A stretch of 64,000 nt of DNA from NCBI GenBank assembly GCA_026129305.1, contig JAHCII010000004.1:10446-74445 (forward strand), in the 5' to 3' direction. Made by a program: the position numbers and the translations under genes. This document shows, piece by piece, positions 1 through 64,000 of the stretch; the stretch's first letter is position 1; every line of letters begins with the position of its first letter. The notes beneath the pieces are model-generated. The model was not told the DNA's origin. It searched no databases and saw nothing but the letters and a program-made list of their open reading frames with translations. This DNA comes from Anaerolineales bacterium. GTDB lineage: Bacteria > Chloroflexota > Anaerolineae > Anaerolineales > UBA11579.

Positions 1-193
1 CTATCGCCTTGGTTTCGGCCACCTCGGGCTGGGTCACCTGCTCCAGCACCACGCCCTGCACCTGGCGCCCCCCAAACGGGGCCAGCACCAGGTGCCCGGG
101 TCGCAGCCGCCCGCTCAGCTCAGGCGGGCTGTGATAGTCAAACACGCCTGAGACCTGGGGCAGGTTAACCGCAACGCGCAGATAGTCTGGCAT
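1..193 (-). CDS. priA: primosomal protein N' (PriA), N-terminal fragment; gene continues past the window start
   Basis: Absent from the ORF track because the window edge cuts it. Minus-strand translation from ATG 193-191 reads MPDYLRVAVNLPQVSGVFDYHSPPELSGRLRPGHLVLAPFGGRQVQGVVLEQV. This fits the conserved PriA N-terminal pattern (FxY..P....G..V.VPFG.r...G.V). Confidence 0.6.
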   Translation of the reverse strand, partial: MPDYLRVAVNLPQVSGVFDYHSPPELSGRLRPGHLVLAPFGGRQVQGVVLEQVTQPEVAETKAI

Positions 194-198
194 GGCGT

Positions 199-2409
199 TT
201 ACTCAGAGGGCAAAAAGCCGATGTAGACGTCGTTGCTGATCGCCAGCAGAATGGCGCGGTTGGGGGTCACCGCAAAAGCCGTGGCCAGCCCGGCGGGCAG
301 GTCGTTCAGGCTGCGGAACTGCGTATCCAGGCTGAGTGTCAGGCTCAAGCGGTACACGGCGCGCGCCACCGGGTCCAGCATGTACATCGCTGGCTGGGGC
401 GGTTCGCTGATCCGCACCTGTTCAAAGTTGGCGCCTTCGATCTGCGGCCCGTTGCCATAACCGGGCCGCGTGTCGGTGTAAGTGGCCGGGTTCTCGCAGT
501 TGGTCGGATTGTCTACGCTGGTGCCCAATGTGCAGCGCACCATGCGCCCATCGCTGCTCAGCAGGTAGATGTCCCTGCCGTTCACCGCCATGTCCTGCAC
601 CTCGCGCAGGCTGGGCACCTCGGCGCCGAAGAAGAAGCGCGGCGCTTCGCCAAAGGCGTGGTCCTCGCCTTCATACAGCCACACCGCGTTGCTTTGCGGG
701 TCCAGGATGTACAGATCGCCGTTGGCAATGCGCAGCGAACGCGGCCGGCCCCAGTGGTTGTTGGGCGGTGTCAGGGTTTGCGCTGAGGGCGCCTGGCCCT
801 GGGCGCAATACAGCACGTTGCCGTTGGCGTCCATGGCGATCAGCTCGGCATTGGCCGCGTTGCCGCGCGGCAGCAGCGCCAAGTCCACCAGCTCCGAGAC
901 GATGAAGCTGCCGTACTGGCCCGGGCCGCAGCGGAAGTTGGCGTCCTGCTGGTAGCGCCCCAGGTTGCCATCCCCGGCCAGGAACAGCCGCAGGACGTTG
1001 CCGCTGCGGCTGTCCAGCAGATAGATCTCGTTGTTGGTCGCCACCATGCGCGTGATTTGCGCATCGTTGGCCAGCGGCTGGCTCAGGATCGGGTTGAACT
1101 CCATGCGCCGGATGAGGTCCATCTCATCCAGGGCCGCATTGGCCTGCCCCAGCAGCTCAAAGGCCACTGCCTGGTCCTCTTCATAATGGGCGGCGCGCTC
1201 GGCGTAGTACACCACGCCTTCCCAGGCCAGGCGCACTTCACCCGCGTCGCCGCTGGCCGTGGCGATCGCCGCCGCGGCCTGGGCGCGTTCCAAATAGTTC
1301 ACATACAGCTGTTGGCGGCCAAACTGCAAATAGACGACTGCCACCAGGATCACCACTGCCATGGGCACCAGCAGGGCGATCAGCCCCATCACCCGCGGCG
1401 GCAGGTTGAAGATCGGCTCTTCCGGCAGAATACGTTCCAGGAACTGGCGCAGCGGCGGCACAAAGCGCTCGGAAAGATCCCGAAGCCGTTCAGAAATTGG
1501 CGTTGACGCCGCCATTTCCGGCTGACTTGGGTCAGAATACGCTGCGGGGGCCGCCAAGATCGGTTCTGCCGGCGCTGCCGTCGGCTGGGCCTCAGGCGTG
1601 GGCAGGCTTTCCCAGGCGCCGGCCAGCGGCTGCGCCTGGATCGGCGCCGTATCGCTCAGCGTCGTCACGGTCGGTGTGGGCGGGTCAGCCGCTGCGCCGG
1701 GCGGTGGGGACTGCGGTCGCAGCTGCGCTGCGCTCACTTGCTGCAGGCTGCCTGGGCCGGGCAGCGCTTCCAGCAGCACTGCCGCCAACTGCTGGCCGGC
1801 TTGCTCCAGCAGGCGCTGGCTCAGCGTGTGCAACTCCGCCTGCTCGCTGTCCGCCAGCGTGCTTTCATTCCAGCTGGCCGGCAGCTGCGCCAGGCTCAAC
1901 AGGCGTTCCCCGGGGTGCAGCTCGAATTGGTAAAAGCGCATCTGCGCATGCTGGCCCAGACCCAACCCGCGCCCCGCCCCTTGCGCATCGTAATAATGGT
2001 GGATCGACTTGCCCAGCTGGAAGCCGTGCAGCGGGCCGCACTGCGCCAGCGTCAGGCGCTCCTCGCGCAGCAGCATCAGGCTCAGTTGGGCCGCGCCGGC
2101 CGGCGGCGCCCCCTGGTTGCGCTGGAATAAGTAAGTATTCAGCCGTTCCACCTGCTCGCGCAAGGCCGAGGTCACCGCGCCGGCCGTGCGGAAGTAGCCG
2201 TTGGCCATGTCTTGCAGCAGGCTGGCCTGCGCCTCAGCGCTCAGCCCCAATTCGGGCGCGGCGAACAATTGCAGCACCAGCCGGTCTTCGCCCCGGCCGC
2301 GGGCCGCCCGCCGTGGGGCCGGCGCGCAAAACAAACCGGGCAAGTAAGCTTCATCTTGCCCGTCCACTCTATACAGCGAAACTACGGTTAGATCCAATTT
2401 GGCTGACAT
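199..2409 (-). CDS. hypothetical single-pass membrane protein: cytoplasmic N-domain, Pro/Ala-rich linker, TM helix, C-terminal six-repeat (beta-propeller-like) domain
   Basis: 736-aa ORF. TM segment MGLIALLVPMAVVILVAVVYLQF. Six spaced repeats of the form xxIYLLDxxxxxVxR (NNEIYLLDSRSGNVLRLF, ANGDLYILDPQSNAVWLY, NGRDIYLLSSDGRMVRC, AMYMLDPVARAVYRLS and others). Its stop lies 5 nt upstream of the priA start. Confidence 0.5.
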   Translation of the reverse strand: MSAKLDLTVVSLYRVDGQDEAYLPGLFCAPAPRRAARGRGEDRLVLQLFAAPELGLSAEAQASLLQDMANGYFRTAGAVTSALREQVERLNTYLFQRNQGAPPAGAAQLSLMLLREERLTLAQCGPLHGFQLGKSIHHYYDAQGAGRGLGLGQHAQMRFYQFELHPGERLLSLAQLPASWNESTLADSEQAELHTLSQRLLEQAGQQLAAVLLEALPGPGSLQQVSAAQLRPQSPPPGAAADPPTPTVTTLSDTAPIQAQPLAGAWESLPTPEAQPTAAPAEPILAAPAAYSDPSQPEMAASTPISERLRDLSERFVPPLRQFLERILPEEPIFNLPPRVMGLIALLVPMAVVILVAVVYLQFGRQQLYVNYLERAQAAAAIATASGDAGEVRLAWEGVVYYAERAAHYEEDQAVAFELLGQANAALDEMDLIRRMEFNPILSQPLANDAQITRMVATNNEIYLLDSRSGNVLRLFLAGDGNLGRYQQDANFRCGPGQYGSFIVSELVDLALLPRGNAANAELIAMDANGNVLYCAQGQAPSAQTLTPPNNHWGRPRSLRIANGDLYILDPQSNAVWLYEGEDHAFGEAPRFFFGAEVPSLREVQDMAVNGRDIYLLSSDGRMVRCTLGTSVDNPTNCENPATYTDTRPGYGNGPQIEGANFEQVRISEPPQPAMYMLDPVARAVYRLSLTLSLDTQFRSLNDLPAGLATAFAVTPNRAILLAISNDVYIGFLPSE

Positions 2410-2498
2410 GCGAGACGAGGCCTGCTTCGTCTTGAAAAATTATACAGGTAAAATTTGGTTGGCTTTTCCTGCCGCCCTGTGTTCATTCCCAACTCAAC

Positions 2499-3518
2499 TT
2501 GATCGGAGCTGTATTGCGCATCGAAACCATCCACACGGTGGAGGATTGGGCTGCCCTGCAAGCAGACTGGCAGTCTTTGCTTGAAAGCACACATCAAAAT
2601 TCCCCCTTTCTGACCTATGACTTCCAGCGCGCCTGGTGGCAACATCTGGGCGGCGGCGAGTGGCAGGCTGCGCAGCTGCACATCCTTACCGGCCGCGACG
2701 AGGCGGGTCAGCTGCGCGGCATCGCCCCCTTGTTCGCCGTTGGCGACACGCTGCGTTTTATCGGCGCGCATGAGATCGCCGATTTCCTGGATCTCATCGT
2801 CCGGCCCGCCGACCTGCCGGCCTTCGTGCAGGCGCTCTTGGCTCACCTGGCTGGCAGCGATTGGGCGGCCGTGGAGTTGCACAACCTGCTGGACGAGTCG
2901 GCCACCCCCGCCGCCCTACAGGCGGCCGCCGCAGCCGCCGGCTGGGCCGCCGAGCTGGAGACGCTGCAGCCCAGCCCCTACATCCTCCTGCCGGACAGCT
3001 TTGACGCCTACGGCGAGATGCTGGAGAGCAAGCAGGCCCACGAACTGCGCCGCAAGCTGCGCAACGCCGCCAAGTACCCGGTGACGGTAGACCTGGAGAT
3101 CGTCGACAGCCGGCACCCGCAGCTGGCCGCCGCCCTGGAGGACTTCTTCGCCCTGATGGCCCAGGAGGCCGACAAGGCCGCTTTCCTCACCCCCGACATG
3201 CAGGTGCAGATGCGCGCCATCGCCGGGGCCGCCGCGGCTGGTGGCTGGCTGCAGCTGGCTTTCCTCACCGTCGGCGCGCAACGTGTGGCGGGCTTTATGA
3301 ATTTTGACTATTTGGGGCGCATTTGGGCCTACAACTCCGGCTTCAGCAGCCAGCACGCACGGCTGTCCCCCGGCTGGGTGCTGCTGGCTTACATGATCGA
3401 ATGGTGCATTGCCCAGGGCCGCCGCGTCTTCGACTTCATGCGCGGCGATGAGGAATACAAATACCGCTTCGGCGCCCAAAACCGCTTTGTGCAGCGCCTA
3501 AGGCTTACCCGCGCTTAG
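2499..3518 (+). CDS. GNAT-fold acyltransferase, CelD/BioF2-like (Acetyltransf_6 type)
   Basis: 339-aa ORF. C-terminal signature FDFMRGDEEYKYRFGA is typical of CelD-like GNAT proteins. Confidence 0.6.
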   Translation: MIGAVLRIETIHTVEDWAALQADWQSLLESTHQNSPFLTYDFQRAWWQHLGGGEWQAAQLHILTGRDEAGQLRGIAPLFAVGDTLRFIGAHEIADFLDLIVRPADLPAFVQALLAHLAGSDWAAVELHNLLDESATPAALQAAAAAAGWAAELETLQPSPYILLPDSFDAYGEMLESKQAHELRRKLRNAAKYPVTVDLEIVDSRHPQLAAALEDFFALMAQEADKAAFLTPDMQVQMRAIAGAAAAGGWLQLAFLTVGAQRVAGFMNFDYLGRIWAYNSGFSSQHARLSPGWVLLAYMIEWCIAQGRRVFDFMRGDEEYKYRFGAQNRFVQRLRLTRA

Positions 3519-4465
3519 CGGCTGGCCTGCCACCACTTCAGCACCCGCAGCGCCCGCAAGGTGTTCCAACGCCCCGGTTTGCCCGGGGTCTCCATGCGGA
3601 ACCACAGCTTGCCGCTGGCCGGGGTCTGTTCGTTCCAACGGCCGTCATCCTTGCGGCTTTTCTGCAGCAGGCCGACGGCTTCTGCCAGGCGTTCGTCCCG
3701 GCTGGCGCCAGCGGCCTGGAAGTGGTCCAGGGCGCGCAGAATATCGTACTGCCAGCTGGGCTGGGCCGGCGTGCGCAGGAAAGCCGGCTTGACGATCGTC
3801 CCGCTGCGGTGTGAGCGGAACAAGCTGTGCTCCAGCAGAAATTGTTGGCCGGCGACCATGGCTGTTGAGATCGCTTGCGGCGCGGCTGGTTTGGCCTGCA
3901 AATAGCGGCGCAATCCCTCCAGCACCAGCAGGGTGGTGTGGAATGAACTGTGCGTATCGCCTCGGTACGAGCGGCAATTCCAGCCTCCATCCGTCAGTTG
4001 CTGGCCCAGCAAATGACGGGCGATCTGGTCCACGCGGGCGTCATCCAATTCGAAGGCAGAGAATATTCCCAGCGCCATGCCGGTGATGCAGGTTTCGGCG
4101 TGGCCGTGTTTGTCGGGCTTTTTGAGGTTGTAGCGAATGCCGTGGTCCGCCAAAAATCCGTCCTCCAGCAGGATATGGCAGGCTTTCTGCGCCTGGGCAT
4201 TCGCCGCCGGCAGCCCCAAAAAGGCCAGGGTCAATAAAGTGTAGTGGGTCGAAGTCCACTTGGGTGTGTAAAGGCCGCCCGCCCAGGTGCCCTGCGGGTC
4301 CTGCAAGCTGAGCAGCCGGGCGCCCCAACCTTCCTCGGTCACCTTGGCGCGTTCGGTTTCGTAGACGGCCGGGTTCTCATCCAGCAGGTCGCGCTGGGTT
4401 TGCCAGCGCACCGCCGGGTCGCCCTCCAGCAGCCAGGCCAGAACCTGTTCATCCGCTTCCCGCAT
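3515..4465 (-). CDS. hypothetical protein, possible alpha/alpha-toroid (prenyltransferase/terpene-cyclase-like) fold
   Basis: 316-aa ORF with repeated QxxxGxW-like segments (QDPQGTWAGG, QLTDGGWNC, KDDGRWNE). Its stop overlaps the convergent GNAT stop (TTAG at 3515-3518). Confidence 0.4.
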   Translation of the reverse strand: MREADEQVLAWLLEGDPAVRWQTQRDLLDENPAVYETERAKVTEEGWGARLLSLQDPQGTWAGGLYTPKWTSTHYTLLTLAFLGLPAANAQAQKACHILLEDGFLADHGIRYNLKKPDKHGHAETCITGMALGIFSAFELDDARVDQIARHLLGQQLTDGGWNCRSYRGDTHSSFHTTLLVLEGLRRYLQAKPAAPQAISTAMVAGQQFLLEHSLFRSHRSGTIVKPAFLRTPAQPSWQYDILRALDHFQAAGASRDERLAEAVGLLQKSRKDDGRWNEQTPASGKLWFRMETPGKPGRWNTLRALRVLKWWQASR

Positions 4466-4524
4466 GCCAGGATTATATAGCCGCCGCCGGGGAACGCATG
4501 GGCCGCGTATAATACGGAGCCACC

Positions 4525-5322
4525 ATGCCCCAGACCAAGACCACCCCCTCTCGCTTCCCGGCTGAGCCGCCCCTGCTGCGCCGCCCGCGCGCCGTCATCG
4601 TCGGCGCCTCTTCCGGCATTGGCGCCGCCCTGGCGGCGCGGCTGGCCGCCGAAGGTTACCGCGTGGCCGTGCTGGCCCGCAACAAGGCCCGCCTCAGTGC
4701 GCTGTGTGAAGACATCAACCGCGCCCACGGCGAGGCCCGCGCCGCCGCCTATACGCACGATGTCACTGACCTCAAGGCCATCCCGGCCTTGTTCCAGCGC
4801 CTGGTTAAGGACTTGGGCGGCATGGACCTGTTCGTTTACTGCGCCGGGGTAACCGTACCGGTAAAGATCGATGAGTTCGACACCCACAAAGACCAGCAGA
4901 TGCTGCAGACCAACCTGGCCGGCGCCCTGGCCTGGCTGGGCTGTGCGGCGGCGCTCTTCCAGGGCGCCGGCCGCGGCCAGTTGGTCGGCATCTCCTCCGT
5001 AGCCGGCGACCGCGGCCGGGTGCTTAACCCAGCCTACAACGCCTCGAAGGCCGGCCTCGACGCTTACTTGGAAGGTTTGCGCAACCGGCTCACCCGCCGC
5101 GGCGTGCATGTGCTCACCGTCAAGCCCGGCTTTGTCGATACCGACCAGCTCAAAGGCTCACCGCGCACCTTCGGCGTCATCTCGCCGGAAAAAGCCGCCG
5201 ATGGCATTTGGAAAGCGCTGCGCGCCCGCCAGCAGCTGGTCTACGTGCCCTGGTTCTGGCGCTACATTATGCTGGTCATCCGCCTGGTGCCATCCTTCAT
5301 CTTCCGGAGACTATCTTTTTGA
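4525..5322 (+). CDS. short-chain dehydrogenase/reductase (SDR), DprE2-like
   Basis: 265 aa. Rossmann motif VIVGASSGIGAALA and catalytic YNASK. Sits directly upstream of, and is coupled to, a DprE1-like FAD oxidase. Confidence 0.75.
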   Translation: MPQTKTTPSRFPAEPPLLRRPRAVIVGASSGIGAALAARLAAEGYRVAVLARNKARLSALCEDINRAHGEARAAAYTHDVTDLKAIPALFQRLVKDLGGMDLFVYCAGVTVPVKIDEFDTHKDQQMLQTNLAGALAWLGCAAALFQGAGRGQLVGISSVAGDRGRVLNPAYNASKAGLDAYLEGLRNRLTRRGVHVLTVKPGFVDTDQLKGSPRTFGVISPEKAADGIWKALRARQQLVYVPWFWRYIMLVIRLVPSFIFRRLSF

Positions 5323-6740
5323 ATCCCGACCCCAGCCTGTCGTTGCAGTCCTTCTCGGGCTTGGAGAATTTTGGCCATTCGCTGCGCAGCAGTGCCTGGC
5401 TCCACCAGCCGGAGCAGGCCGGTGAACTGCCGGCCCTGTTCAAGCTCGCCCGCCAACAAGGCCTCAGCATCGCCTTGCGCGGCTCCGGCCGCAGCTACGG
5501 CGACGCCGCCCTGAACAGCGGCCAGATCGTGCTCGACCTGCGCCGTCTCAAGCGCGTCCTGGCCTGGGACCCGGCCCGTGGCCGCATCACCGTCGAGCCC
5601 GGCGTGACCATTGAAGATCTGTGGAACTACGTGTTGGCCGATGGTTGGTGGCCGCCGGTGGTCCCCGGCACCATGTTCCCCACCATTGGCGGCTGTCTCT
5701 CGGCCAATATTCACGGCAAGAACAATTGGGTCGCCGGCCCCATCGGCGAGCATGTGCTGGAGTTCAGCGCCCTGCTGCCCAACGGGCGGCGCGTGACCTG
5801 CACGCCGCGCAAGAATGGCGGCTTGTTCCGCGCCATGATCGGCGGCCTGGGCATGCTGGGCGTCTTCACCAGCATCACCCTGCAGCTCAAGCCCATCGAA
5901 TCCGGCCGACTGGAAGTCAACGCCTGGGCCGAGCCCAATCTGGAGGCCATGCTGGCTGCCATCGACGCGCACAAAGACTGCGACTACGTGGTGGGTTGGG
6001 TGGACTGCACGGCGGGCGGACGGGCGCTGGGCCGCGGCCAAATCCACACGGCGCGCTACCTGCACGCCGCCCAGGATCCACAGGCCGAAGCCAGCCTGCG
6101 CGTGGATGCCCAGGTCCTGCCGGCGCGCATGTTTGGCTTGGTGCCGCGCGGCTGGCTGCCCAAATTGATGGCTCCCTTCATGAACAATCTCAGTGTTTGG
6201 GCGGTCAATACTGCCAAGTACCTGGCCAGCCGCACCATCAGCCACCACAAGACCTACCGCCAATCCCTGATCGAGTTCAACTTCCTCTTGGACTACATCC
6301 CCGGTTGGGAACGCAGTTACGGCCGCGATGGGCTGATCCAATACCAGAGCTTTATCCCCAAAGTGCGCGCTGCAGAGGCTTTTGCCGAAATTCTCCGCCT
6401 GTGCCAAAAGGCTGGGCTGCCCTCTTACCTTGGCGTGCTCAAGCGCCACCGGCCGGACCCGTTCCTGCTCACTCACGCCCTGGATGGTTACTCGCTGGCC
6501 CTGGATTTCAAGGTCACTCCGGCCAATCGGGCGCGGTTGTCGGCCCTGGCCGCTGAACTGGATGAAGTTGTGCTTGCTGCGGGCGGGCGGTTGTATTTCG
6601 TCAAAGACAGCACCCTGCGGGCGGGCAGTGCCAAGCGTTTCTTGGGTCGCCGCGCCGTGGCTGAGTTCAAAAAGCTCAAAACCAAGACCGACCCGCACAA
6701 CCTGTTGCAAAGCGACTTGTACCGGCGCTGGTTTGACTAG
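5319..6740 (+). CDS. FAD-binding (PCMH-type) oxidoreductase, DprE1-like
   Basis: Track ORF 5208..6740 overlaps the SDR. I trimmed it to TTG 5319, which has GGAGA 8 nt upstream and overlaps the SDR stop as TTGA. Motifs: RGSGRSYGD, and a C-terminus GYSLALDFK...GGRLYFVKDS...DPHNLLQSDLYRR that resembles mycobacterial DprE1 (recalled from memory). Confidence 0.7.
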   Translation: MNPDPSLSLQSFSGLENFGHSLRSSAWLHQPEQAGELPALFKLARQQGLSIALRGSGRSYGDAALNSGQIVLDLRRLKRVLAWDPARGRITVEPGVTIEDLWNYVLADGWWPPVVPGTMFPTIGGCLSANIHGKNNWVAGPIGEHVLEFSALLPNGRRVTCTPRKNGGLFRAMIGGLGMLGVFTSITLQLKPIESGRLEVNAWAEPNLEAMLAAIDAHKDCDYVVGWVDCTAGGRALGRGQIHTARYLHAAQDPQAEASLRVDAQVLPARMFGLVPRGWLPKLMAPFMNNLSVWAVNTAKYLASRTISHHKTYRQSLIEFNFLLDYIPGWERSYGRDGLIQYQSFIPKVRAAEAFAEILRLCQKAGLPSYLGVLKRHRPDPFLLTHALDGYSLALDFKVTPANRARLSALAAELDEVVLAAGGRLYFVKDSTLRAGSAKRFLGRRAVAEFKKLKTKTDPHNLLQSDLYRRWFD

Positions 6741-6896
6741 TCGCTGATTGCCCCCTGCTTGAAATTTCGCCCAAGAATCACCCCAACCAGCCTTTTGCCT
6801 GTATCCTGGCCTGCGCAGAGGGGCGGCTTGTCAAGCCATTAATCAAACTTACCCCCGCCCCCCAAAGGATTAATATATCTTTTTTGGGTGCAGAGA

Positions 6897-8201
6897 TTAC
6901 GGCTTGGCCCGTTCCGCTGGCGAAGTCGGCGGGTTGGGTTCTCCCGGCTGCTGGCGCACTTGGCTCAGCGGCGAAAGGTAGGCATACAAGGGGCCTAGCA
7001 GGCCACCCACGCCGCAAATCATCAGGGTGGTGCGCAGGTCGCCCAGCCAGGTGCCTAACAGCCCGCCCACCAGCGAACCCAGCGCCGCCGTGCCGAACAC
7101 AGCAAAGCGATGCCCGGCCGTGACCCGCGCCAGAAAATCGTCGGTGACCGTGTTCTGGCGGAAGGTCCACTGGTGGATATTGGCGATCGTGCCGAACACG
7201 CCCATCACAAGATGAACGCCGACCAGCCCGGGCAGCAGTGCCCAGCCGCCCGCAAAGGGGATCATCAGGCGCGCCAAGCTCTGCATCAGCCAGCCCAGAA
7301 TGATCGCCGGGCCGACGCCAATGCGTTGGGCCACCGGCTTGGCCAGGGCAGCGCCGGCCACCGCCGCGCCGCCGCTGCTGGCGAAGATCAGGCCGATCGT
7401 GGCCGGCGAGAAGGCCAGGTCTTGCACCAGGTACAGCAAGTAGACCGACATGCCCGCCGAGTTGAACAGCACCAGGATCATCGAGGAGATGATGATGGCC
7501 CGCAGCGCCGGCGTATCCAGCAGGGCGTGCAGCCCGGCCAGGATGCCCTGCCACACATTCTCCCGCTCGGTGGGCTGCTGCGTTTTGATCGCCTCCGGTG
7601 TGCGGATGCGTGCGATGGTCAGCGCCGACCCCAGGTTGGCCATGCCGTCCAGCAGCACGGCGAAGGGCGCGCCGACCCACTGCACCAGCAGGCCGCCCAG
7701 GCCCGGGCCGCCCAGCTCGGCCAGCGAGTGGCTGGCGTGCAGCCGGCTGTTCGACTCGATCAGCCGGCTGCGCGTCACCAGCGCAGGCACGAAAGCGAAA
7801 TGAGCCACGTCGTAAACCACGGAGAGCGTGCCCACGCCGAACACCACAAGGTACAGTTGCTCCAGGCTCAGCCAGCCCAGCCAGGCCGCCAACGGCACGG
7901 AGAACAACAGTGCCGCGCGCAGCAGGTCCACCGTCACCATCACTGGCTTGCGCAGGGCATGGTCCAGCCACACCCCGGCGAACAGGCTGAAGAGCGGAAA
8001 GGGCAGGGTGCTGAAGGTGCGCAGCAGACCCATCTGCCAGGCATTGGCGCCCAGCAGGGTCACCGCCACCAAGGGGATCGCCAAGTTGGTGACCTGCATG
8101 CCAAATACCCCCAGCGTGGTGGCGAACCACAGTTTGTTGAAGTCGGCCAGGCGTTCTTTCAGGCTGGGGCTGATCGTATCGGCTTGGGCGGGTACATCCA
8201 C
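6897..8201 (-). CDS. MFS transporter
   Basis: The 592-aa track ORF carries a non-membrane N-extension. I trimmed it to GTG 8201, preceded by GAGGAGA. About 12 predicted hydrophobic helices. The start is uncertain. Confidence 0.7.
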   Translation of the reverse strand: MDVPAQADTISPSLKERLADFNKLWFATTLGVFGMQVTNLAIPLVAVTLLGANAWQMGLLRTFSTLPFPLFSLFAGVWLDHALRKPVMVTVDLLRAALLFSVPLAAWLGWLSLEQLYLVVFGVGTLSVVYDVAHFAFVPALVTRSRLIESNSRLHASHSLAELGGPGLGGLLVQWVGAPFAVLLDGMANLGSALTIARIRTPEAIKTQQPTERENVWQGILAGLHALLDTPALRAIIISSMILVLFNSAGMSVYLLYLVQDLAFSPATIGLIFASSGGAAVAGAALAKPVAQRIGVGPAIILGWLMQSLARLMIPFAGGWALLPGLVGVHLVMGVFGTIANIHQWTFRQNTVTDDFLARVTAGHRFAVFGTAALGSLVGGLLGTWLGDLRTTLMICGVGGLLGPLYAYLSPLSQVRQQPGEPNPPTSPAERAKP

Positions 8202-8279
8202 GGGGTCTTGTCTCCTCAAACAATCAAAAGGGCGCAAAGTTCGCGCCCTTTTTGCGAATGGTATCATCCCCTCAACAAA

Positions 8280-9038
8280 ATGACCACTTGCCAAGTTTTC
8301 CGCTTGGGTGTCACCGAGTATCAAAAGGCCTGGCACCTGCAAAACCAGCTGGCCGCCCAGATCGCCGCCGGCGAACAGCCGCCTACCCTGTTGCTGCTGG
8401 AGCATTCGCACGTCTACACCTTTGGCACCCGCGGCCAGGCCGAGAACCTGCTCTGGGAGCAAGCCAAGCTGCAAGCCCAGCAGGTGGACGTGCACTGGGT
8501 GGACCGCGGCGGGGATGTCACCTATCACGGCCCGGGCCAGTTGGTCGGTTACCCGCTGCTGCCGCTGGGCGAGGTGCGCGTCGACCCCGAAACGGGCAAG
8601 ACCCGCATTGCGCAGGGCGACTACGTCGGCTACCTGCGCAAGCTGGAGTACATGCTGATCGCCAGCCTGGCCCATCTGGGCGTGCCGGCCGGCCAGGTGG
8701 CCGGCCAGACCGGCGTGTGGGTGCAGCCGGATGTGGCCTCACGCTGCCGCCACTGCCCGCCGGAACTCAAGCAGGCGCCCAGCAAGATTGCCTCCATCGG
8801 CGTCAAAGTGGATGCCCGCGGCATTTCCCGCCATGGCTTTGCGCTCAACGTTGCCCCGCAGATGAGCTACTGGGACGGCATCATCGCCTGCGGGCTGGAA
8901 AACCAGAACCAGATCAGCCTGGATTACCTGCTGGACCCCGCACCTGGCATGGATCGTGTAATGGACCAGATCGTGGAGACATTCGGGGCCACCTTCGGCT
9001 ACGAAATGCAGCTCGCCGAAGGCGTGCTGCAGATCTAG
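8280..9038 (+). CDS. lipB: lipoyl(octanoyl) transferase LipB
   Basis: C-terminal part of track ORF 7110..9038, starting at in-frame ATG 8280: MTTCQVFRLGVTEYQKAWHLQ...LLLLEHSHVYTFG...RGGDVTYHGPGQLVGYP...KIASIGVKV. Confidence 0.85.
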   Translation: MTTCQVFRLGVTEYQKAWHLQNQLAAQIAAGEQPPTLLLLEHSHVYTFGTRGQAENLLWEQAKLQAQQVDVHWVDRGGDVTYHGPGQLVGYPLLPLGEVRVDPETGKTRIAQGDYVGYLRKLEYMLIASLAHLGVPAGQVAGQTGVWVQPDVASRCRHCPPELKQAPSKIASIGVKVDARGISRHGFALNVAPQMSYWDGIIACGLENQNQISLDYLLDPAPGMDRVMDQIVETFGATFGYEMQLAEGVLQI

Positions 9039-9098
9039 TTGCTGCCCGGCTTCGTTTGACACCCCTCACAATCCTTTGTAGACTCAACCCGATCCACT

Positions 9099-9767
9099 AT
9101 GAGCATGAACTTCGTATTGACCCTGCAGACCCAGCCCAACCCAGGCCAGCGCTTCGAGATCAGCGGCCCCAGCCTTTTGTTGGGCCGTGACCCCAGCGCA
9201 GATATTATGGTGGAAGACTTGGAGGTCTCCCGCCGCCACGCCCGCCTGATCGCCCAGAGTAGCGGCTACGCCATCGAAGACCTGGGCTCCACTAACGGCA
9301 CCTTCGTCAATGAGCGTCCGGTGCGCAGCTTGCTGCCGCTGCGCCCCGGCGACCAGATCCGCCTGGGCGACCAGATCAGCCTGCGCTATGAGGCTGTGCC
9401 CGTCGCTGGCGAAGGCGCCACCAGTAGCTTCCCCGTCTGGCAGGTGGTGCCTGAGGAGCCGGATCCGCTGCCCCCAGCTCCGCCGCCGCTGCCCATGGCT
9501 CAGCCGGAAGCGCACATGGCCCCGCCGCCGGCCGCTGCCCCGCTGCCCATGCCTCAGGCTGAGGAGTACCAGCCGGCCGCCAGCCGCGCCGCCCGCCGCC
9601 GTGAACGGCGCAAGGGCCTGCGCCTGCCGCTGGACAAGCCCTGGGTGGCCCCGGTGCTGATTGTTGGCTTATTGGGTGCCTGCGCCCTGACCTTTTTCTT
9701 TTGGTATGTGGACGCCAACTTCTTATGGTGTGATGTCTTCGGCGGGATCATCCCCGCCTGCCGCTAA
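9099..9767 (+). CDS. FHA domain-containing membrane-anchored protein
   Basis: FHA core LLLGRDPSADIMVEDLEVSRRHARL...GSTNGTFVN, then a Pro-rich linker and a C-terminal TM helix. Confidence 0.75.
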   Translation: MSMNFVLTLQTQPNPGQRFEISGPSLLLGRDPSADIMVEDLEVSRRHARLIAQSSGYAIEDLGSTNGTFVNERPVRSLLPLRPGDQIRLGDQISLRYEAVPVAGEGATSSFPVWQVVPEEPDPLPPAPPPLPMAQPEAHMAPPPAAAPLPMPQAEEYQPAASRAARRRERRKGLRLPLDKPWVAPVLIVGLLGACALTFFFWYVDANFLWCDVFGGIIPACR

Positions 9768-9770
9768 CTC

Positions 9771-9793
9771 AAAGCCCCTACAGGGGCTTTTTT
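9771..9793 (+). terminator. intrinsic terminator after the FHA gene
   Basis: AAAGCCCC-TACA-GGGGCTTTTTT. Confidence 0.7.
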
Positions 9794-9852
9794 CTTGCGG
9801 CGTTACAATGGACACAGTCCCTTAGGAACCCAGTGTGAATTTTGGAGGCTGA

Positions 9853-10923
9853 ATGGCTCGTTTGTTTATTCCCGGTCCGGTAGATGTTGATCCTGAAGTG
9901 GCCGCTGCCCAGACCCAGGCCATGCTGGGGCATCGCAGCGCCCAGTTCGAGGAAATATATCGCCGGGTGGGCGATACCGCCCGCCAACTCTTTTACACCC
10001 AAAGCCGGGTGCTGATCAGCGCTTCTTCCGGCACCGGCATGCATGAGGCGGCGGTGCGCAACCTGGCCCAGGAGCGCCTGTTGTGCTGTGTCAACGGCGC
10101 CTTTGCCGCCCGCTGGCAGCAGGTCGCCGAGACCAACGGCAAGCAAGCCTCTGTGCTGCAAACGGAATGGCAGGAGCCGATCACGCCCGAACTGGTGCGT
10201 GAGGCCCTAAAGGGCGAGCGCTACGAAGCCATCCTGATCGTGCACAACGAGACCTCGACCGGCCTGGTCAACCCGATCCAGGAGATCGCCACCGCGGTGC
10301 ATGAGGCCAGCCCGGACACCTTGATCTGCGTGGATGCGGTCTCCTCCCTGTCCGGCGACAAGATCGAGATGGATGCCTGGGGGCTGGACTTCGTACTAAC
10401 CTCTTCGCAGAAGGCGCTGGCCTTGCCACCCGGCTTGGCTATGGCGGCGGTCAGCGACCGCGCCATGGCCAAGGCTGAGACGGTCAAGAACCGCGGCTGG
10501 TACTTCGACCTGCTGCGTATGGAAAAGCACCGCATCAAAGATTCCACGCCGGCCACGCCGGCGCTCAGCCTGATCTACGCGCTGGATGTGCAGCTGCGCC
10601 GCATCCTGGATGAGGGCCTGGAGGCGCGCTTCGCCCGCCACGCCGCCATGGCGCAGATGGCCCGGGAGTGGGCCCAGCAGCGCGGCTTGCAGCTCTACGC
10701 GCCGGAAGGCTACCGTTCGCAAACCGTGACCACCGTGGACAATACCCGTGAGATAGACATCGCGGCCCTCAACGCCTACCTCGGCGAGCGCGGCATGCGC
10801 ATCGCCAATGGATATGGTCCACTGAAGGGCAAGACATTCCGCATCGGCCACATGGGTGAGCTGCACCCCACTGATGTGGAGGAACTGCTGACCGCCATGG
10901 ACGGCTACTTGGAAACTTTGTAG
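9853..10923 (+). CDS. class V aminotransferase (alanine-glyoxylate / serine-pyruvate aminotransferase family)
   Basis: 356 aa with a typical AGXT-family layout. SSQKAL contains the PLP lysine. Confidence 0.75.
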   Translation: MARLFIPGPVDVDPEVAAAQTQAMLGHRSAQFEEIYRRVGDTARQLFYTQSRVLISASSGTGMHEAAVRNLAQERLLCCVNGAFAARWQQVAETNGKQASVLQTEWQEPITPELVREALKGERYEAILIVHNETSTGLVNPIQEIATAVHEASPDTLICVDAVSSLSGDKIEMDAWGLDFVLTSSQKALALPPGLAMAAVSDRAMAKAETVKNRGWYFDLLRMEKHRIKDSTPATPALSLIYALDVQLRRILDEGLEARFARHAAMAQMAREWAQQRGLQLYAPEGYRSQTVTTVDNTREIDIAALNAYLGERGMRIANGYGPLKGKTFRIGHMGELHPTDVEELLTAMDGYLETL

Positions 10924-10937
10924 TTAACTCAGCCAAC

Positions 10938-10967
10938 AAAAAAGAGCGCCATGAGGCGCTCTTTTTT
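10938..10967. terminator. bidirectional intrinsic terminator between convergent genes
   Basis: AAAAAAGAGCGCC-ATGA-GGCGCTCTTTTTT. Confidence 0.75.
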
Positions 10968-10985
10968 GTTCTTGTATCAGCGTTT

Positions 10986-11390
10986 TTAACGTGGGCGCTT
11001 GGCGCTGGAGCGCGGCTTGCCATCCGGAATGATGGCGTACAGTACCATGCTCACCAGGCTGACGATGATGGCGCCAAAGAAGGCGTCCGGCCACATTTGG
11101 ATGGTGCTGGTCACGCCAAACTGTGAGCCGATCCAAAAGGTCAGCGAGAACAGCAGCGTGTTCACCACCAGGCTGAACAGGCCCAGGGTCAGGACGTAGA
11201 ACGGGCAGGTGACCAGCTTAAGCAGCGGGCGGATGAGCACGTTCACCAGGCCGAAGATCAAGCCCAGGGCCACATACGTCACCCAGTTCTGCGGGTCGGT
11301 GACCGCACCTTGCAGGCCTGGCACCAGGTAGATGGCGGCATATAGCGCCACTGCGTTGACGGCCAGACGAACGATCCAAAGACTTTCCAT
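10986..11390 (-). CDS. small membrane protein, phage-holin-4_2/DUF360-like
   Basis: 134 aa with 4 hydrophobic helices. The YAAIYLVPG...GLIFGLVNVLIRPLL pattern is typical of the YvlD/DUF360 family. Lies downstream of the response regulator. Confidence 0.55.
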   Translation of the reverse strand: MESLWIVRLAVNAVALYAAIYLVPGLQGAVTDPQNWVTYVALGLIFGLVNVLIRPLLKLVTCPFYVLTLGLFSLVVNTLLFSLTFWIGSQFGVTSTIQMWPDAFFGAIIVSLVSMVLYAIIPDGKPRSSAKRPR

Positions 11391-11404
11391 AATTCAAAAA
11401 CCTC

Positions 11405-12064
11405 CTAGTTTTCCTCAGGGGCAAAATTTTCTATGTGGTGTTTCACCGCATAGGCCGCGGCTTCGGCCCGGGTCGCCAGGCTGAGCTTGCTGAGTATAGA
11501 GCTAACGTAATTGCGCACCGTTTTCTCACTCAAGAATACCTCGCTGGCGATCTCTTTGTTGCGTTTTCCCTGCGCCACCAGACCCAAAATGCGCAGTTCC
11601 TGGTCGGTCAGTGGCGAAAAAGCCTCGGTTTCGGCCTTGCGCTGGGTTTCACGCATGCGCTTGAAGACCTGTTGGGTCACGGCCGGGTCCAGCAGCGATT
11701 CACCGCGGCCAATGCGTTCCAGAGCGTTGATCAGCTCTCCGCTGTCGATCTGCTTGAGCACATAGCCGGAAGCTCCGGCGGAAATGGCGTCGAAGAGCAG
11801 ATCGTCATCAGCAAAGGTGGTCAGCATAATGACTTTGGTGTCCGGCTGGGCGGTGGTGATCTCCCGGGTGGCCTCAATGCCGCTTTTGCCGGGCAAGCGA
11901 ATGTCCATCACGATCACATCTGGCTGGTACTCTGCCGCCAGGCGGATGGCCTGCTCGGCGTTGCCCGCTTCGGCCACCACTTCGAATTTGGGATAATTGG
12001 AGAGCAGCGATTTCAGTCCCAGGCGGACTACTTCGTGATCGTCAACTAACAGGATTTTCAGCAT
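11405..12064 (-). CDS. two-component response regulator, NarL/LuxR family
   Basis: REC domain ([17 protein letters not shown]...[11 protein letters not shown]) plus a C-terminal LuxR HTH ([23 protein letters not shown]). Confidence 0.9.
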
Positions 12065-12112
12065 GCAAATTCCCGACTGGGCGAAAGTTTATAATGAGAA
12101 CGTGATTATAGC

Positions 12113-13501
12113 ATGCGCAGGTTTGGGCCGATGAACAACCGCCAACTCCGCTGGCTGGCAGTCATACTGCCTACGTTGTTTTTGGCGCTGGTGTTGTATT
12201 TGCGTTTCCGTGCGCCCACAGAACATGAACTGGCCGCCAATGTGTACGCCATCCTGGCGGTCATGCTGGGGGCGATCATTTTTTCCATCTTCGTCTTCAG
12301 CGCCATCGAGCGCAGCCAGGAAGCGCTGCATGAGACCAACAGCCAACTCGAGGCTCTGCACCAGGCGGCTCTGACGCTGACCACCGAGCTGGACTTGCAG
12401 TCTGTGCTTCAAAAAGTGGTGGATCTCAGCCGCCAGCTGCTGAATGCCAAATATGGCGCCCTAGGCGTGGTGGACCCGGGCAACAACCGCATTCGCCAAT
12501 TCCTGACCTCCGGCATCAGCGACGAGGTGCGCGCCCGCATCGGTGCGCCGCCGCAAGGCCACGGCCTGCTGGGGGTGCTTAACCCCGGCGGCCAGCCGCT
12601 GCTGGTCAATGACATCAGCAAAGATCCGCGCTCGGGTGGTTTTCCACCCAACCATCCGCCCATGCAGTCCTTGCTGGGCGTGCCCATTCGTTCCAAGGGA
12701 GAATTGTTCGGCAATCTGTACTTGGCGGATAAGTACGAGAACTCCAGTACCGGAGAGCATTTGTTGAACTTTGACCCCAGCGACCAGCAGTTGCTGGAGA
12801 AATTTGCCACCCAGGCTGCCATCGCGATTGAGAACGCCCAGCTCTACCGAAAGACGCAGGAACTGGCCGTTCTGCAGGAGCGGGAGCGCTTTGGCATGGC
12901 CCTGCATGATGGCATCATGCAGCAGGTCTATGCCACCGGCCTGGCACTGCAGGAGGCCCAACGCCGCATCAGCGACCAACAGCCGCAGCAGGCTGGCGAG
13001 CGTATTGCCCAATCGATCGAAGACCTCAGTCAGATCCTGCGCGATTTGCGCAACTACATCCTGGGCCTGCGCACCGGCCGCTACCAGGGGCAGGACCTGG
13101 CCACCAGCCTGGGCCAGATGGCCCGGGAACTGCATGCCAACACACTGATGCAGGTCAGCTTTACTCCGCCTGTCAAAGCGGCGTCGCTGGGATTGAGTGA
13201 GGAGCAGACCGATGAACTTATATACATTGTGCAGGAGGCGCTCAACAATATTCGCAAACATGCCTATGCGCGTAATGTAGATCTGGGTTTGGAGCGCCAG
13301 GAAGCGGATGTGCGCCTGCGCATTGATGATGATGGCGACGGCTTTGACCCGGAAGCAGCTGGCGAAGGCGGCGGCAATGGGCTGCGCAACATGCGTGAGC
13401 GCGCCGCAAGGCTGGGCGCCAGCCTGCGTCTGTGGTCGCAGCCTGGCAAAGGCACTCATCTCGAATTGCTGGTGCCTGTGCCCGCAGAGGAGAAGTTTTA
13501 A
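12113..13501 (+). CDS. GAF domain-containing sensor histidine kinase (HisKA_3 type)
   Basis: Two N-terminal TM helices, a GAF region, an H-box ERERFGMALHDGIMQ, and a HATPase N/G box (EALNNIRKHA, DDGDGF, GNGLRNMRERA). Divergent from its response regulator. Confidence 0.85.
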   Translation: MRRFGPMNNRQLRWLAVILPTLFLALVLYLRFRAPTEHELAANVYAILAVMLGAIIFSIFVFSAIERSQEALHETNSQLEALHQAALTLTTELDLQSVLQKVVDLSRQLLNAKYGALGVVDPGNNRIRQFLTSGISDEVRARIGAPPQGHGLLGVLNPGGQPLLVNDISKDPRSGGFPPNHPPMQSLLGVPIRSKGELFGNLYLADKYENSSTGEHLLNFDPSDQQLLEKFATQAAIAIENAQLYRKTQELAVLQERERFGMALHDGIMQQVYATGLALQEAQRRISDQQPQQAGERIAQSIEDLSQILRDLRNYILGLRTGRYQGQDLATSLGQMARELHANTLMQVSFTPPVKAASLGLSEEQTDELIYIVQEALNNIRKHAYARNVDLGLERQEADVRLRIDDDGDGFDPEAAGEGGGNGLRNMRERAARLGASLRLWSQPGKGTHLELLVPVPAEEKF

Positions 13502-13632
13502 AGGGCCGGGCATAATGTCCCAAAAAGTCGGGACAAGCGCGCGGACAGCTGTACCTGTTTGACAAGCACGACGATATTTATAGTTAGCGCAACTTGATAG
13601 AGATTCGCCTTATGCGAATCAAGGAGATTGAG

Positions 13633-14199
13633 ATGGCATCTATACTGCAACGTGGACGTGTAATCCAAGACCCCAATTTCGTGCGCACCCTGTTCAACGA
13701 TACCCGCATGGCCTGGCTGTGGCTGGTGGTGCGCATCTGGTTGGGCTACGAGTGGCTGGAAGCCGGCCTGCATAAGGTTGAGAGCCCGGCCTGGACGCAA
13801 ACCGGCGACGCGATCAAGGGCTTTTGGACCGGCGCGGTGGCTATCCCTGAGGGCGGCCGCGCTCCGATCACCTTCGACTGGTACCGCAGCTTCATTCAGT
13901 TCCTGCTGGACAGCGAATCGCACGCTTGGTTTGGCCCGCTGGTGGCTTACGGCGAAGTGCTGATCGGCATCGCCCTGATCTTGGGCGCCTTCACCGGCAT
14001 TGCCGCCTTCTTCGGTGGCCTGATGAACTGGAACTTCATGATGGCTGGTTCGGCCAGCAGCAACCCTTTGCTCTTCGTGGCCTCCCTCGGCCTGGTCATG
14101 GCCTGGAAGATCGCCGGTTACATCGGCCTGGACTACTTCCTGCTGCCCCTGATCGGCACCCCGTGGGGTTGGGTCTCTGAACGAAAACCCAAGAGCTAG
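13633..14199 (+). CDS. DoxX/DoxD-family membrane protein
   Basis: Trimmed to ATG 13633, which has AAGGAG 6 nt upstream. The WLWLVVRIWLGYEWLEAGLHK pattern and 4 TM helices fit the family. Confidence 0.6.
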   Translation: MASILQRGRVIQDPNFVRTLFNDTRMAWLWLVVRIWLGYEWLEAGLHKVESPAWTQTGDAIKGFWTGAVAIPEGGRAPITFDWYRSFIQFLLDSESHAWFGPLVAYGEVLIGIALILGAFTGIAAFFGGLMNWNFMMAGSASSNPLLFVASLGLVMAWKIAGYIGLDYFLLPLIGTPWGWVSERKPKS

Positions 14200-14237
14200 T
14201 TTATAGCCCTCCAAGGCTAAAGGTTTCTCTCCTTCAC

Positions 14238-14268
14238 AAAACTGGGCCTGCATTGCAGGCCCAGTTTT
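14238..14268. terminator. bidirectional intrinsic terminator
   Basis: AAAACTGGGCCTG-CATTG-CAGGCCCAGTTTT, between convergent genes. Confidence 0.75.
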
Positions 14269-14291
14269 GATTCGATCCTCTTGTTGTCGTG

Positions 14292-14693
14292 CTAGCCGAG
14301 CAAGGCACGGTGGTCCACCATGATGCAGCGGTCCATGACGATCGGCAGCCCGGCCGCCCCCGCCCGCTGGGCGGCAGCCTGGTCGGCCACGCCCAGCTGG
14401 GCCCACACGCTGCCGGCCCCTGCGGCAACCGCCTGGGCCACGACCGCGTCCAGCTCTTCAGAGCGCCGGAAGACATTGACGATATCGACCTGCTCAGGCA
14501 GGTCTGCCAGGCTGGGGTAGGCGCGCTCGCCGGCCACTTCGGTGATCATCGGGTTGACGGCGTAAACGCGGTAACCTACCTGGCGCAGATATTCTGCAAT
14601 GCGGTAGCTGGTGCGGTGCGGCTTGTCTGAGTGACCGACTACCGCGATGGTTTTGGCCTGGTTGAGCAGGCTCTTGCGGGCTTCATTGTCCAT
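14292..14693 (-). CDS. CoA-binding protein (YccU-like)
   Basis: KTIAVVGHSDKPHRTSYRIAEYLRQVGYRVYAVNP. Confidence 0.8.
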   Translation of the reverse strand: MDNEARKSLLNQAKTIAVVGHSDKPHRTSYRIAEYLRQVGYRVYAVNPMITEVAGERAYPSLADLPEQVDIVNVFRRSEELDAVVAQAVAAGAGSVWAQLGVADQAAAQRAGAAGLPIVMDRCIMVDHRALLG

Positions 14694-15690
14694 TAAAAGT
14701 GATTTCCTTCCAAGGATAGTCCATCCAGATCAGGGTGCGTGTGGCGCGGAAGCCGCAGCTTTGCAGGGCTTCTGCGGCCCGTCCGGCAGGATAGTTTAGC
14801 GCGAGCGGACGGTAACTGTAGAGGTGCTTGTTAGCCAGCTGTATCAATGCGGGCAGGGCAGCGGCTTCGCTTTCAGTGGGGGCCGCCAACCACAAGTTGT
14901 CGGCTTCGAGGCCCGAGGATTGCCAGGCCAGGCTGCCCAGCAGCTGTTCGCCCTGCCGCGCGCTCCACTGCTGAACCTGGCGGCCACTGAGGGCGCGCTC
15001 CAGGCTGCCGCGCCAGCCGGGCTGCAGCAGGCGCGCTTCCAACGGCAGCTGCCAGCGCAAGTCAGCGGGGTAATTGGCGTCCAGCCAGGCTTCCTGCTGC
15101 GCCCAGTCTTCGCTCTTGCGCGGGCCAGCAGTAGCTGTCGTGGCCGGCTTGCTGGGGGCGGGCTGCCACACCAACCGCCAGCTGGTGCGGCGCATGCGTT
15201 CACGGAAGCCGATTTGCGCGTAGAGCTGGATGGCGGCCGGATTCTTGGCATCCACCTGCAGCCAGGTGGCCGGCTGGCCGCGGCGCTGCAGCTCTTGCAG
15301 GGCTGCAGCGGTCAGCGCGGCGGCAATGCCGCGGCGGCGCCGGCTGGGGTGCACGGCCACATTGGCGATCAGGTACAGTTTCTGCCCCTGGTGCGACTGG
15401 GGGATCAGGCTCAGGTTGCCGACCACCTGCTCACCCTCCTGCCATACAAAGCCATTCATCGGCAGGTCGGTGCGCCCACCGCTAGCCGCCAGGTCGAGCA
15501 GCGGCCCGCCGCGGGCGGCCTGGCGCATTTGGTCGATGTACAGGCGGCCGTCTGCATCCAGCGTGTCGGCAAAGCACAGCTCCACCAGATCGGCCACCGG
15601 GTTCAGGTCGCGGCGCAGATCAAAGCGGCGCACATGATGGGATGTGTCTTGGGGAAGGGCAATGGCCTGGGAGTTCATGCGACCCGTCAA
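14683..15690 (-). CDS. GNAT family N-acetyltransferase (two-domain)
   Basis: Acetyl-CoA motif VAVHPSRRRRGIAAALTAAAL. Overlaps the downstream CoA-binding gene by 11 nt. Confidence 0.7.
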   Translation of the reverse strand: MTGRMNSQAIALPQDTSHHVRRFDLRRDLNPVADLVELCFADTLDADGRLYIDQMRQAARGGPLLDLAASGGRTDLPMNGFVWQEGEQVVGNLSLIPQSHQGQKLYLIANVAVHPSRRRRGIAAALTAAALQELQRRGQPATWLQVDAKNPAAIQLYAQIGFRERMRRTSWRLVWQPAPSKPATTATAGPRKSEDWAQQEAWLDANYPADLRWQLPLEARLLQPGWRGSLERALSGRQVQQWSARQGEQLLGSLAWQSSGLEADNLWLAAPTESEAAALPALIQLANKHLYSYRPLALNYPAGRAAEALQSCGFRATRTLIWMDYPWKEITFNGQ

Positions 15691-15720
15691 TTATATTCCT
15701 GCGCGATATAATTACGAATT

Positions 15721-16548
15721 ATGCTCGTTGCTAAATCGAAAATCTGGTCGCTGTTTGCTGTATTGACGATTTTATTGGCCGTGGCCTTCAGTTTGCCTGC
15801 GCCTGTGTTGGCGGCTGACCTGAGCCAGCAGGCCACGCCGCAGCCCCTGCCTCCGGCCGGCGAGGATGGCCGTATTCTGTATACCGTGCAGGCCGGCGAT
15901 TCGCCGTGGGCGATTTCCGCCCGGTTTGGCATCCCCCTGCAAACCCTGCAAAGCTTGAACAATTGGGGCCCCGACGCAGTGGTTGCGGAAGGACAGGTGA
16001 TCTTATTGGGCTTGGCCGAGGAACCCACCGCGACCACAGACCCGCAAGATTCGGTGGTGGCGACGGCCACACCCGAAGGCCCGCTGGACAACCCCGGCAC
16101 GGGCGTGATCTGTGTATTGCTGTTTGACGACGTCAATGGGGATGCCATGCGCCAGGAAACGGAATTCGGCATTTCCGGCGGCCAGGCCAGCGTGAGTGAA
16201 CGCACCGGCCTGGCCAGCCGCACGCTGGCGACCCAAAGCGGCCTGGACGAGAACGGAGAACCGGCGCGCAGCTGTTTCGAGGACTTGCCCTTGGGCGAAT
16301 ATACGATCAGTGTCGCCATCCCCGACGGCTACAACCCCACCACTGCCCCCAACATCACCATTCAGATCGCCCCGGGCCAGACGCAGGACATCAACTTCGG
16401 CGCCCAGCAGAGTTCTTCCGGCGGCTTCAATGTGCTTTCGCCGGAAGAGGGCGGTCGTTCGCCCCTGATGGGCCTGCTGGGCATTGTGCTGCTGCTGGCG
16501 GGTGGCGGCCTTGGCTTTTACACGCTGCAGTTGGGCCGCAGACGGTAG
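15721..16548 (+). CDS. LysM domain protein with Cna-B/SdrD-like domain and C-terminal TM anchor
   Basis: Signal peptide. LysM segment YTVQAGDSPWAISARFGIPLQTLQSLNNW. Beta-sandwich-like segment FEDLPLGEYTISVAIPDGYNPT. C-terminal hydrophobic helix followed by RRR. Confidence 0.7.
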   Translation: MLVAKSKIWSLFAVLTILLAVAFSLPAPVLAADLSQQATPQPLPPAGEDGRILYTVQAGDSPWAISARFGIPLQTLQSLNNWGPDAVVAEGQVILLGLAEEPTATTDPQDSVVATATPEGPLDNPGTGVICVLLFDDVNGDAMRQETEFGISGGQASVSERTGLASRTLATQSGLDENGEPARSCFEDLPLGEYTISVAIPDGYNPTTAPNITIQIAPGQTQDINFGAQQSSSGGFNVLSPEEGGRSPLMGLLGIVLLLAGGGLGFYTLQLGRRR

Positions 16549-16562
16549 AGAATTGTAAAAAT

Positions 16563-16609
16563 AGAGATTGGAGATTTTGCATAATCTCCTATTTCTAGTC
16601 TCCAATCTG
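16563..16609. repeat. RGAGATT heptamer inverted-array element, copy A
   Basis: AGAGATT-GGAGATT (16563-16576) faces AATCTCC (16583-16589) and AGTCTCC-AATCTG (16597-16609). Lies between convergent gene ends. The right arm encodes the final QIGD-stop of the glycosyltransferase. Confidence 0.8.
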
Positions 16610-17635
16610 CCTGTATATTTCCCCCAGCTTCTCCCTAAACTCATTCGCATTCCAGGCCCCTGCGTGTTTGATCGCCGCGTCCTCCAGCTCTTCGCGCACT
16701 TTCTCATCCACCACGACCGTGATGATGGCGGCGCCGAAGGCGCGCGAGTCGCCGGGCTGCAGCAAGTAGCCTGCCGAGCCGAGCAGTGCTTCGCTGGACG
16801 CGTTCTGCAGCGCCACGATGGCTTTGCCGCAGGCCAGCGCCTGGCGGTAAGGGTCGCCCCAGGCCAGCGGTGGGGCGGCGCAGACCACTGCGCTGCTGCA
16901 CTGAAGCAGCGCAGCCTGCTCGGGCGGGTCCAGCAGTGGGGCTACGCGCACTGTGTCGCCGGCGTGCTGGGCTTCCAGTTGGCTTTGCAGCCAGGCGGCG
17001 TGCTGGGCATCGGTGGGCGCCAGCAACAGGGGGTAGTACTCACCGATCGATGCGGAGGCCCAGCTCCAGCTGTCCAGCAGGGCGCCCAGCGCGGCTTCTT
17101 CTACCAGGCCCAAGACTAGTACATATTCGTCCGGCAGCCCGGCGGGAGCCTGCCGCGGCCGGGTCGGGGTGAAACTGGGGTGCACGGACGGGCCGAGACG
17201 CTGCAGTGTACCGGGCAGGCGCGGGGCGGGCAGATCCTGCGGCCACAGAATATGGGCGCGGGCCAGGCCGCCGCGGCCCATGGCGGCTTGCAGCAGACTG
17301 CGCCCGCCGGGGCCTTCCGGCTCCGCCGGGCTGGCCACAGTGGGCGTCTTGCCCAGCAGGCTGGCGCCCAGCCCACAGGTGTGGATGGCGTCTGCAGCGT
17401 GCTCGGCGGCCAGTTGTGGCAGGATGCGCTGCTCCCAGTCGCCGCGGGCATGGCTGTGCCAGTAGACTGCTTTGGGCCCATCTGGCAGCGGGGCGTTCTG
17501 CGGGTCGGTGGGCAGGGCCAGCAACGGCTCCACACCCTCTGGCGCGGCGGCCAGCAGCGTGCGCAAGTGCCAGGCCGCCGGGCTAAGCGGCGCATAGGCC
17601 AGCGGCCAGCCATCGTAAAGCATGCGAATAGGCAT
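16595..17635 (-). CDS. glycosyltransferase (GT-B fold, family 1/4-like)
   Basis: 346 aa with a C-terminal GT1-like region (ALACGKAIVAL...LGSAGYLLQPGD). The family assignment is approximate. Confidence 0.55.
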   Translation of the reverse strand: MPIRMLYDGWPLAYAPLSPAAWHLRTLLAAAPEGVEPLLALPTDPQNAPLPDGPKAVYWHSHARGDWEQRILPQLAAEHAADAIHTCGLGASLLGKTPTVASPAEPEGPGGRSLLQAAMGRGGLARAHILWPQDLPAPRLPGTLQRLGPSVHPSFTPTRPRQAPAGLPDEYVLVLGLVEEAALGALLDSWSWASASIGEYYPLLLAPTDAQHAAWLQSQLEAQHAGDTVRVAPLLDPPEQAALLQCSSAVVCAAPPLAWGDPYRQALACGKAIVALQNASSEALLGSAGYLLQPGDSRAFGAAIITVVVDEKVREELEDAAIKHAGAWNANEFREKLGEIYRQIGD

Positions 17636-17683
17636 GGGGGAAGTAAATCAGGGACGAGGAAATTGGTCAATGGATAAGAGAAT

Positions 17684-17744
17684 AGAGATTGGAGAATGGA
17701 GATTTAACTCGATCCCCATCGCTAATCTCTATTCTCCAATCTCC
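17684..17744. repeat. RGAGATT heptamer inverted-array element, copy B
   Basis: AGAGATT-GGAGAAT-GGAGATT (17684-17704), a 19-nt loop, then AATCTCT-ATTCTCC-AATCTCC (17724-17744). About 20 of 21 positions can pair. Confidence 0.85.
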
Positions 17745-17779
17745 AGTTACCAATTTCTCTGGCATATAATGAGCCTTCC

Positions 17780-20785
<3,006 letters not shown>

Positions 20786-20809
20786 CCCTTCAACCCTTTG
20801 TCGTGACGA

Positions 20810-20844
20810 GGCGAGGACGTTGCTCGAACGTCCTCGCCTTTTTT
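20810..20844 (+). terminator. intrinsic terminator of glyQS
   Basis: GGCGAGGACG, a 9-nt loop, CGTCCTCGCC, then TTTTTT. Confidence 0.8.
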
Positions 20845-21041
20845 GTTGTCGGTGTTGTGTTTGTTGCAGGTGTTGTCAGTGTTGTAGGTTTTGTGGTGCT
20901 TTTTGGGCGGCGGCGTGGGTGGTTTTGCGAAAGAGTTGGGTTTGGAGTTTGGGATGAATAGATTGTCGCGCCGGTGGGGGAGGGCGTGTGGGATGTGGGT
21001 GGAATGTCAAGCGGGACAGAGCGCTGGGCGAAGACGCCCGG

Positions 21042-21431
21042 CTATGCGCTGCTTTGCAGCGGCGCATTCAATTCAATCAAGGTGCCCGCCGGGTCGCGCA
21101 GATGGGCCACCCGCAATACCCAGGCGGGCTGGTCGTGCGGCTCGCGCACGAACTGGACGCCTTTGGCGTTGAGGGCTTCAAAGGCGGCGTCCACGTCCGG
21201 CACTTGGAAGGTTAGGGCGGCCTGGTCACCAGACGCCGCAGACGGGGTGCCCAGCACGCCGGCCATTAGCTCGCGCGAGTAGAGGCCCAGGCGGCAATCG
21301 CCGGCCAGGAATTCGTAATAGATGCCGTCCACTGCCACCACTTCCTCCAGCTCAAGCACCTCTTTGTAAAAAGCCCGGCAAGCTTCTATTTCGTCTAGCA
21401 ACAGGCGAGTGTGGGTCAATTTGATGTCCAT
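21042..21431 (-). CDS. VOC (glyoxalase/bleomycin-resistance) family protein
   Basis: 129 aa: MDIKLTHTRLLLDEIEACRAFYKEVL...GTLIEL, a typical VOC fold pattern. Confidence 0.7.
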   Translation of the reverse strand: MDIKLTHTRLLLDEIEACRAFYKEVLELEEVVAVDGIYYEFLAGDCRLGLYSRELMAGVLGTPSAASGDQAALTFQVPDVDAAFEALNAKGVQFVREPHDQPAWVLRVAHLRDPAGTLIELNAPLQSSA

Positions 21432-21452
21432 AAGGCTCTCCTTGCTTCTATC

Positions 21453-22325
21453 CTAGGCCTCTTCAGGCTGGCGCGCTTCTCGGAAATCACCCTTTTCGAT
21501 TGCGCTTGGCGGAAAGCCAAAATGACGGCGGAACAGATGGCTGAACGAGCCCAAGCTGCTGAAGCCGACCTGCAGGCAGGTTTCTGTGACCGGCTTCCCG
21601 GCTTTCAGTAGCTGCTCTGCCCGGGCAAGACGCACGCGCGTCAGGTATCGGTGGGGCGTGAGGCCGAAGGTTTTGCGGAAAACGCGCAGTAGATGGTTAG
21701 GGGACATGTTCACCGCCGCAGCAATCATTTGTAGCGAAAGCGGTTCTGCGTAGCAAGCCAGGATATGTTCGCGGGCGATGTGGGCGCGCTGGTAGAGCGC
21801 TTTGCGCGTGGCCGGGTTGGCCGCGGGGAAGGCGCCTATCTGCCGACGCACGCGGCCAGCCAGTTGCAGCACGACGGGCAGCAAGCGCAGCAGCTGTTCA
21901 TCCAGCCAGGCCGGCTCATCTGTGTAGGCGGGATAAGCGCTGCGCAAGGCGCGCAGCCTCGGGGAAATAGCTTCATCGTGCAGGTAGCTGCGCGTAGGGA
22001 GTGTGGGAATGGCCAGCGGCCCCGGGTCCGGCTCGGCCAGTAAATCGCCATCGGCCTTATTTAGCCCTTGCAGCCCATCCCTGACCAACTCTGGCGAGAA
22101 GAAAATGCAGAAAGATTCGACCGGCTCGGCCGCGTCGATCTCGATGCGATATTCCTGGCCGTCGTTGAGCAGCATGTAGCGCTGCGCGTCCAGGCGGAAG
22201 CGCCCGCCTTCGGCTTGGTAGAGCGCCTCCCCGGCCACGAAGGACTTGATCGAAAGCCAGCCGGCGCCCTGCCACTCGTGGCGGCGGGCGCGCTGGTGCA
22301 AAATGAAGCTCTGCGAGCCGTTCAT
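21453..22325 (-). CDS. AraC family transcriptional regulator
   Basis: Trimmed from track ORF 21453..22631 to ATG 22325, which overlaps the recO stop as ATGA. C-terminal double HTH (MSPNHLLRVFRKTFGLTPHRYLTRVRL...VGFSSLGSFSHLFRRHFG). Confidence 0.85.
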   Translation of the reverse strand: MNGSQSFILHQRARRHEWQGAGWLSIKSFVAGEALYQAEGGRFRLDAQRYMLLNDGQEYRIEIDAAEPVESFCIFFSPELVRDGLQGLNKADGDLLAEPDPGPLAIPTLPTRSYLHDEAISPRLRALRSAYPAYTDEPAWLDEQLLRLLPVVLQLAGRVRRQIGAFPAANPATRKALYQRAHIAREHILACYAEPLSLQMIAAAVNMSPNHLLRVFRKTFGLTPHRYLTRVRLARAEQLLKAGKPVTETCLQVGFSSLGSFSHLFRRHFGFPPSAIEKGDFREARQPEEA

Positions 22326-23098
22326 GGTTGTTGGCTCGCGTTGCGGCGCACGCGCTCCAGAAAGCGCGGCGTGTTCAGGCTGCGTTCTGCCAGGTAAGTG
22401 ATGTAGGCGTTCATCAAGGTTTCCAGTTCGCGCAGCACGCTGGGGCTGGGGGCGGCACGCTGAGCCTGCGTGTAATTGCTGCGCTGCAGATGGCGCAGGA
22501 CTTTGAGGGCGGGCATCGAGATGGGCCGCGAGCCGCTGCGCCCCCGCCCGCAGCGCGGGCAGAGCACGCCGCCCTGCTCGAACGAAAAAAACTGATCTAC
22601 GGGTTGGATCTCCTGGCGGCAGCCCAGGCACTCTTGCAGCTCAGGCCGGAACCCCACCTGGTCCAGCAGACGCACTTCGTAATAGCGCACTGAGAGTTGC
22701 CCGCCTTCGCCGCTGGCCAGACGAGCCAGGGTCTCGGCCAGCAGCCGGTAGAGGCCGGGCTGGGCTTCGCCCTCCAGGCTGAATTTCTCAGCCAGCTCAG
22801 CGGCGTAGGCGGCGTAGCCCAGGCTTTCCAGGCTGCTGCTGAGCGCACTGTTGATCTCGATGGCTTCCGCTTGGCTGACGATGTACAGGTCGCGGCCGCT
22901 GGCCAGTTGCAGGCGCACCCGGCTGAAGGGCTCCAGGTGACCGCCCTTGCGTGAGCCGGGTTTGCGGGCACCCTTGGCCAGGGCGCGCAGCTTGCCCTGC
23001 TCACGGGTGAACAGGGTCAGCAAGCGGTCAGCTTCGCCGTAGTCGCTGTGCTTGAGCACAATCGCTTCGACGCGCTGCGAGCGGGCTTCGCGCGGCAT
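22322..23098 (-). CDS. recO: DNA repair protein RecO
   Basis: AIVLKHSDYGEADRLLTLFT...GKLRALAKG plus a C-terminal zinc motif CLGCRQ...CPRCG. Confidence 0.85.
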   Translation of the reverse strand: MPREARSQRVEAIVLKHSDYGEADRLLTLFTREQGKLRALAKGARKPGSRKGGHLEPFSRVRLQLASGRDLYIVSQAEAIEINSALSSSLESLGYAAYAAELAEKFSLEGEAQPGLYRLLAETLARLASGEGGQLSVRYYEVRLLDQVGFRPELQECLGCRQEIQPVDQFFSFEQGGVLCPRCGRGRSGSRPISMPALKVLRHLQRSNYTQAQRAAPSPSVLRELETLMNAYITYLAERSLNTPRFLERVRRNASQQP

Positions 23099-23164
23099 GG
23101 GGCGATTCTATCAGCGCGGCTTGCCGCCTGTATAATTTGTCATCTCGGATTTTGGAGGACGGCA

Positions 23165-23539
23165 ATGGATTTGGGCGCCTTTTCGATCAGCTTGAGCGTA
23201 AAAGATATTAAAGCTTCGCGCCAGTTCTATGAAAAGCTGGGCTTTGAAGCGTTTGGTGGCAAAGAAGAGGACAACTGGTTGATGCTGAAGAATGGCAATG
23301 CGGTGATCGGCTTGTTCCAAGGCATGTTTGAGAAGAACATGCTCACTTTCAACCCGGGGTGGGATGCAGTGGGCAACGACCTGCCCGAATTCACCGATGT
23401 TCGCCAGCTGCAGCAAATGCTCAAAGAGCGTGAGGTGGAATTGGACGGGGAAGTGGACCCCACAGTAGAAGCCGGTCCCGGATTCTTTACGCTTGTGGAC
23501 CCCGATGGCAACCCGATCCTGGTGGACCAGCACCGTTAA
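23165..23539 (+). CDS. VOC/glyoxalase family protein
   Basis: Trimmed to ATG 23165: MDLGAFSISLSVKDIKASRQFYEKLGFE...DPDGNPILVDQH. Confidence 0.7.
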   Translation: MDLGAFSISLSVKDIKASRQFYEKLGFEAFGGKEEDNWLMLKNGNAVIGLFQGMFEKNMLTFNPGWDAVGNDLPEFTDVRQLQQMLKEREVELDGEVDPTVEAGPGFFTLVDPDGNPILVDQHR

Positions 23540-23635
23540 CTTCCTTGCAGAGATCTCAAGCTCCTGCCAGCGGCGGGAGCTTTTCTTTTGGGCTTGACAA
23601 GGCTGCGGCCCTGTATTATTCTAGTGATAGAATAT

Positions 23636-24169
23636 ATGACCAATACTGAACTGGCCATCCTTGGTTTGATCATTGAGGCCCCGCGCCACGGCTACGAGAT
23701 CGAGCAGTTGATCGAACAGCGCAACATGCGCTCGTGGACCGAGATCGGCTTCTCCTCGATCTACTACATCCTCAGCAAGCTGGAACGGCGCGGGTGGCTG
23801 AGCAGCCGGCGCCAGCCCGCGGCTGGCCGCGGGCCGCAGCGCAAGGTTTACACGGCCCGGCCTGCCGGCCGCAAGGCTTGGGCGGCAGCCACCCTGCAGC
23901 TGCTGGCCGACCCAGGGCAGCCGCGCCCGTTCCTGCTGGGGCTGGCCGGCCTGCCCGGTTTGCCGGCTGGTGAAGCGCTGGCCGCCCTGCGACAGTACCG
24001 CCGTGGCCTGCTGCAACGCCGGGACGAGGTCGAAGCGGCCTGGCAGTCTGGCGGGCAGTTGCCCTATTTCCTGGACGGCATGTTCGAGTACAGCTTCAAT
24101 CTGCTGCAAACCGAGATCGAATGGCTGGACCGTTACATCCCGCGTCTGGAAAGTCATCTGGATCCGTAG
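23636..24169 (+). CDS. PadR family transcriptional regulator
   Basis: Trimmed to ATG 23636: LAILGLIIEAPRHGYEIEQLIEQRNMRSWTEIGFSSIYYILSKLERRGWL. Confidence 0.85.
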   Translation: MTNTELAILGLIIEAPRHGYEIEQLIEQRNMRSWTEIGFSSIYYILSKLERRGWLSSRRQPAAGRGPQRKVYTARPAGRKAWAAATLQLLADPGQPRPFLLGLAGLPGLPAGEALAALRQYRRGLLQRRDEVEAAWQSGGQLPYFLDGMFEYSFNLLQTEIEWLDRYIPRLESHLDP

Positions 24170-24177
24170 GAGTGATC

Positions 24178-24813
24178 ATGCAGAAGCTAGACTTGAAGAA
24201 GGAATACAAGCATCTCTACAACCCCAGCCCCAAAGAAGTCGTGCTGGTCGAAGTGCCGCGCTTCAACTTCATTATGATCGACGGCGTAATACCGGCGAAC
24301 ATGGCGGTAGAAGACGCGCCGGACTACCAGCATGCGCTGGAGGCGCTGTACAGCTACTCCTATACGCTGAAGTTCATGGTCAAGAAAGACACGGACAACC
24401 CGGTGGATTACGCCGTGATGCCACTGGAGGGCTTGTGGTGGTCTGCTAACAGCAGCCGTGAGTTTACGCCCAGCCGCAAGGACATCTGGTACTTCACCGC
24501 CATGATCATGCAGCCTGAGCCGGTGACCACGGCGCATTTTGCCGAAGCCCGCGAGCAACTGCGCAAGAAAAAAGACCTGCGAAGCCTGGACCTGGCGCGC
24601 TTCGAAGCTTTTGAGGAAGGGCTGGTGATGCAGATCATGCACATCGGCCCATATTCAGAGGAACCCGCCACGATCAAGCGCATGATTGCCTTCGGTGAAG
24701 AGCACGGCTACCGCGCCCACGGCAAGCACCACGAGATCTACTTGGGCGACCCGCGCCGCACCGCGCCCGATAGACTCAAGACGGTGCTACGGCATCCGGT
24801 GAAGCAGTTGTAA
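24178..24813 (+). CDS. GyrI-like small-molecule-binding domain protein
   Basis: Trimmed to ATG 24178: MQKLDLKKEYKHLYNPSPKEVVLVEVP...MHIGPYSEEPATI...GKHHEIYLGDPRR. Confidence 0.75.
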   Translation: MQKLDLKKEYKHLYNPSPKEVVLVEVPRFNFIMIDGVIPANMAVEDAPDYQHALEALYSYSYTLKFMVKKDTDNPVDYAVMPLEGLWWSANSSREFTPSRKDIWYFTAMIMQPEPVTTAHFAEAREQLRKKKDLRSLDLARFEAFEEGLVMQIMHIGPYSEEPATIKRMIAFGEEHGYRAHGKHHEIYLGDPRRTAPDRLKTVLRHPVKQL

Positions 24814-24819
24814 TCTGCA

Positions 24820-25563
24820 TCAGGCTTCCCACCACTGATACAACCCCAAATTTCCGCCTGCGCCGTCTGAGAGAAAACTTTCCTTGACGCTGAAGCCAGC
24901 CTCGGCGGCCAGCGCGGCCAGTTCCTCCTCGCTGAAGTGGTGAGCGTAGCGTAGGCCGCGGCCGCCGGCGCGCCAGTCCAGCAGATAATCGCTCTGGTCC
25001 ACATCGTCAGCCTGCAGCCCGGCGGCCTCCCAGGGCTGGATACGCGCCCGCAGCCGGGGGCTGTTGAGGAACTGCCAGTTGGACAGCGCCAGGCGCCGGG
25101 CTTTGTAGGGACGGGTCTTAGACCCGTCCCCGCGCAGCAACGTCCGGGCCTGGCGCAGAAGGCTCAGCCGTCGGGTCTGCCCGGGGATGTGGTGCAGCAC
25201 GGCGAAAGCGAAGACGAAGTCGAATGGCTCATCTTCTAGCTGGCTGCTCCAGTCTGGCTGGGTCAGGTCGGCTTCAAGAAACTGGAGATTGGAGAGTGGA
25301 GATTGTCCTCGGGCGGCGGACAGTAATTCAGCGCTGAAGTCCAGCCCCAGGTAGCGGCCGGTGTGGCCGCGGCGGGCCAGCTCCGCCGCCAGCACGCCGT
25401 TGCCGCAGCCCAGGTCGAGGATGCTGGCCCCGGCCGGCACGTTTTCCAGCACGCGCAGCACGCCCGCTTGGGGGCGGGCGCGGCTGGCGGAAAACGGTTG
25501 CGCCAGCGCCTGATAGAATTGCTTGTTCAAGGCGATCAAGCGTTCGGCAACGGCGTCTTGCAT
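24820..25563 (-). CDS. class I SAM-dependent methyltransferase, Trm9/ALKBH8-MT-like
   Basis: Trimmed from track ORF 24820..25752 to ATG 25563. SAM motif ILDLGCGNG. FSASRARPQ, FDFVFAFAVLHHIPGQTRR and DYLLDWR...RYAHHFSEEEL resemble the Trm9 family pattern (recalled from memory). Contains an in-frame heptamer-array copy. Confidence 0.6.
   Translation of the reverse strand: MQDAVAERLIALNKQFYQALAQPFSASRARPQAGVLRVLENVPAGASILDLGCGNGVLAAELARRGHTGRYLGLDFSAELLSAARGQSPLSNLQFLEADLTQPDWSSQLEDEPFDFVFAFAVLHHIPGQTRRLSLLRQARTLLRGDGSKTRPYKARRLALSNWQFLNSPRLRARIQPWEAAGLQADDVDQSDYLLDWRAGGRGLRYAHHFSEEELAALAAEAGFSVKESFLSDGAGGNLGLYQWWEA
25284..25304. repeat. RGAGATT heptamer array, copy C (single arm, inside a CDS)
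   Basis: GGAGATT-GGAGAGT-GGAGATT. Its reverse complement is 21/23 identical to the right arm of copy B. Encodes SPLSNLQ in the methyltransferase. Confidence 0.75.
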
Positions 25564-25576
25564 GGCTTGAGTATAG

Positions 25577-27193
25577 ATGATGACTCTCACCGGCAACCAA
25601 GAACCCCGCATTCGCAGCTGGGAGCAGGCCAAGCAGGCCACTCCGGAGCGCTTGGCCCTGGCACGCGCCGCGCTGGAGGACATCCGCGCCGGCAAGCCGG
25701 TCTTTGAGGCGCTCAGCCGCCACCCGTTGGCGGGCGGCGGCTTTGTGGGCAAGCAAATGCTGGTGGCGGCCTACCGCCAGCTGGTGGACAGCGGCGAGTG
25801 GGCTGAGGACCCGGCTTTGTTGGCACGCATCCGGCTGAAGCCGATGCGCAGCCTCTCGGGGGTTAGTGTGGTGACGGTGCTGACCAAGCCCTATCCCTGC
25901 CCCGGCAAATGCGTGTTCTGCCCCACGGATGTGCGCATGCCCAAGAGCTACCTGCCGGACGAACCGGGGGCGATGCGCGCCCTGCAGCACGACTTCGACC
26001 CCTACCGCCAGGTCGCCAGCCGCCTGGAGGCGCTGGAGGCGGTGGGCCATCCGACCGACAAGATCGAAATGCTGATCCTGGGCGGCACCTGGTCTTCGTA
26101 CCGCCGGGATTACCAGGAAGACTTTGTGCTGCGCATGTTCGCCGCGCTGAATGGTGAGGCCAGCCTGGATCTGGCCACAGCCCAGCGCTTGAACCAACGC
26201 GCCGCCCACCGCAGTGTGGGTTTGGCGATCGAAACGCGTCCCGACCACGTCAACCCAGAGGAGCTGGCCTGGCTGCGCTCTTTGGGCGTGACCAAGGTGC
26301 AGCTAGGCGCACAGAGTTTTGAGCCGCGCATTCTGGAACTCAACAAGCGCGGCCACACGCCGGAAGAAACCCGCCAGGCGGTGCAGTTGCTGCGGGCGGC
26401 TGGCTTCAAGATCGTGCTGCATTGGATGCCCAACCTGCTGGGCGCTACATTGGAGAGCGACCGGGTCGACTTCGCCAAACTGTGGGAGGGCTATTGCCCG
26501 GACGAGCTCAAGGTCTACCCCACCCAATTGCTGGAGAATGCTGAGCTGTACCTGCATTGGCAGCGCGGCGAATACCAGCCCTATACTTCTGAAGAACTGG
26601 TCGAACTGCTGGCCGACCTCAAAGCTGAAATTCCTGAGTATTGCCGCATCAACCGCGTGATCCGCGACATTCCCTCCAACAACGTGGTCGAGGGCAACCG
26701 TCGCACCAGTCTACGCATGGATGTGCACGAGCGCATGCAGGCGCGCGGCCAGCGCTGCCGCTGCATCCGCTGCCGCGAGGTGCGCGGCAGCCGCGTACAG
26801 GCTGAGCAACTGGAGCTGCGCGACCTGGCCTACAGCGCCGGCCCAGCCCAGGAGCATTTCCTCAGCTTCGTCACCCCCGAAGATCGCCTGGCGGGCTTCC
26901 TGCGCCTCTCGCTGCCTGGGCCGGATTCGCCGGCGACCGGCCTGGCCGACCTGGGCGGGGCCGCACTGGTGCGAGAAGTGCATGTCTACGGCCAGTCCCT
27001 GGAGATGGGCGCTGAGCAGCAGGGCGCCGCCCAGCACACCGGCCTGGGCACGCGCCTGCTGGCCGCGGCGGAGGAGCAAGCGCGGGCGGCGGGCTTCCGC
27101 CGCATGGCGGTCATCGCCGCCGTGGGCACGCGTGACTATTACGCCGGTCGCGGCTACCGCCTGGGTGAGACCTATATGGTCAAAGATCTGTAA
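25577..27193 (+). CDS. elp3: Elp3-family radical SAM / GNAT (tRNA wobble-uridine cm5U-type modification enzyme homologue)
   Basis: 538 aa. Radical-SAM cluster motif CPGKCVFCP. C-terminal GNAT (QHTGLGTRLLAAAEEQARAAGFRRMAVIAAVGTRDYY). Length and domain order match Elp3. Confidence 0.85.
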   Translation: MMTLTGNQEPRIRSWEQAKQATPERLALARAALEDIRAGKPVFEALSRHPLAGGGFVGKQMLVAAYRQLVDSGEWAEDPALLARIRLKPMRSLSGVSVVTVLTKPYPCPGKCVFCPTDVRMPKSYLPDEPGAMRALQHDFDPYRQVASRLEALEAVGHPTDKIEMLILGGTWSSYRRDYQEDFVLRMFAALNGEASLDLATAQRLNQRAAHRSVGLAIETRPDHVNPEELAWLRSLGVTKVQLGAQSFEPRILELNKRGHTPEETRQAVQLLRAAGFKIVLHWMPNLLGATLESDRVDFAKLWEGYCPDELKVYPTQLLENAELYLHWQRGEYQPYTSEELVELLADLKAEIPEYCRINRVIRDIPSNNVVEGNRRTSLRMDVHERMQARGQRCRCIRCREVRGSRVQAEQLELRDLAYSAGPAQEHFLSFVTPEDRLAGFLRLSLPGPDSPATGLADLGGAALVREVHVYGQSLEMGAEQQGAAQHTGLGTRLLAAAEEQARAAGFRRMAVIAAVGTRDYYAGRGYRLGETYMVKDL

Positions 27194-27651
27194 TGGCGGC
27201 CCGTGACCTGTACACCCGCCTGGCCTACGCTGGCCGCCACCCGCTGTGGGGCCGCCTGGCTTATGGATTGCTCAAGCTGCTCGGCGCCGAGATCCCGCGC
27301 AGCGTGGAGATCGGCCCAGGTTTCACGCTGGTGCATGGCGGTTTTGGCGTGGTGATCCACCCGAGGGCGCGCATCGGCCGCGACGTGAAGATCTACCCCG
27401 GCGTGACCCTGGGCCGGGCGGACATCCACCTGCCCATTGAGCAGTCGGCTTTCGAGGGCATCGAGTTGGGCGACGAGGTGATCCTCTCGCCGGGCAGCAA
27501 GGTGCTGTGTAAGCAGGGCGTGCTGCAGGTGGGTCGCGGCACGATGGTGGGGGCCAACGCGGTACTGCTCGAGTCCACGGGCGAGGGCGAAGTGTGGGCC
27601 GGAGTGCCTGCCAAGCGGGTGGGTAGGCGCGAGGGATGGCGCAAGACCTAG
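27193..27651 (+). CDS. left-handed beta-helix (hexapeptide) acyltransferase, CysE C-terminal-domain-like
   Basis: Hexapeptide repeats IGPGFTLVHGGFGVVIHPRARIGRDVKIYPGVTLG...VGANAVLL...GVPAKRV. The ATG shares one base with the elp3 TAA (TAATG). Confidence 0.65.
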   Translation: MAARDLYTRLAYAGRHPLWGRLAYGLLKLLGAEIPRSVEIGPGFTLVHGGFGVVIHPRARIGRDVKIYPGVTLGRADIHLPIEQSAFEGIELGDEVILSPGSKVLCKQGVLQVGRGTMVGANAVLLESTGEGEVWAGVPAKRVGRREGWRKT

Positions 27652-27682
27652 TCTCCTACCAAAATGGGAGGAATGTGGTATT

Positions 27683-27976
27683 ATGAGAGTGGTGGCAAAG
27701 AGCACCTTGGCAAAGTTCTGGGGTGCGCATCCTGATGCCACAGAAGTTCTGCGAGCTTGGTACGTGGATGCTTCCAACGCGCAGTGGCGCGGCCCCTCTG
27801 ATCTCAAGAAGATCTATACGGCGGTGAGTATCCTAAAGAACAATCGTGCGGTCTTCAATATCAAGGGAAACAGATATCGTTTGGTGGTGAAGATCAATTA
27901 TTCGGCACAGATCGTCTTTGTTCGGTTTGTGGGAACGCACGCTCAATACGACAAAATCGATGCACAGACAATCTAG
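27683..27976 (+). CDS. higB: type II toxin HigB (RelE-fold mRNA interferase)
   Basis: 97 aa: AWYVDASNAQWRGPSDLKKIY...NRAVFNIKGNRYRLVVKINY...VFVRFVGTHAQYDKID matches the HigB_toxin family pattern. Confidence 0.85.
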   Translation: MRVVAKSTLAKFWGAHPDATEVLRAWYVDASNAQWRGPSDLKKIYTAVSILKNNRAVFNIKGNRYRLVVKINYSAQIVFVRFVGTHAQYDKIDAQTI

Positions 27977-27987
27977 AGTAGATACTT

Positions 27988-28371
27988 ATGGAAATTAGAC
28001 CCATTCGAACTGAAGAAGATTATCAGGCTGCTCTGCAGGAAATTGACCGCGTTTTTGAGGCGCGGCCCAATACACCTGAAGCTGACCGCTTGGATGTGTT
28101 GGTGACCCTGGTCGAAAAATATGAACAGGAACATTATCCTATCGAAGCGCCGGACCCCATTGCAGCTCTGGAATACTTCATGGAAAGCCGCGGGCTGAGC
28201 CGGGCGGATTTGGAAGAGTACATCGGCGGGTCTGGCCGTATTTCTGAAGTACTTAACTATAAACGGCCGTTGTCTTTGAAGATGATCCGCAAATTGCACT
28301 ATAAACTTGGTATACCGGCTGAAGCTTTGTTGAAGGAAGTTCCGCTTAAATCTGAGCGTTATTCTACTTAA
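27988..28371 (+). CDS. higA: HigA antitoxin (HTH, XRE-like)
   Basis: 127 aa: MEIRPIRTEEDYQAALQEIDRVFEARPNTPEADRLDVLVTLVEKYE...ISEVLNYKRPLSLKMIRKLHYKLGIPAEALL. The toxin-first order is typical of higBA. Confidence 0.85.
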   Translation: MEIRPIRTEEDYQAALQEIDRVFEARPNTPEADRLDVLVTLVEKYEQEHYPIEAPDPIAALEYFMESRGLSRADLEEYIGGSGRISEVLNYKRPLSLKMIRKLHYKLGIPAEALLKEVPLKSERYST

Positions 28372-28382
28372 CTGCAACTTTC

Positions 28383-28411
28383 TTGACAGGGGCACAGCCG
28401 CCCTGTACAAT
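28383..28411 (+). promoter_or_regulatory. near-consensus sigma70-type promoter of tRNA-Phe
   Basis: TTGACA (28383-28388), a 17-nt spacer, TACAAT (28406-28411). The tRNA 5' end lies 10 nt downstream. Confidence 0.7.
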
Positions 28412-28421
28412 TCCCCTCCTT

Positions 28422-28494
28422 GCCGAGGTAGCTCAGTTGGTAGAGCACGCGACTGAAAATCGTGGGGTCGCCAGTTCAAGTCTGGCTCTCGGCA
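28422..28494 (+). tRNA. tRNA-Phe (GAA)
   Basis: Cloverleaf folded by hand: acceptor GCCGAGG/TCTCGGC, anticodon loop CTGAAAA, T-loop TTCAAGT. CCA is not fully encoded. Confidence 0.9.
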
Positions 28495-28497
28495 CCT

Positions 28498-28522
28498 AAG
28501 CCAGCGCAAAGCGCTGGCTTTT
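28498..28522 (+). terminator. intrinsic terminator after tRNA-Phe
   Basis: AAGCCAGCGC-AAA-GCGCTGGCTT followed by TT. Confidence 0.65.
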
Positions 28523-28568
28523 AAGAGAACCTGCTGGGCGAAGCCCAGCAACGGTTCTCTAGCATGGA

Positions 28569-28598
28569 TTGCACAAGCAAGATAGACTGCGTTATAAT
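28569..28598 (+). promoter_or_regulatory. promoter of tRNA-Gly
   Basis: TTGCAC, an 18-nt spacer, TATAAT (28593-28598). Confidence 0.6.
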
Positions 28599-28612
28599 CC
28601 TCAGCCTAACTT

Positions 28613-28685
28613 GCGGGCGTGGCTCAGTTGGTAGAGCGTCTCCTTGCCAAGGAGAAGGTCACGAGTTCGAGTCTCGTCGCCCGCT
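28613..28685 (+). tRNA. tRNA-Gly (GCC)
   Basis: Acceptor GCGGGCG/CGCCCGC, anticodon loop TTGCCAA, T-loop TTCGAGT, discriminator T. Confidence 0.9.
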
Positions 28686-28692
28686 CTGGTAC

Positions 28693-28723
28693 AAAAGAAA
28701 CGGGAAGCTTCCCGTTTCTTTTT
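28693..28723 (+). terminator. intrinsic terminator after tRNA-Gly
   Basis: GAAACGGGAAGCTTCCCGTTTC followed by TTTTT. Confidence 0.75.
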
Positions 28724-28760
28724 GTTTCAGTCAAGTTTGCTCGGTATAATCACGACGTTT

Positions 28761-28831
28761 GGCGACGTGGCCAAGTGGTAAGGCAAGGGTCTGCAAAACC
28801 CTGACCACGGGTTCGAATCCCGTCGTCGCCT
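28761..28831 (+). tRNA. tRNA-Cys (GCA)
   Basis: Acceptor GGCGACG/CGTCGCC, anticodon loop CTGCAAA, T-loop TTCGAAT, discriminator T. TATAAT at 28745-28750 lies 10 nt upstream. Confidence 0.9.
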
Positions 28832-28845
28832 CTAAAAGGAATAAG

Positions 28846-28875
28846 AAAATAGCAGCCCAACGGGCTGCTATTTTT
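28846..28875. terminator. bidirectional terminator (tRNA-Cys / rnhA)
   Basis: AAAATAGCAGCCC-AAC-GGGCTGCTATTTTT. Overlaps the rnhA stop codon. Confidence 0.7.
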
Positions 28876-29302
28876 GTTTCGACATGGCCTGGCGGGCCAG
28901 CTGATCCACGCGCTGGTTGTCCCGGTTGGTCGAGTGGCCTTTGACCCAATTCCAGCGGACCTGGTGGCCTTGGATGGCGCCGGCCAGCGCTTGCCACAGT
29001 TCCACATTGGCCAGCGCCCCGCCTTTGCGCTTCCAACCGCGCGCTTGCCAACCGGGCAGCCATTCGGTGATGCCTTTGCGCAGGTACTGCGAATCGGTAT
29101 AGAACTCCACCTGGCTGCCGGCCGGCAAAGCCTGCAGGGCGCGCAGCGCGGCGGTCAGTTCCATGCGGTTGTTGGTGGTGGCTGGTTCGCCGCCGCTGAG
29201 TACCTGCTCGCCCTCGGCGCTGCGCAACAGGGCAGCCCAGCCGCCAGGGCCGGGGTTGCCCAGGCAGGAGCCGTCAGTGTAAATAACAATGGGGGATTGC
29301 AT
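28868..29302 (-). CDS. rnhA: ribonuclease HI
   Basis: Trimmed to ATG 29302: [26 protein letters not shown]...[14 protein letters not shown]...TDSQYL...W..VKGHS...NQRVDQLA. Confidence 0.9.
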
Positions 29303-29327
29303 GCCCGCATTGTAGCGGACGCGGTGG

Positions 29328-29816
29328 TTATTGGTCGGTTTCGTTGAAGTAGACCCAGCTCTGCAGGTCCGGGGGTTCAATGCCCAGCTCGGTCAGAATC
29401 GCTTTGATCTGCTCGCGGTGTTCCGTGGCGTGGTTGATCACCTGGGTAAGAAGGATACTTTTGGGCACCTGCCGCGGCGTGCCGCGCCAGTTGACTTCCA
29501 CTGCGTCCTCGGCTTGCACGCTGGGCGCCCAGTCGATCAACCCTTCGCCGGTCTGACGCAGTGCCTCGGCCATTTCCGCCATGCTCATCGGTGGGGCGTC
29601 CTCAGGATGTGCGTAGGGCTGGCCGGTACTGATGCGCGAGAAATACGACCGCTCGGAAATGGTGATGTGCTGCAGGGTCTCGTAGATGCTGCCATACGAC
29701 CCGGCGATGCGCGCCTCGAGCTGTTCGGCGGTGAGCTTGGCGCAGTGTTCCAGCAGACGCAGGTTGGCCCACAAGTGATGGCGGAAGAGCACTGTCAGTG
29801 CGGTTTCAGGTTGCAT
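29328..29816 (-). CDS. DinB family protein
   Basis: 162 aa: [16 protein letters not shown]...[11 protein letters not shown]...[11 protein letters not shown], the four-helix DinB pattern with a His triad. Confidence 0.75.
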
Positions 29817-29822
29817 TCAGCT

Positions 29823-31184
29823 CTAGATGCGCACGCGCTCGCCGTAGAGTTGCTCACGCAGGTTGCTGACCTGGCGGCGCAGGCGCTCGTCGTGCTCCAG
29901 CAGTTCGTTGACCTTCTGGCAGCCGTGCATTACGGTGGTGTGATCGCGGCCGCCGAGCAGTTCGCCAATCGCCGGCAGGGAGAGCTGGGCTTCCTCGCGC
30001 AGCAGGTACATGGCCACTTGGCGGGCCAGGGCTACTTCGGCCGAGCGCTCGCGGGAGAGCAGGCGCTGCATGGAAACGCTGAAGGCGCGGCTGACGGCTT
30101 CGACCAGCTGCTCCGGCTCCATCGGCTGCGGGTCGGGCAGCAGGTCAGCCAGGGCGCTGTCCACCAGGTTGGGGCTCAGCGGCATGTTGCGCAGGTAGGC
30201 GTAGGCGATGATGCGGTTGAGGGCGCCTTCCAGCTCGCGGATGTTGGATTGCATGCGCGCGGCAATCGTTTCCAGCACGGCCGGGTCCACCTGCTTGCCC
30301 AGGCGCTCGGCGTTGCTGCGCAGGATGGCCAGGCGCGTCTCGTAGTCCGGCGACTGGATGTCGGCAGTAAGGCCCCATTCGAAGCGCGAGCGCAGACGCT
30401 CTTCCAGCGTGACCAGGCCTTTGGGCGAGCGGTCGGAGGTCAGCACGATCTGCTTGTTCTGTCCGTGCAGGGTGTTGAAGGTGTGAAAGAATTCTTCCTG
30501 GGTCGATTCCTTGCCAGCGATGAATTGGATGTCGTCGATCAAGAGCACATCGGTGCGGCGGTATTTGTCGCGGAAAGCCTGAGTGCTGTGGCTACGGATG
30601 GCGTGGATCAGATCGTTGGTGAATTCCTCAGAGGAGACATACAGTACTTGCAAGCCGCTTTGCACGGCGGCATTGCCGATGGCGCGCAGCAAGTGGGTCT
30701 TGCCCAAGCCGACCCGGCCATAGAGGAAGAGCGGGTTGTACGACTTGGCTGGGTTGTCCGCTACAGCCAGGGCGGCGGCATGGGCCAGGCGGTTGCTGCC
30801 GCCGACCACGAAGGTCTCGAAGGTATAGCGCGGATTGACAGTGAAGTTGCCTGAGCCGTAAGTGCTGCTGAGTTCGATCTGCTTTTCTGGCTCAGATTCA
30901 TTGGCCGGGGCTTCGCTGAGCGTCTCGGGCGGATTGGTGGCCTGCCAGACCACAAAGCGCACTTCCACACTGCGGTTCATCATGCCGGTCAGCAGGCGGG
31001 TCACCAGGCTCTTCAGCCGGCTTTCCAGCCAATCACGCGCATAGGCGTTGTTTACGCCAACCACAAAGGAGCCATCCTCATACGCCACCAGCTCGGCGTC
31101 GCGCACCCAGGTGTCAAACGTGCCTTTGGGCATGTCCACTTGCAACTGGCCCAGGGCGGCTTGCCATGCTTGGCTGGCGTTCAT
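29823..31184 (-). CDS. dnaA: chromosomal replication initiator protein DnaA
   Basis: 453 aa. Walker A GRVGLGKTHLL. Box VII and sensor motifs. C-terminal DNA-binding signature IGELLGGRDHTTVMHGCQKV. AGGAGG lies 11 nt upstream of the ATG. Confidence 0.95.
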   Translation of the reverse strand: MNASQAWQAALGQLQVDMPKGTFDTWVRDAELVAYEDGSFVVGVNNAYARDWLESRLKSLVTRLLTGMMNRSVEVRFVVWQATNPPETLSEAPANESEPEKQIELSSTYGSGNFTVNPRYTFETFVVGGSNRLAHAAALAVADNPAKSYNPLFLYGRVGLGKTHLLRAIGNAAVQSGLQVLYVSSEEFTNDLIHAIRSHSTQAFRDKYRRTDVLLIDDIQFIAGKESTQEEFFHTFNTLHGQNKQIVLTSDRSPKGLVTLEERLRSRFEWGLTADIQSPDYETRLAILRSNAERLGKQVDPAVLETIAARMQSNIRELEGALNRIIAYAYLRNMPLSPNLVDSALADLLPDPQPMEPEQLVEAVSRAFSVSMQRLLSRERSAEVALARQVAMYLLREEAQLSLPAIGELLGGRDHTTVMHGCQKVNELLEHDERLRRQVSNLREQLYGERVRI

Positions 31185-31925
31185 ATGGGATGCAACCTCC
31201 TTTGCTAAGATGTCTTTTGCAGTGAGTAGCTAGGGAGAATGAACCCATCGTCGTCATGCGGTGACGATCGCAATTCGCCAGCTATTCGATTGCTTTGTAT
31301 TGGTGTCCAGCAGCCACACATCTTGATGTGCAGGGGCGTGATTCTAAATCAATAAACCCTGCTGACCATGCGCAACGCCCTACGCTTGCCTAAAAAAACC
31401 CCATTCTTTAAGAATTTGGAATGTTAAAGAATCGGCTGGATAGAGCCGCACATTTTTGGCCGGCCCAAAGCCTTTTAGCTCATTTGTTTGAGCCTAGGGA
31501 TGGGGGTTGCCACGGACAAAAGCCCTACACAGCGTATCTGCAGGCTGGGGAGCCGCGCCCAAAGCAGGCTGCAAGACCAAACTTAAAAGGCCTTGGGATG
31601 CGAGCCACCCCCTGTACGAGAAACTAACTTCGCAGTTTGTGTATCTCGTTTTTTGCGCCCAGAATCCATCCCCAAACCTGTCAAAACCTCCACAGAAATT
31701 TTCAATAATGGTGTGCTTGGTGCGCACCTGCAGGATACACAGTCTTCCCCCAGGGGTCTAGCCTTCTGATTCTGAGCTTCATATAGTTAGTTCAACATGT
31801 TGGGATACCCAATCCTGCTTCCTGGAGGTGCCTACGCATAACGTACTGACCTGACCCATTCGCCGAAATACTTCGGTAATTTCTAACCCTATTCCCTCAA
31901 ACACATTTTTGAAAGAGAGAAGAGA
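31185..31925. other. long non-coding region upstream of dnaA: candidate oriC / dnaA control region
   Basis: 741 bp with no credible ORF, and visibly more AT-rich than the flanks (for example 31390-31432). Only degenerate DnaA-box-like 9-mers are present (AGATACACA rc at 31637-31645, GGATACACA, ACCTCCACA, GCAGCCACA). No perfect TTATCCACA. Confidence 0.4.
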
Positions 31926-33005
31926 ATGACCGTACGAAAAGGTATTCTGTTGTTAATGCTGTTTGCGATGGCCCTGGCGGCCTGTGCGCCGAGCGCGGTG
32001 GCGCCGGCGGCCGCGGAAGAAAGCTCGGCTGTGAACCTGGCCCCGATCAAGGACTATCTGTTGGGCAAGACGGATGAACTGGAGGCGGCCAGTGGCGACC
32101 TGCGGGCCGCCGCGCAAGCCTACTATGACCTGGCCGAAACCGCCGGTTTTGATTACGCCGCCATGTGGGACGCCGATGCGGCCCCTGTCAGCGCCGCGTT
32201 GCAGTCCGCCAAGGACGCCTGGATCGTGGCCGCGCCTGCCTATGAGCAGATGGAAGGCATTGTGGCCGGTGTGCCGACCCTGGCTGACTATGACGTGATC
32301 CTTGACGCGGGCGCTGCCGGTGACGAGGACCCCGAAGGCGCCGTGCCCTTCGACCTGGAATTGCCGGATGGGCGCGTCTTCCCCCAGCCGGGCAACCTGT
32401 TCGGCGTGCTGGAAAGCGCCCTGTGGGGCACCTATGATGACTACCTGTCTGGCGTGGAAGCCGACCTGGACGGCAACGGCCAGATCGGCTTTGGCGAGGC
32501 GCTGCCGGATGCCAACGTGTTGAAGGCCGCCGCCGACTTGACCTATGCCTACGCGGTCGAGCTCAAGGAAGCCTCCCAAGCCTGGACCCCCAGTGAGTCG
32601 GATGCCTTCACTGCCCTGGTGGTGATGGTGCCGACGATGAGCGAGTATTTTGAATCGTGGAAGAACTCGCGCTTTGTGGCTGGCGACGACTCGACCCAGC
32701 GTGACTTTGTGGTCATCTCCCGTCTGGCGGACATCCAGGACATTCTGACCAGCCTGGAAGTGGTCTATGCCGAAGTCAAGCCGTTGGTGGCTGGTTACGA
32801 CACTGCTCAGGCGGACGCCATTGAGCAGGGCATGACCGACTTGAAAGCTTTTGTGGCTGGCGTGTATGCTGAGGAGCAGAGTGGCAAGCAGTTCAGCGCG
32901 GAAGAGGCTGACACGCTGGGCCAGGAAGCCCAGGACCGCGCCACGGCTGTGGCTGGCCAGGTGGCCCAGGTGGCGGCTGCGCTGGATATCGAGATCGCTG
33001 AATAA
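31926..33005 (+). CDS. imelysin-like / EfeO-family periplasmic lipoprotein
   Basis: Lipoprotein signal LLMLFAMALAAC. Helical acidic protein. Sits directly upstream of an FTR1-type permease. The family call rests mainly on context and general pattern. Confidence 0.5.
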   Translation: MTVRKGILLLMLFAMALAACAPSAVAPAAAEESSAVNLAPIKDYLLGKTDELEAASGDLRAAAQAYYDLAETAGFDYAAMWDADAAPVSAALQSAKDAWIVAAPAYEQMEGIVAGVPTLADYDVILDAGAAGDEDPEGAVPFDLELPDGRVFPQPGNLFGVLESALWGTYDDYLSGVEADLDGNGQIGFGEALPDANVLKAAADLTYAYAVELKEASQAWTPSESDAFTALVVMVPTMSEYFESWKNSRFVAGDDSTQRDFVVISRLADIQDILTSLEVVYAEVKPLVAGYDTAQADAIEQGMTDLKAFVAGVYAEEQSGKQFSAEEADTLGQEAQDRATAVAGQVAQVAAALDIEIAE

Positions 33006-33020
33006 GACTATGTAGCATGC

Positions 33021-33059
33021 GCCTGGCAAGGCCGTTCCCAACGGCCTTGCCAGGCTTTT
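33021..33059 (+). terminator. strong stem-loop/terminator between the imelysin-like gene and the FTR1 gene
   Basis: GCCTGGCAAGGCCGTT-CCC-AACGGCCTTGCCAGGC followed by TTTT. Confidence 0.75.
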
Positions 33060-33073
33060 GATTAAGGACCTGC

Positions 33074-35383
33074 GTGAGACGCATTGCCTTCAACACCTTT
33101 GCTGTGCTTGTTTGTATAAGTTTGCTGGCGGTGTGCGCCAGCCCGGTCCGGGCCGCAGCCTCAACCGCTCCGCAAGACCTGGCGGAGCAGATGCGCGCCG
33201 CACTGTTTGCCGCCCAGCGCGATCTGCTGGCGGGCGGCGATGGCCTGGCCGCTTTTGCGCAGGCCCAGGCGGCCTACGGCAGTTTGCGGCCCCTGCTGGC
33301 CGGCCCTGCGACCGACGCGGCGGCATCCGCCGACCAGGCCTTTGGCGCCATGCAAGCCGCGCTGGCCGGCGCCGATGCGCCGGCTTTTGCCGCTCAGCGT
33401 TCCCTGGCTTGGACGGCTGTGCTGGCGGGCAGTTACCACATGGTCGAACAGGCCATGCTGGCGGGCGAGCATGCCCAGGCCCAAGCCTGGCTGGCCCTGC
33501 GCGAGTACCGCACGGCCAACCGCTTTGCGCGCCCCAATGCAGATGCGACCCTGGCCGTGCAGCGCCTGGCCGCATCTGAAATGGATTCCGAAACCGCCCT
33601 GCAGTTCTTGCGGGCGGATCTGTTTGACGCTTATCAGGCCCGCCTGGGTGAGGCGCTGCGTGAACTGCAGCTGGCTGAGGCCAGTGGCTTCGCGGTGCGC
33701 CGCGCGGAACTGGTCGGCCTGGCACAAGGCTACTTTGGCCTGCTGAGCGCGGCCTATCAGGAGCAGCGCGGCCAGGATGCACTGCAGACCGCCCAGCAAG
33801 CCTTCCAGCAACTGACTGTGGCAGCCCTGGCGGGCCAGCCGCTGGATGTGCGCTTGCAGGCGGTGACGGCGGTCCTCGAGGGTTTCCGTGCCGCACCGCT
33901 GAGCCCGGCAGAGCAATCCCGTCGCGCAGGCCAACTGCTGCGCTATGTCAATCTGGTCTCGGTCGAATACGGCCGCGGTGTCTCGGATGGGCGCGTGACC
34001 CTGCAGTTCGAGATCCAGGAAGCGGTCACATTTCAGGAAGCGGCGCAGGCCGCCTTCGATGATCTGCGCGACCTGCTGGCCGAGCTGGATGCGCCAGCCA
34101 CCCAGCAGGCCCAGGCGCACCTCAGCGAACTGAACGCCATGCTGCGCAGTGCCAACAGCGGTGGCACAGTGGCCAGCGCCGGCGAGATGCGCACCAGCGC
34201 CGAGCAGCTGCTGGCCCTATTGAATGAAGTGATCCCCGCCGAGTGGAAACAAGGCAGCACTTCCGGTGATTTTGATGTGATCGATTCGATGCTGGACCAA
34301 ATGGAGAATGCTGTGCGGGGCGGCGATTATGCTGCGGCCGAATCGGCCCGCATTGAGGCTTATGCGATTATGGAAAGCGGGCCGGAGGCGCGGCTGATCG
34401 CCATGGCGCCGGACCTTAAGCTGCGGGTGGAGGAGTTGTTCTGGAACGGCAACAGCCAAACCGTGGGCCTCAGCCGCTTGCTGTCTGAGCAGGCTCCCCT
34501 GCAAGAGGTGCGCTCCGTGCGCGTCGCCCTGGATGCCCAGTTGGCCGAGGTGGAAACCTTGCTCTCAGGCTCCAGCACGCCGGCTTCCATTCTGAGCAAT
34601 GCGGCCGTGATCGTCTTCCGTGAAGGCTTGGAAGCGGTGCTGATCCTGGCCTCGCTGATGGGCAGCTTCAAAGCCGCTGAAGGCCGCAAATATCGCCAGC
34701 CGCTGTGGCTGGGCAGCGGGCTGGCCTTGCTGGCCACCGTGCTGACCTGGACCTTGGCGCGCGAGGTGCTGCAAGCCCTGGCGCGCTACGGCGAAAAGTT
34801 GGAAGCGGTGATTTCGCTGATCGCCATCATCGTCTTGCTGCTGATCACCAATTGGTTCTTCCATAAAAGTTACTGGGATGGCTGGTTGGCGCGCTTCCAT
34901 GCCCGTAAGCGCAGCCTGCTCTCGGGCGAGACGGGTTTGCTGCTGGGTCTGGTTTCGCTCGGCTTCACCAGCGTCTATCGTGAAGGTTTTGAGACGGTCC
35001 TGTTCTTGCAAGCCCTCGTGCTGGACGGCGGCACCTCCGTGGTGCTGGGCGGCGTGGCCATCGGGCTGGCTTTCACCTTCCTGGTTGGCTTGCTGACCTT
35101 TCGCTTTCAGGCTCGCCTGCCGCACAAAAAGATGCTGATCGTGACCGGCATCATGATCGGAGCGGTGTTGCTGGTCATGGTGGGCAAGACGGTGTATGTC
35201 TTCCAACTGGTGGGCTGGATGCCGGCCACGCTGGTCTCGGGGCTCAGCTTCCCCACCTGGTTCAGCATGTGGTTTGGGGTCTATCCTTCCTGGGAGGGGC
35301 TGCTGCTTCAGTTCTCGGCGGCCACTTTCGTGATCGGCAGCTATTACCTGGCGGAAGGCCTGCGAAAACGCCAGCGGGCCTAA
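33074..35383 (+). CDS. FTR1/EfeU-family iron permease fused to a ~480-aa N-terminal periplasmic helical domain
   Basis: GTG start with AAGGA upstream. Signal peptide. The C-terminal 7-TM region carries two REXXE motifs (REGLEAV, REGFETV) diagnostic of FTR1 permeases. Confidence 0.8.
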   Translation: MRRIAFNTFAVLVCISLLAVCASPVRAAASTAPQDLAEQMRAALFAAQRDLLAGGDGLAAFAQAQAAYGSLRPLLAGPATDAAASADQAFGAMQAALAGADAPAFAAQRSLAWTAVLAGSYHMVEQAMLAGEHAQAQAWLALREYRTANRFARPNADATLAVQRLAASEMDSETALQFLRADLFDAYQARLGEALRELQLAEASGFAVRRAELVGLAQGYFGLLSAAYQEQRGQDALQTAQQAFQQLTVAALAGQPLDVRLQAVTAVLEGFRAAPLSPAEQSRRAGQLLRYVNLVSVEYGRGVSDGRVTLQFEIQEAVTFQEAAQAAFDDLRDLLAELDAPATQQAQAHLSELNAMLRSANSGGTVASAGEMRTSAEQLLALLNEVIPAEWKQGSTSGDFDVIDSMLDQMENAVRGGDYAAAESARIEAYAIMESGPEARLIAMAPDLKLRVEELFWNGNSQTVGLSRLLSEQAPLQEVRSVRVALDAQLAEVETLLSGSSTPASILSNAAVIVFREGLEAVLILASLMGSFKAAEGRKYRQPLWLGSGLALLATVLTWTLAREVLQALARYGEKLEAVISLIAIIVLLLITNWFFHKSYWDGWLARFHARKRSLLSGETGLLLGLVSLGFTSVYREGFETVLFLQALVLDGGTSVVLGGVAIGLAFTFLVGLLTFRFQARLPHKKMLIVTGIMIGAVLLVMVGKTVYVFQLVGWMPATLVSGLSFPTWFSMWFGVYPSWEGLLLQFSAATFVIGSYYLAEGLRKRQRA

Positions 35384-35615
35384 ACTGCCAGACAACTCCT
35401 GGCGGGCAAGCTGCCCGTCAGGAGTTGTAGTTACTTCTAAAAGCTCTAAAAACTTCAAATCAGGTGAGGACTGCGCACAACGTGGGGGCTGGACTAGGTG
35501 CGCTGCAGTTCGTATAGTGGTTGGCTGAATTCGCCATCTGGTGCTAAAACGAGTCAAGTTACATATTCACTTGCCGGCTTAGATGGTAAAACTGCTTGAG
35601 CGACGAGGAGTTCTT

Positions 35616-36194
35616 ATGCGGACAAAATGGAATACCCGTGATTTGATGGTCACTTTGGTGATCGGTCTGGCTTTGGGCGTGCTGCTCATCCCGGTGACCT
35701 ATGCTTATGTGGCCTTTTTGGGCGTGGGCGGCTTGTTCACCCGCTCTCTGATTGGCGGCATTTATTTTCTGCCAGCGGTGTTTGCGGCTTATGTGGTGCG
35801 CAAGCCGGGCGCCAGCTTCTTGGCCAGCGCCATCGGCGGCCTGACCAGCATGCCTTTCACGCCCTATGGCTTTATTGTGCTGGCAGTCAGCATCTTGATC
35901 GGCTTGGTGGGCGAATTGTTCATCTGGCTCAACACGCGCTACAAAGACTTCGCCCTGCCGCGTCTGCTAGCCGCCGGGGCGGCCACCGGCTTGGCGGTTT
36001 TCTTGCTGATCTTGGGTTCGGTGTTGCGCTCTGCGGAGTTCGAATGGAACGCGCTGGTGCTGGTGGCTCTGGTGCTCTCGGGTGTCACCTTCGCGGTGTG
36101 CGGCCTGCTGGCCAAGGCCCTGGCTGACGCAGTCGCCCGCACTGGGGTGCTGGGCAATACGGCTTTAGGAAAGGCCAATGTTGAAGAGATCTGA
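35616..36194 (+). CDS. ECF transporter S component, YkoE-like
   Basis: Trimmed to ATG 35616, which has GAGGAG 6 nt upstream. 6 TM helices. The W-x-x-RDL...VVRKPGASFLASAIGGL pattern matches YkoE-type S components (recalled from memory). Confidence 0.65.
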   Translation: MRTKWNTRDLMVTLVIGLALGVLLIPVTYAYVAFLGVGGLFTRSLIGGIYFLPAVFAAYVVRKPGASFLASAIGGLTSMPFTPYGFIVLAVSILIGLVGELFIWLNTRYKDFALPRLLAAGAATGLAVFLLILGSVLRSAEFEWNALVLVALVLSGVTFAVCGLLAKALADAVARTGVLGNTALGKANVEEI

Positions 36195-36510
36195 GTTGGC
36201 GGCACCCAGCCCGGTTGTACAGAAACGCAGTGACCGTCTCACGGGCGGTTATTTGGTCTTTGTAGCCGTTCGCTGCACCTTGCAATACGTAGTCCTGCCC
36301 TTTTTGTTGCCCTTCCTCGGCTTCGGCGGCGCCTTCTCTACCGGGATCGCCGCCGCGATTGATATCCTGGCGCTGGGGATGATCATCTACAACATCTTCA
36401 ATCTGTGGAACACGTCCTGGCGCTGGCGTTATCTGGCACTGAGCGTGATCATGATCTCAATTTTGGTGGTCTTCCTTTACCAGGATTTCAAATACTTCTT
36501 TCCTGGTTAG
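36178..36510 (+). CDS. small hypothetical membrane protein (3 TM)
   Basis: 110-aa ORF between the S component and the ATPase, overlapping the S component by 17 nt. No recognisable family. The start is uncertain. Confidence 0.4.
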   Translation: MLKRSELAAPSPVVQKRSDRLTGGYLVFVAVRCTLQYVVLPFLLPFLGFGGAFSTGIAAAIDILALGMIIYNIFNLWNTSWRWRYLALSVIMISILVVFLYQDFKYFFPG

Positions 36511-36519
36511 AGGGCTGGA

Positions 36520-38235
36520 ATGATTGATGTTTCAGCCCTGACAATCAAATACACAGGGCGCAAACGACCGATTTTACGCGACCTGTCTCTGCAGGTCCCC
36601 CAGGGCCAAACCCTGCTCATCCTGGGAGCCTCCGGCTCCGGGAAGAGCAGCCTGGCCCTGACCTTCAATGGGCTGATCCCACACTCGATCGGTGAAGTGC
36701 TGGGGGGACAGGTGCGCGTGGCTGGCGCCGATACGCAGCAAACCTCCGTGGCCCAGCTGGCCCAGCGGGTCGGCATCCTCTTTCAAGACCCTGATGCACA
36801 ATTCGCCACCCTGACGGTTGAGGACGAGATCGTCTTCGGGCTGGAAAACCTGTGCCTGGACCCGGCTCAAATGGAAGCGCGTCTGGAGACGGCCCTGAGC
36901 CAGGTGGGCATGCTGCATGCTCGCCACCGGCCGGTCTATGCCCTGTCCGGTGGCGAGAAACAGCGCATCGCCCTGGCGGCGCTGCTGGCCATGCAGCCTG
37001 AGGTGCTGGTCTTCGACGAACCCACCGCCAACCTCGACTCGGTGGGCACCCAGCAGGTCTTCGCTTTGCTGGCCCAGCTCAAGGCGCGCGGACAGCACAC
37101 CTTGATCCTGATCGAGCACAAGTTGGATGAGCTGATGCACCTGGTGGACCGGGTGCTGGTGCTGGACTCCGAAGGCCAGATCTTTGCCGACGGCGCTCCG
37201 CGCGAAATTTTCGACCGCTATGCCGCAGAGCTGCAAGAGATGGGGGTCTGGACGCCGCAGGTGTGCATGCTGGCCCAGGAACTGCGCCTAGCCGGGCATG
37301 TGCTGCCGTCCTTCCCGGTCACGATCGGCGAAGCGGTCAAGGTACTGGCTCCGCTGCTGGCTGCCCACCCGGCCCAGTCCGCATCGTCTGCACCGCCCAC
37401 CAACGCCAGCCCGCGCAGCAGCGTCTATTCCATTCGTGACCTGTCTTTTCACTACGGCGATATTCCCGCCCTGCACAACGTCTCGATGGAGATCAGCCAG
37501 GGCGATTTTCTGGCGATCGTCGGGCCTAATGGGGCGGGCAAAAGCACCCTGGCCCGTCACCTGATCGGCCTGCTGGATCCCCCGGCGGGCACGGTCTTCC
37601 TCAGCGAGCGGGACATTCATGCCCTGGAGCCCCGCCGGCTGGCCGAGCAGGTCGCCTATGTTTTTCAGAACCCGGAGCACCAATTCGTCACCGAGCGCGT
37701 GGAAGACGAAGTGGCCTATGGCCTGCGCGTCGCCGGGTTGGACGAGGCACTGGTCGCCGAACAGAGCCGCCAACTGCTGGATACCTTTGGCCTGGCGCGC
37801 TATGCGCGCGCCAACCCCTTTACGCTCAGCCACGGCGAAAAACGCCGGCTGAGCGTGGCCGCCATGCTGGCGGTGGGCCAGCAAACCCTGATCCTGGATG
37901 AGCCCACCTTTGGGCAGGACGAGCGCAACGCGGCGGCCCTGATGGCCTTGCTGCGCGCCCTGAACGCTCAGGGCAAGACCATCATTATGATCACGCACGA
38001 CATGCGCCTGGTGGCGGAAGCGGCGGACAAGGTGGCCGTTATCTTGGAGGGCCGGCTGGAATTCTTTGGGCAGCCCGCGGCGTTGTTCGCCCAAGAAGAC
38101 CTGCTGGCCCGGGCGCACCTCAATCTGCCCCCGCTGGCGCGCCTGGCGGCGCTGATGGCAACCCAGTATCCGCATATGCAGGGCTGGTCCACCTTGCAGG
38201 ACTACCAGACACTCACGCAGATGGTCAGGGTTTAG
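36520..38235 (+). CDS. ECF transporter ATPase, duplicated (two fused ABC domains, YkoD-like)
   Basis: Two Walker A motifs (GASGSGKSS, GPNGAGKST), two signature motifs (LSGGEKQR, LSHGEKRR) and two Walker B motifs (LVFDEPT, LILDEPT). Confidence 0.9.
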   Translation: MIDVSALTIKYTGRKRPILRDLSLQVPQGQTLLILGASGSGKSSLALTFNGLIPHSIGEVLGGQVRVAGADTQQTSVAQLAQRVGILFQDPDAQFATLTVEDEIVFGLENLCLDPAQMEARLETALSQVGMLHARHRPVYALSGGEKQRIALAALLAMQPEVLVFDEPTANLDSVGTQQVFALLAQLKARGQHTLILIEHKLDELMHLVDRVLVLDSEGQIFADGAPREIFDRYAAELQEMGVWTPQVCMLAQELRLAGHVLPSFPVTIGEAVKVLAPLLAAHPAQSASSAPPTNASPRSSVYSIRDLSFHYGDIPALHNVSMEISQGDFLAIVGPNGAGKSTLARHLIGLLDPPAGTVFLSERDIHALEPRRLAEQVAYVFQNPEHQFVTERVEDEVAYGLRVAGLDEALVAEQSRQLLDTFGLARYARANPFTLSHGEKRRLSVAAMLAVGQQTLILDEPTFGQDERNAAALMALLRALNAQGKTIIMITHDMRLVAEAADKVAVILEGRLEFFGQPAALFAQEDLLARAHLNLPPLARLAALMATQYPHMQGWSTLQDYQTLTQMVRV

Positions 38236-38237
38236 TC

Positions 38238-39056
38238 ATGCGCATGGTCTATCTGCAGGGCGAATCATTCCTGCACAAGCTCAACCCGCTCAGCAAGTTC
38301 CTAGTGAACATGGCGTTGTTCACTTTTATGCTCTTCACCAGCGACCCGTGGACGCCGCTGGTCTTCATTGTGCTGACCGTGTTGGTCTTGCTGATACTGG
38401 GCAAAATTCCCCTAATGCGCCTGGCCAAAATTCTGGCCCCCCTGGCCTTGATCGCGGTGCTGTTTTTGCTGATGTACCCGCTGGCTGTGCGCCAAAGCCT
38501 AGTGGACCACACCCCACTGCTGTGGCAATGGGGGCCGTTGCGGGTCTATCAGGGTGGTATCAGCTACGCCATCTCCACCGCTCTGCGCATTTTGGCGCTG
38601 CTGACCTTGTCTTTGCCCTTTTCTCTGACGACCGACTCGGCAGATTTTATTCGCGCTCTGGTGCAGCAGTGGCGCTTGCCCTACCGGGTTGGGTACAGCG
38701 TGCTGGCCGCCTTTGGCTTCGTCCCTCTGCTGCAGAGCGAGGTCTCGGTGATCAGTGCCGCCCACCGCGTGCGCGGCGTGCACGCCGCGGCCGGCTGGCG
38801 CGGCGCCTACGAACGCCTGCGCCGCTACGCTGTGCCGTTGCTGACCGGCGCCATCCGCCAGGCGGAGCGCACGGCCCTGACTATGGACGGGCGCGCCTTT
38901 GGCGCCTTGCCAGCGCGCACATACTTTCGGCGCATGCAATTTTTCCCGGCGGATTGGCTCTTTATCACGGGCTCATTGGTCGCTTCGCTCCTGCTGGTGC
39001 TGGTCTTGCAATATTTTGGCTTGCTGGGGGATTTGAGCTTGCTGAAAATTCTCTAA
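38238..39056 (+). CDS. ECF transporter T component (EcfT/YkoC-like)
   Basis: 272 aa polytopic protein with ARG-type coupling helices (ISAAHRVRG, AIRQAERTALTMDGRAF). Confidence 0.8.
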   Translation: MRMVYLQGESFLHKLNPLSKFLVNMALFTFMLFTSDPWTPLVFIVLTVLVLLILGKIPLMRLAKILAPLALIAVLFLLMYPLAVRQSLVDHTPLLWQWGPLRVYQGGISYAISTALRILALLTLSLPFSLTTDSADFIRALVQQWRLPYRVGYSVLAAFGFVPLLQSEVSVISAAHRVRGVHAAAGWRGAYERLRRYAVPLLTGAIRQAERTALTMDGRAFGALPARTYFRRMQFFPADWLFITGSLVASLLLVLVLQYFGLLGDLSLLKIL

Positions 39057-39136
39057 CAGGTTGAAAACTACATTCAACTACTAAACTTGTGTAAAGTTAC
39101 ATATTTCCCATAGAATACTCCCATTGAGGTGATTCT

Positions 39137-39682
39137 ATGGTGATGGAACGAACACTCCCGGTGCTAACCGGTTTGTCTGCAGAAGAGCGCCGCAGCGCCA
39201 TTCGTGAGGCCTATGACCAGGACCGCAAGCAAATGGTGCTACTGTTGGCCATGCAGCTTGGCGTGCCTGAGCGTGAAGTGGTGGAAGCCATGCCGCTGGA
39301 CCTGGCGCGCGAGCTGGACTTTGAGCGTTGGGAAGAGATCATTCGCTCTTTTGAAGCCCTGGGTGAAGTGCATGTGATCGTCTCCAACGCTGCCTCCACC
39401 CTGGAGTGTGTGGGCGAGTTTGGCAAATTCAGCACAGCACATGGCTTCTTCAACGTGCAGACCCCCTCGCTGGACATGCACATTCGCATCGCCGGCTTGG
39501 CCAGCGTGTACGCGGTGCGCAAGCCCAGCCACACAGACGGCAAAGAGGCGCTAAGCGTTCAGTTCTTTGACCCGGGCGGCAGCGCGGCGTTCAAAGTCTT
39601 CCTGACCTTCGGCGGCAAGGACCCTTCGCCGGAACGCCTGGCGCAATACGAAGACATCATCCAGCGCTTCTCGCTGGACTAG
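39137..39682 (+). CDS. HutX/ChuX-like cytoplasmic heme-binding/utilisation protein
   Basis: 181 aa. Co-linear with recalled V. cholerae HutX (…GEVHVIVSNAASTLECVGEF…GFFNV…HIRIAGLASVYAV…AFKVFLTFGGKD). GAGGTG SD lies 6 nt upstream. Confidence 0.7.
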   Translation: MVMERTLPVLTGLSAEERRSAIREAYDQDRKQMVLLLAMQLGVPEREVVEAMPLDLARELDFERWEEIIRSFEALGEVHVIVSNAASTLECVGEFGKFSTAHGFFNVQTPSLDMHIRIAGLASVYAVRKPSHTDGKEALSVQFFDPGGSAAFKVFLTFGGKDPSPERLAQYEDIIQRFSLD

Positions 39683-39687
39683 CGGGC

Positions 39688-39718
39688 AAAAAAAGAGCGG
39701 CGAGAGCCGCTCTTTTTT
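39688..39718. terminator. bidirectional intrinsic terminator
   Basis: AAAAAAAGAGCGGC-GAGA-GCCGCTCTTTTTT. Confidence 0.8.
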
Positions 39719-39728
39719 GTCTTGTCTG

Positions 39729-40451
39729 TTAGGGATGCACGGGCGGCAGCTCGTCACAGGTAGTGCCATTCATGTTCAGGGCGCTCTGTTCCATCCAAGC
39801 GATGCCAGTCAGCGGGGTGTTGCCGTCGCTCAGGTCCAGTTGGGCCCAGCCGGTGCTGGTCAGGCCCAGCACCCCGGCAAACTGGCCCATCTCCAGCGTG
39901 CCGCGTACCGAGGCGTTTGTGCCCGGGTTGGTGTGCAGCGTTACCGGCTCCATCGGCATCACATAGCACTGCTGCGGCCGCGGGATCCAGTTTAGTTGGG
40001 TTACAGAGAGGCAGTCGCCGCTCAAGCTTACGTCGTCAAAGTGGGCCCAACGCATTCGGAAAACGCCGACATTGGCTGCCTGGGCGATCCCGGGGTCAAA
40101 TCCTACCCAGCCGCTTTCCGTGCGCGCCACTACGGGAGAGCTAAACCCGGGGTTCAACTCCCCGAAGATCTGCGCATCCCGGCTGGGACGGGCATACACC
40201 TCACCGATCTGCTCAGCTTGCAGTACGCAGGCGCTGCTGCCTTGCGGCCAGGGATAGGCATTGTTGGCCGGTTGGGTTTCAGCCGCTGCTTGGGTGGGCA
40301 GCTCCAGGCTGATCTCGGTTGCGGGGATTTGCACGGCAGTAGCGGCAGGGTCTTCGGTCAACGCCGGCGTCTCTGTAGCCGGCGCGGCGGAGCAGGCTGC
40401 CAGCAGCAGCCCGGCCAGCAAACACAAGGGGAGGTTGGTTTTGGCGCTCAT
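39729..40451 (-). CDS. hypothetical lipoprotein
   Basis: Lipobox LLAGLLLAAC. No recognisable domain. Confidence 0.5.
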   Translation of the reverse strand: MSAKTNLPLCLLAGLLLAACSAAPATETPALTEDPAATAVQIPATEISLELPTQAAAETQPANNAYPWPQGSSACVLQAEQIGEVYARPSRDAQIFGELNPGFSSPVVARTESGWVGFDPGIAQAANVGVFRMRWAHFDDVSLSGDCLSVTQLNWIPRPQQCYVMPMEPVTLHTNPGTNASVRGTLEMGQFAGVLGLTSTGWAQLDLSDGNTPLTGIAWMEQSALNMNGTTCDELPPVHP

Positions 40452-40502
40452 GTACAGGGCAACGAAGCGCGCCAGCTGTCGTTACCCGACGTTTATTTTG
40501 TA

Positions 40503-42473
40503 TTAATCCGCGGGACAGTCAACCAATGCGGTGGCCGCGGCTCCGTTGCCCAGGCTTTGCCATTCCCGCCATAAAGCGCAGACCATGCCATTGCCCAGCG
40601 AGCTGGAGGCGCGTAAGCTCACCTCCCGGGCCTGATCCCATTGCCCGGTTTGGGCCAGGGCTTCAGCCAAGGGCAGCCATTCAATATCAATCTTGGGGGA
40701 AAAGCCCAGGGTCGCGGCGGTCTGCATAAGCTTAATGGTTTCGTTCCACAAGCCTTGTTGGTTGGCCAGCTTGGCCTTTTGAAAGAAGAAGCACCAATCA
40801 TGCAGGGGGTCGGTGGCGAAAATTTCAGCCACTGGTTCGGCGTTTGCGTCGGTCAAGATCACGCCTACATTCGAGATTTCCGCCAGGGCGCGGTCTTCCT
40901 CTGTCAGGTAAGGGTTGTATCTATCCACAGCCTCCAACACCCATAGGCAGCCATCCGGCACTTGGGCTATCACCAGAACATGCTGAGGGCTTTGCGCCTC
41001 AAAGATCAACCCGCGGTGTTCGGCCTGCAGGGTCTCTCCCTCCATCAGGCTATTGAACGTAGCTGTGAAACGACTTTCAAAATGCCACAGATCGACGAAG
41101 GGTGCTGCGGCGCGCACCGGGTACAACGTATTCAGCATATAGCTGGTCAGCGGCTGGCCGGTCCAGGGCGTGATGCGATCCTCGGTAACAATGGCGGTGT
41201 TCGGCTTGATCTGCGGCGCGCGCCAGGTGAGCTGCGCGTAAAAATCACGCTGGTTGATCCAATCCAGGCGGAAAGCTTGCGCGTTGCGAATATGGCTGCC
41301 GGCCGCCACTCCCACCAGCACAGCCAGCAGCAGGGTCTGCGCCCGGGGTGAACGCAGCAGGCTGAGCAGGGCAGCCAAAAGCAATGCGGCTCCGAACATG
41401 GCGATGAGCAGATAGCGCTGGCTGTATTCATTCTGGGTCAGTTCGTTGCCGGTCAGCCAGATGGGCGCCATGCCCGCCGCGAAGGCCAGCAGCCCCAGCC
41501 AACCTGCCTGCCGGGCTGTGCCGGGCTGCCCGCCCGGCTGGCCTGTGCGCGGCAACAACCAAACCAGCCCGCCCGCCACTCCCAGAGTGGCGGCCCAGGC
41601 CAGCCAGTCTGTGGCCTGCAGACTTAAGAGCGCTTCTCGCCAGGCACCCAGCAGGGTGAAGGCCAGGTCGCGCAACCCGGTCTGGGCCAGGTCCAGGGCA
41701 GTTTGCAGCGGATGGTTGCGCACATCCAGGGGGTAAGGCTCATAGGGCAATTCCAACAGCCAGAACCGCCAGATCACCCAGGTGAGGAGTACCACCAAAT
41801 AGGGCCACCAAATTAGCCATATCTTGCGCACCGCGGCCCGGATGGGGAGGCTTTGCCCAACGATCAGCCAGATCACCAGCGGGCGCACCAACTCCAGACC
41901 CACAAAATACTCCAGCATGAAAACCTGGCTGAGGGCGGTCAGCAGTGCCAGGGCTGTGTAGCGTCTGTACCGGCCTGGCTCACGCAGGGCGTACGCCATG
42001 CAGCCCAGCGAGAGCAAAAAGGCGAGCTGGGTGACCAGGTGGGCTACAAAGATGGCCGGCAGGGGTTGGGCGTTGTAGCCCGGATACACGGCGAACAAAA
42101 GCGCCGCGGCGGTCACAAAGCGCGGCGCTTTGGGCCAAATCGCTTTCAGCGCCCAGGCGAAGGCCAGCACGCCCAGCCAGCGCAGCAGGAGTGCACTGCT
42201 GTGCCACAGCAGTGCCCCGGTGCCCAGGCGGCCTATTAAATAGTAGACCCAGGCTGAATAAGGCCGGTCGTAGGTGAAGTGTGCAAACAGCTGGGCGTCA
42301 CGGCCGCTGTGGGTGTAGAAAATTGTCGGCCAGTCGTCCCAATAAAAGCCCAGGCTGGGGATCAACGGGGCGTAGGCCAACACGCAAACAAGCAAATACA
42401 ACCAAGGAGCGTACTGTTGTGGTGTTTGCAGCAACCGCTGCAGAAAACTCTTCCATCTCATGGGCGTGATCAT
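40503..42473 (-). CDS. large polytopic membrane protein (possibly GT-C/ArnT-like) with C-terminal soluble domain
   Basis: Trimmed to ATG 42473 (MITPMRWKSF...). More than 10 hydrophobic helices. Last gene downstream of the siderophore ABC operon. The function call is weak. Confidence 0.35.
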   Translation of the reverse strand: MITPMRWKSFLQRLLQTPQQYAPWLYLLVCVLAYAPLIPSLGFYWDDWPTIFYTHSGRDAQLFAHFTYDRPYSAWVYYLIGRLGTGALLWHSSALLLRWLGVLAFAWALKAIWPKAPRFVTAAALLFAVYPGYNAQPLPAIFVAHLVTQLAFLLSLGCMAYALREPGRYRRYTALALLTALSQVFMLEYFVGLELVRPLVIWLIVGQSLPIRAAVRKIWLIWWPYLVVLLTWVIWRFWLLELPYEPYPLDVRNHPLQTALDLAQTGLRDLAFTLLGAWREALLSLQATDWLAWAATLGVAGGLVWLLPRTGQPGGQPGTARQAGWLGLLAFAAGMAPIWLTGNELTQNEYSQRYLLIAMFGAALLLAALLSLLRSPRAQTLLLAVLVGVAAGSHIRNAQAFRLDWINQRDFYAQLTWRAPQIKPNTAIVTEDRITPWTGQPLTSYMLNTLYPVRAAAPFVDLWHFESRFTATFNSLMEGETLQAEHRGLIFEAQSPQHVLVIAQVPDGCLWVLEAVDRYNPYLTEEDRALAEISNVGVILTDANAEPVAEIFATDPLHDWCFFFQKAKLANQQGLWNETIKLMQTAATLGFSPKIDIEWLPLAEALAQTGQWDQAREVSLRASSSLGNGMVCALWREWQSLGNGAAATALVDCPAD

Positions 42474-42552
42474 TATAAAGTTATCCGGATAGCGCCTCTT
42501 AAAACGATACAGAGTTGCATTTGCAACCCATATCAGGCTATGAAAATTCAGC

Positions 42553-43341
42553 TCAGGCGGGCACGCGCTGGCTGAGCGGCAGGCACAGCGGCAAACCGGT
42601 GACTGGGTGCGGCACAATGCGGCTTTTGATCCCGAAGACCTGCTCCACAGTTTCTTCGGTCAGCACTTCCGCCGGGCTGCCCTGGGCGAAGATCTGGCCC
42701 TCACGCAGCGCCACCAGGCGGTCAGCGTAGGCTGCCGCCAGGTTCAAGTCGTGCAAGACCATGATGATGGTCTTGCCCTGCTGGTTGAGGTCGGCCAGCA
42801 GATTGAGGATCTCCAGCTGGTGTGCCAGGTCCAGGTAAGTGGTCGGTTCGTCCAGTAGCAGGATATTGGTCTCTTGCGCCAGCGCCATGGCGATCCAGGC
42901 GCGCTGGCGTTGCCCGCCGGAGAGGGTGTCCACGGCGCGCTCGGCCAGCGGCTGCAGGTGGGTCAGGTCCAGGGCGGTTTGCAGAGCTTGCTCGTCCGCC
43001 TGGCTCCATTGCTGGAACCAGGCCTGGTGTGGGTAGCGGCCCTGGGCCACCAGCTCGCGCACGCTGATCCCTTCGGGCGCGGTGGGCGCCTGTGGCAGGA
43101 TGCCCAGCTCGCGGGCCATCTGCTTGGTGGGCAGGCTGTGGATGGCGCGGCCGTCCAGCAGCACGCTGCCCTGGCGCGGCCGCAGCAGACGCGCCATGCC
43201 GCGCAGCACGGTGCTTTTGCCGCAGCCGTTGGGGCCGATCAGCGCCGTGATCTGCCCGGAGGGCGCCGCCAGGCTGAGCGCCTCGATGATCGCCAGCGGG
43301 CCGTAGCCCAGGGACAGGTCTTGGGTTTGCAGCAGGCTCAT
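42553..43341 (-). CDS. Fe(3+)-siderophore ABC transporter ATP-binding protein (FepC/FhuC-like)
   Basis: Walker [10 protein letters not shown], signature LSGGQRQR, Walker B LLLDEPT. Confidence 0.85.
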
Positions 43342-43343
43342 AA

Positions 43344-44408
43344 CTAAATCTTCTCTCTCTTCCACAATAGGTACAAAAAGAACGGCACGCCCACCAGGGC
43401 GATGATGATGCCGGCCGGGATCTCTATGGGCGAGAAGAGGCTGCGGCCTATCAGGTCGGCCAGCAGCACCAGAAACCCACCCGCCAGGGCCGAGGTGGGA
43501 ATGACGCCTTCATATAGGGGGCCGACCATGCGGCGGGCCGCGTGCGGGGCGATCAGCCCGACAAAACCGATGATGCCTGCCACGGTCACCGTAATGGCGG
43601 CCAGGGCCACCGCCAGCAGCAGCAAAAAGCCGCGTTTGAGTGTGAGGGGCAGGCCCAGTCCCTGGGCCACTTCCTGGCCCAGGTTCAGCGCGTTCAAATC
43701 TCGTGCTGAGAATGCCGCCAGCGGCAGGCACACCACGATCCAGGGCAGAACCACGCTCACATCCGTCCAGCTGGCCGCGTACACGCTGCCCGCCAGCCAC
43801 ATCATCGCCTTTTGCACGTGCCACAGGTCGCCAAAGGTCAGCGCGTAGGATGTGTAGGCACCCATCACGGCAGAGAGACCAATGCCGATCAGGATCAGCC
43901 GAATGGGCGAATCGCCGCCAGCGTCGCCCGTGTTGCGCCAGGCCAGCAGGTACAAGAGCGCAGCGACCAGCAAGCCGCCACCGAAGGCGGCCAGCGGCAG
44001 CGCGCTGCTGGAAACGAAAGGCAACAGAATAATCAGCGTGACGGCTGCCGCGCTGGCTCCGGCGGTCACGCCGGTCAGGTCTGGCGAGGCCAGCGGGTTG
44101 CGGGTGAGGCCCTGGATGATGCCGCCCGAGGTGGCCAGGGCCGCGCCCACCAGCCAGGCCAGCAAGGCGCGCGGTAAGCGTAGCTGCATAATGACGAATT
44201 CATAGCGGGCGCCCTCGGCGCGGCCCAAAAGCGTGCCGACTACATCTGCCAGGGGGATCGGATACTCTCCCACAGAGACGCAGACAGCCAGCACGGCCAA
44301 AGTAGCCAGCAGCAGGGCACTGATCACCCAAGGTGCCCGCTGGTCGAAGCGCAGTGAGACCCCGCCAGGCAGCCGGTAGACCTTCCAAGAAGAAGACTGG
44401 GCGCTCAT
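43344..44408 (-). CDS. FecCD-family iron-chelate ABC permease
   Basis: 354 aa polytopic protein with typical FecCD motifs ([26 protein letters not shown]). Confidence 0.85.
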
Positions 44409-45424
44409 CGTTTGATCTTGGAGCGAACCAGATAGATGAAAACTGGCCCGCCAATGGCGGCGGTCATGATGCCCACGGGCATCTCCAGTGGGCGCACCAG
44501 CACGCGTCCCACCAGGTCAGAGAGCACCAGCAGGCTGGCGCCCACCAGCGCGGCGTACGGCAAGGTCCAACGGTAGTCCACTCCGGTGAACATGCGCACC
44601 ATGTGCGGCACGACCAGGCCAATAAAGCCGATCGGTCCGGCCAGCGCCACCGCGCCGCCGGCCAGCACGACCACGATCACGGCGCTGATGGCTTTGATCC
44701 AGCCCACGTTTTGCCCCAGGCCGCGCGCCACGTCTTCGCCCAGCGAGAGCGTGGTGATCTGCCGGCCAAAGATCAGGGCCAGGGCCAGGCCGCCCAAAAT
44801 AAAAGGCAGGCTTTGCGTGACCAGCTCCATGCTGCGTCCGGCGACACTGCCTGCCAGCCAAAAGCGCACTTCTTCCAATGAGCGCTGATCAAAAAGCAAT
44901 ATAGTGGTGGTCAGCGAGGCCAGCAGGGCGGTCAGCGCCGCCCCGACGATAGTCAGCTTGTACGGCGTCACCCCGCCGCGGCCCATGGCGCTCAGCGCAT
45001 ACACAGCCAGCACGGTCAGCGTGCCGCCCACAAAGGCGAACAGGGCATACACCGGCAGGGCGCTGATCTTGAACAGGAAGATGCCGCTGACCACGGCCAA
45101 AGTGGCGCCGGCTTCGATCCCCAACAGGCCGGGATCGGCCAGCGGGTTGCGCGTCAAGCCTTGCATGATGGCGCCGGCTACGCCCAGCGCCGCGCCGACC
45201 AGGATCGCCGTCAGGGCGCGCGGCAGCCGCAAAGTCTGAATGATCAGGTGCCCAGTATCCTTTGCGTCGAAATGTGAGAATGAAGCCAGCACATCTTGAA
45301 TATTGATGTCTGCCGCACCAAAGGCGATGCTGCCCAACGCGACCAAGACCAAAATGGCGCCGGCCACGGGCAGCAGGCTGAAGAGCAGCCAGGGGCGGGT
45401 TTGAGCAGCAGGTTGACCGGGCAT
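44405..45424 (-). CDS. FecCD-family iron-chelate ABC permease
   Basis: Trimmed to ATG 45424. Motifs [14 protein letters not shown] and [12 protein letters not shown]. Overlaps the next permease by 4 nt. Confidence 0.85.
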
Positions 45425-45428
45425 GTTG

Positions 45429-46250
45429 CTACGCGTTGGCGTGCTCTTCCTCAATGTGCTTGCGGACCATCTCCACGCGTTCTTCCAGCGGGCGGTGCGG
45501 GCAGGAGGAACACATGCCGCTATTGTCGGTACGATAGTACAGGCAGCAGGAATTGCGATTGACCATGTAGTGTGTCTCGCCAAGGTGTTCCACGGCGATC
45601 AAGTCGTTACGAAGGCTGAGCAAAGAAGGTACGGCCGCAAAGGCCCGGCTTTCCTGGGCCCCGATCAACTCATTGCCCATCAGTTCACCCAGCCACATCA
45701 AGGCATAGGCACAATAGTCAGCCGCGGTGGACCACATGGCGGATTTCCCCAAACGGCTGTAAGCGAAGGTGGCATCCACCACCGGTGTGAAGCTCTCGAT
45801 CAGTCTGGCGCGCAATGCCTCGCGCAGTGCGTCCCGGTCGGCGACGACTTCGCAGTCTGCATGGTCTGCGGCCGGGTCGCCGGGCAGGGCCACAAAGCCG
45901 CGCCCAGTCCAGGCCAGCCCGGCGATACCGCCGTGCTCATCAAAACGCACTTGCAGGCTGTCGGCCCTCAGGTCGGGAACACGCTGTTCCACCAGGAACA
46001 TAGCCATGGACACGAGTTGGATGGGATAGATGTAGTGCCCGAACCACAGCATGGCCGGCGGGCGCAGCTGTTCAGTGGGGTAATTTTTGCGCGTGCGCTC
46101 GATCACCTCAGCCAGTGCGGGGCCTTGGGCGTCGGCCAGCTGCCGCACGCTGATCCAGCCCGGCTGGTCATCGGGCTGCGCCAGCAGGCGGCCGCGGCCC
46201 TCCTGATGCAGTTGGCCCAGCTTGGCCAGCGATTCTTCGATGGGGTGCAT
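45429..46250 (-). CDS. FhuF-like siderophore-iron reductase ((2Fe-2S)-binding)
   Basis: C-terminal C-C-x10-C-x2-C motif ([18 protein letters not shown]), characteristic of FhuF. Confidence 0.75.
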
Positions 46251-46347
46251 CCTCTACAGCCTTTCTTCTATACGGCACGGGCCGGTCGTTCATTCCATCA
46301 AGAGTGAACGACCGGCCAGGCCGACTGCGCCAAAAGGGGCAGTGGGA

Positions 46348-47400
46348 TTACTGGGTGGCTGGGTCGCCGTCTAGAGCGGTCACCAGCAGCTGTGGCAGCT
46401 CGGTGACCACATAGTCCAGGCTCAGCACGGTGCCGAAGTTCATGGCGTCGTACAGCGGCTGGTCTGCAGTTAGCAGAATGTCGCGGCCTTCGGCGTAGAC
46501 GTTCAGTTGCTGATACACAGGCTCAGCGCGGTAGGCAGCCCCTTCTTCGGCGGTATTGAACAGCCAGATGATCACATCCAGGTCCACCAAGTCCAGGCGC
46601 TCACGGCTGACGCTGGCGCCAAAGGCATCTCCCACCAGCTCACCGATCTCCGCTGGAATGACGAAGCCCAGGTTGGTCATGATACGGCCGCGCACATCCT
46701 GCGGGCCGTAAATGTAGTAATTGTCCGGGTAACCCCAGGGCGAGTTGACCACACCGCTGGCGCCCACGAACTGCGGATAGTGCTGCTGGGCGGCAGCGAA
46801 CTTGCCCTCGACCTCAGCCACCAGGTTGGCAGCCCGCTGTGGCTGGCCGACGATCTGGCCGATCACCAGAGTGATCTCCTGCCAGGGGATGCCCCAATCG
46901 GCGTATGCAGCGGGTTGGGCCACCACCGGAGCGATCTGGCTGAGGGTGTCGTATTCGTCCTGGGTGATGCCCGAATAGAGGCCGACGATCAGGTCGGGGT
47001 TCAAGCCGGCGATCTGCTCGAAATTGAGCTCGGCGCTTGAGAGCACCACCGGCAGCTCCGCACCGCCCAGGTAGCTCTCCGCCCAGGGGAAGATGGCGCC
47101 GGGTTTCTCGCCGTACCACTCGCGGGTGGCCACGGGCACCACGCCCAGGGCCAGCAGGGCGTCCTGCTCGGTCAAGCCGACCAGTACGATGCGTTCGGGC
47201 AGCTCAGAGATGGTGGTCTCGCCGTACTTATGGGCGATGGTCACGGGGTAGGCGCCGTCTTCCACAAGGGCTGCGGGGCCAGTCTCCTCGGCCACAGCGT
47301 CTTCGGCCGGGGCTTCTACAGCAGCCTCTGGGGCTGCAACTTCCTGGTTGGCTGGGCTGGGCGCGCCGCAAGCGGCGGTCACCAGCAGCACCACTGCCAA
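46348..47400 (-). CDS. Fe-siderophore ABC transporter substrate-binding lipoprotein; N-terminus apparently disrupted by a frameshift (see finding)
   Basis: 350-aa ORF from TTG 47400 with the FhuD/FepB-like periplasmic binding pattern. The natural ATG+SD at 47425 is out of frame by one base. Confidence 0.8.
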   Translation of the reverse strand: MAVVLLVTAACGAPSPANQEVAAPEAAVEAPAEDAVAEETGPAALVEDGAYPVTIAHKYGETTISELPERIVLVGLTEQDALLALGVVPVATREWYGEKPGAIFPWAESYLGGAELPVVLSSAELNFEQIAGLNPDLIVGLYSGITQDEYDTLSQIAPVVAQPAAYADWGIPWQEITLVIGQIVGQPQRAANLVAEVEGKFAAAQQHYPQFVGASGVVNSPWGYPDNYYIYGPQDVRGRIMTNLGFVIPAEIGELVGDAFGASVSRERLDLVDLDVIIWLFNTAEEGAAYRAEPVYQQLNVYAEGRDILLTADQPLYDAMNFGTVLSLDYVVTELPQLLVTALDGDPATQ

Positions 47401-47585
47401 CCAGGCGAATTGGGTTTTTGCGCATGTGCAACAAACTCCTAAGGGGATCTGAGAATTTGTCAGCCTTTGCTGACAGGCGTGGTTATAGTGCGCCTGTCAG
47501 GCGCAAACAAGCCTGAGGCTTGAAACCTTTGTTCAATCAGGATGAGGAAGGTGTTGTAGTTTTAGGTAGGTTTGTTCTGCGAAAC

Positions 47586-47624
47586 AAAAAACCTGCAAAA
47601 GTTCTTCAAAAATGAACTTGCAGG
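47586..47624 (-). terminator. intrinsic terminator after tRNA-Pro
   Basis: On the minus strand: CCTGCAAGTTC...GAACTTTTGCAGG followed by TTTTTT. Confidence 0.7.
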
Positions 47625-47629
47625 CTTTC

Positions 47630-47706
<77 letters not shown>

Positions 47707-47861
47707 AATACTGTAAGGTTGCCTTTCTGGCGGCAGCCAAACGGTGAGCGCAGATTGTATCGCGTATTTTGTGGCTTTCAAAGCCCGCCCGGCTCTAAAA
47801 TCACGCCAAAAAGGCGCGATGGTATAATTTTTTCTCTTAACCCAAACAAAGGTTCCAATAT

Positions 47862-48617
47862 ATGTCCGGTCACAGTAAATGGTCCACTATCAAACGCAAA
47901 AAGGCGGTCACCGACGCCAAGCGCGGCCAGGTCTTCACCCGCCTGGCGCGGGAGATCGCCATCGCCGCCCGTGAGGGCGGCGGCAACCCCGACACCAACT
48001 TCACCCTGCGCGTCGCCGTCGAAAAGGCCCGCGCCGAAAGCATGCCCGCCGCCAATATCGAGCGCGCCATCCAGCGCGGCACTGGCGAGGGCAAAGATGC
48101 TGTGGCTCTTGAGCAGATCACCTACGAGGGCTATGCCCAGCACGGCGTGGCGCTGATCATCGACTGCGTCTCCGACAACCGCAACCGCACCGTCTCCGAA
48201 CTGCGCCATGTGCTCTCGCGCAGCGGCGGCAGCCTGGGCGAGGGCGGCTCGGTGGCCTGGCAGTTCACCCAGATCGCCTTTTTTGCTTTCCCCGCCGGCG
48301 AACATACGGAAGAGCAGCTCTTTGAGCTGGCCGCCGAAGCCGGTGCCGACGATGTGTGGATAGAAGACGGCCAGGCCGAGATCACCGGCCCGGTGGCGGC
48401 CTTCAAGCAGATTGGCGACGCCCTGCGCAACGCCAGCATCGCCATCAGCGACGCCGGCCTGCGCATGCAGCCCAACCAGGAGATGGACCTGGGCCCGTCC
48501 GAGACCATCCAGGTCATGCGCACTATTGAAGCCCTGGAGGACCTGGACGACGTGCAAACCGTCGCCTCCAACCTCAACATCAGCGACGCGGCCCTGGAGC
48601 AACTCGCCTCCGCCTAA
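47862..48617 (+). CDS. yebC: YebC/PmpR family DNA-binding regulatory protein
   Basis: MSGHSKWSTIKRKKAVTDAKRGQVFTRLAREI... Confidence 0.9.
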   Translation: MSGHSKWSTIKRKKAVTDAKRGQVFTRLAREIAIAAREGGGNPDTNFTLRVAVEKARAESMPAANIERAIQRGTGEGKDAVALEQITYEGYAQHGVALIIDCVSDNRNRTVSELRHVLSRSGGSLGEGGSVAWQFTQIAFFAFPAGEHTEEQLFELAAEAGADDVWIEDGQAEITGPVAAFKQIGDALRNASIAISDAGLRMQPNQEMDLGPSETIQVMRTIEALEDLDDVQTVASNLNISDAALEQLASA

Positions 48618-48623
48618 GGGCTT

Positions 48624-49124
48624 ATGCTGGCGATCGGGATCGACCCTGGCACCGCCATCACCGGCTACGGTGTGGTGCAGCGCGCCACCAACGGTGATCT
48701 GCGCGCCCTGGACTGGGGCGTGATCCTGACCCCGGCGGAAATGCCCGGGGCCGAGCGCTTGCAGGTCATCTTCCACTCCCTCAATGAGCTGCTGACCCGC
48801 CACCAGCCGCACACTGCGGCCGTCGAATCCTTGTTCTTTCAGCGCAATGTGCGTACGGCCATGAGCGTGGGCCAGGCGCGCGGCGTAGTGCTGCTGGCCC
48901 TACAACTGGCGGGCGTGCCCACCAGCGATTACAACCCCAACCAGGTCAAGCAGGCTGTCAGTGGTTACGGCGGAGCCGACAAGGTCCAGATACAAAATAT
49001 GGTGCGCGCCCTGCTGGGCCTGCCGGAGCTGCCCAAGCCGGATGACGCCGCCGATGCCCTGGCGGTGGCCATCTGCCATCTGAATACGCAGCGCACCCGG
49101 CAGCTGATTGCCCAGAATGGATAG
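48624..49124 (+). CDS. ruvC: crossover junction endodeoxyribonuclease RuvC
   Basis: MLAIGIDPGTAITGYGVV...VESLFFQRN...PDDAADALAVAICH. Confidence 0.9.
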   Translation: MLAIGIDPGTAITGYGVVQRATNGDLRALDWGVILTPAEMPGAERLQVIFHSLNELLTRHQPHTAAVESLFFQRNVRTAMSVGQARGVVLLALQLAGVPTSDYNPNQVKQAVSGYGGADKVQIQNMVRALLGLPELPKPDDAADALAVAICHLNTQRTRQLIAQNG

Positions 49125-49130
49125 GGTCTT

Positions 49131-50402
49131 ATGAGCGATATTGAACTTTTTATTCGATTCGGCGCCGCAATGGCGATTGGGTTTTCGATTGGCTTGCAGC
49201 GCGAATTTTCGCACCGCGAGGGCGGCAAGGCCAACGGGGTGCAAACCCTGCCAGCCGGTGAGCGCACTTTTGCCCTGCTTGGCCTGAGCGGCGCGCTGGC
49301 CGCCATGGCCTCAGACCAGTTCCGCCAGCCACTGATCTTCTTCGGCCTCCTGATGGCGGTCGGCCTGCTGTTGGTGATCGGCTATGTCTTTAAGGCCCGC
49401 AACGAACACTTCGGCATGACCACTGAGGCGGCGATCCTGGTGACGGTGCTGCTGGGCGGGTTGTGCTATTGGAACTATGTGGGCCTGGCTGTTTCACTCG
49501 GCGTGATCACCGCCCTGATCCTGTCCATCAAGCTGGAAACTGACCGCCTGGTCACCGCCCTGACCCGCGAGGACATTTTCGCGGCGCTGCAGTTCGCGGT
49601 GATTAGTGCGATTGTGCTGCCCCTGCTGCCCAGTGGGGTTCTGTTCCCGCCGCCTTTCGATGTGCTGGACCCCTTCAAGATCTGGTTGATGGTGGTCTTT
49701 ATCTCCGGCATCAGCTTTTTAGGCTATGTGCTGATCAAGTTGCTCGACAATGACACCGGCATCGGCATCACCGGCGTGCTGGGTGGCCTGGTCTCCAGCA
49801 CGGCGGTGACCCTGGCGCTTTCCCGGCGCAGTAAAGAGAAGGGCATCGTGCGCGCCCTGGCCGTGGCCATTATGGTCGCCTGGGCGATCATGTTCGCCCG
49901 CATCCTGTTCCAGGTGGCGGTGCTGAACCTGGATCTGCTGCGCGCCTCCTGGCTGCCGCTGCTGGCCAGTGGTCTGACTGGCTTCGGCATTGCAGCCTAT
50001 TTATGGTTCTCCCGCCCGCGCAGCCCGGCCAACGGCCTGGTGCAGTTCAGCAACCCGTTCAGCCTGGGCACAGCGCTCAGCTTCGGGCTGATCTACGCGC
50101 TGGTGCTGCTGGTTTCGCGGGCGGCCCAGCTGTATTTGGGCGACCAGGGTATTTTGCTCTCTAGCTTCATCGCCGGCTTTGCCGATGTCAATGCCATCAC
50201 GCTGACACTGGTGGAGCTGACCAATGCCGGCGGCCTGGATGTGCGCGTGGCCACCCAGGGGCTGGTGCTGGCCGCGGTGACCAACACAGCTTTCAAGGGC
50301 TTTCTGATGCTCCAGCTCGGTTCACCCGGCCTGCGCCGCACGCTGCTGCCCGGCTTGATCGCCGTGCTGGCCGTGGCAATACTTGCCGTATGGCTCTTCT
50401 AG
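49131..50402 (+). CDS. MgtC/SapB-family N-domain + DUF4010-like polytopic membrane protein
   Basis: 423 aa. N-terminus FGAAMAIGFSIGLQREFSH...GERTFALLGLSG is MgtC-like. The remainder has about 10 TM helices. Confidence 0.6.
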   Translation: MSDIELFIRFGAAMAIGFSIGLQREFSHREGGKANGVQTLPAGERTFALLGLSGALAAMASDQFRQPLIFFGLLMAVGLLLVIGYVFKARNEHFGMTTEAAILVTVLLGGLCYWNYVGLAVSLGVITALILSIKLETDRLVTALTREDIFAALQFAVISAIVLPLLPSGVLFPPPFDVLDPFKIWLMVVFISGISFLGYVLIKLLDNDTGIGITGVLGGLVSSTAVTLALSRRSKEKGIVRALAVAIMVAWAIMFARILFQVAVLNLDLLRASWLPLLASGLTGFGIAAYLWFSRPRSPANGLVQFSNPFSLGTALSFGLIYALVLLVSRAAQLYLGDQGILLSSFIAGFADVNAITLTLVELTNAGGLDVRVATQGLVLAAVTNTAFKGFLMLQLGSPGLRRTLLPGLIAVLAVAILAVWLF

Positions 50403-50403
50403 G

Positions 50404-50982
50404 ATGATCGCCAGCCTCAGCGGGCGTGTGGCCCACATCGACGAGAACGGCCTGACCCTGGAGATCTCCGGGGTCGGTCTGCGCGTCAGTGTGCCCCTGC
50501 CGCTGCTGCAGGAGACCCAGGTGGGACAGAGTCTCTTTGTGCATACTCATATGGTGGTGCGAGAAAATGAGCTCAGCTTGTACGGCTTCCCCAGCCTGGA
50601 GGCGCGCCAGCTGTTCACACTGCTGTTGAGTGTCGACCGGGTGGGGCCGCGTTTGGCGCTGGCGATTCTCTCCAAGCTCTCCCCCGGGGCGCTGCGCAGC
50701 GCTGTGCTGGGCGGCGACAGCTCGCTGATCGCCAAGGTGCCGGGCGTGGGCGCAAAGACCGCCCAGAAGATCTTGCTGCAGTTGGCCGATAAGGTGCAGC
50801 CCGGCGAGGGCGACGCGATCGCCTGGGAGCGCCAGACCAGCGACAGCGACCTGCTGGCCGCGCTCACCGGCCTAGGCTACAGCGTGGTTGAAGCGCAAAC
50901 CGCCCTGCAGTCCCTACCGGAGGATGCCCCGGATGATTTGGAAGAGAAACTGAAACTGGCTTTGCGCTACTTCGGCCGCTAG
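50404..50982 (+). CDS. ruvA: Holliday junction DNA helicase subunit RuvA
   Basis: Trimmed to ATG 50404: MIASLSGRVAHIDENGLTLEISGVGLRVSVP...LYGF...ERQLFTLLLSVDRVGPRLALAILS...VPGVGAKTAQKILL. Confidence 0.9.
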   Translation: MIASLSGRVAHIDENGLTLEISGVGLRVSVPLPLLQETQVGQSLFVHTHMVVRENELSLYGFPSLEARQLFTLLLSVDRVGPRLALAILSKLSPGALRSAVLGGDSSLIAKVPGVGAKTAQKILLQLADKVQPGEGDAIAWERQTSDSDLLAALTGLGYSVVEAQTALQSLPEDAPDDLEEKLKLALRYFGR

Positions 50983-51791
50983 TTCCGGCTGACGTCCTTC
51001 GGTTCGACCCCCAGGCCCAACAACTGCTCCTCCAACTCGCTGATGCGGGCGCGGTACTCGCTTTCCATATCGGCGAAGATATCTCGCCGGTTGCGCTCGG
51101 TTTTGCTCTCGGTGTGCATTTGCATGGCGGGCGAGAGGTCCAGCTCGCGGATGGTGTTCTCCACTTCAAAGATCATCGTGTCCAGCTGGCGCAGTTCCAA
51201 GGTCAGCCGGGCGAATTCAGCTTCCGGCCCCAGGCTGCCGCCCGCTTTGGCCGGATGGCTTTTGGCCACGGTTTCCAAAGTCTCCAGGTCTTTGTTCATG
51301 TAGGCCTGGTTTATCAGTGCCATGATCTCTTCTTGCTGCTTCTTCTCGGCCGCGTTGTGTGTCACGTCAGGGTGGTAACGCTTGGCCAGCTGGCGGAATA
51401 GCTCACGCAGTTTGCGCTCGTAGTCCGGATCTTTAGCCGCCAGGGGCTTCTTGGCGGGCAGGCGTTCCTGCTCAGCGGCCGGCTCTTCCAGCGGCTGGCT
51501 GTGCCCCGCATACGGCCGGCCGCGGCGGCCGGCCAGCCAGCCGCTGGCGGGCGGCCCGTGGTCAGCCAGGATCTCGTCCAACATCTGGCGCAGGCGCGCC
51601 CGCTGCTTTTCCAGCGGGGCCACGCGCCGGTTGTAGACGTCGGTGAACTCCTGCAAAGCCCGGCGGGTGTTGCCCAGTTCGGTCTCCAGCAGGTCCAAAT
51701 ATTCGCGCCGGCGCTCGACTTTGGCGCGGATGCCGTCCAGATCGGGACGCAGACTGGTGGAAAGGCTGGTTTTTGGAGAGGATTTCTTCAT
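50979..51791 (-). CDS. J-domain (DnaJ-like) protein with coiled-coil regions
   Basis: Trimmed to ATG 51791. J-domain with HPD motif (LAKRYHPDVTHN...INQAY). Confidence 0.7.
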   Translation of the reverse strand: MKKSSPKTSLSTSLRPDLDGIRAKVERRREYLDLLETELGNTRRALQEFTDVYNRRVAPLEKQRARLRQMLDEILADHGPPASGWLAGRRGRPYAGHSQPLEEPAAEQERLPAKKPLAAKDPDYERKLRELFRQLAKRYHPDVTHNAAEKKQQEEIMALINQAYMNKDLETLETVAKSHPAKAGGSLGPEAEFARLTLELRQLDTMIFEVENTIRELDLSPAMQMHTESKTERNRRDIFADMESEYRARISELEEQLLGLGVEPKDVSRN

Positions 51792-51879
51792 TACAAAGGT
51801 AGAATTATACCCATACGGGTCTTTTGAACCAAACACAGGCTTTGGGTGAGCGCTTTGCCCCAAAGCCTCGTTGTTGCGT

Positions 51880-51919
51880 TTGTGAATTACTGGACAAGCA
51901 AAGGGCTTTCAGTTATCAT
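51880..51919 (+). promoter_or_regulatory. candidate atpAGDC promoter with overlapping Rex-box-like palindrome
   Basis: TTGTGAA-TTAC-TGGACAA (51880-51897) matches 12/14 of the Rex consensus TTGTGAA-N4-TTCACAA. TGGACA (51891-51896), 17 nt, TATCAT (51914-51919) forms a plausible -35/-10. Confidence 0.45.
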
Positions 51920-51957
51920 CTGAAAATCAATTCGCCCGCCGCGATGGAGTGGATTTC

Positions 51958-53610
51958 ATGTCAGATTTGATCAAAGACATTTCTTCTAGCCTTCAGAAAC
52001 AGATTGAAGGCTTTAAACCCGAATTTGAACTGCGTGATATAGGCACCGTGACCGAAGCCGGTGACGGTATTGCCCGCGCCTCGGGCCTGGCCCAAGTGCA
52101 GGCCCAAGAGCTGGTTCAATTCGAAAACGGTGTGATGGGCATCGCCTTCAACTTGGAAGAGGACAACGTCGGTATCATCATCATGGGCGAGTTCTCCGGC
52201 ATTGAAGAAGGCATGAGTGTGCGCTCCACCGGCCGCATCGCCTCTGTTCCGGTCGGCGACGGCATGATCGGCCGCGTGGTCAATGCCCTGGGTGAGCCGG
52301 TGGACGGCAAAGGCCCGATCGCCTTCAGCAGCTACCGCCCGATCGAGCGTATTGCCCCCGGTGTGATCCAGCGTAAAGATGTGGACACTCCGGTGCAAAC
52401 CGGCATCAAGGGCATCGACGCCCTGACTCCGGTGGGCCGCGGCCAGCGCCAGCTGATCATCGGTGACCGCCAGACCGGCAAGACCGCTCTGGCGATCGAC
52501 GCCATCATCAACCAGAAGGGCCAGGACCTTCTGTGTATCTATGTCGCCATCGGTCAGAAGAAGGCCGGTATCGCCCGCACCGTGGCGATCCTCGAAGAGC
52601 ACGGCGCCATGGACCACACCGTGGTCGTGGTGGCCTCAGCTGAGGAACCGGCCGCGTTGCAGTACATTGCCCCATATGCGGGTTGCGCCATCGGTGAAGA
52701 GTTCATGGAAACCGGCCGCGACGCGCTGATCATCTATGACGACCTCTCCAAGCACGCCTGGGCTTACCGCCAGGTATCGCTGCTGCTGCGCCGCCCGCCC
52801 GGCCGTGAAGCCTACCCCGGCGATGTGTTCTATCTGCACTCCCGCTTGCTGGAACGCGCCGCCCGCCTGGCCAACAGCTACGTGCTGACCGCCAAGGACT
52901 TCAAAGAAGAACTGGCCACCGAAAAGGATGCGCTGGACAAGAAGGTCTACGGCGGCCCGCTGGCCAAGCATTATGCCGAAGAGGCTGCCAAAGAAGTTAA
53001 AGACAGCAAGGTGGTCAAGCTGCAGGGTTCCGGTGGTTCCCTGACGGCGCTGCCCATTATTGAAACCCTGCTGGGCGACGTGTCCGCTTACGTGCCCACC
53101 AACGTGATCTCGATCACCGACGGCCAGATCTACCTGGAGGCCAACCTGTTCTATGCCGGTATCCGCCCGGCGATCAACGCCGGTTTGTCCGTCTCGCGCG
53201 TGGGTGGCGACGCCCAAACCAAGGCGATGCGCCAAGTCGCCGGTGGTCTGCGTTTGGACATGGCCTCCTTCCGTGAGCTGGCGGCTTTTGCGCAGTTCGG
53301 TTCCAGTCTGGACAAAGCCACCCAGTCGCAGCTCAACCGCGGCCAGCGCCTGCAAGAGATCCTCAAGCAGCCCCAGTACCAACCGGTGGCGCTGGAGCAT
53401 GAGATTGTCGCTATTTATGCCGGCACCAGCGGCCTGGCCGACAACATCGACATCGAGCGTGTGACTGACTGGGAGGCGGCTCTGCTGCGCTTTATGGACG
53501 CCTCTCACAGCGTGCTTCTCAAGGAAATTCGCGAGAAGAAGGCGCTGAGCGACGAGCTCAAAGCCCAGTTGAAGACCGCTATTGAAAGCTTCAACAGTAC
53601 ATGGAGCTAA
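51958..53610 (+). CDS. atpA: F0F1 ATP synthase subunit alpha (with lineage-specific insertion)
   Basis: Walker A GDRQTGKT, plus [24 protein letters not shown]...[12 protein letters not shown]...ITDGQIYLE. An in-frame GTG at 51949 is an alternative start. Confidence 0.95.
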
Positions 53611-53634
53611 TAGCTCACAGTAGACAGCTGACAG

Positions 53635-54546
53635 ATGGCAAATACGCGTGAAATAAGGCTGCGCATCCGCAGCGTCAAGAACATCCGCCAGGTGACGCGC
53701 GCTCTGCAGGCGGTCAGCGCCAGCCGGGTGCGCAAGGCGATGGAGGCGGTGGAGCACACGCGCCCTTACGCCAGCAAGGCCTGGCAGGTGCTGACCCACA
53801 TTGCCGGCCAACCCGGGCGTAACACGCTCCACCCGCTGCTGATCGAGCGTTCCGAGGTGAAGAACGTCATCGTGGTCATGGTCAGCGGTGAGCGCGGCCT
53901 GGCCGGACCGTACAATACCAACATCCTGCGTTATACGCTGGGGCACTTCCAGGATTATCCCGTGCCCGTGCGCTACATCGCCGTGGGCCGCAAAGGCGCC
54001 GAACTGCTGCACCGCCGCGGTCTGAACGTGATGGCCCAATTCACTGAACTGCCGCCTGAACCCGAGTTTGCCGATGCTTCGCCAGTGGGCCGCATCGTGG
54101 TGGATGAGTTCCTTTCCGGCTCTGCTGACGAGGTCTACTTGATCTACACCGACTTTGTCAACATGGCGCGCCAGGTGCCTACCATGAAGAAGCTGCTGCC
54201 CCTGGAATTTGGCACTACCGAGGGCTTGGTGCGCTCGGAATTCGGCGAGCCGCCCGCAGCCCATAGCGGCCCGGCGGCTTCGTACATCTACGAACCGGGA
54301 CAGGAAGAGATCCTCGACCAGATCGTGCCGCGCTTTACCGCGCTGCAGGTTTACCAGGCGCTGCTCGAATCCAACGCCAGCGAGCACGCCGCCCGCATGG
54401 TGGCGATGAAGAACGCCACTGACAACGCCAACGAGTTGGGCAATGCCCTGACCTTGGAATACAACAAGATCCGCCAGCAGAGCATCACCAACGAAATGCT
54501 GGACATCGCCGGCGGCGCCGAGGCTTTGGCGCAGGCCAGCAAGTAA
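53635..54546 (+). CDS. atpG: F0F1 ATP synthase subunit gamma
   Basis: MANTREIRLRIRSVKNIRQVTRALQAVSASRVRKA...ITNEMLDIAGGAEAL. Confidence 0.95.
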   Translation: MANTREIRLRIRSVKNIRQVTRALQAVSASRVRKAMEAVEHTRPYASKAWQVLTHIAGQPGRNTLHPLLIERSEVKNVIVVMVSGERGLAGPYNTNILRYTLGHFQDYPVPVRYIAVGRKGAELLHRRGLNVMAQFTELPPEPEFADASPVGRIVVDEFLSGSADEVYLIYTDFVNMARQVPTMKKLLPLEFGTTEGLVRSEFGEPPAAHSGPAASYIYEPGQEEILDQIVPRFTALQVYQALLESNASEHAARMVAMKNATDNANELGNALTLEYNKIRQQSITNEMLDIAGGAEALAQASK

Positions 54547-55968
<1,422 letters not shown>

Positions 55969-55973
55969 AACCA

Positions 55974-56034
55974 AATCTCCAATCTCTAATCTCCATTCTT
56001 TTACGGCGAGATTAGAGATTGGAGACTGGAGATT
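55974..56034. repeat. RGAGATT heptamer inverted-array element, copy D (atpD-atpC spacer)
   Basis: AATCTCC-AATCTCT-AATCTCC (55974-55994), a 13-nt loop, then GAGATT-AGAGATT-GGAGACT-GGAGATT (56008-56034). The last GGAGA lies 7 nt upstream of the atpC ATG. Confidence 0.85.
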
Positions 56035-56039
56035 GTTGA

Positions 56040-56495
56040 ATGACCATCCGTTGCGAAATCGTTTCCCAAGACCGTGCCGTTTTTCAGGGCGATGCCGACA
56101 TTGTTGTCGTTCCTGGCACGGATGGTGAGATGGGCATTTTGCCCAGGCACGTTCCCCTGCTTTCCACACTGGGCCTGGGCGTGATCAAAGTGCGCCAGGG
56201 CGCTGAAGAGCATCTCTTCACCGTCACCGGCGGCTTGGTGGAAGTGCAGCCTGACATCGTCACCATCCTGGCGGACGCCGCCGAAGATGTGGGCGAGATC
56301 GACATCTCTCGCGCCGAAGAGGCCAAACGCCGCGCTGAGCAGCGCCTGGCCGAAGGCCCCGGCAAGGATGCCGAAGCCCTGCTGGCCGCCGAGGCGGCCC
56401 TGCGACGCTCCTCCCTGCGTTTGGATGTCGCCCGCAAGTACGGCCGCACTACCCGGCGCAGCAGCCAGTTCCCAACTTCCCCTTCGGGCGAGTAA
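56040..56495 (+). CDS. atpC: F0F1 ATP synthase subunit epsilon
   Basis: MTIRCEIVSQDRAVFQGDADIVVVPGTDGEMGILPRHVPLLSTL. Has a short basic C-terminal extension. Confidence 0.9.
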   Translation: MTIRCEIVSQDRAVFQGDADIVVVPGTDGEMGILPRHVPLLSTLGLGVIKVRQGAEEHLFTVTGGLVEVQPDIVTILADAAEDVGEIDISRAEEAKRRAEQRLAEGPGKDAEALLAAEAALRRSSLRLDVARKYGRTTRRSSQFPTSPSGE

Positions 56496-56566
56496 AATAC
56501 GCCCCTAATGTCTAATTCGTTTGATCAACCGCGCCTCGCCAGAGCCGCGTTGGGTAAGTTTTAACT

Positions 56567-57568
56567 ATGGCAATTCTGTCGCGTGAACTTGGCATCGACC
56601 TGGGCACGATGTTTATCCGCATTGCGGAAGGCGGAGAAGTTGTGCTGCAAGAACCCACCATTGTGGCGGTTGACCTGGATGAGCAAAAGATCGTGGCCGT
56701 GGGCGACGAAGCCTTGGGCATGGTCGGCCGCGTCTTGGAAGAATCCATCGAGGTCATTCGCCCCCTGCAAAAAGGGGTGGTGGCCTATTACGAACTGACT
56801 GAACTGCTGATTGACCATTTGGTGCGCAAGATCGGCGGCTCGGTGCGCTTCTTCAAGCCGCGCGTGATGGTTACTCATCCCTACGCCATCACCAGCGTAG
56901 AACGCCGCGCCGTGCACGAAGCCGCCTTGCAGGTGGGCGACGCCCATCTGGTACCGCAACCCCTGGCCGCCGCCCTGGGCATTGACCTGCCCGTAGGCAC
57001 GCCCACCGGCAACATGGTGGTCAGCATGGGCGGCGGCTGCACCCAAGCGGCGGTGATCGCCATGAACGACGTGGTGTCTGGCGACACACTGCGCGTGGGC
57101 GGCCTGGACCTGGACGACGCGATTGCTGCCTATGTGCGCCGCAAGTACGGCCTGCACATCGGCCAGCGCACCGCCGAAATGGTCAAGCTGCGCGTGGGTG
57201 CCGCCATCCCCCAGGATGAAGAGCACAGTATTGAACTGCAGGGCCAGGACCAGATCACCGGGTTGCCGCGTCCCCTGACCATCACCACCTCAGAAGTGGT
57301 CGAAGCAGTGCAGCCTACGCTGGACGAGATGTTCGAAATGGTGCGCCAGGTACTGGAGAAGACTCCACCCGAGCTGGCTTCGGACATCATTGACCGTGGC
57401 GTGGCGATCTGCGGCGGTGGTGCACTGCTGCGCGGCATGGACCGTCTGATGACCCAAAAATTGGGTGTGCCGGCCTATCTGGTGGACGACCCGGTCAACT
57501 GCACCGCCATCGGCGCGCTACGCGCCGTGGATATGGCCCAGATGCTGCAGCGCATCAACCGGCTGTAG
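56567..57568 (+). CDS. mreB: rod shape-determining protein MreB
   Basis: LGIDLGTMFIRIA...VAVGDEALGMVGR...actin-fold motifs...AICGGGALLRGMD. Confidence 0.9.
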   Translation: MAILSRELGIDLGTMFIRIAEGGEVVLQEPTIVAVDLDEQKIVAVGDEALGMVGRVLEESIEVIRPLQKGVVAYYELTELLIDHLVRKIGGSVRFFKPRVMVTHPYAITSVERRAVHEAALQVGDAHLVPQPLAAALGIDLPVGTPTGNMVVSMGGGCTQAAVIAMNDVVSGDTLRVGGLDLDDAIAAYVRRKYGLHIGQRTAEMVKLRVGAAIPQDEEHSIELQGQDQITGLPRPLTITTSEVVEAVQPTLDEMFEMVRQVLEKTPPELASDIIDRGVAICGGGALLRGMDRLMTQKLGVPAYLVDDPVNCTAIGALRAVDMAQMLQRINRL

Positions 57569-57585
57569 AGGACTTCGCTTCCTAT

Positions 57586-57617
57586 AAAAAAGCGGCGCTT
57601 AGCGCCGTTTTTTTTTT
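57586..57617. terminator. bidirectional intrinsic terminator (mreB / rex)
   Basis: AAAAAAG-CGGCGC-TTA-GCGCCG-TTTTTTTTTT. Confidence 0.75.
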
Positions 57618-57631
57618 GTTTTTTCGACTGG

Positions 57632-58249
57632 CTAATCCAGATAGTACGTCATGCGTTGCAGGTGGATCGATGGGTCGATATTCTGCACGCGCACCCCGGC
57701 TGGCACGCTGAGGTGCACGGGCGCGTAGCTCAGGATGGCGCGCACCCCGGCCTCGACCAGCTGGTTGACCACTTCCTGCGCCTGTGTGGCCGGCACGGCG
57801 ATCATGGCGATCTTAATGCCAGCCGCGGCGATATCCTCTTTCAGCTTGCGGCTGTCCCTGATCACAATTCCGGCGGCTTCTTTGTCCACCAGTTCCGGCT
57901 TGCTGTCAAAGATCATGGCGATGCGAAAGCCGCGCTGGCTGAAGCCGCTGTAGCTGGCCAGGGCCCGGCCAATGTCGCCGGCGCCCACGATCGCCACATC
58001 CCACACGCGGTCCACTTTGAGGATCTCTCCGAGCTGTTTGGAGAGGAACTCGATGCGGTAACCCGTCCCTTGCTTGCCAAATTCGCCAAACTGCGAGAGG
58101 TCCTTGCGGATCTGGGCGGCGGAAATGCCCAGGCGTTCGCCCAATTCCTGCGAGCTGGTCACTTGTCGGCCTTCCTGGGCCATTTGCACCAGGGCGCGCA
58201 GGTATATAGGCAGGCGCCCTATAACGATGTCTGGAATCGGTTTGCTCAT
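57632..58249 (-). CDS. rex: redox-sensing transcriptional repressor Rex
   Basis: RLPIYLRAL...SSQELGERLGISAAQIRKDLSQFGEFGKQGTGY plus a Rossmann motif AIVGAGDIGRAL. AGGAGG SD. Confidence 0.9.
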   Translation of the reverse strand: MSKPIPDIVIGRLPIYLRALVQMAQEGRQVTSSQELGERLGISAAQIRKDLSQFGEFGKQGTGYRIEFLSKQLGEILKVDRVWDVAIVGAGDIGRALASYSGFSQRGFRIAMIFDSKPELVDKEAAGIVIRDSRKLKEDIAAAGIKIAMIAVPATQAQEVVNQLVEAGVRAILSYAPVHLSVPAGVRVQNIDPSIHLQRMTYYLD

Positions 58250-58303
58250 CTGGCGAAAAATCCTCCTAACAACAACCCTATAACTTTATCACCGCTTTTT
58301 CTC

Positions 58304-58332
58304 TTGTGCAAATCAGTACAATGGTTTCACAA
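58304..58332. promoter_or_regulatory. Rex-box-like half-sites in the rex/obg divergent region
   Basis: TTGTGCA-aatc-AGTACAA-tggt-TTCACAA. The outer halves are near-perfect Rex half-sites but are spaced 15 nt apart rather than 4. Confidence 0.35.
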
Positions 58333-58373
58333 ATGGGGTGCAATCCCTCGGTTGGATATAATCCCCCTGTCCT

Positions 58374-59645
58374 ATGAGTGAACCCCAGTTTTTAGACGAA
58401 GTGGAAATTTCCGTGTGCTCAGGAAAAGGCGGCGATGGCATGGTCCATTTTCATCGCAGCTCACACAACCCGCGCGGCGGGCCGGATGGGGGCGATGGCG
58501 GCCGCGGCGGCGCAGTCGTGCTGGTGGTGGATGAGATGCTGCGCACCCTGCACACCTTCCGCTTCAAAAAGCAATTTGTCGCCGAGGACGGCAGCCCCGG
58601 CGGCACCAACCGGCGCAGCGGCCGGGCCGCCCCGGATCTGGAGCTGCGCGTGCCGCCCGGCACGCGCGTATGGGATGCGGCCAGCGGCGATCTGATCGGC
58701 GACCTGACCGCCGGCGACCAGCGCATGGTGGTGCTGCCCGGCGGCCGCGGCGGCCGCGGCAACCAGCACTTCGCCACTTCGCGCAACCAAGCGCCGCGCA
58801 TCGCCGAGAAAGGCGCCCCCGGCGCCGAGCTCAATTTGCGCCTGGAGCTCAGCCTGATCGCTGACGTGGGCCTGGTGGGTGTGCCCAATGCGGGTAAATC
58901 CACCTTGCTGGCCTCGCTGACCCGCGCCAAACCCAAGATCGCCAACTATCCTTTCACCACTCTGCAACCCAACCTGGGTGTCGCCACTTTGGATGAGGAC
59001 ACCAGCCTGGTGTTGGCCGACATCCCCGGCCTGATCGAAGGCGCCCACCAGGGCAAGGGCCTGGGTCATGACTTCCTGCGCCACATCCAACGCACGCGGG
59101 TGCTGGTGCACCTGCTGGATGGCCTGGCGGAGGACCCGCTGGCCGACTTTGCCCAGATCAACAGCGAGCTGGCCCTCTTCGACCCCCAGCTGGCTGAGAA
59201 GCCGCAGATCGTGGCGCTCAACAAGATGGATTTGCCCGATGTGCAGGCGCGTTGGCCAGACCTAGAGAAGCAGCTCAAGAAGCTGGGGCACCGGGCGCTG
59301 GCGATTTCGGCCGCCAGCGGGCAGGGCGTGCGCCAGCTGCTGGGCGCCGCGGCGACCACGCTGGCGGAGCTGCCGCCTCCTGAACCAGCCCCGGAACTGC
59401 CAGTCTATCGCCCGCAGACGGACCGCAACGAGTTCCACGTGGAACGTGAAGATCAGGCCTGGCGCCTGCACAACGCCTCCTTGGAGCGGGCCGCGGCCAT
59501 GACCTATTGGGAGCACGACCAGTCCGTACGCCGCTTCCAGCGCATCCTGCAGCATTTGGGCGCCGATGAGGTCTTGCGCAAGGCCGGCGTACAGCACGGC
59601 GACATGGTGCGCATTGGCGAGTATGAGCTGGAGTGGCAGGATTGA
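58374..59645 (+). CDS. obg: GTPase Obg/CgtA
   Basis: FLDEVEISVCSGKGGDGMVHFHR... (Obg fold), G1 GVPNAGKST, and a C-terminal OCT-like domain. Confidence 0.9.
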   Translation: MSEPQFLDEVEISVCSGKGGDGMVHFHRSSHNPRGGPDGGDGGRGGAVVLVVDEMLRTLHTFRFKKQFVAEDGSPGGTNRRSGRAAPDLELRVPPGTRVWDAASGDLIGDLTAGDQRMVVLPGGRGGRGNQHFATSRNQAPRIAEKGAPGAELNLRLELSLIADVGLVGVPNAGKSTLLASLTRAKPKIANYPFTTLQPNLGVATLDEDTSLVLADIPGLIEGAHQGKGLGHDFLRHIQRTRVLVHLLDGLAEDPLADFAQINSELALFDPQLAEKPQIVALNKMDLPDVQARWPDLEKQLKKLGHRALAISAASGQGVRQLLGAAATTLAELPPPEPAPELPVYRPQTDRNEFHVEREDQAWRLHNASLERAAAMTYWEHDQSVRRFQRILQHLGADEVLRKAGVQHGDMVRIGEYELEWQD

Positions 59646-60244
59646 GCCGGCGCCTGGGGATCTTTGGCGGCACCTTTGACCCGCCGCATCTGGGGCACCT
59701 GATCCTGGCCGCGGAGGCGCAGGCCCAGCTGGGCCTGGAGCAGGTGCTCTTCGTGCTTACTCCCCAACCCCCGCACAAGCTGGATAAACGGATCAGCGCG
59801 CTGCAAGACCGGCTGGATCTGCTGAATGCCGCCATCCGCGGCCAAAGCATCTTTGAGCTCTCCACGGTAGAGATCGAACGCCCCGGCCCACACTACACCG
59901 TGGACACGTTAGCCCAACTGGCCGGCCTGTATCCCCAGCACGAATTCGTCTATTTGATCGGCGGCGATTCCCTGGAGCATTTGCCCAGCTGGCATCGCCC
60001 CATCGATTTTCTGGCAGCCTGCGCCGCCCTGGGCGTTATGCTGCGGCCTGGCGCCCAGCCGGACCTGGCCGCCCTGGAGGCGGCCCTGCCCGGCATCAGC
60101 GCCAAGCTGGAACTGGTGGACGCGCCTTTGCTGGAGATCTCCTCCAGCCAGATCCGGCAGCGGGTGCGCGCGGGCGGCCATTTTCGTTTTTACCTGCCCG
60201 GCGCAGTCTACGAGTTAATCTTGCAGCGCGGCCTATATAAGTAG
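59633..60244 (+). CDS. nadD: nicotinate-nucleotide adenylyltransferase
   Basis: GIFGGTFDPPHLGHL...ISSSQIRQRV. Overlaps obg by 13 nt. Confidence 0.9.
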   Translation: MAGLSRRLGIFGGTFDPPHLGHLILAAEAQAQLGLEQVLFVLTPQPPHKLDKRISALQDRLDLLNAAIRGQSIFELSTVEIERPGPHYTVDTLAQLAGLYPQHEFVYLIGGDSLEHLPSWHRPIDFLAACAALGVMLRPGAQPDLAALEAALPGISAKLELVDAPLLEISSSQIRQRVRAGGHFRFYLPGAVYELILQRGLYK

Positions 60245-60308
60245 GGGCGGCTTGCAAGCCGCCTTACGGGTTGTCTTTCGTGCATCCTGAGCACTTCGTT
60301 ATCTGTTG

Positions 60309-60334
60309 TAGGGGCGATGCATGCATCGCCCCTA
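60309..60334. terminator. perfect 26-nt palindrome between convergent nadD and peptidase genes
   Basis: TAGGGGCGATGCATGCATCGCCCCTA. A second palindrome GGCGGCTTGCAAGCCGCC lies at 60246-60263. Neither has a U-tract. Confidence 0.45.
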
Positions 60335-60349
60335 AGAGATAAACAGTGG

Positions 60350-61813
60350 CTAGTCCTCGAAGTACTCGGCAAGCAATCCGCGGATATCCGTATCGCTGTG
60401 TTGAGCCAGGATGGCGAAGAAGTCATCCTGGCTCATGATGCGCCCGCGGCCCTGCTCAGCATAATCCCGCAAGAAGGCGAAGAAAGCCTCATCGCCTGTT
60501 TGACTGCGCAGCGCATGCAAGAACTGCGCCCCGCGCATGTACACCGCGCCGACATAGGACGAGAAGCCCTCGTGATCGTAAATGCGGCTGTCCACGTTGC
60601 CGCTGGGGGCAAAACGGCCAATGCGGAACTCCCACCACCAATCCACCAGGTTCGGCTGGACCGCTTCATAGTAGAGCAACTCGGCGTAAATGCTCAGGCT
60701 TTCATCCAACCAAGGCTCCAGCGCCTGATCACTGCCCACCTGGCCAAACCACCAGTTGTGGGTAATTTCGTGGACGGTCAGCATGGTTAGGTAATTGCGG
60801 CGGTCATAGCTGTAGCGCCTGAAGTAGTGAATATCCAGAAAGAACAGCCCGTCCGATTCCATGCCGTCCGGAAACCCGGCGATCACGATGGTGGCGCTCT
60901 GGTAAGGGTATGGGCCAAACAAGTCCTCGTATACTCGTAAAGCGTCTGCCGCAGCCAGCAGTGCAGCCTGGGCCGCATCGCGCAACCCCTCATAGTAATA
61001 GATCGAAATAGGGATGTCGCCCTGGCGGGTTTGCAGCCGCAGGTAGTGCGCGCTGGCCGACCAGACGAAGCGCCGCGCATTCTCCAGCCGGTAGCGCCAG
61101 CCGTCATCTTCAGGCACAGCCGGTGCCGGGGCGGCCACGCTCAGCGTGGGAGGGCCGTTCACCACGCGCAGGTGCACGTCGAAGTCGGCGCTTTCGTATA
61201 TGCCATGTTCGCCGACGGCCGCTGGCGGATGGGTAACCCAGCCCCGACCCTGAATATAGGGGGGCACATAGGGATACCAGTCGATGAAATTGGTCTGCCG
61301 CTCGGCCCAGCTCAGCATGCCTGCGCCCTGCGGCAAGTACAGGCGATACTCCAATGCCAGGCTCAATGTTTCCCCGGGGGACAGCGCTGCGGCCAGCGGC
61401 AGGCGCAGCAGGCCGGCCTCAATGCTGTGTTCACTTGTGCTCAGGGCGGGGCCGGTGGTGCTCTGCAAGTGCAACAATTCGACGCCGGCCAGTTGGCGCG
61501 GCGCCTCCACCACCAGCCAAATCTCCTCCAGTGCCTGAGTGGTGTTGTTGGTGTACTCGATCTGCTGGTCGACATCCAGGCGGTGGACGGCATAGTCCAG
61601 CACGGCCTGCAGTTGGTAGCGTGTGCGCAGAGCTGGGGCGGGCGGTGCGGCTGGCGGAGTTGTAATCTCTTCTGCTATGGGCGTGGGTGTAGAGTTGGCG
61701 GCTGCTGGCGGAAATGGGGTCTGGGTCGGGAGGGTGGTTGCGGCGGGCGGTGGGCTAGGCGTCGCGACACAGCCCGCCAGCAGCCAGGTCAACAGCAGGC
61801 CGCGCAGCCTCAT
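60350..61813 (-). CDS. M1-family zinc metallopeptidase lipoprotein
   Basis: Lipobox LLAGC. HEITHNWWFGQV...WLDESLS (HEXXH + E). Confidence 0.8.
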   Translation of the reverse strand: MRLRGLLLTWLLAGCVATPSPPPAATTLPTQTPFPPAAANSTPTPIAEEITTPPAAPPAPALRTRYQLQAVLDYAVHRLDVDQQIEYTNNTTQALEEIWLVVEAPRQLAGVELLHLQSTTGPALSTSEHSIEAGLLRLPLAAALSPGETLSLALEYRLYLPQGAGMLSWAERQTNFIDWYPYVPPYIQGRGWVTHPPAAVGEHGIYESADFDVHLRVVNGPPTLSVAAPAPAVPEDDGWRYRLENARRFVWSASAHYLRLQTRQGDIPISIYYYEGLRDAAQAALLAAADALRVYEDLFGPYPYQSATIVIAGFPDGMESDGLFFLDIHYFRRYSYDRRNYLTMLTVHEITHNWWFGQVGSDQALEPWLDESLSIYAELLYYEAVQPNLVDWWWEFRIGRFAPSGNVDSRIYDHEGFSSYVGAVYMRGAQFLHALRSQTGDEAFFAFLRDYAEQGRGRIMSQDDFFAILAQHSDTDIRGLLAEYFED

Positions 61814-62451
61814 TGCAGCCGCACCGGGGCAAAGCTGCGCCGGTGCTGGGCGCAGGGCCCATATTGCTCAATGGCGCTGCGATGGGCTTCCGTGGCATAG
61901 CCTTTGTGCGCGGCAAAACCATACAGGGGAAAGCGCTGGTCCAGCTTGCACAGCTCCGCATCACGCGCCACTTTGGCCACCACCGAGGCCGCCGCAATGC
62001 TCAGGCATAGCGCATCGCCGCCCACGATCGGGCTTTGCGGCAGGTCCAGTTCCTGCAGCCGCAAATAGTCCACCAACAGATGCTGCGGAAGTACGCGCAG
62101 ACCCAGCACGGCGCGCTTGGCCGCCAGCCGGGTGGCTGGGGCAATCCCGATCCGGTCAATTTCCCTGCAGCTGGCTTTGCCAATCGCAAAGCCCAGAGCC
62201 TTTTCCTGAATGATCGGCGCCCAGGCTTCGCGCTCGGCCCGGCGCATCTGCTTGGAGTCACGCACGCCGTCCAGTTCGGGCAAGATACTTTTGCGAGCCG
62301 GCAAGATCACCGCCGCGGCGTAGACCGGCCCGGCCAGTGCGCCGCGGCCGACTTCGTCGATGCCGGCTATCAGGCTCAGCCCCTGCCGCCAGAGTGGCAG
62401 CTCAAACTGCAAGCTGGGGCGCGGCCTCTCCACGGTGATCACTTTAGGCAT
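61810..62451 (-). CDS. rnhB: ribonuclease HII
   Basis: Trimmed to ATG 62451: IAGIDEVGRGALAGPVYAAAVIL...DSKQM...HKGYAT. Its stop overlaps the peptidase ATG as ATGA. Confidence 0.9.
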   Translation of the reverse strand: MPKVITVERPRPSLQFELPLWRQGLSLIAGIDEVGRGALAGPVYAAAVILPARKSILPELDGVRDSKQMRRAEREAWAPIIQEKALGFAIGKASCREIDRIGIAPATRLAAKRAVLGLRVLPQHLLVDYLRLQELDLPQSPIVGGDALCLSIAAASVVAKVARDAELCKLDQRFPLYGFAAHKGYATEAHRSAIEQYGPCAQHRRSFAPVRLQ

Positions 62452-63166
62452 AGCGCCCCTGGCGGGCGTTGCGCCGCACGGTGAGCACATCACGCAGCAT
62501 TTGCAGCGCGTCGTGCAGCGGTCGCACATGGCTTTGGGGACTGTAATACCAGGGGATTGGCAGTTCCAGGATCTGATAGCCCAGCAGGCGGGCAATGTAC
62601 AGAATTTCCACGTCGAAGGCCCAGCCCATGATCGTCTGGCGCCTGAAAAGCGCTTCAGCGGCTTCGGCCCGGAAGCCTTTGAAGCCGCATTGCGTGTCGT
62701 GCAGTCCGGGCAGGGCCAGCAGGCGGATCATGGTATTGATCGCCCGCCCGCCAATATGGCGGTGTTCCGGCTCGTTGTAGCGGACCGCGCCAGGCGCCTC
62801 GCGTGAGCCGATCACCACCGGAACGCCGCCTTGCAGCAGTGCCAAAAAGCGGCTGACTTCCTCCACAGGCATCGAGAGGTCCGCATCCAGCATCAGGCGC
62901 AATTCACCGCGCGCCTCCAGCATGCCCAGCTTGACCGCCAGACCCTTGCCGCGCCCAGCGGCGCGCAGCACCCGGAAGCCTGTATGGGCGCGGCAAAACG
63001 CCTCGGCCACGTCGAAGCTGCGGTCTGTGCTGCCATTTTCAATGATCAGTACTTCGCTGCGATAGGGCTGGGTTTGGACGAAATCGCGGATCTTGGCCAA
63101 ACTCTCCGGCAGGCGCCGTTCTTCGTTATAGGCAGGGATGATAAGGGAGATGAAGGGGCCGGTCAC
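62444..63166 (-). CDS. family 2 glycosyltransferase (polyprenol-phosphate glycosyltransferase-like)
   Basis: ISLIIPAYNEERRL...LIIENGSTDRS...D(A)D. Start placed at GTG 63166. The track ATG at 63220 would overlap the divergent dtd gene. The start is uncertain. Confidence 0.75.
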   Translation of the reverse strand: MTGPFISLIIPAYNEERRLPESLAKIRDFVQTQPYRSEVLIIENGSTDRSFDVAEAFCRAHTGFRVLRAAGRGKGLAVKLGMLEARGELRLMLDADLSMPVEEVSRFLALLQGGVPVVIGSREAPGAVRYNEPEHRHIGGRAINTMIRLLALPGLHDTQCGFKGFRAEAAEALFRRQTIMGWAFDVEILYIARLLGYQILELPIPWYYSPQSHVRPLHDALQMLRDVLTVRRNARQGRYA

Positions 63167-63194
63167 GCGAGAATTATATACGCCCAGGGCGCGA

Positions 63195-63203
63195 TGGTAT
63201 ACT
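63195..63203 (+). promoter_or_regulatory. extended -10 element of dtd (leaderless arrangement)
   Basis: TGGTATACT ends 7 nt upstream of the dtd ATG (63211). No SD is present. Confidence 0.5.
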
Positions 63204-63210
63204 GCGCGCC

Positions 63211-63648
63211 ATGCGTGCATTGGTGCAGCGGGTGCGCTCGGCAGCGGTCACCAGCGGCGGCGAAGAGCTGGGGCGGATTGCCCAGGGCGTTGTGATTCTG
63301 CTGGGTGTAGGCCGGTCGGATGGCGAAGCCGAAGCGCAGTATTTGGCGGAGAAGATCGCCCAGTTGCGCATCTTTGAAGACCCCCAAGGCAAAATGAACC
63401 TCTCGCTGCTGGAGATTGGCGGGCAGGCGTTGGTCGTCTCACAGTTCACCCTCTACGCCGACGCGTCCAAAGGCCGTCGTCCTTCGTTCACCCAAGCCGC
63501 CCCGCCGCAGCAGGCCGAACTGCTGGTCTCACGCTTTGTCGAGTTTTTATGGCAGCACGGCGTGCCCACCGCCACCGGCCGCTTTGGGGCTGAGATGCTG
63601 GTGGAAATCCACAATGACGGCCCGGTGACGCTTTGGTTGGAGAAGTGA
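63211..63648 (+). CDS. dtd: D-aminoacyl-tRNA deacylase
   Basis: MRALVQRV...VILLGV...LVVSQFTL...GRRPSF...NDGPVT. Confidence 0.9.
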   Translation: MRALVQRVRSAAVTSGGEELGRIAQGVVILLGVGRSDGEAEAQYLAEKIAQLRIFEDPQGKMNLSLLEIGGQALVVSQFTLYADASKGRRPSFTQAAPPQQAELLVSRFVEFLWQHGVPTATGRFGAEMLVEIHNDGPVTLWLEK

Positions 63649-63662
63649 TCGTTATTGACTGT

Positions 63663-64000
63663 TCACCATTGACTGGTTGACCACAACCCCACATCCACCT
63701 GCACGGCGATCGCGCCAGCCGCCAGCAGGGCCTCGCCGTCGGTCGGGGAATAGACGCCGCCCGCCGCGATCACCGGCAGGCTTTGTCGGGCCAGTTGGCG
63801 GGTTGCCTCCAGCGCCTGGGGCAGCAGCGCCGGGCCATACAGCCGCCCGCTCACCAGCTGCCCACGGGCTGCGGGCAGGCTGCCGCGCGCCGGCCCCAGG
63901 CTGATCGCGGCGGCCCCGGCTTGCAAGGCGGCCTCGCACAGTTCGAGGGCACGCGTCAGAGGCAGCTGGGCTATACAGGGCAGTTCGCCGCGGCCCGCCT
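63663..64000 (-). CDS. dihydroorotate dehydrogenase-like TIM-barrel flavoprotein, C-terminal part (gene continues beyond the window)
   Basis: The frame stays open to the window end. C-terminus ...SGRLYGPALLPQALEATRQLARQSLPVIAAGGVYSPTDGEALLAAGAIAVQV resembles the PyrD-family C-terminal FMN-binding region. Confidence 0.5.
   Translation of the reverse strand, partial: AGRGELPCIAQLPLTRALELCEAALQAGAAAISLGPARGSLPAARGQLVSGRLYGPALLPQALEATRQLARQSLPVIAAGGVYSPTDGEALLAAGAIAVQVDVGLWSTSQW

Follow-up and report, generated by a model that had tools for sequence, protein, structure and literature searches.

What are the short repeat arrays that recur in a stretch of Anaerolineales (Chloroflexota) DNA, and are some of them of use to their host? 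Arrays of the heptanucleotide RGAGATT occur at four loci (copies A to D) in the 64-kb window, by which we mean the whole stretch of DNA that was analysed. A check of the sequence placed these arrays of GGAGATT and its variants at the positions given by an earlier note, and its claim that an array faces an inverted array at three of the four loci was also correct: copies A, B and D form stable hairpins, while copy C is unpaired. The components of the four copies are as follows.

Copy A left arm, 16563..16576, plus strand: AGAGATT GGAGATT
Copy A loop, between 16576 and 16583: TTGCAT
Copy A right arm, 16583..16610, minus strand: four degenerate units, read on the plus strand as AATCTCC TATTTCT AGTCTCC AATCTGC
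Copy B left arm, 17677..17704, plus strand, in the divergent glycosyltransferase/glyQS region: AGAGAAT AGAGATT GGAGAAT GGAGATT
Copy B loop, 17705..17723, no strand assigned: 19 nt, TAACTCGATCCCCATCGCT
Copy B right arm, 17724..17744, minus strand: AATCTCT ATTCTCC AATCTCC
Copy C, 25284..25304, plus strand: GGAGATT GGAGAGT GGAGATT, with a degenerate unit at 25277-25283
Copy D 5' arm, 55974..56001, minus strand: AATCTCC AATCTCT AATCTCC ATTCTTT
Copy D loop, 56002..56006, no strand assigned: TACGG, with the degenerate fourth unit of the 5' arm also in the loop of the predicted fold
Copy D 3' arm, 56007..56034, plus strand: CGAGATT AGAGATT GGAGACT GGAGATT

The comparison with a shuffled control for which the earlier note had asked was run on the window, using the two-unit search pattern RGAGAWTRGAGAWT with at most one mismatch and 100 dinucleotide-preserving shuffles, and the enrichment was strong: 14 matches were observed against 0.05 expected, and none of the 100 shuffles reached 14. 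Tandem Repeats Finder (TRF) reported period 7 at 17685-17704, 17724-17745, 25283-25305, 55974-55999 and 56008-56035, and together with the unit profile this describes one 7-nt unit, with point variants, repeated in tandem; a 14-nt super-unit alternating G and A was not supported by the profile. The folding energies of copies A, B and D lie between -18 and -37 kcal/mol, and their z-scores on the plus strand are -3.4 to -5.4; no fold was found in the same test for copy C, which is a single array without an inverted partner.

The arrays also occur beyond the window. Among species-representative genomes, a scan detected at least 120 loci with RGAGATT arrays, 72 of them in Chloroflexota among the matches listed. 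These 72 loci contain 103 elements, including 36 inverted-array hairpins that are nearly all GGAGATT-first, and the 508 kb of sequence that they cover has one extra element per 16.4 kb, a density equal to that of the window; copy number per genome is an extrapolation from the window and the related loci. In 572 kb around glyQS of other relatives (80 loci obtained by a metagenome scan with GlyQS, at no more than 73% identity) there were no RGAGATT arrays, and a scan of viral contigs gave 108 scattered matches, with the paired architecture in none of the 80 listed. The RGAGATT family is a genuine dispersed repeat, strongly enriched in the window and, by the loci listed, in many Chloroflexota. 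As a separate observation, the glyQS loci of the other relatives have heptad families of their own, some of which are also inverted.

The anatomy of the elements is regular in the unit and free in nearly everything else. Among the matches listed, 34 of 38 hairpins have the GGAGATT-first orientation, the arms have between 2 and 12 units, most often 4 (the left arm has four units in 22 of the 38), and the loops (3-43 nt) show no sequence relationship to one another. About two thirds of the elements in the listed Chloroflexota loci are single arrays without a partner. In a profile of 586 units, position 1 is mostly G (62%) or A (32%), T occupies position 6 in 84%, and position 3 is A in 558 units; since this A excludes a GGG tract, formation of a G-quadruplex is impossible. 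Variants in the two arms are uncorrelated (35% match against a null of 32-33% in the arm covariation test), and since the arms vary independently, mirror duplication and fold-back were rejected as their source. Folding energies compared family-wide between sense and antisense strands were also null, at 14 versus 14, and therefore the family, taken together, gives no sign of RNA-level selection.

Individual copies are another matter, and the strongest functional case among the four is copy D, which looks conserved and functional when its orthologous sites are compared. It was said to lie inside the atp operon, and it does, occupying the whole atpD-atpC spacer. Its 5' arm begins 5 nt after the stop codon of atpD (55966-55968). 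In the predicted fold, the 5' arm and the first three units of the 3' arm make a perfect 18-bp stem, and the last unit (56028-56034) is mostly unpaired, with its GGAG 8 nt upstream of the ATG of atpC (56040). A heptad hairpin fills this spacer in the window and in the related loci L210, L319, L321 and L322 (AtpC identity 87-72%), and a unit containing GGAG or GAGAG is kept just before the atpC ATG in these relatives. The arm pairs change compensatorily (AATCTC/GAGATT, ATTCCC/GGGAAT and GCTCTCC/GGAGAGC) among five sequences from four lineages, changes for which arm-to-arm correction at the DNA level could be an alternative source. In the closest loci, L207-L209 (98% AtpC identity), a GC-rich hairpin of similar size replaces the heptad hairpin, and in L323-L325 the spacer is 11-20 nt and the hairpin is absent. 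Copy D may be read as an 18-bp stem-loop followed by a free GGAG that would serve atpC, and it probably sets the relative expression of atpD and atpC, by protecting the upstream mRNA, by uncoupling translation, or both.

Copy A was claimed to lie between convergent gene ends and to supply the last codons of a glycosyltransferase, and both points are right. The left arm starts 15 nt after the stop codon of a LysM-domain gene (16546-16548), and from the other side the glycosyltransferase open reading frame (ORF; 16595-17635, minus strand) ends in YRQIGD with its stop codon at 16595-16597, QIGD and the stop being read from heptad units of the right arm. The inner stem GGAGATT/AATCTCC has 7 bp with three G-C pairs and U-rich tails on both strands, and by a lax consensus (7 pairs, 3 G-C) it is terminator-like on both. 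A relative with 91% identical DNA (L205) has a canonical GC-rich terminator, AAGACCAGG...CCTGGTCTTTTG, at the position of copy A. Because an intrinsic terminator stands at this orthologous site, copy A probably has a terminating or stabilising role for both of the convergent transcripts. A metagenome scan with the glycosyltransferase as query yielded no relatives.

The other two copies, B and C, are probably passengers. The divergent promoter region upstream of glyQS in which copy B had been placed is supported by coordinates and domains: the element stops 35 nt short of the ATG that opens a GlyQ-GlyS fusion gene (PF02091 and PF02092), and a TATAAT box (17765-17770) stands 20 nt past the right arm and 9 nt before that ATG (17780). 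In the alignment with L205, a 31-nt gap spans the loop and the inner portion of the right arm. Copy C is in frame within a class I SAM-methyltransferase gene (24820-25566, minus strand), where its coding strand CAATCTCCACTCTCCAATCTCCAG is translated into Q-S-P-L-S-N-L-Q. For this gene we considered heptads overwriting native sequence without a change of length, and dropped the idea; ordinary segment recombination explains the discordance better, since the surrounding methyltransferase segment is closer to an 80% relative than to the 91% relative. The earlier note held that conservation of the elements in all relatives, as parts of the flanking genes, would count against it, and proposed an alignment of orthologous sites. 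The outcome was mixed: copy D is kept in several relatives and absent or replaced in others, and copies A and B differ in the 91%-identical relative.

Copy C is one of many copies inside genes. A perfect GGAGATT array has a stop codon in none of its six frames and gives GDWRLEI when read one way and SNLQSPI when read the other way. A whole hairpin is in frame in DnaE, where comparison with Taq Pol III alpha shows it as a clean insertion of 19 aa; QueG has two heptad insertions relative to 5d08, and PFK has a 14-aa heptad insertion; RecJ-like and HypF-like proteins, named by sequence motif only, also carry arrays. One array is kept at identical codons in two species with 69% DNA identity. By a crude ORF caller, which separated coding from intergenic copies in the related loci and of whose calls three cases were checked against solved structures, about 40% of the elements there are within coding regions, and the single coding arrays are 21 antisense versus 9 sense. 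That whole hairpins are tolerated in frame, for example in a replicative polymerase, shows that real insertion events have taken place.

Over-representation of heptamers in bacterial genomes has been noted since 2007, and we know of no accepted mechanism or function for bacterial heptamer repeats. The earlier note recognised no named element here. No Rfam family matches the arrays (in the window only tRNAs reached the gathering threshold, and the hairpins gave sub-threshold matches of a generic kind, to miRNA precursors), and a string search of the literature on bacterial repeats found neither the RGAGATT repeat strings nor the peptides they encode; a published kind of heptameric repeat does exist, however, namely GGGAATC of Xanthomonas and GGGGA(C/T)T of Nostoc PCC 7120 (Rehm et al., 2015; PMC4692102). 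Those repeats have about four units and, in Xanthomonas, 70-75 convergent pairs per genome; a few copies lie within genes or extend over stop codons (PMC4692102). The RGAGATT repeats are likewise 7-nt and purine-rich, GGGGATT of Nostoc being one base from GGAGATT. In the window and across the related loci they are dispersed as well, and they have the same preference for about four units and many convergent pairs on opposite strands. In both cases the arrays are mostly intergenic, with a minority in genes or over stop codons, are rarer on the coding strand, and occupy sites common to related species with variable length and sequence. The differences are that RGAGATT has no run of three G, that a third of its units are A-first, that its hosts are Chloroflexota, that in-frame copies in essential genes appear to be a larger share, and that its atpD-atpC copy is conserved with compensatory change, of which there is no report in the other two. 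Because of the missing three-G run, the G-quadruplex or i-motif explanation of the Xanthomonas and Nostoc repeats is inapplicable to RGAGATT; as the architecture recurs with a unit that forms no G-quadruplex, this favoured structural explanation cannot be general. The RGAGATT family is a lineage-specific new example of the known bacterial heptamer repeats of Xanthomonas and cyanobacteria.

Other repeat systems resemble it in part. The STRR repeats of filamentous cyanobacteria (units CCCCAGT, TTGGTCA and CAACAGT) are also dispersed tandem 7-nt units with several unit families per lineage, but their units and phylum are different and inverted pairing does not define them. REP and REPIN elements, which are mobilised by RAYT transposases, are short dispersed imperfect palindromes at gene ends and within operons as well, and REPs stabilise upstream mRNA, the role that we propose for copy D; unlike the RGAGATT elements, a REP begins with a conserved GTAG, and its single GC-rich stem is conserved too and contains no tandem sub-repeats. 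Separately from the heptads, the window has GC-rich, GTAG-headed palindromes resembling true REPs at 60241-60267, 60308-60335 and 25105-25130. Rickettsia palindromic elements (RPEs) are in-frame palindromes in housekeeping genes, tolerated as extra surface peptides, and the in-frame insertion without gene disruption by which they are recognised is found in DnaE, QueG and PFK, copy C being in frame too. RPEs are, however, conserved sequences of 100-150 bp in defined families and not 7-nt arrays with free loops, and no consensus of about 100-150 bp was found in the RGAGATT hairpins, in which the heptad alone is conserved.

The TAACTGA repeats of marine Beggiatoaceae, with 2-6 copies at well over 100 sites per genome, many of them upstream of start codons, have been proposed to act in translation, and binding of S1, Csp or CsrA was argued (MacGregor, 2015; PMC4679880). 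The last unit of copy D similarly sits just before a start codon, that of atpC; in contrast to RGAGATT, TAACTGA is AT-rich, has stop codons in its forward frames, is not Shine-Dalgarno-like and occurs almost only as direct repeats, with one of 170 sets inverted (PMC4679880). Within Chloroflexota, a heptad family is also found in Chloroflexus aurantiacus, whose 22 heptamer-derived (GATAGRA)n arrays have a different unit and have been described as tandem satellites only, with no hairpin or coding copies reported (PMC6749651).

We consider it somewhat probable that the RGAGATT loci are a lineage-specific dispersed heptanucleotide family of the kind of Xanthomonas GGGAATC, Nostoc GGGGAYT and STRR, with the following explanation. 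The arrays, typically of 3-4 units, stand alone or form palindromes by converging as GGAGATT...AATCTCC on either side of a short spacer that is not conserved, and are found both in intergenic DNA and in frame in protein-coding genes. At orthologous sites the copies are long-lived, and unit number, variants and loops vary. The arrays would grow and shrink by slipped-strand mispairing. Slippage alone cannot seed one heptad at hundreds of unrelated sites or place a hairpin in DnaE, and the agent that seeds new sites would be something other than a classical transposase. Most copies would be near-neutral passengers under selective filtering, the GGAG-rich strand being rarer as sense within genes, and some would have been co-opted as RNA stem-loops.

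This explanation has to be weighed against several others. That the arrays reflect chance low complexity or an error of assembly is of negligible probability: nothing specific speaks for it apart from the general possibility that metagenome-assembled genomes (MAGs) are misassembled in repeat-rich regions, while the match count exceeded every shuffle, identical-site hairpins were assembled independently in several projects, and the reading frames of DnaE, QueG and PFK are intact across the repeats. Generic intrinsic terminators or attenuators that happen to be built of repeats would account for copy A, with its inner stem and the canonical terminator of L205 at the same site. Such a role for the repeats in general is very improbable, because canonical terminators of the window (for example 20808-20850 and 10935-10970) combine a GC-rich stem with a clear T-run, and copies B and D lack such a run. 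Copy D, moreover, is inside an operon, directly upstream of a cistron that is essential, and many relatives, like copy C, are intragenic. The earlier note read the hairpins as a REP/MITE-like family, that is, REP/REPIN- or MITE-type non-autonomous elements moved by a transposase encoded elsewhere. Clean insertion of whole hairpins within conserved genes, a hairpin in an atpD-atpC spacer that in other relatives is only 11-20 nt, an orientation bias (34 versus 4) fitting an element with defined ends, and dense occurrence in carrier genomes with zero in others all agree with it, and the dispersal and the REP-type niches (convergent gene ends, operon spacers and promoters) hold. The defining features do not: 16-nt flanks of 34 hairpins have no target-site duplication and no motif, the GTAG head is absent from the flanks and arm ends of these hairpins, neither loop nor core is conserved and arms extend from 2 to 12 units, about two thirds of the elements are unpaired, and copies at orthologous sites are stable across 72-87% AtpC identity. 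From the variable loops, the independent arms and the lack of target-site duplication and of GTAG, we conclude that these are not REP or MITE members, and a mobile origin of this type is unlikely.

Fairly unlikely, too, is a binding-site role, in which a protein would read the 7-nt units cooperatively and the family would form a network for regulation or nucleoid organisation. A model is the ribbon-helix-helix omega repressor of pSM19035, which recognises 7-bp iterons whether they are arrayed directly or inverted; the protein here might be omega-like on DNA or, as with TAACTGA, a cold-shock or S1-type OB fold on single-stranded RNA, for which MacGregor's case for S1, Csp or CsrA on Beggiatoaceae heptads is a precedent. 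A strongly conserved GAGATT core of 6 nt with one degenerate position, a mode of about four units in fixed convergent orientation, an equal architecture in Xanthomonas with another unit, and the positions of copy B beside a promoter and copy D beside a start codon would all be expected of such sites. On the other side, the share of roughly 40% of related-locus elements in unrelated housekeeping coding regions is unexpected for a regulon, the neighbouring genes have no common functional theme, there is no candidate protein, and GC-rich hairpins stand in for the heptads at the atp and convergent-end sites of relatives, which suggests that the stem matters and not the heptad sequence.

A last alternative, which we regard as quite unlikely, is that the convergent arrays of about four units in RGAGATT carriers, Xanthomonas and cyanobacteria are the footprint of one sequence-specific DNA process that writes lineage-specific heptads, with hairpins that were partly domesticated. 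Candidates would be the templated addition of repeats to both 3' ends at a break, or the integration of a hairpin in single-stranded form; essential genes would be among the sites reached, and the host would later domesticate some of the hairpins. The independent arms, unconserved loops, G-strand-first orientation, lack of target-site duplication and recurrence of the architecture with a unit other than a G-quadruplex former are compatible with it. The explanation that we favour remains the dispersed heptanucleotide family with mostly passenger copies and a few co-opted ones.

What the family adds to the known heptamer repeats is the presence of in-frame arrays and hairpins in essential genes (DnaE, QueG and PFK), an atpD-atpC hairpin that is conserved in some lineages and replaced in others, and a copy at the terminator site of a relative. 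Annotators can recognise the peptides GDWRLEI and SNLQSPI as its signature in proteins. Two closely related genomes, GCA_026129335.1, which is a carrier, and GCA_026129235.1, which is about 91% identical and apparently not a carrier, provide a natural contrast for tracing the agent of dispersal. Copy D, conserved with compensatory change and exchanged in one sister lineage for a hairpin unrelated to it, offers a concrete and testable case of repeat co-option.

The arrays of the RGAGATT unit are real, non-random features of the window. Sequences and gene contexts of the four copies, the latter checked with Pfam, are as follows.

Heptad arrays of the window (arms and loops separated by slashes) and their gene contexts.
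16563-16610, copy A: AGAGATT GGAGATT / loop TTGCAT / AATCTCC TATTTCT AGTCTCC AATCTGC; between convergent genes for a LysM protein and a group-1 glycosyltransferase
17677-17744, copy B: AGAGAAT AGAGATT GGAGAAT GGAGATT / 19-nt loop / AATCTCT ATTCTCC AATCTCC; between the divergent genes for the same glycosyltransferase and a fused GlyQ-GlyS
25284-25304, copy C: GGAGATT GGAGAGT GGAGATT; within a class I SAM-methyltransferase gene
55974-56034, copy D: AATCTCC AATCTCT AATCTCC ATTCTTT / loop TACGG / CGAGATT AGAGATT GGAGACT GGAGATT; occupies the atpD-atpC spacer

Because the unit has a GC content of 43% in a window of about 63%, it is conspicuous. The two-unit degenerate pattern was matched 14 times, against 0.05 expected from dinucleotide-preserving shuffles, and Tandem Repeats Finder reported period 7 exactly at the RGAGATT loci and no other heptad in the window. 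Copies A, B, and D have folding z-scores of -3.4 to -5.4 relative to shuffles, and no fold was found for copy C by the same comparison of energies. The 3' end of the glycosyltransferase gene (Q-I-G-D-stop) is encoded by heptad units of copy A. The earlier note, made from the sequence alone, had described four such loci, three of them as hairpins, with A between convergent gene ends and supplying these codons, B in a divergent region by glyQS, and D inside the atp operon, and our results agree with this description.

Outside the window, the unit was sought as three tandem copies (RGAGAWT x3) in genomes chosen to represent each species once. At least 120 loci were obtained, at least 72 of them from Chloroflexota by record title; Ardenticatenaceae, Anaerolineales, Caldilineaceae, Ca. 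Leptofilum, and Promineifilaceae are represented among the loci listed. The 72 Chloroflexota loci listed (508 kb) contain 103 elements, 36 of which are inverted pairs, and the density beyond the ascertaining element, one per 16.4 kb, equals that of the window. Genomes that carry the family have it scattered through them at high density. The 48 non-Chloroflexota loci listed hold mostly long direct arrays (up to 27 units) and only four hairpins. In 572 kb around metagenomic glyQS homologues, no RGAGATT array was found and other heptad families, some likewise in inverted pairs, were present; heptad arrays are therefore common in that part of the tree, the unit is lineage-specific, and the phenomenon extends beyond RGAGATT. 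These lineage-specific families (CAGTAGT, GAGCAGT, TCAGTGG, GTCATTG, CCTTCAG, and others; loci L125, L172, L174, L175, L185, and L186) include an inverted pair of CAAGTTC x7 facing GAACTTG x5 (L185:1136-1247).

In 38 hairpins from Chloroflexota and the window, the orientation is GGAGATT...AATCTCC in 34 and the reverse in four, including copy D; the left arm is modally four units long, and the loops (3-43 nt) are unrelated in sequence. At position 1, G accounts for 62% of units and A for 32%, and position 6, unconstrained by the filter used, is T in 84%; alternation of G and A variants along arrays was tested and not found. Exact unit matches between arms in register amount to 35%, against 32-33% in two null models, so the arms did not arise recently by mirror copying, and pairing is not kept perfect as a rule. 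The flanks of the hairpins showed neither a motif nor a direct duplication, and sense and antisense strands folded equally across the family (14 vs 14), which argues against family-wide selection on one RNA strand. The REP/MITE-like nature proposed in the earlier note was thus not borne out: independent arms, bare flanks, equal strand folding, and variable loops argue against membership in either class, and any likeness to REP, MITE, or RPE, whose hallmarks were looked for and not found, is functional or behavioural only. Classical transposition is not supported as the dispersal route, and slippage, which probably altered unit number, cannot spread the heptad to new sites. The G-first orientation, which is fixed, the independence of the arms, and the lack of conservation at the junctions would also fit a process that adds repeats to the two 3' ends of a break before these are joined; we regard it as improbable, and we have low confidence in every account of dispersal.

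Among described repeats, the nearest in kind are GGGAATC of Xanthomonas and GGGGA(C/T)T of Nostoc, which occupy about 185 sites per genome, favour four units, and include 70-75 inverted pairs in convergent orientation (PMC4692102). Some copies lie inside genes or extend over stop codons, the coding strand is depleted in them, and their sites are common to several species with varying length; G-quadruplexes have been proposed to explain their function (PMC4692102). The architecture of RGAGATT is alike, but it is incapable of G3 tracts. Other related families are the cyanobacterial STRR, TAACTGA of Beggiatoaceae (PMC4679880), and (GATAGRA)n of Chloroflexus (PMC6749651). Our literature search for RGAGATT as a bacterial repeat, its peptides, and Anaerolineae heptamers found no mention in the papers covered. 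We conclude with high confidence that RGAGATT is a new lineage-specific family within the known class of dispersed heptameric repeats.

By crude gene calls, many arrays and about a third of hairpins fall within long ORFs. All six frames of a perfect GGAGATT array are free of stop codons, and coding arrays specify GDWRLEI or, when reversed, SNLQSPI. Insertions were evident in three cases compared with solved structures: two encoded by hairpins in QueG (L075, against Bacillus QueG), one of 14 residues in a eukaryote-type PFK (L012), and a clean one of 19 residues, RDWRLESDKPLISNLQSPI, in DnaE of Ca. Leptofilum (L077, against Taq Pol III alpha). Insertion into genes and spacers has taken place. 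The 756-residue duplicated-domain PFK (L012:728-2998, an Ardenticatenaceae MAG) can be aligned over its full length with the mammalian muscle enzyme (E = 4e-219) and is unusually eukaryote-like for a bacterial enzyme. An array in a glycosyltransferase gene has kept its place, at the same codons, in two species at 69% DNA identity. Single coding arrays place AAUCUCC in the mRNA in 21 cases vs 9 opposite (two-sided binomial p ~0.04, crude gene calls), a bias consistent with counter-selection of SD-like GGAG runs within genes or of the peptide that is charged and contains Trp. Most copies are probably tolerated passengers.

Syntenic loci of four relatives were compared, including L205 and L207 (GCA_026129235.1; about 91% DNA identity to the window), L203 (about 83%), and L201 and L210 (GCA_026129335.1, one contig; about 80%). 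The methyltransferase of the window matches, at 100% identity, a protein encoded on a 121-kb contig of an Anaerolineales MAG at NCBI. In L205, a canonical terminator of the bidirectional type, AAGACCAGG-tgcttcg-CCTGGTCTTTTG, stands where the window has copy A, and the glycosyltransferase C-terminus has equal length (YRKLGA* vs YRQIGD* in the window). Under a lax consensus, the inner stem of copy A scores as a terminator on either strand, and with moderate confidence we take this copy as a weak bidirectional terminator or 3' stabiliser. The site of copy B holds in L205 no more than a degenerate AGAGATCGGGAATGGAGATTCCAACCTC; a gap of 31 nt faces the window's loop and inner right arm, and a GC-rich palindrome with a GTAG head adjoins the site. 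The array of copy C occurs in degenerate form in the 80% relative, and the site is GC-rich, equally long, and similar to distant homologues in the 91% and 83% relatives. Since this discordance extends to neighbouring codons, it is most simply explained by a recombined segment of the gene. The methyltransferase (24820-25566), compared with L205, L203, and L201, is a mosaic whose codons ~85-125 are nearer to the 80% relative than to that at 91%, a pattern suggestive of intragenic recombination.

A heptad hairpin of the same AATCTCC-first orientation also fills the atpD-atpC spacer in L210, L319, and L321/L322 (AtpC identity 87, 77, and 72%, respectively). Units that pair with each other change together (AATCTC/GAGATT in L210 as in the window, ATTCCC/GGGAAT in L321/L322, GCTCTCC/GGAGAGC in L319), and pairing has been conserved through compensatory changes; a unit containing GGAG or GAGAG is retained directly upstream of the atpC ATG. 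The closest relatives, L207-L209 (AtpC 98%), have instead an unrelated 16-bp GC-rich hairpin of similar size, and three more Anaerolineales-type atp operons have spacers of 11-20 nt lacking a hairpin. For the refuting condition of the earlier note, conservation in all relatives, the outcome is mixed: copy D is shared by several relatives and lacking or replaced in others, and A and B differ in L205. Copies at orthologous sites are long-lived while unit number and loop vary, and at the sites of A and D there has been positional replacement by, or of, ordinary hairpins. The heptad hairpin would have entered the spacer in an ancestor, its stem being retained since with the sequence of both sides free to vary, and in one lineage would have been swapped for another stem. 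In the transcript, copy D would form a stem-loop between the two cistrons, with the atpC Shine-Dalgarno after it, and the stem may protect atpD mRNA, uncouple atpC translation, or both. REP stems in E. coli operons work in this manner. We hold the proposed role of copy D with moderate confidence.

Several other features were observed. GC-rich GTAG-headed palindromes such as GTAGGGGCGGCTTGCAAGCCGCCTTAC (60241-60267, 60308-60335, and 25105-25130) resemble REP elements of the classical type; L207 lacks the two near 60.3 kb at its orthologous site, and the third is in frame within the methyltransferase and encodes GSKTRPY, part of a 12-residue segment patchily present in homologues (GGSETRPY, GGFETRPY, and similar). 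A TATAAT box precedes the ATG of glyQS by 9 nt (17765-17780), and L121, L122, L173, and L205 have one at a similar distance from the start; this spacing points to a leaderless mRNA for the fused glycyl-tRNA synthetase in the clade. Directly after the canonical terminator downstream of glyQS is a T/G-rich tandem repeat (20842-20898; about six TGTTGTAGG-like copies of a ~9-nt unit, 18-nt super-unit). A further RGAGATT hairpin (L210:17940-17977) lies between convergent dtd and DHO-dehydrogenase-like genes, where the window (63650-63690) has a different short repeat, ATTGACTG...ATTGACTGGTTGACCA, and L207 about 170 nt of unrelated sequence, making this another fast-changing convergent spacer. An 89-nt tRNA-Tyr (2863-2951, minus strand) was found by ARAGORN and not reported by the Rfam tRNA model at gathering score.

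What is new in this family is that the known heptamer architecture recurs without G4 potential, that heptad copies stand in frame within essential genes, and that one copy, situated in the atp operon, has been conserved and probably has a function.

Follow-up and report, generated by a model that had tools for sequence, protein, structure and literature searches.

To understand what may be imported by a YkoE-type ECF transporter whose genes lie directly upstream of a ChuX/HutX-like gene, we analysed the locus within the 64000-nucleotide stretch of Anaerolineales DNA that contains it (the window; GC content 62.7%). The initial annotation had proposed an ECF-type heme or iron-porphyrin importer. 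The gene order that it gave (YkoE-like S component, 3-TM ORF, double ATPase, T component and HutX-like protein) was present as described, and the profile matches agreed with it. The cluster is also embedded among iron-uptake genes as claimed, with imelysin and FTR1 upstream and a FecCD/FhuF cluster downstream. The genes are as follows.

31926-33005, + strand: imelysin (Pfam match), followed by a terminator at 33021-33055
33074-35383, + strand: FTR1-family iron permease (Pfam match), followed by a terminator at 35392-35428
35616-36194, + strand: S component, 192 aa (PF09819, 66.9 bits; ATG at 35616, ribosome-binding site GAGGAG)
36178-36510, + strand: small three-helix membrane protein, 110 aa (no Pfam or NCBIfam family match)
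36520-38235, + strand: fused double ECF ATPase (A-A'), YkoD-like, 571 aa (two ABC_tran domains)
38238-39056, + strand: T component, CbiQ family (PF02361, 108.9 bits)
39137-39682, + strand: ChuX/HutX-family cytoplasmic heme-carrier-like protein, 181 aa (PF06228, 95.5 bits; PF05171, 75.2 bits)
39689-39718, + strand: intrinsic terminator closing the unit, a 13-bp stem and then a T-run
42553-47400, - strand: ABC, FecCD, FecCD, FhuF and binding-protein cluster (siderophore-type iron uptake)

The genes for S, the small protein, the ATPase and T overlap or lie 2-9 nt apart, with an overlap of 17 nt between the small ORF and S. The fused ATPase scored 443 bits against TIGR04520 and 430 bits against TIGR04521, passing the cut-offs of both ECF ATPase equivalogs. 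With S, a CbiQ-family T component and two ECF-type ATPase domains in one operon, the system is a group I (dedicated) ECF transporter. The terminator scan showed no terminator-like site between T and hutX, so that two separate transcription units, as proposed earlier, can only be assumed. The FecCD-type importer lies 3 kb downstream of the cluster, and no heme-degrading enzyme gene was found in the 64-kb window.

HMM analysis assigned the S component to PF09819, and its best structural relative by sequence was YkoE (PDB 5EDL, E=5e-19). The AlphaFold2 model (pLDDT 86.5) had the same chain as its top PDB match, with a TM score of 0.88 and 32% identity, followed by RibU, PanT and ThiT; S is thus modelled as a six-helix ECF S fold of the YkoE type. 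In YkoE, thiamine is co-ordinated by Tyr46, Trp49, Glu77, Gln95 and Asp131 (Josts et al. 2016, PMC5037267). These five positions are occupied by G/Y/S/I/I in the window S and by T/F/A/T/V in its sister clade (Thermoflexales/Roseilinea, which have no HutX), so that small or hydrophobic residues stand at four of the five ligand positions, and tyrosine or phenylalanine at that of the stacking Trp49. The PF09819 paralogues linked to a TPP riboswitch retain their ligands, YWEQD in locus L033 and FWEQN in L034 (in that order). Among 117 representatives, which were the alignable nearest PF09819 members, 38 kept at least three of the four scored positions (W49, E77, Q95 and D/N131), that is, approximately one-third carry the thiamine signature.

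The initial annotation had seen no THI-box core upstream of S, and the Rfam scan bears this out. No TPP, cobalamin or other family except tRNAs reached the gathering score in the whole window, and between 35300 and 35700 nothing credible was obtained at E<=10. Neither a TPP nor a cobalamin riboswitch was present in the window or in seven loci with a HutX gene or this S clade. The TPP model (RF00059) had no match in the window, L001, L003, L005, L021, L022 or L035, whereas the positive control, the regions upstream of the paralogues in L033 and L034, gave 62-65 bits; L033 is also an Anaerolineales MAG. S has the YkoE fold but falls in a separate clade without the thiamine ligands, rather than grouping firmly with thiamine-precursor transporters. 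An ordinary YkoEDC thiamine/HMP importer, as implied by the COG and JGI names, would account for the PF09819 membership, the YkoE fold, the YkoD-like fused ATPase and the label 'ABC-type thiamin/hydroxymethylpyrimidine transport system permease' found in some databases, but the remodelled contact residues, the absence of the TPP riboswitch that the ligand-retaining paralogues possess and the lack of thiamine genes near the cluster make this extremely improbable. Thiamine/HMP import is contradicted by the sequence at both the ligand positions and the riboswitch, and names such as 'thiamin/HMP permease' are very likely to be wrong for this S clade.

The window S contains no histidine. Since the W49 position holds tyrosine here and phenylalanine in the sister clade, that position offers no obvious conserved axial ligand. 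Tyr31 and Arg43 are invariant in the S clade, and a role for them as ligands would be a guess.

We then considered the HutX-like protein. Its 95.5 bits lie well above the PF06228 gathering cut-off of 25, and its score against the TIGR04108 HutX equivalog (84.4 bits) was under the cut-off of 110; because of the latter we regard it as a family member and not as a demonstrated HutX orthologue. The nearest PDB chains were PhuS, Vibrio cholerae HutX (5EXV), ChuS, HemS and ChuX, and the PDB entries retrieved for characterized ChuX, HutX, HemS and PhuS relatives are all labelled as heme proteins. His115 and His132 are invariant in 17 homologues. Compared with V. cholerae HutX (hutWXZ) and Escherichia coli O157 ChuX (chu), the protein shares the Pfam family, the single-domain size and the fold family, and a histidine of V. 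cholerae HutX aligns with the invariant His115; it differs from V. cholerae HutX in falling below the TIGR04108 cut-off and in having GFFN in place of GYYN. Unlike the hutWXZ and chu systems, the locus has no HutW/HutZ or ChuW/ChuS degraders and no TonB receptor with a type II ABC importer, and hutX is found beside an ECF transporter here and beside an MFS transporter in other Chloroflexota. The NCBI family name is only 'heme-like substrate-binding'.

The block S-small protein-ATPase-T-HutX was contiguous in approximately 17 Anaerolineales contigs (the window and approximately 16 more), the further contigs encoding S proteins 50-76% and HutX proteins 69-88% identical with those of the window. 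These loci all belong to a single order, the only one with the HutX linkage, and so are not independent. The upstream neighbour of the block was dnaA or imelysin-FTR1 and the downstream neighbour an SH3 lipoprotein or an epimerase gene, and both flanks have been rearranged repeatedly with the block intact. Imelysin-FTR1 lies directly 5' of S in seven genomes, and the pair is found there in L008, L009, L010, L013, L014 and L040. In the window, the cluster is flanked by two iron modules that L001 does not have. L001, L003 and L040 contain no FecCD cluster, yet hutX still directly follows T. In one Anaerolineales genome (L017/L037) the transporter is present and an adjacent hutX is absent.

The neighbours in the sister clade were mixed. 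On one contig (L035), the ATPase-T operon includes an ABM protein with best NCBIfam matches to HmuQ and to IsdG/IsdI-type heme degraders, together with a rhodanese protein with a DUF2470/HugZ-like tail, and FhuF and FecCD-type transporter genes adjoin the operon. S adjoins Peripla_BP_2 genes in L030, and a P450 gene lies directly upstream of S in L022. The commonest neighbours, at six or more loci, were a CobW-like GTPase and an MtaA/CmuA-like methyltransferase convergent to T; both genes were absent from the Anaerolineales loci. Elsewhere in Chloroflexota, the gene after that of the HutX orthologue (57-66% identical) encodes an MFS transporter with PucC/BT1 matches, so that hutX abuts a membrane transporter in three other lineages of the phylum. 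The divergent neighbour at those loci was a DtxR/MntR-like repressor (L039) or ferritin (L046 and L047), and the best Fur-box match of locus L038 was located in the hutX promoter. The presence of an MFS protein in place of the ECF transporter looks like a non-orthologous transporter swap, and we counted it in favour of heme import.

The small membrane protein had 108 homologues, all of them annotated 'hypothetical'; every one with a named source came from Anaerolineales, Anaerolineae or Thermoflexales. Its gene lies between those of S and the ATPase in nearly every complete locus examined, and the invariant residues include Arg32-Cys33-Thr34, Tyr37, and Trp77, Thr79, Trp81, Arg82, Arg84 and Tyr85 of LWNTSWRWRY. 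AlphaFold2 predicted three helices (pLDDT 73), and the model was without a PDB match. We infer that it is an extra subunit specific to this ECF subfamily.

The initial annotation had further linked the transporter to hutX by a 12-mer upstream of both. The candidate regulatory elements, including this repeat, are as follows.

35454-35468, strand not assigned: 15-bp everted repeat TTCAAA-TCA-GGTGAG, whose half-sites resemble the two halves of the palindrome near hutX; candidate site for a regulator, 5' of the S promoter
35490-35518, + strand: promoter-like TGGACT-17-TATAGT upstream of S (consensus scan)
35556-35567, + strand: 12-mer copy 1, AAGTTACATATT, exact match, upstream of S
35584-35592, + strand: conserved block TGGTAAAAC, just 5' of the S ribosome-binding site; one occurrence in the window
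39060-39078, strand not assigned: 19-bp palindrome GTTGAA-N7-TTCAAC, between the T stop codon, which it directly follows, and the hutX promoter
39087-39116, + strand: hutX promoter-like TTGTGT-18-TAGAAT; hexamers read by eye, absent from the consensus-scan list
39094-39105, + strand: 12-mer copy 2, AAGTTACATATT, exact match, upstream of hutX in the spacer of the promoter-like site

Both copies of the 12-mer were located exactly where they had been placed. There were no further copies in the 64 kb with up to two mismatches allowed, and matches with three mismatches occurred at chance level; within the 64 kb, the 12-mer is thus not a common promoter element. The accompanying CTAAAAC (35544-35550, 5 nt upstream of copy 1) and CTAAAC (39081-39086, 7 nt upstream of copy 2) were both present, and copy 1 ends 48 nt short of the S ATG (35616) and copy 2 ends 31 nt short of the hutX ATG (39137), one less in each case than the 49 and 32 given previously. 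The match extends to 14 of 16 bases and was reached in none of 60 shuffles. An exact 12-mer or longer was common to nine of the 528 pairs of intergenic regions in the window (and at least 13 of 14 bases to 13 pairs), giving p ~0.02 for the pre-specified S/hutX pair. The shared 12-mer is therefore weak evidence, only modestly above chance. The claim that it strongly suggests a common promoter or operator did not hold, as comparable repeats occur in approximately 2% of intergenic pairs and more distant relatives lack it: neither site had it in relatives with an S 57-76% identical and the same operon, and L001, L003, L007, L015-L020 and further loci retain the operon without the 12-mer.

That AAGTTACATATT is the shared operator of a lineage-specific regulator co-controlling the S operon and hutX is consistent with the identical orientation of its sole two sites in 64 kb and with the shuffles, and also with the L042 sequence (S 95% identical), in which the S-side copy is intact, and with L023, in which related cores occur at both sites, AAACCTACA on the S side and AAACCTATA on the other, the full 12-mer not being retained. 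We nevertheless consider it unlikely: besides the frequency of such repeats in the window and the absence of this one from the more distant relatives, the 12-mer is not palindromic, its copies are placed differently relative to the promoter-like sites (copy 1 approximately 40 nt downstream of TGGACT-17-TATAGT and copy 2 inside the spacer of TTGTGT-18-TAGAAT), the CTAAAAC element is lost in L042, and only eight of 12 bases remain on the hutX side in L044, a sequence from the same sample as L042.

Other elements were better conserved. GKTGAR-N7-TYCAMC, with its 7-nt spacer, was found upstream of hutX in the window, L001, L015, L016, L018, L020, L023 and L039, once upstream of S (L020), and nowhere else in 558 kb of loci, in which approximately 0.5 matches would be expected by chance (an estimate); in L039 it sits between hutX and the divergent DtxR/MntR-like gene. 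This palindrome is the best operator candidate, better than the 12-mer. The hutX -10 hexamer (TAGAAT/TACAAT/TAAAAT) and the TTGTG block were conserved in L001, L007, L015, L016, L018, L023 and L044, and the spacer that holds the 12-mer was variable among those loci. On the S side, the 6-3-6 element seen in the window as the everted repeat at 35454-35468 (TTCACC-N3-GTTGAA type) was located 124-219 nt upstream of the S start codon in L001, L007, L017, L018 and L020. A (C)TAGAT-18-TATAGT block similar to the S promoter-like site was kept in L001, L003, L007, L015 and L020, and such blocks also occur upstream of hutX in L039 and of the window imelysin (about 31757-31786). The sequence (A)ATArrTGGTAMAAC was found upstream of S in every Anaerolineales locus examined, and TGGTCAAAAC upstream of hutX in L039; the TGGTAAAAC block could represent an operator or an extended -10. 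At the S and hutX promoters, no match to the canonical Fur or IdeR box rose above background, and the putative S leader was not unusually structured (z=-0.96).

Conserved synteny, recurrent iron neighbours, remodelled ligands and the lack of a THI-box together support a transporter that is not for thiamine/HMP and that would be functionally tied to the HutX-like protein and iron acquisition. Of the earlier proposal, the non-thiamine character and the HutX and iron linkage thus stand, and the 12-mer as a strong regulatory link does not. On this genomic evidence, we infer that the system is probably a dedicated (group I) ECF importer whose ligand, heme or an iron tetrapyrrole close to it, is handed on to HutX. 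It would share the YkoEDC layout (S, fused A-A' and T), with one small membrane subunit added, and the specificity of its S component would have shifted from thiamine/HMP to that ligand. S would capture the ligand at the outer membrane face in a pocket that we propose to be enlarged and hydrophobic because the thiamine ligands have been replaced; ATP hydrolysis in the fused ATPase would then drive the toppling of S against T, and the ligand would pass to the ChuX/HutX-family protein as cytoplasmic acceptor and chaperone, comparable with the role of YkoF for thiamine/HMP in Bacillus. Expression is probably co-ordinated with iron uptake via sites other than the 12-mer. More tentatively, and with somewhat more doubt than confidence, the locus may represent a hitherto unrecognised five-gene Anaerolineales heme-acquisition module with a YkoE-scaffold S of new specificity, an obligatory small subunit, the fused ATPase, T, HutX as acceptor and a conserved GKTGAA-N7-TTCAMC operator read by an iron or heme sensor.

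Several observations were counted against heme as the substrate: the S component without histidine, the HutX score below the cut-off, GFFN rather than GYYN, no degrader gene, no Fur/IdeR box, L017/L037 without an adjacent hutX, the mixed sister-clade neighbours and the 'heme-like' NCBI name. The same name and the sub-threshold TIGR04108 score would also suit the import of another tetrapyrrole or iron chelate (a corrinoid/cobamide precursor, protoporphyrin, coproporphyrin, a chlorophyll-derived pigment or a siderophore) with HutX as its carrier. The pairing of HutX orthologues with MFS proteins of the PucC/BT1-like type, whose family is linked to the handling of (bacterio)chlorophyll, points the same way, as do the CobW-like and corrinoid-dependent MtaA/CmuA-type genes convergent to T at six or more sister-clade loci and the FecCD, FhuF and binding-protein neighbours in the window, L030 and L035. 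However, corrinoid transporters are normally preceded by a cobalamin riboswitch, and none was detected at any locus scanned; the CobW/MtaA-like genes are on the opposite strand and not in the Anaerolineales loci; the sole co-operonic enzyme seen is the HmuQ/IsdG-like heme degrader; and the characterized PDB relatives of HutX are described as heme proteins. We therefore regard a different tetrapyrrole or chelate as a minority prospect. Less probable still is that the adjacency is merely inherited gene order near the replication origin, the ECF transporter importing an unrelated hydrophobic micronutrient and HutX serving another route such as the FecCD-type ABC importer 3 kb away. The cluster does lie by dnaA in the window and relatives, a conserved-synteny region, HutX linkage is limited to Anaerolineales, and PF09819 holds many pocket types of unknown specificity, but the ECF-HutX block has survived repeated rearrangement of its flanks, hutX follows T in L001, L003 and L040 without any FecCD cluster, hutX adjoins a membrane transporter in the three other Chloroflexota lineages, and the sister clade independently links its ATPase-T operon with a heme-degrader-like gene.

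We compared the favoured heme importer with known systems. Like YkoEDC(F) of Bacillus subtilis, it combines a PF09819 S of the YkoE fold with a dedicated T and a fused double ATPase, and these genes are accompanied by one for a cytoplasmic ligand-binding protein (YkoF in B. subtilis and HutX here). It differs in having no THI-box, in the change of Tyr46, Glu77, Gln95 and Asp131 to Gly, Ser, Ile and Ile and of Trp49 to Tyr, in the extra 110-aa membrane protein between S and the ATPase, and in its ChuX/HutX-family partner and iron-uptake neighbours. Three ECF heme importers are known, LhaSTA of Staphylococcus lugdunensis, SiaFGH of group A Streptococcus and Lsa1836-1840 of Latilactobacillus sakei, each a dedicated module whose genes lie in a locus for iron or heme acquisition (PMC7299338; bioRxiv 10.1101/864751). 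Their S components are reported to be mutually dissimilar, so the independent recruitment of S scaffolds has precedent. The proposed substrate class, suggested here by genomic association, is the same. The spectra of LhaS suggested histidine ligation of heme, and lhaS has an upstream Fur box, whereas none was found here. The present system is from environmental rather than host-associated bacteria (Chloroflexota versus Firmicutes) and lacks surface heme receptors and haptocorrin-like binding proteins; it also has a HutX partner in the cytoplasm and an additional small membrane subunit.

If the heme assignment is correct, ECF heme import would for the first time be placed outside host-associated Firmicutes, and would reach beyond the three systems of pathogenic or food Firmicutes into a large phylum of environmental bacteria; PF09819, a 'thiamine' family, would gain its first assigned non-thiamine specificity, and a new small membrane subunit (RCT..Y and WNTSWRWRY motifs) would join the ECF parts list. 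It would also provide a testable handle on heme scavenging or cross-feeding in uncultured Anaerolineales and environmental Chloroflexota. Anaerolineales are abundant, and mostly uncultured, in sludge, sediments and digesters.

Gene calls and Pfam/NCBIfam searches showed that the gene list of the initial annotation (S component, small ORF, fused ATPase, T component and HutX-like protein) was correct. The window, which derives from an Anaerolineales (Chloroflexota) MAG, has a GC content of 62.7%, and the features discussed below are as follows.

Features of the ECF-HutX region in the window
35616-36194: S component (PF09819, 66.9 bits)
36178-36510: small ORF of 110 aa, matching no family, with a 17-nt overlap with S
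36520-38235: fused double ATPase of 571 aa, passing both ECF ATPase equivalogs
38238-39056: T component, CbiQ-type
39060-39078: 19-bp palindrome GKTGAR-N7-TYCAMC (GTTGAAAACTACATTCAAC in the window), between the T stop codon, which it closely follows, and the hutX promoter
39137-39682: ChuX/HutX-family protein (PF06228, 95.5 bits; TIGR04108, 84.4, under the cut-off of 110)
42553-47400, minus strand: siderophore-type uptake cluster with an ABC ATPase, two FecCD permeases, a FhuF-like reductase (45429-46250) and a Peripla_BP_2 binding protein (46348-47400)

The S protein was 100% identical to the NCBI entry 'ECF transporter S component [Anaerolineales bacterium]', and its start was assigned to the ATG at 35616 behind GAGGAG, rather than the upstream ATG at 35583. 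Clear terminators followed the imelysin, FTR1 and hutX genes and none was present in the T-hutX interval; transcription from the S promoter may therefore extend into hutX as well.

We compared the S component with B. subtilis YkoE, a thiamine/HMP S component (PDB 5EDL). The two matched at E=5e-19, and an AF2 model of the window protein (pLDDT 86.5) superposed on 5EDL with a TM score of 0.88. Josts et al. (PMC5037267) showed that in YkoE thiamine stacks on Trp49, with Glu77 and Gln95 contacting its pyrimidine ring and Asp131 and Tyr46 its thiazole ring. The positions of Trp49, Glu77, Gln95, Asp131 and Tyr46 are occupied by Y, S, I, I and G in the window protein, and by F, A, T, V and T in a sister clade of Thermoflexales/Roseilinea relatives. 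Two distant PF09819 paralogues, from an Anaerolineales MAG (L033) and from Spirochaetota (L034), were caught in the same genome scan, which gave the ligand and the riboswitch tests alike an internal positive control: they retain YWEQD and FWEQN respectively, with TPP riboswitches upstream (L033 198-319 and L034 6157-6272; 62-65 bits). True thiamine-type YkoE paralogues, as in L033, thus occur in the order Anaerolineales as well. Upstream of the window S gene, where the initial annotation had seen no THI-box, Rfam likewise detected no TPP, cobalamin or other riboswitch at the gathering score and at E<=10; nothing credible was found in 35300-35700, and the whole window gave tRNAs only. The 96-nt putative S leader folded no better than shuffles (z=-0.96), and no aptamer-like conserved core was visible across the S leaders compared. 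The transporter is YkoE-like in fold, not in specificity. An exhaustive profile search returned only 533 clusters (50% identity) at E<=1e-3 and 14 at E<=1e-30, and the S clade of the window is small and restricted to Chloroflexota. When the 117 closest PF09819 representatives that could be aligned (P0310-P0458) were compared, only approximately one-third carried the thiamine signature and the others had many different pockets, so the family probably holds several unassigned substrate specificities.

The block of S, small ORF, ATPase, T and HutX genes was contiguous in the window and in ~16 other Anaerolineales contigs, across which S was 50 to 76% and HutX 69 to 88% identical. One genome had the transporter without an adjacent hutX, and the sister clade keeps the four transporter genes without HutX. 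Upstream of the block lay dnaA/oriC or imelysin-FTR1, the latter directly upstream of S in seven genomes, and downstream the neighbour varied (an SH3 lipoprotein or an epimerase). The window has the gene order of the related locus L001 except for two inserted iron modules that flank the cluster, one of them imelysin-FTR1 and the other ABC/FecCD/FecCD/FhuF/binding protein. At the syntenic position, L001, L003 and L040 lacked the siderophore-type cluster. In the sister-clade locus L035, the ATPase and T genes run in the same direction as two others, one for an ABM protein that matches the heme degraders HmuQ and IsdG/IsdI best in NCBIfam and one for a rhodanese protein bearing a DUF2470/HugZ-like tail, and FhuF and FecCD-type transporter genes adjoin this group; in two further loci of this clade, S lies beside Peripla_BP_2 genes (L030) or directly downstream of a P450 (L022). 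The commonest sister-clade neighbour was a convergent pair of a CobW-like GTPase and a URO-D protein, which was not counted as a tetrapyrrole clue because the URO-D protein is a MtaA/CmuA-like methyltransferase and the pair is convergent. An aminotransferase in L021 considered as HemL was GABA-transaminase-like instead. Two genes downstream of hutX in the window were considered as a surface heme receptor, a role that was unsupported for either: the 704-aa product looks like a polytopic membrane protein without a Pfam match, and the SH3 gene encodes a lipoprotein with weak, sub-threshold SH3_3 and DUF4453 matches.

HutX homologues far outnumbered the S family (1240 versus 81 matches). Four other Chloroflexota loci (L038 7001-9730, L039 6136-9641, L046 5198-9148 and L047) contain a hutX orthologue, 57-66% identical, and behind it genes for an MFS transporter (PucC/BT1 matches) and a MerR-type regulator, with a DtxR/MntR-like gene or a ferritin as the divergent neighbour. 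The best Fur-box match of the L038 locus, TGATAATATTTATTA (13/14; 6940-6959), is in the hutX promoter. These loci may represent a second type of tetrapyrrole uptake module, based on an MFS transporter. A membrane transporter gene adjoined hutX in all Chloroflexota loci examined, the arrangement expected if an importer works together with a cytoplasmic acceptor. In one relative (L018 10523-11064), the hutX alignment was split into overlapping segments (residues 1-153 and 119-181), which indicates a frameshift, through either an assembly error or a pseudogene.

The initial annotation had proposed a heme/iron-porphyrin importer. The underlying observation was upheld and the proposal was borne out in part: it gained support on comparative grounds, namely synteny, iron neighbours and the pocket, with its headline evidence, a 12-mer upstream of both S and hutX, proving weak. 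In such an importer, the remodelled S pocket would capture the substrate, the clade-invariant Tyr31 and Arg43 near the predicted outer mouth being guesses for ligand and propionate contact. S would then topple against T, powered by the fused ATPase, and release the ligand to HutX, which would play the part that YkoF has in Bacillus, for use as an iron source or cofactor. Several features count against heme. The window HutX has GFFN at the site of GYYN in Vibrio cholerae HutX, a motif in which a tyrosine ligates heme; the S component contains no histidine; no heme-degrader gene is present in the window; canonical Fur (19-mer and 7-1-7) and IdeR boxes gave nothing above background at the window promoters; and the linkage of HutX to ECF genes is confined to one order. 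Taken together, we lean towards heme or a close Fe-tetrapyrrole as the substrate. Three ECF heme importers have been described, all of them from Firmicutes (LhaSTA, SiaFGH and Lsa1836-1840), with S components reported to be mutually dissimilar. The window system combines a YkoE scaffold with a putative extra subunit and a HutX partner and occurs in environmental Chloroflexota, and a full-text literature search found no paper linking YkoE or PF09819 to heme, or HutX to an ECF transporter. On present evidence, it is a YkoE-scaffold ECF transporter with a new predicted specificity, although LhaS or SiaF may also be a member of PF09819.

The putative extra subunit is the product of the small ORF; in both clades, almost all complete loci have this gene between S and the ATPase, with or without HutX. 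None of its 108 homologues was named or had a Pfam domain, and all those with a named source came from Anaerolineales, Anaerolineae or Thermoflexales. Invariant residues include R32-C33-T34 and Y37 in helix 1, D103, and W77, T79, W81, R82, R84 and Y85 in the LWNTSWRWRY loop that joins helices 2 and 3. AF2 predicted three helices (pLDDT 73) without a significant PDB match. A known ECF accessory protein of the CbiN/NikN type was rejected, as no Pfam, NCBIfam or PDB fold matched, and the predicted topology differs from that of CbiN. We infer that the small ORF encodes a subfamily-specific subunit.

Around dnaA, which the ECF-HutX cluster adjoins in most relatives, the window contains three tRNA genes (28422-28831), RNase H (28868-29380, minus strand), dnaA (29823-31184, minus strand) and 740 nt of non-coding DNA (31185-31925), probably the replication-origin region. 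In relatives (L001 1708-5677, L003 1527-5643 and L037 380-4465), the interval from RNase H to dnaA holds a second dedicated ECF system, made up of an S-like protein, CbiQ and two separate ATPases, with a PfkB-family kinase behind it; the window has no such system at this position.

The 12-mer AAGTTACATATT was present exactly twice in the window, at 35556 and 39094, with no third copy even at two mismatches, and the flanking CTAAAAC and CTAAAC were confirmed 5 and 7 nt upstream of the respective copies. This repeat, said to suggest strongly a common promoter or operator, did not carry that weight. Exact 12-mers are common in the window, which is GC-rich (729 repeat runs): among 528 pairs of its 33 intergenic regions, nine had an exact 12-mer or longer in common and 13 shared >=13/14 bases, giving an a priori p of ~0.02 for the S-hutX pair. 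The two copies are also placed differently relative to promoter-like sites, the S-side copy ~40 nt downstream of TGGACT-17-TATAGT (35490-35518) and the hutX-side copy within the spacer of TTGTGT-18-TAGAAT (39087-39116), of which the hexamers are conserved in relatives and the spacer is not. A conserved operator was rejected, as the S- and hutX-upstream regions within each of 14 relatives with the same operon were no more alike than shuffles. The nearest relatives gave a mixed picture. On the S side, L042 (S 95% identical) kept GAGTCAAGTTACATATTCAC and lost CTAAAAC; the hutX side was read in L044, from the same sample (HutX 86% identical), as AACCTACACATC (8/12 matches); and L023 had AAACCTACA and AAACCTATA at the two sites. 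The 12-mer may be a young, lineage-specific site. A stronger intergenic repeat is the 13-16-mer TAGAGATTGGAGA(TTT), common to three regions of the window (16549-16594, 17636-17779 and 55969-56039) that adjoin a LysM gene, a fused glyQS gene and an ATP synthase epsilon gene; its third copy is inverted, and the 15-mer AATAGAGATTGGAGA occurs at 16560 and 17681.

For co-regulation, three other conserved cis-elements are stronger candidates than the 12-mer. The palindrome past the T gene was also found in L001, L015, L016, L018, L020 and L023, and in L039, a different Chloroflexota lineage with hutX beside the MFS gene, where it lies between hutX and the divergent DtxR/MntR-like gene (6868-6886). 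This 6-7-6 form was upstream of hutX in eight genomes; elsewhere in the 558 kb of fetched loci it occurred only once, upstream of S in L020, with ~0.5 chance matches expected by our estimate. An RNA hairpin or terminator was rejected, as complementarity is broken at arm position 2 in two of the ~8 copies upstream of hutX and the L039 copy is flanked by divergent genes, which makes a DNA site the likelier reading. In six genomes the half-sites recur as an everted repeat with 6-3-6 spacing, at a distance of 124-219 nt upstream of S (35454-35468 in the window). The conserved half-sites GKTGAA/TTCAMC, which also lie at 1812-1839 in L020, form a candidate operator. In all Anaerolineales loci examined, the third element, (A)ATArrTGGTAMAAC, stands ahead of the ribosome-binding site of S, and it also precedes hutX in L039. 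Finally, a promoter-like block upstream of imelysin (CTAGCC-18-TATAGTTAG, window 31757-31786) resembles the CTAGAT-18-TATAGT that precedes S in relatives without imelysin-FTR1, a likeness suggesting that the iron-permease pair was inserted behind the original promoter of the ECF operon.
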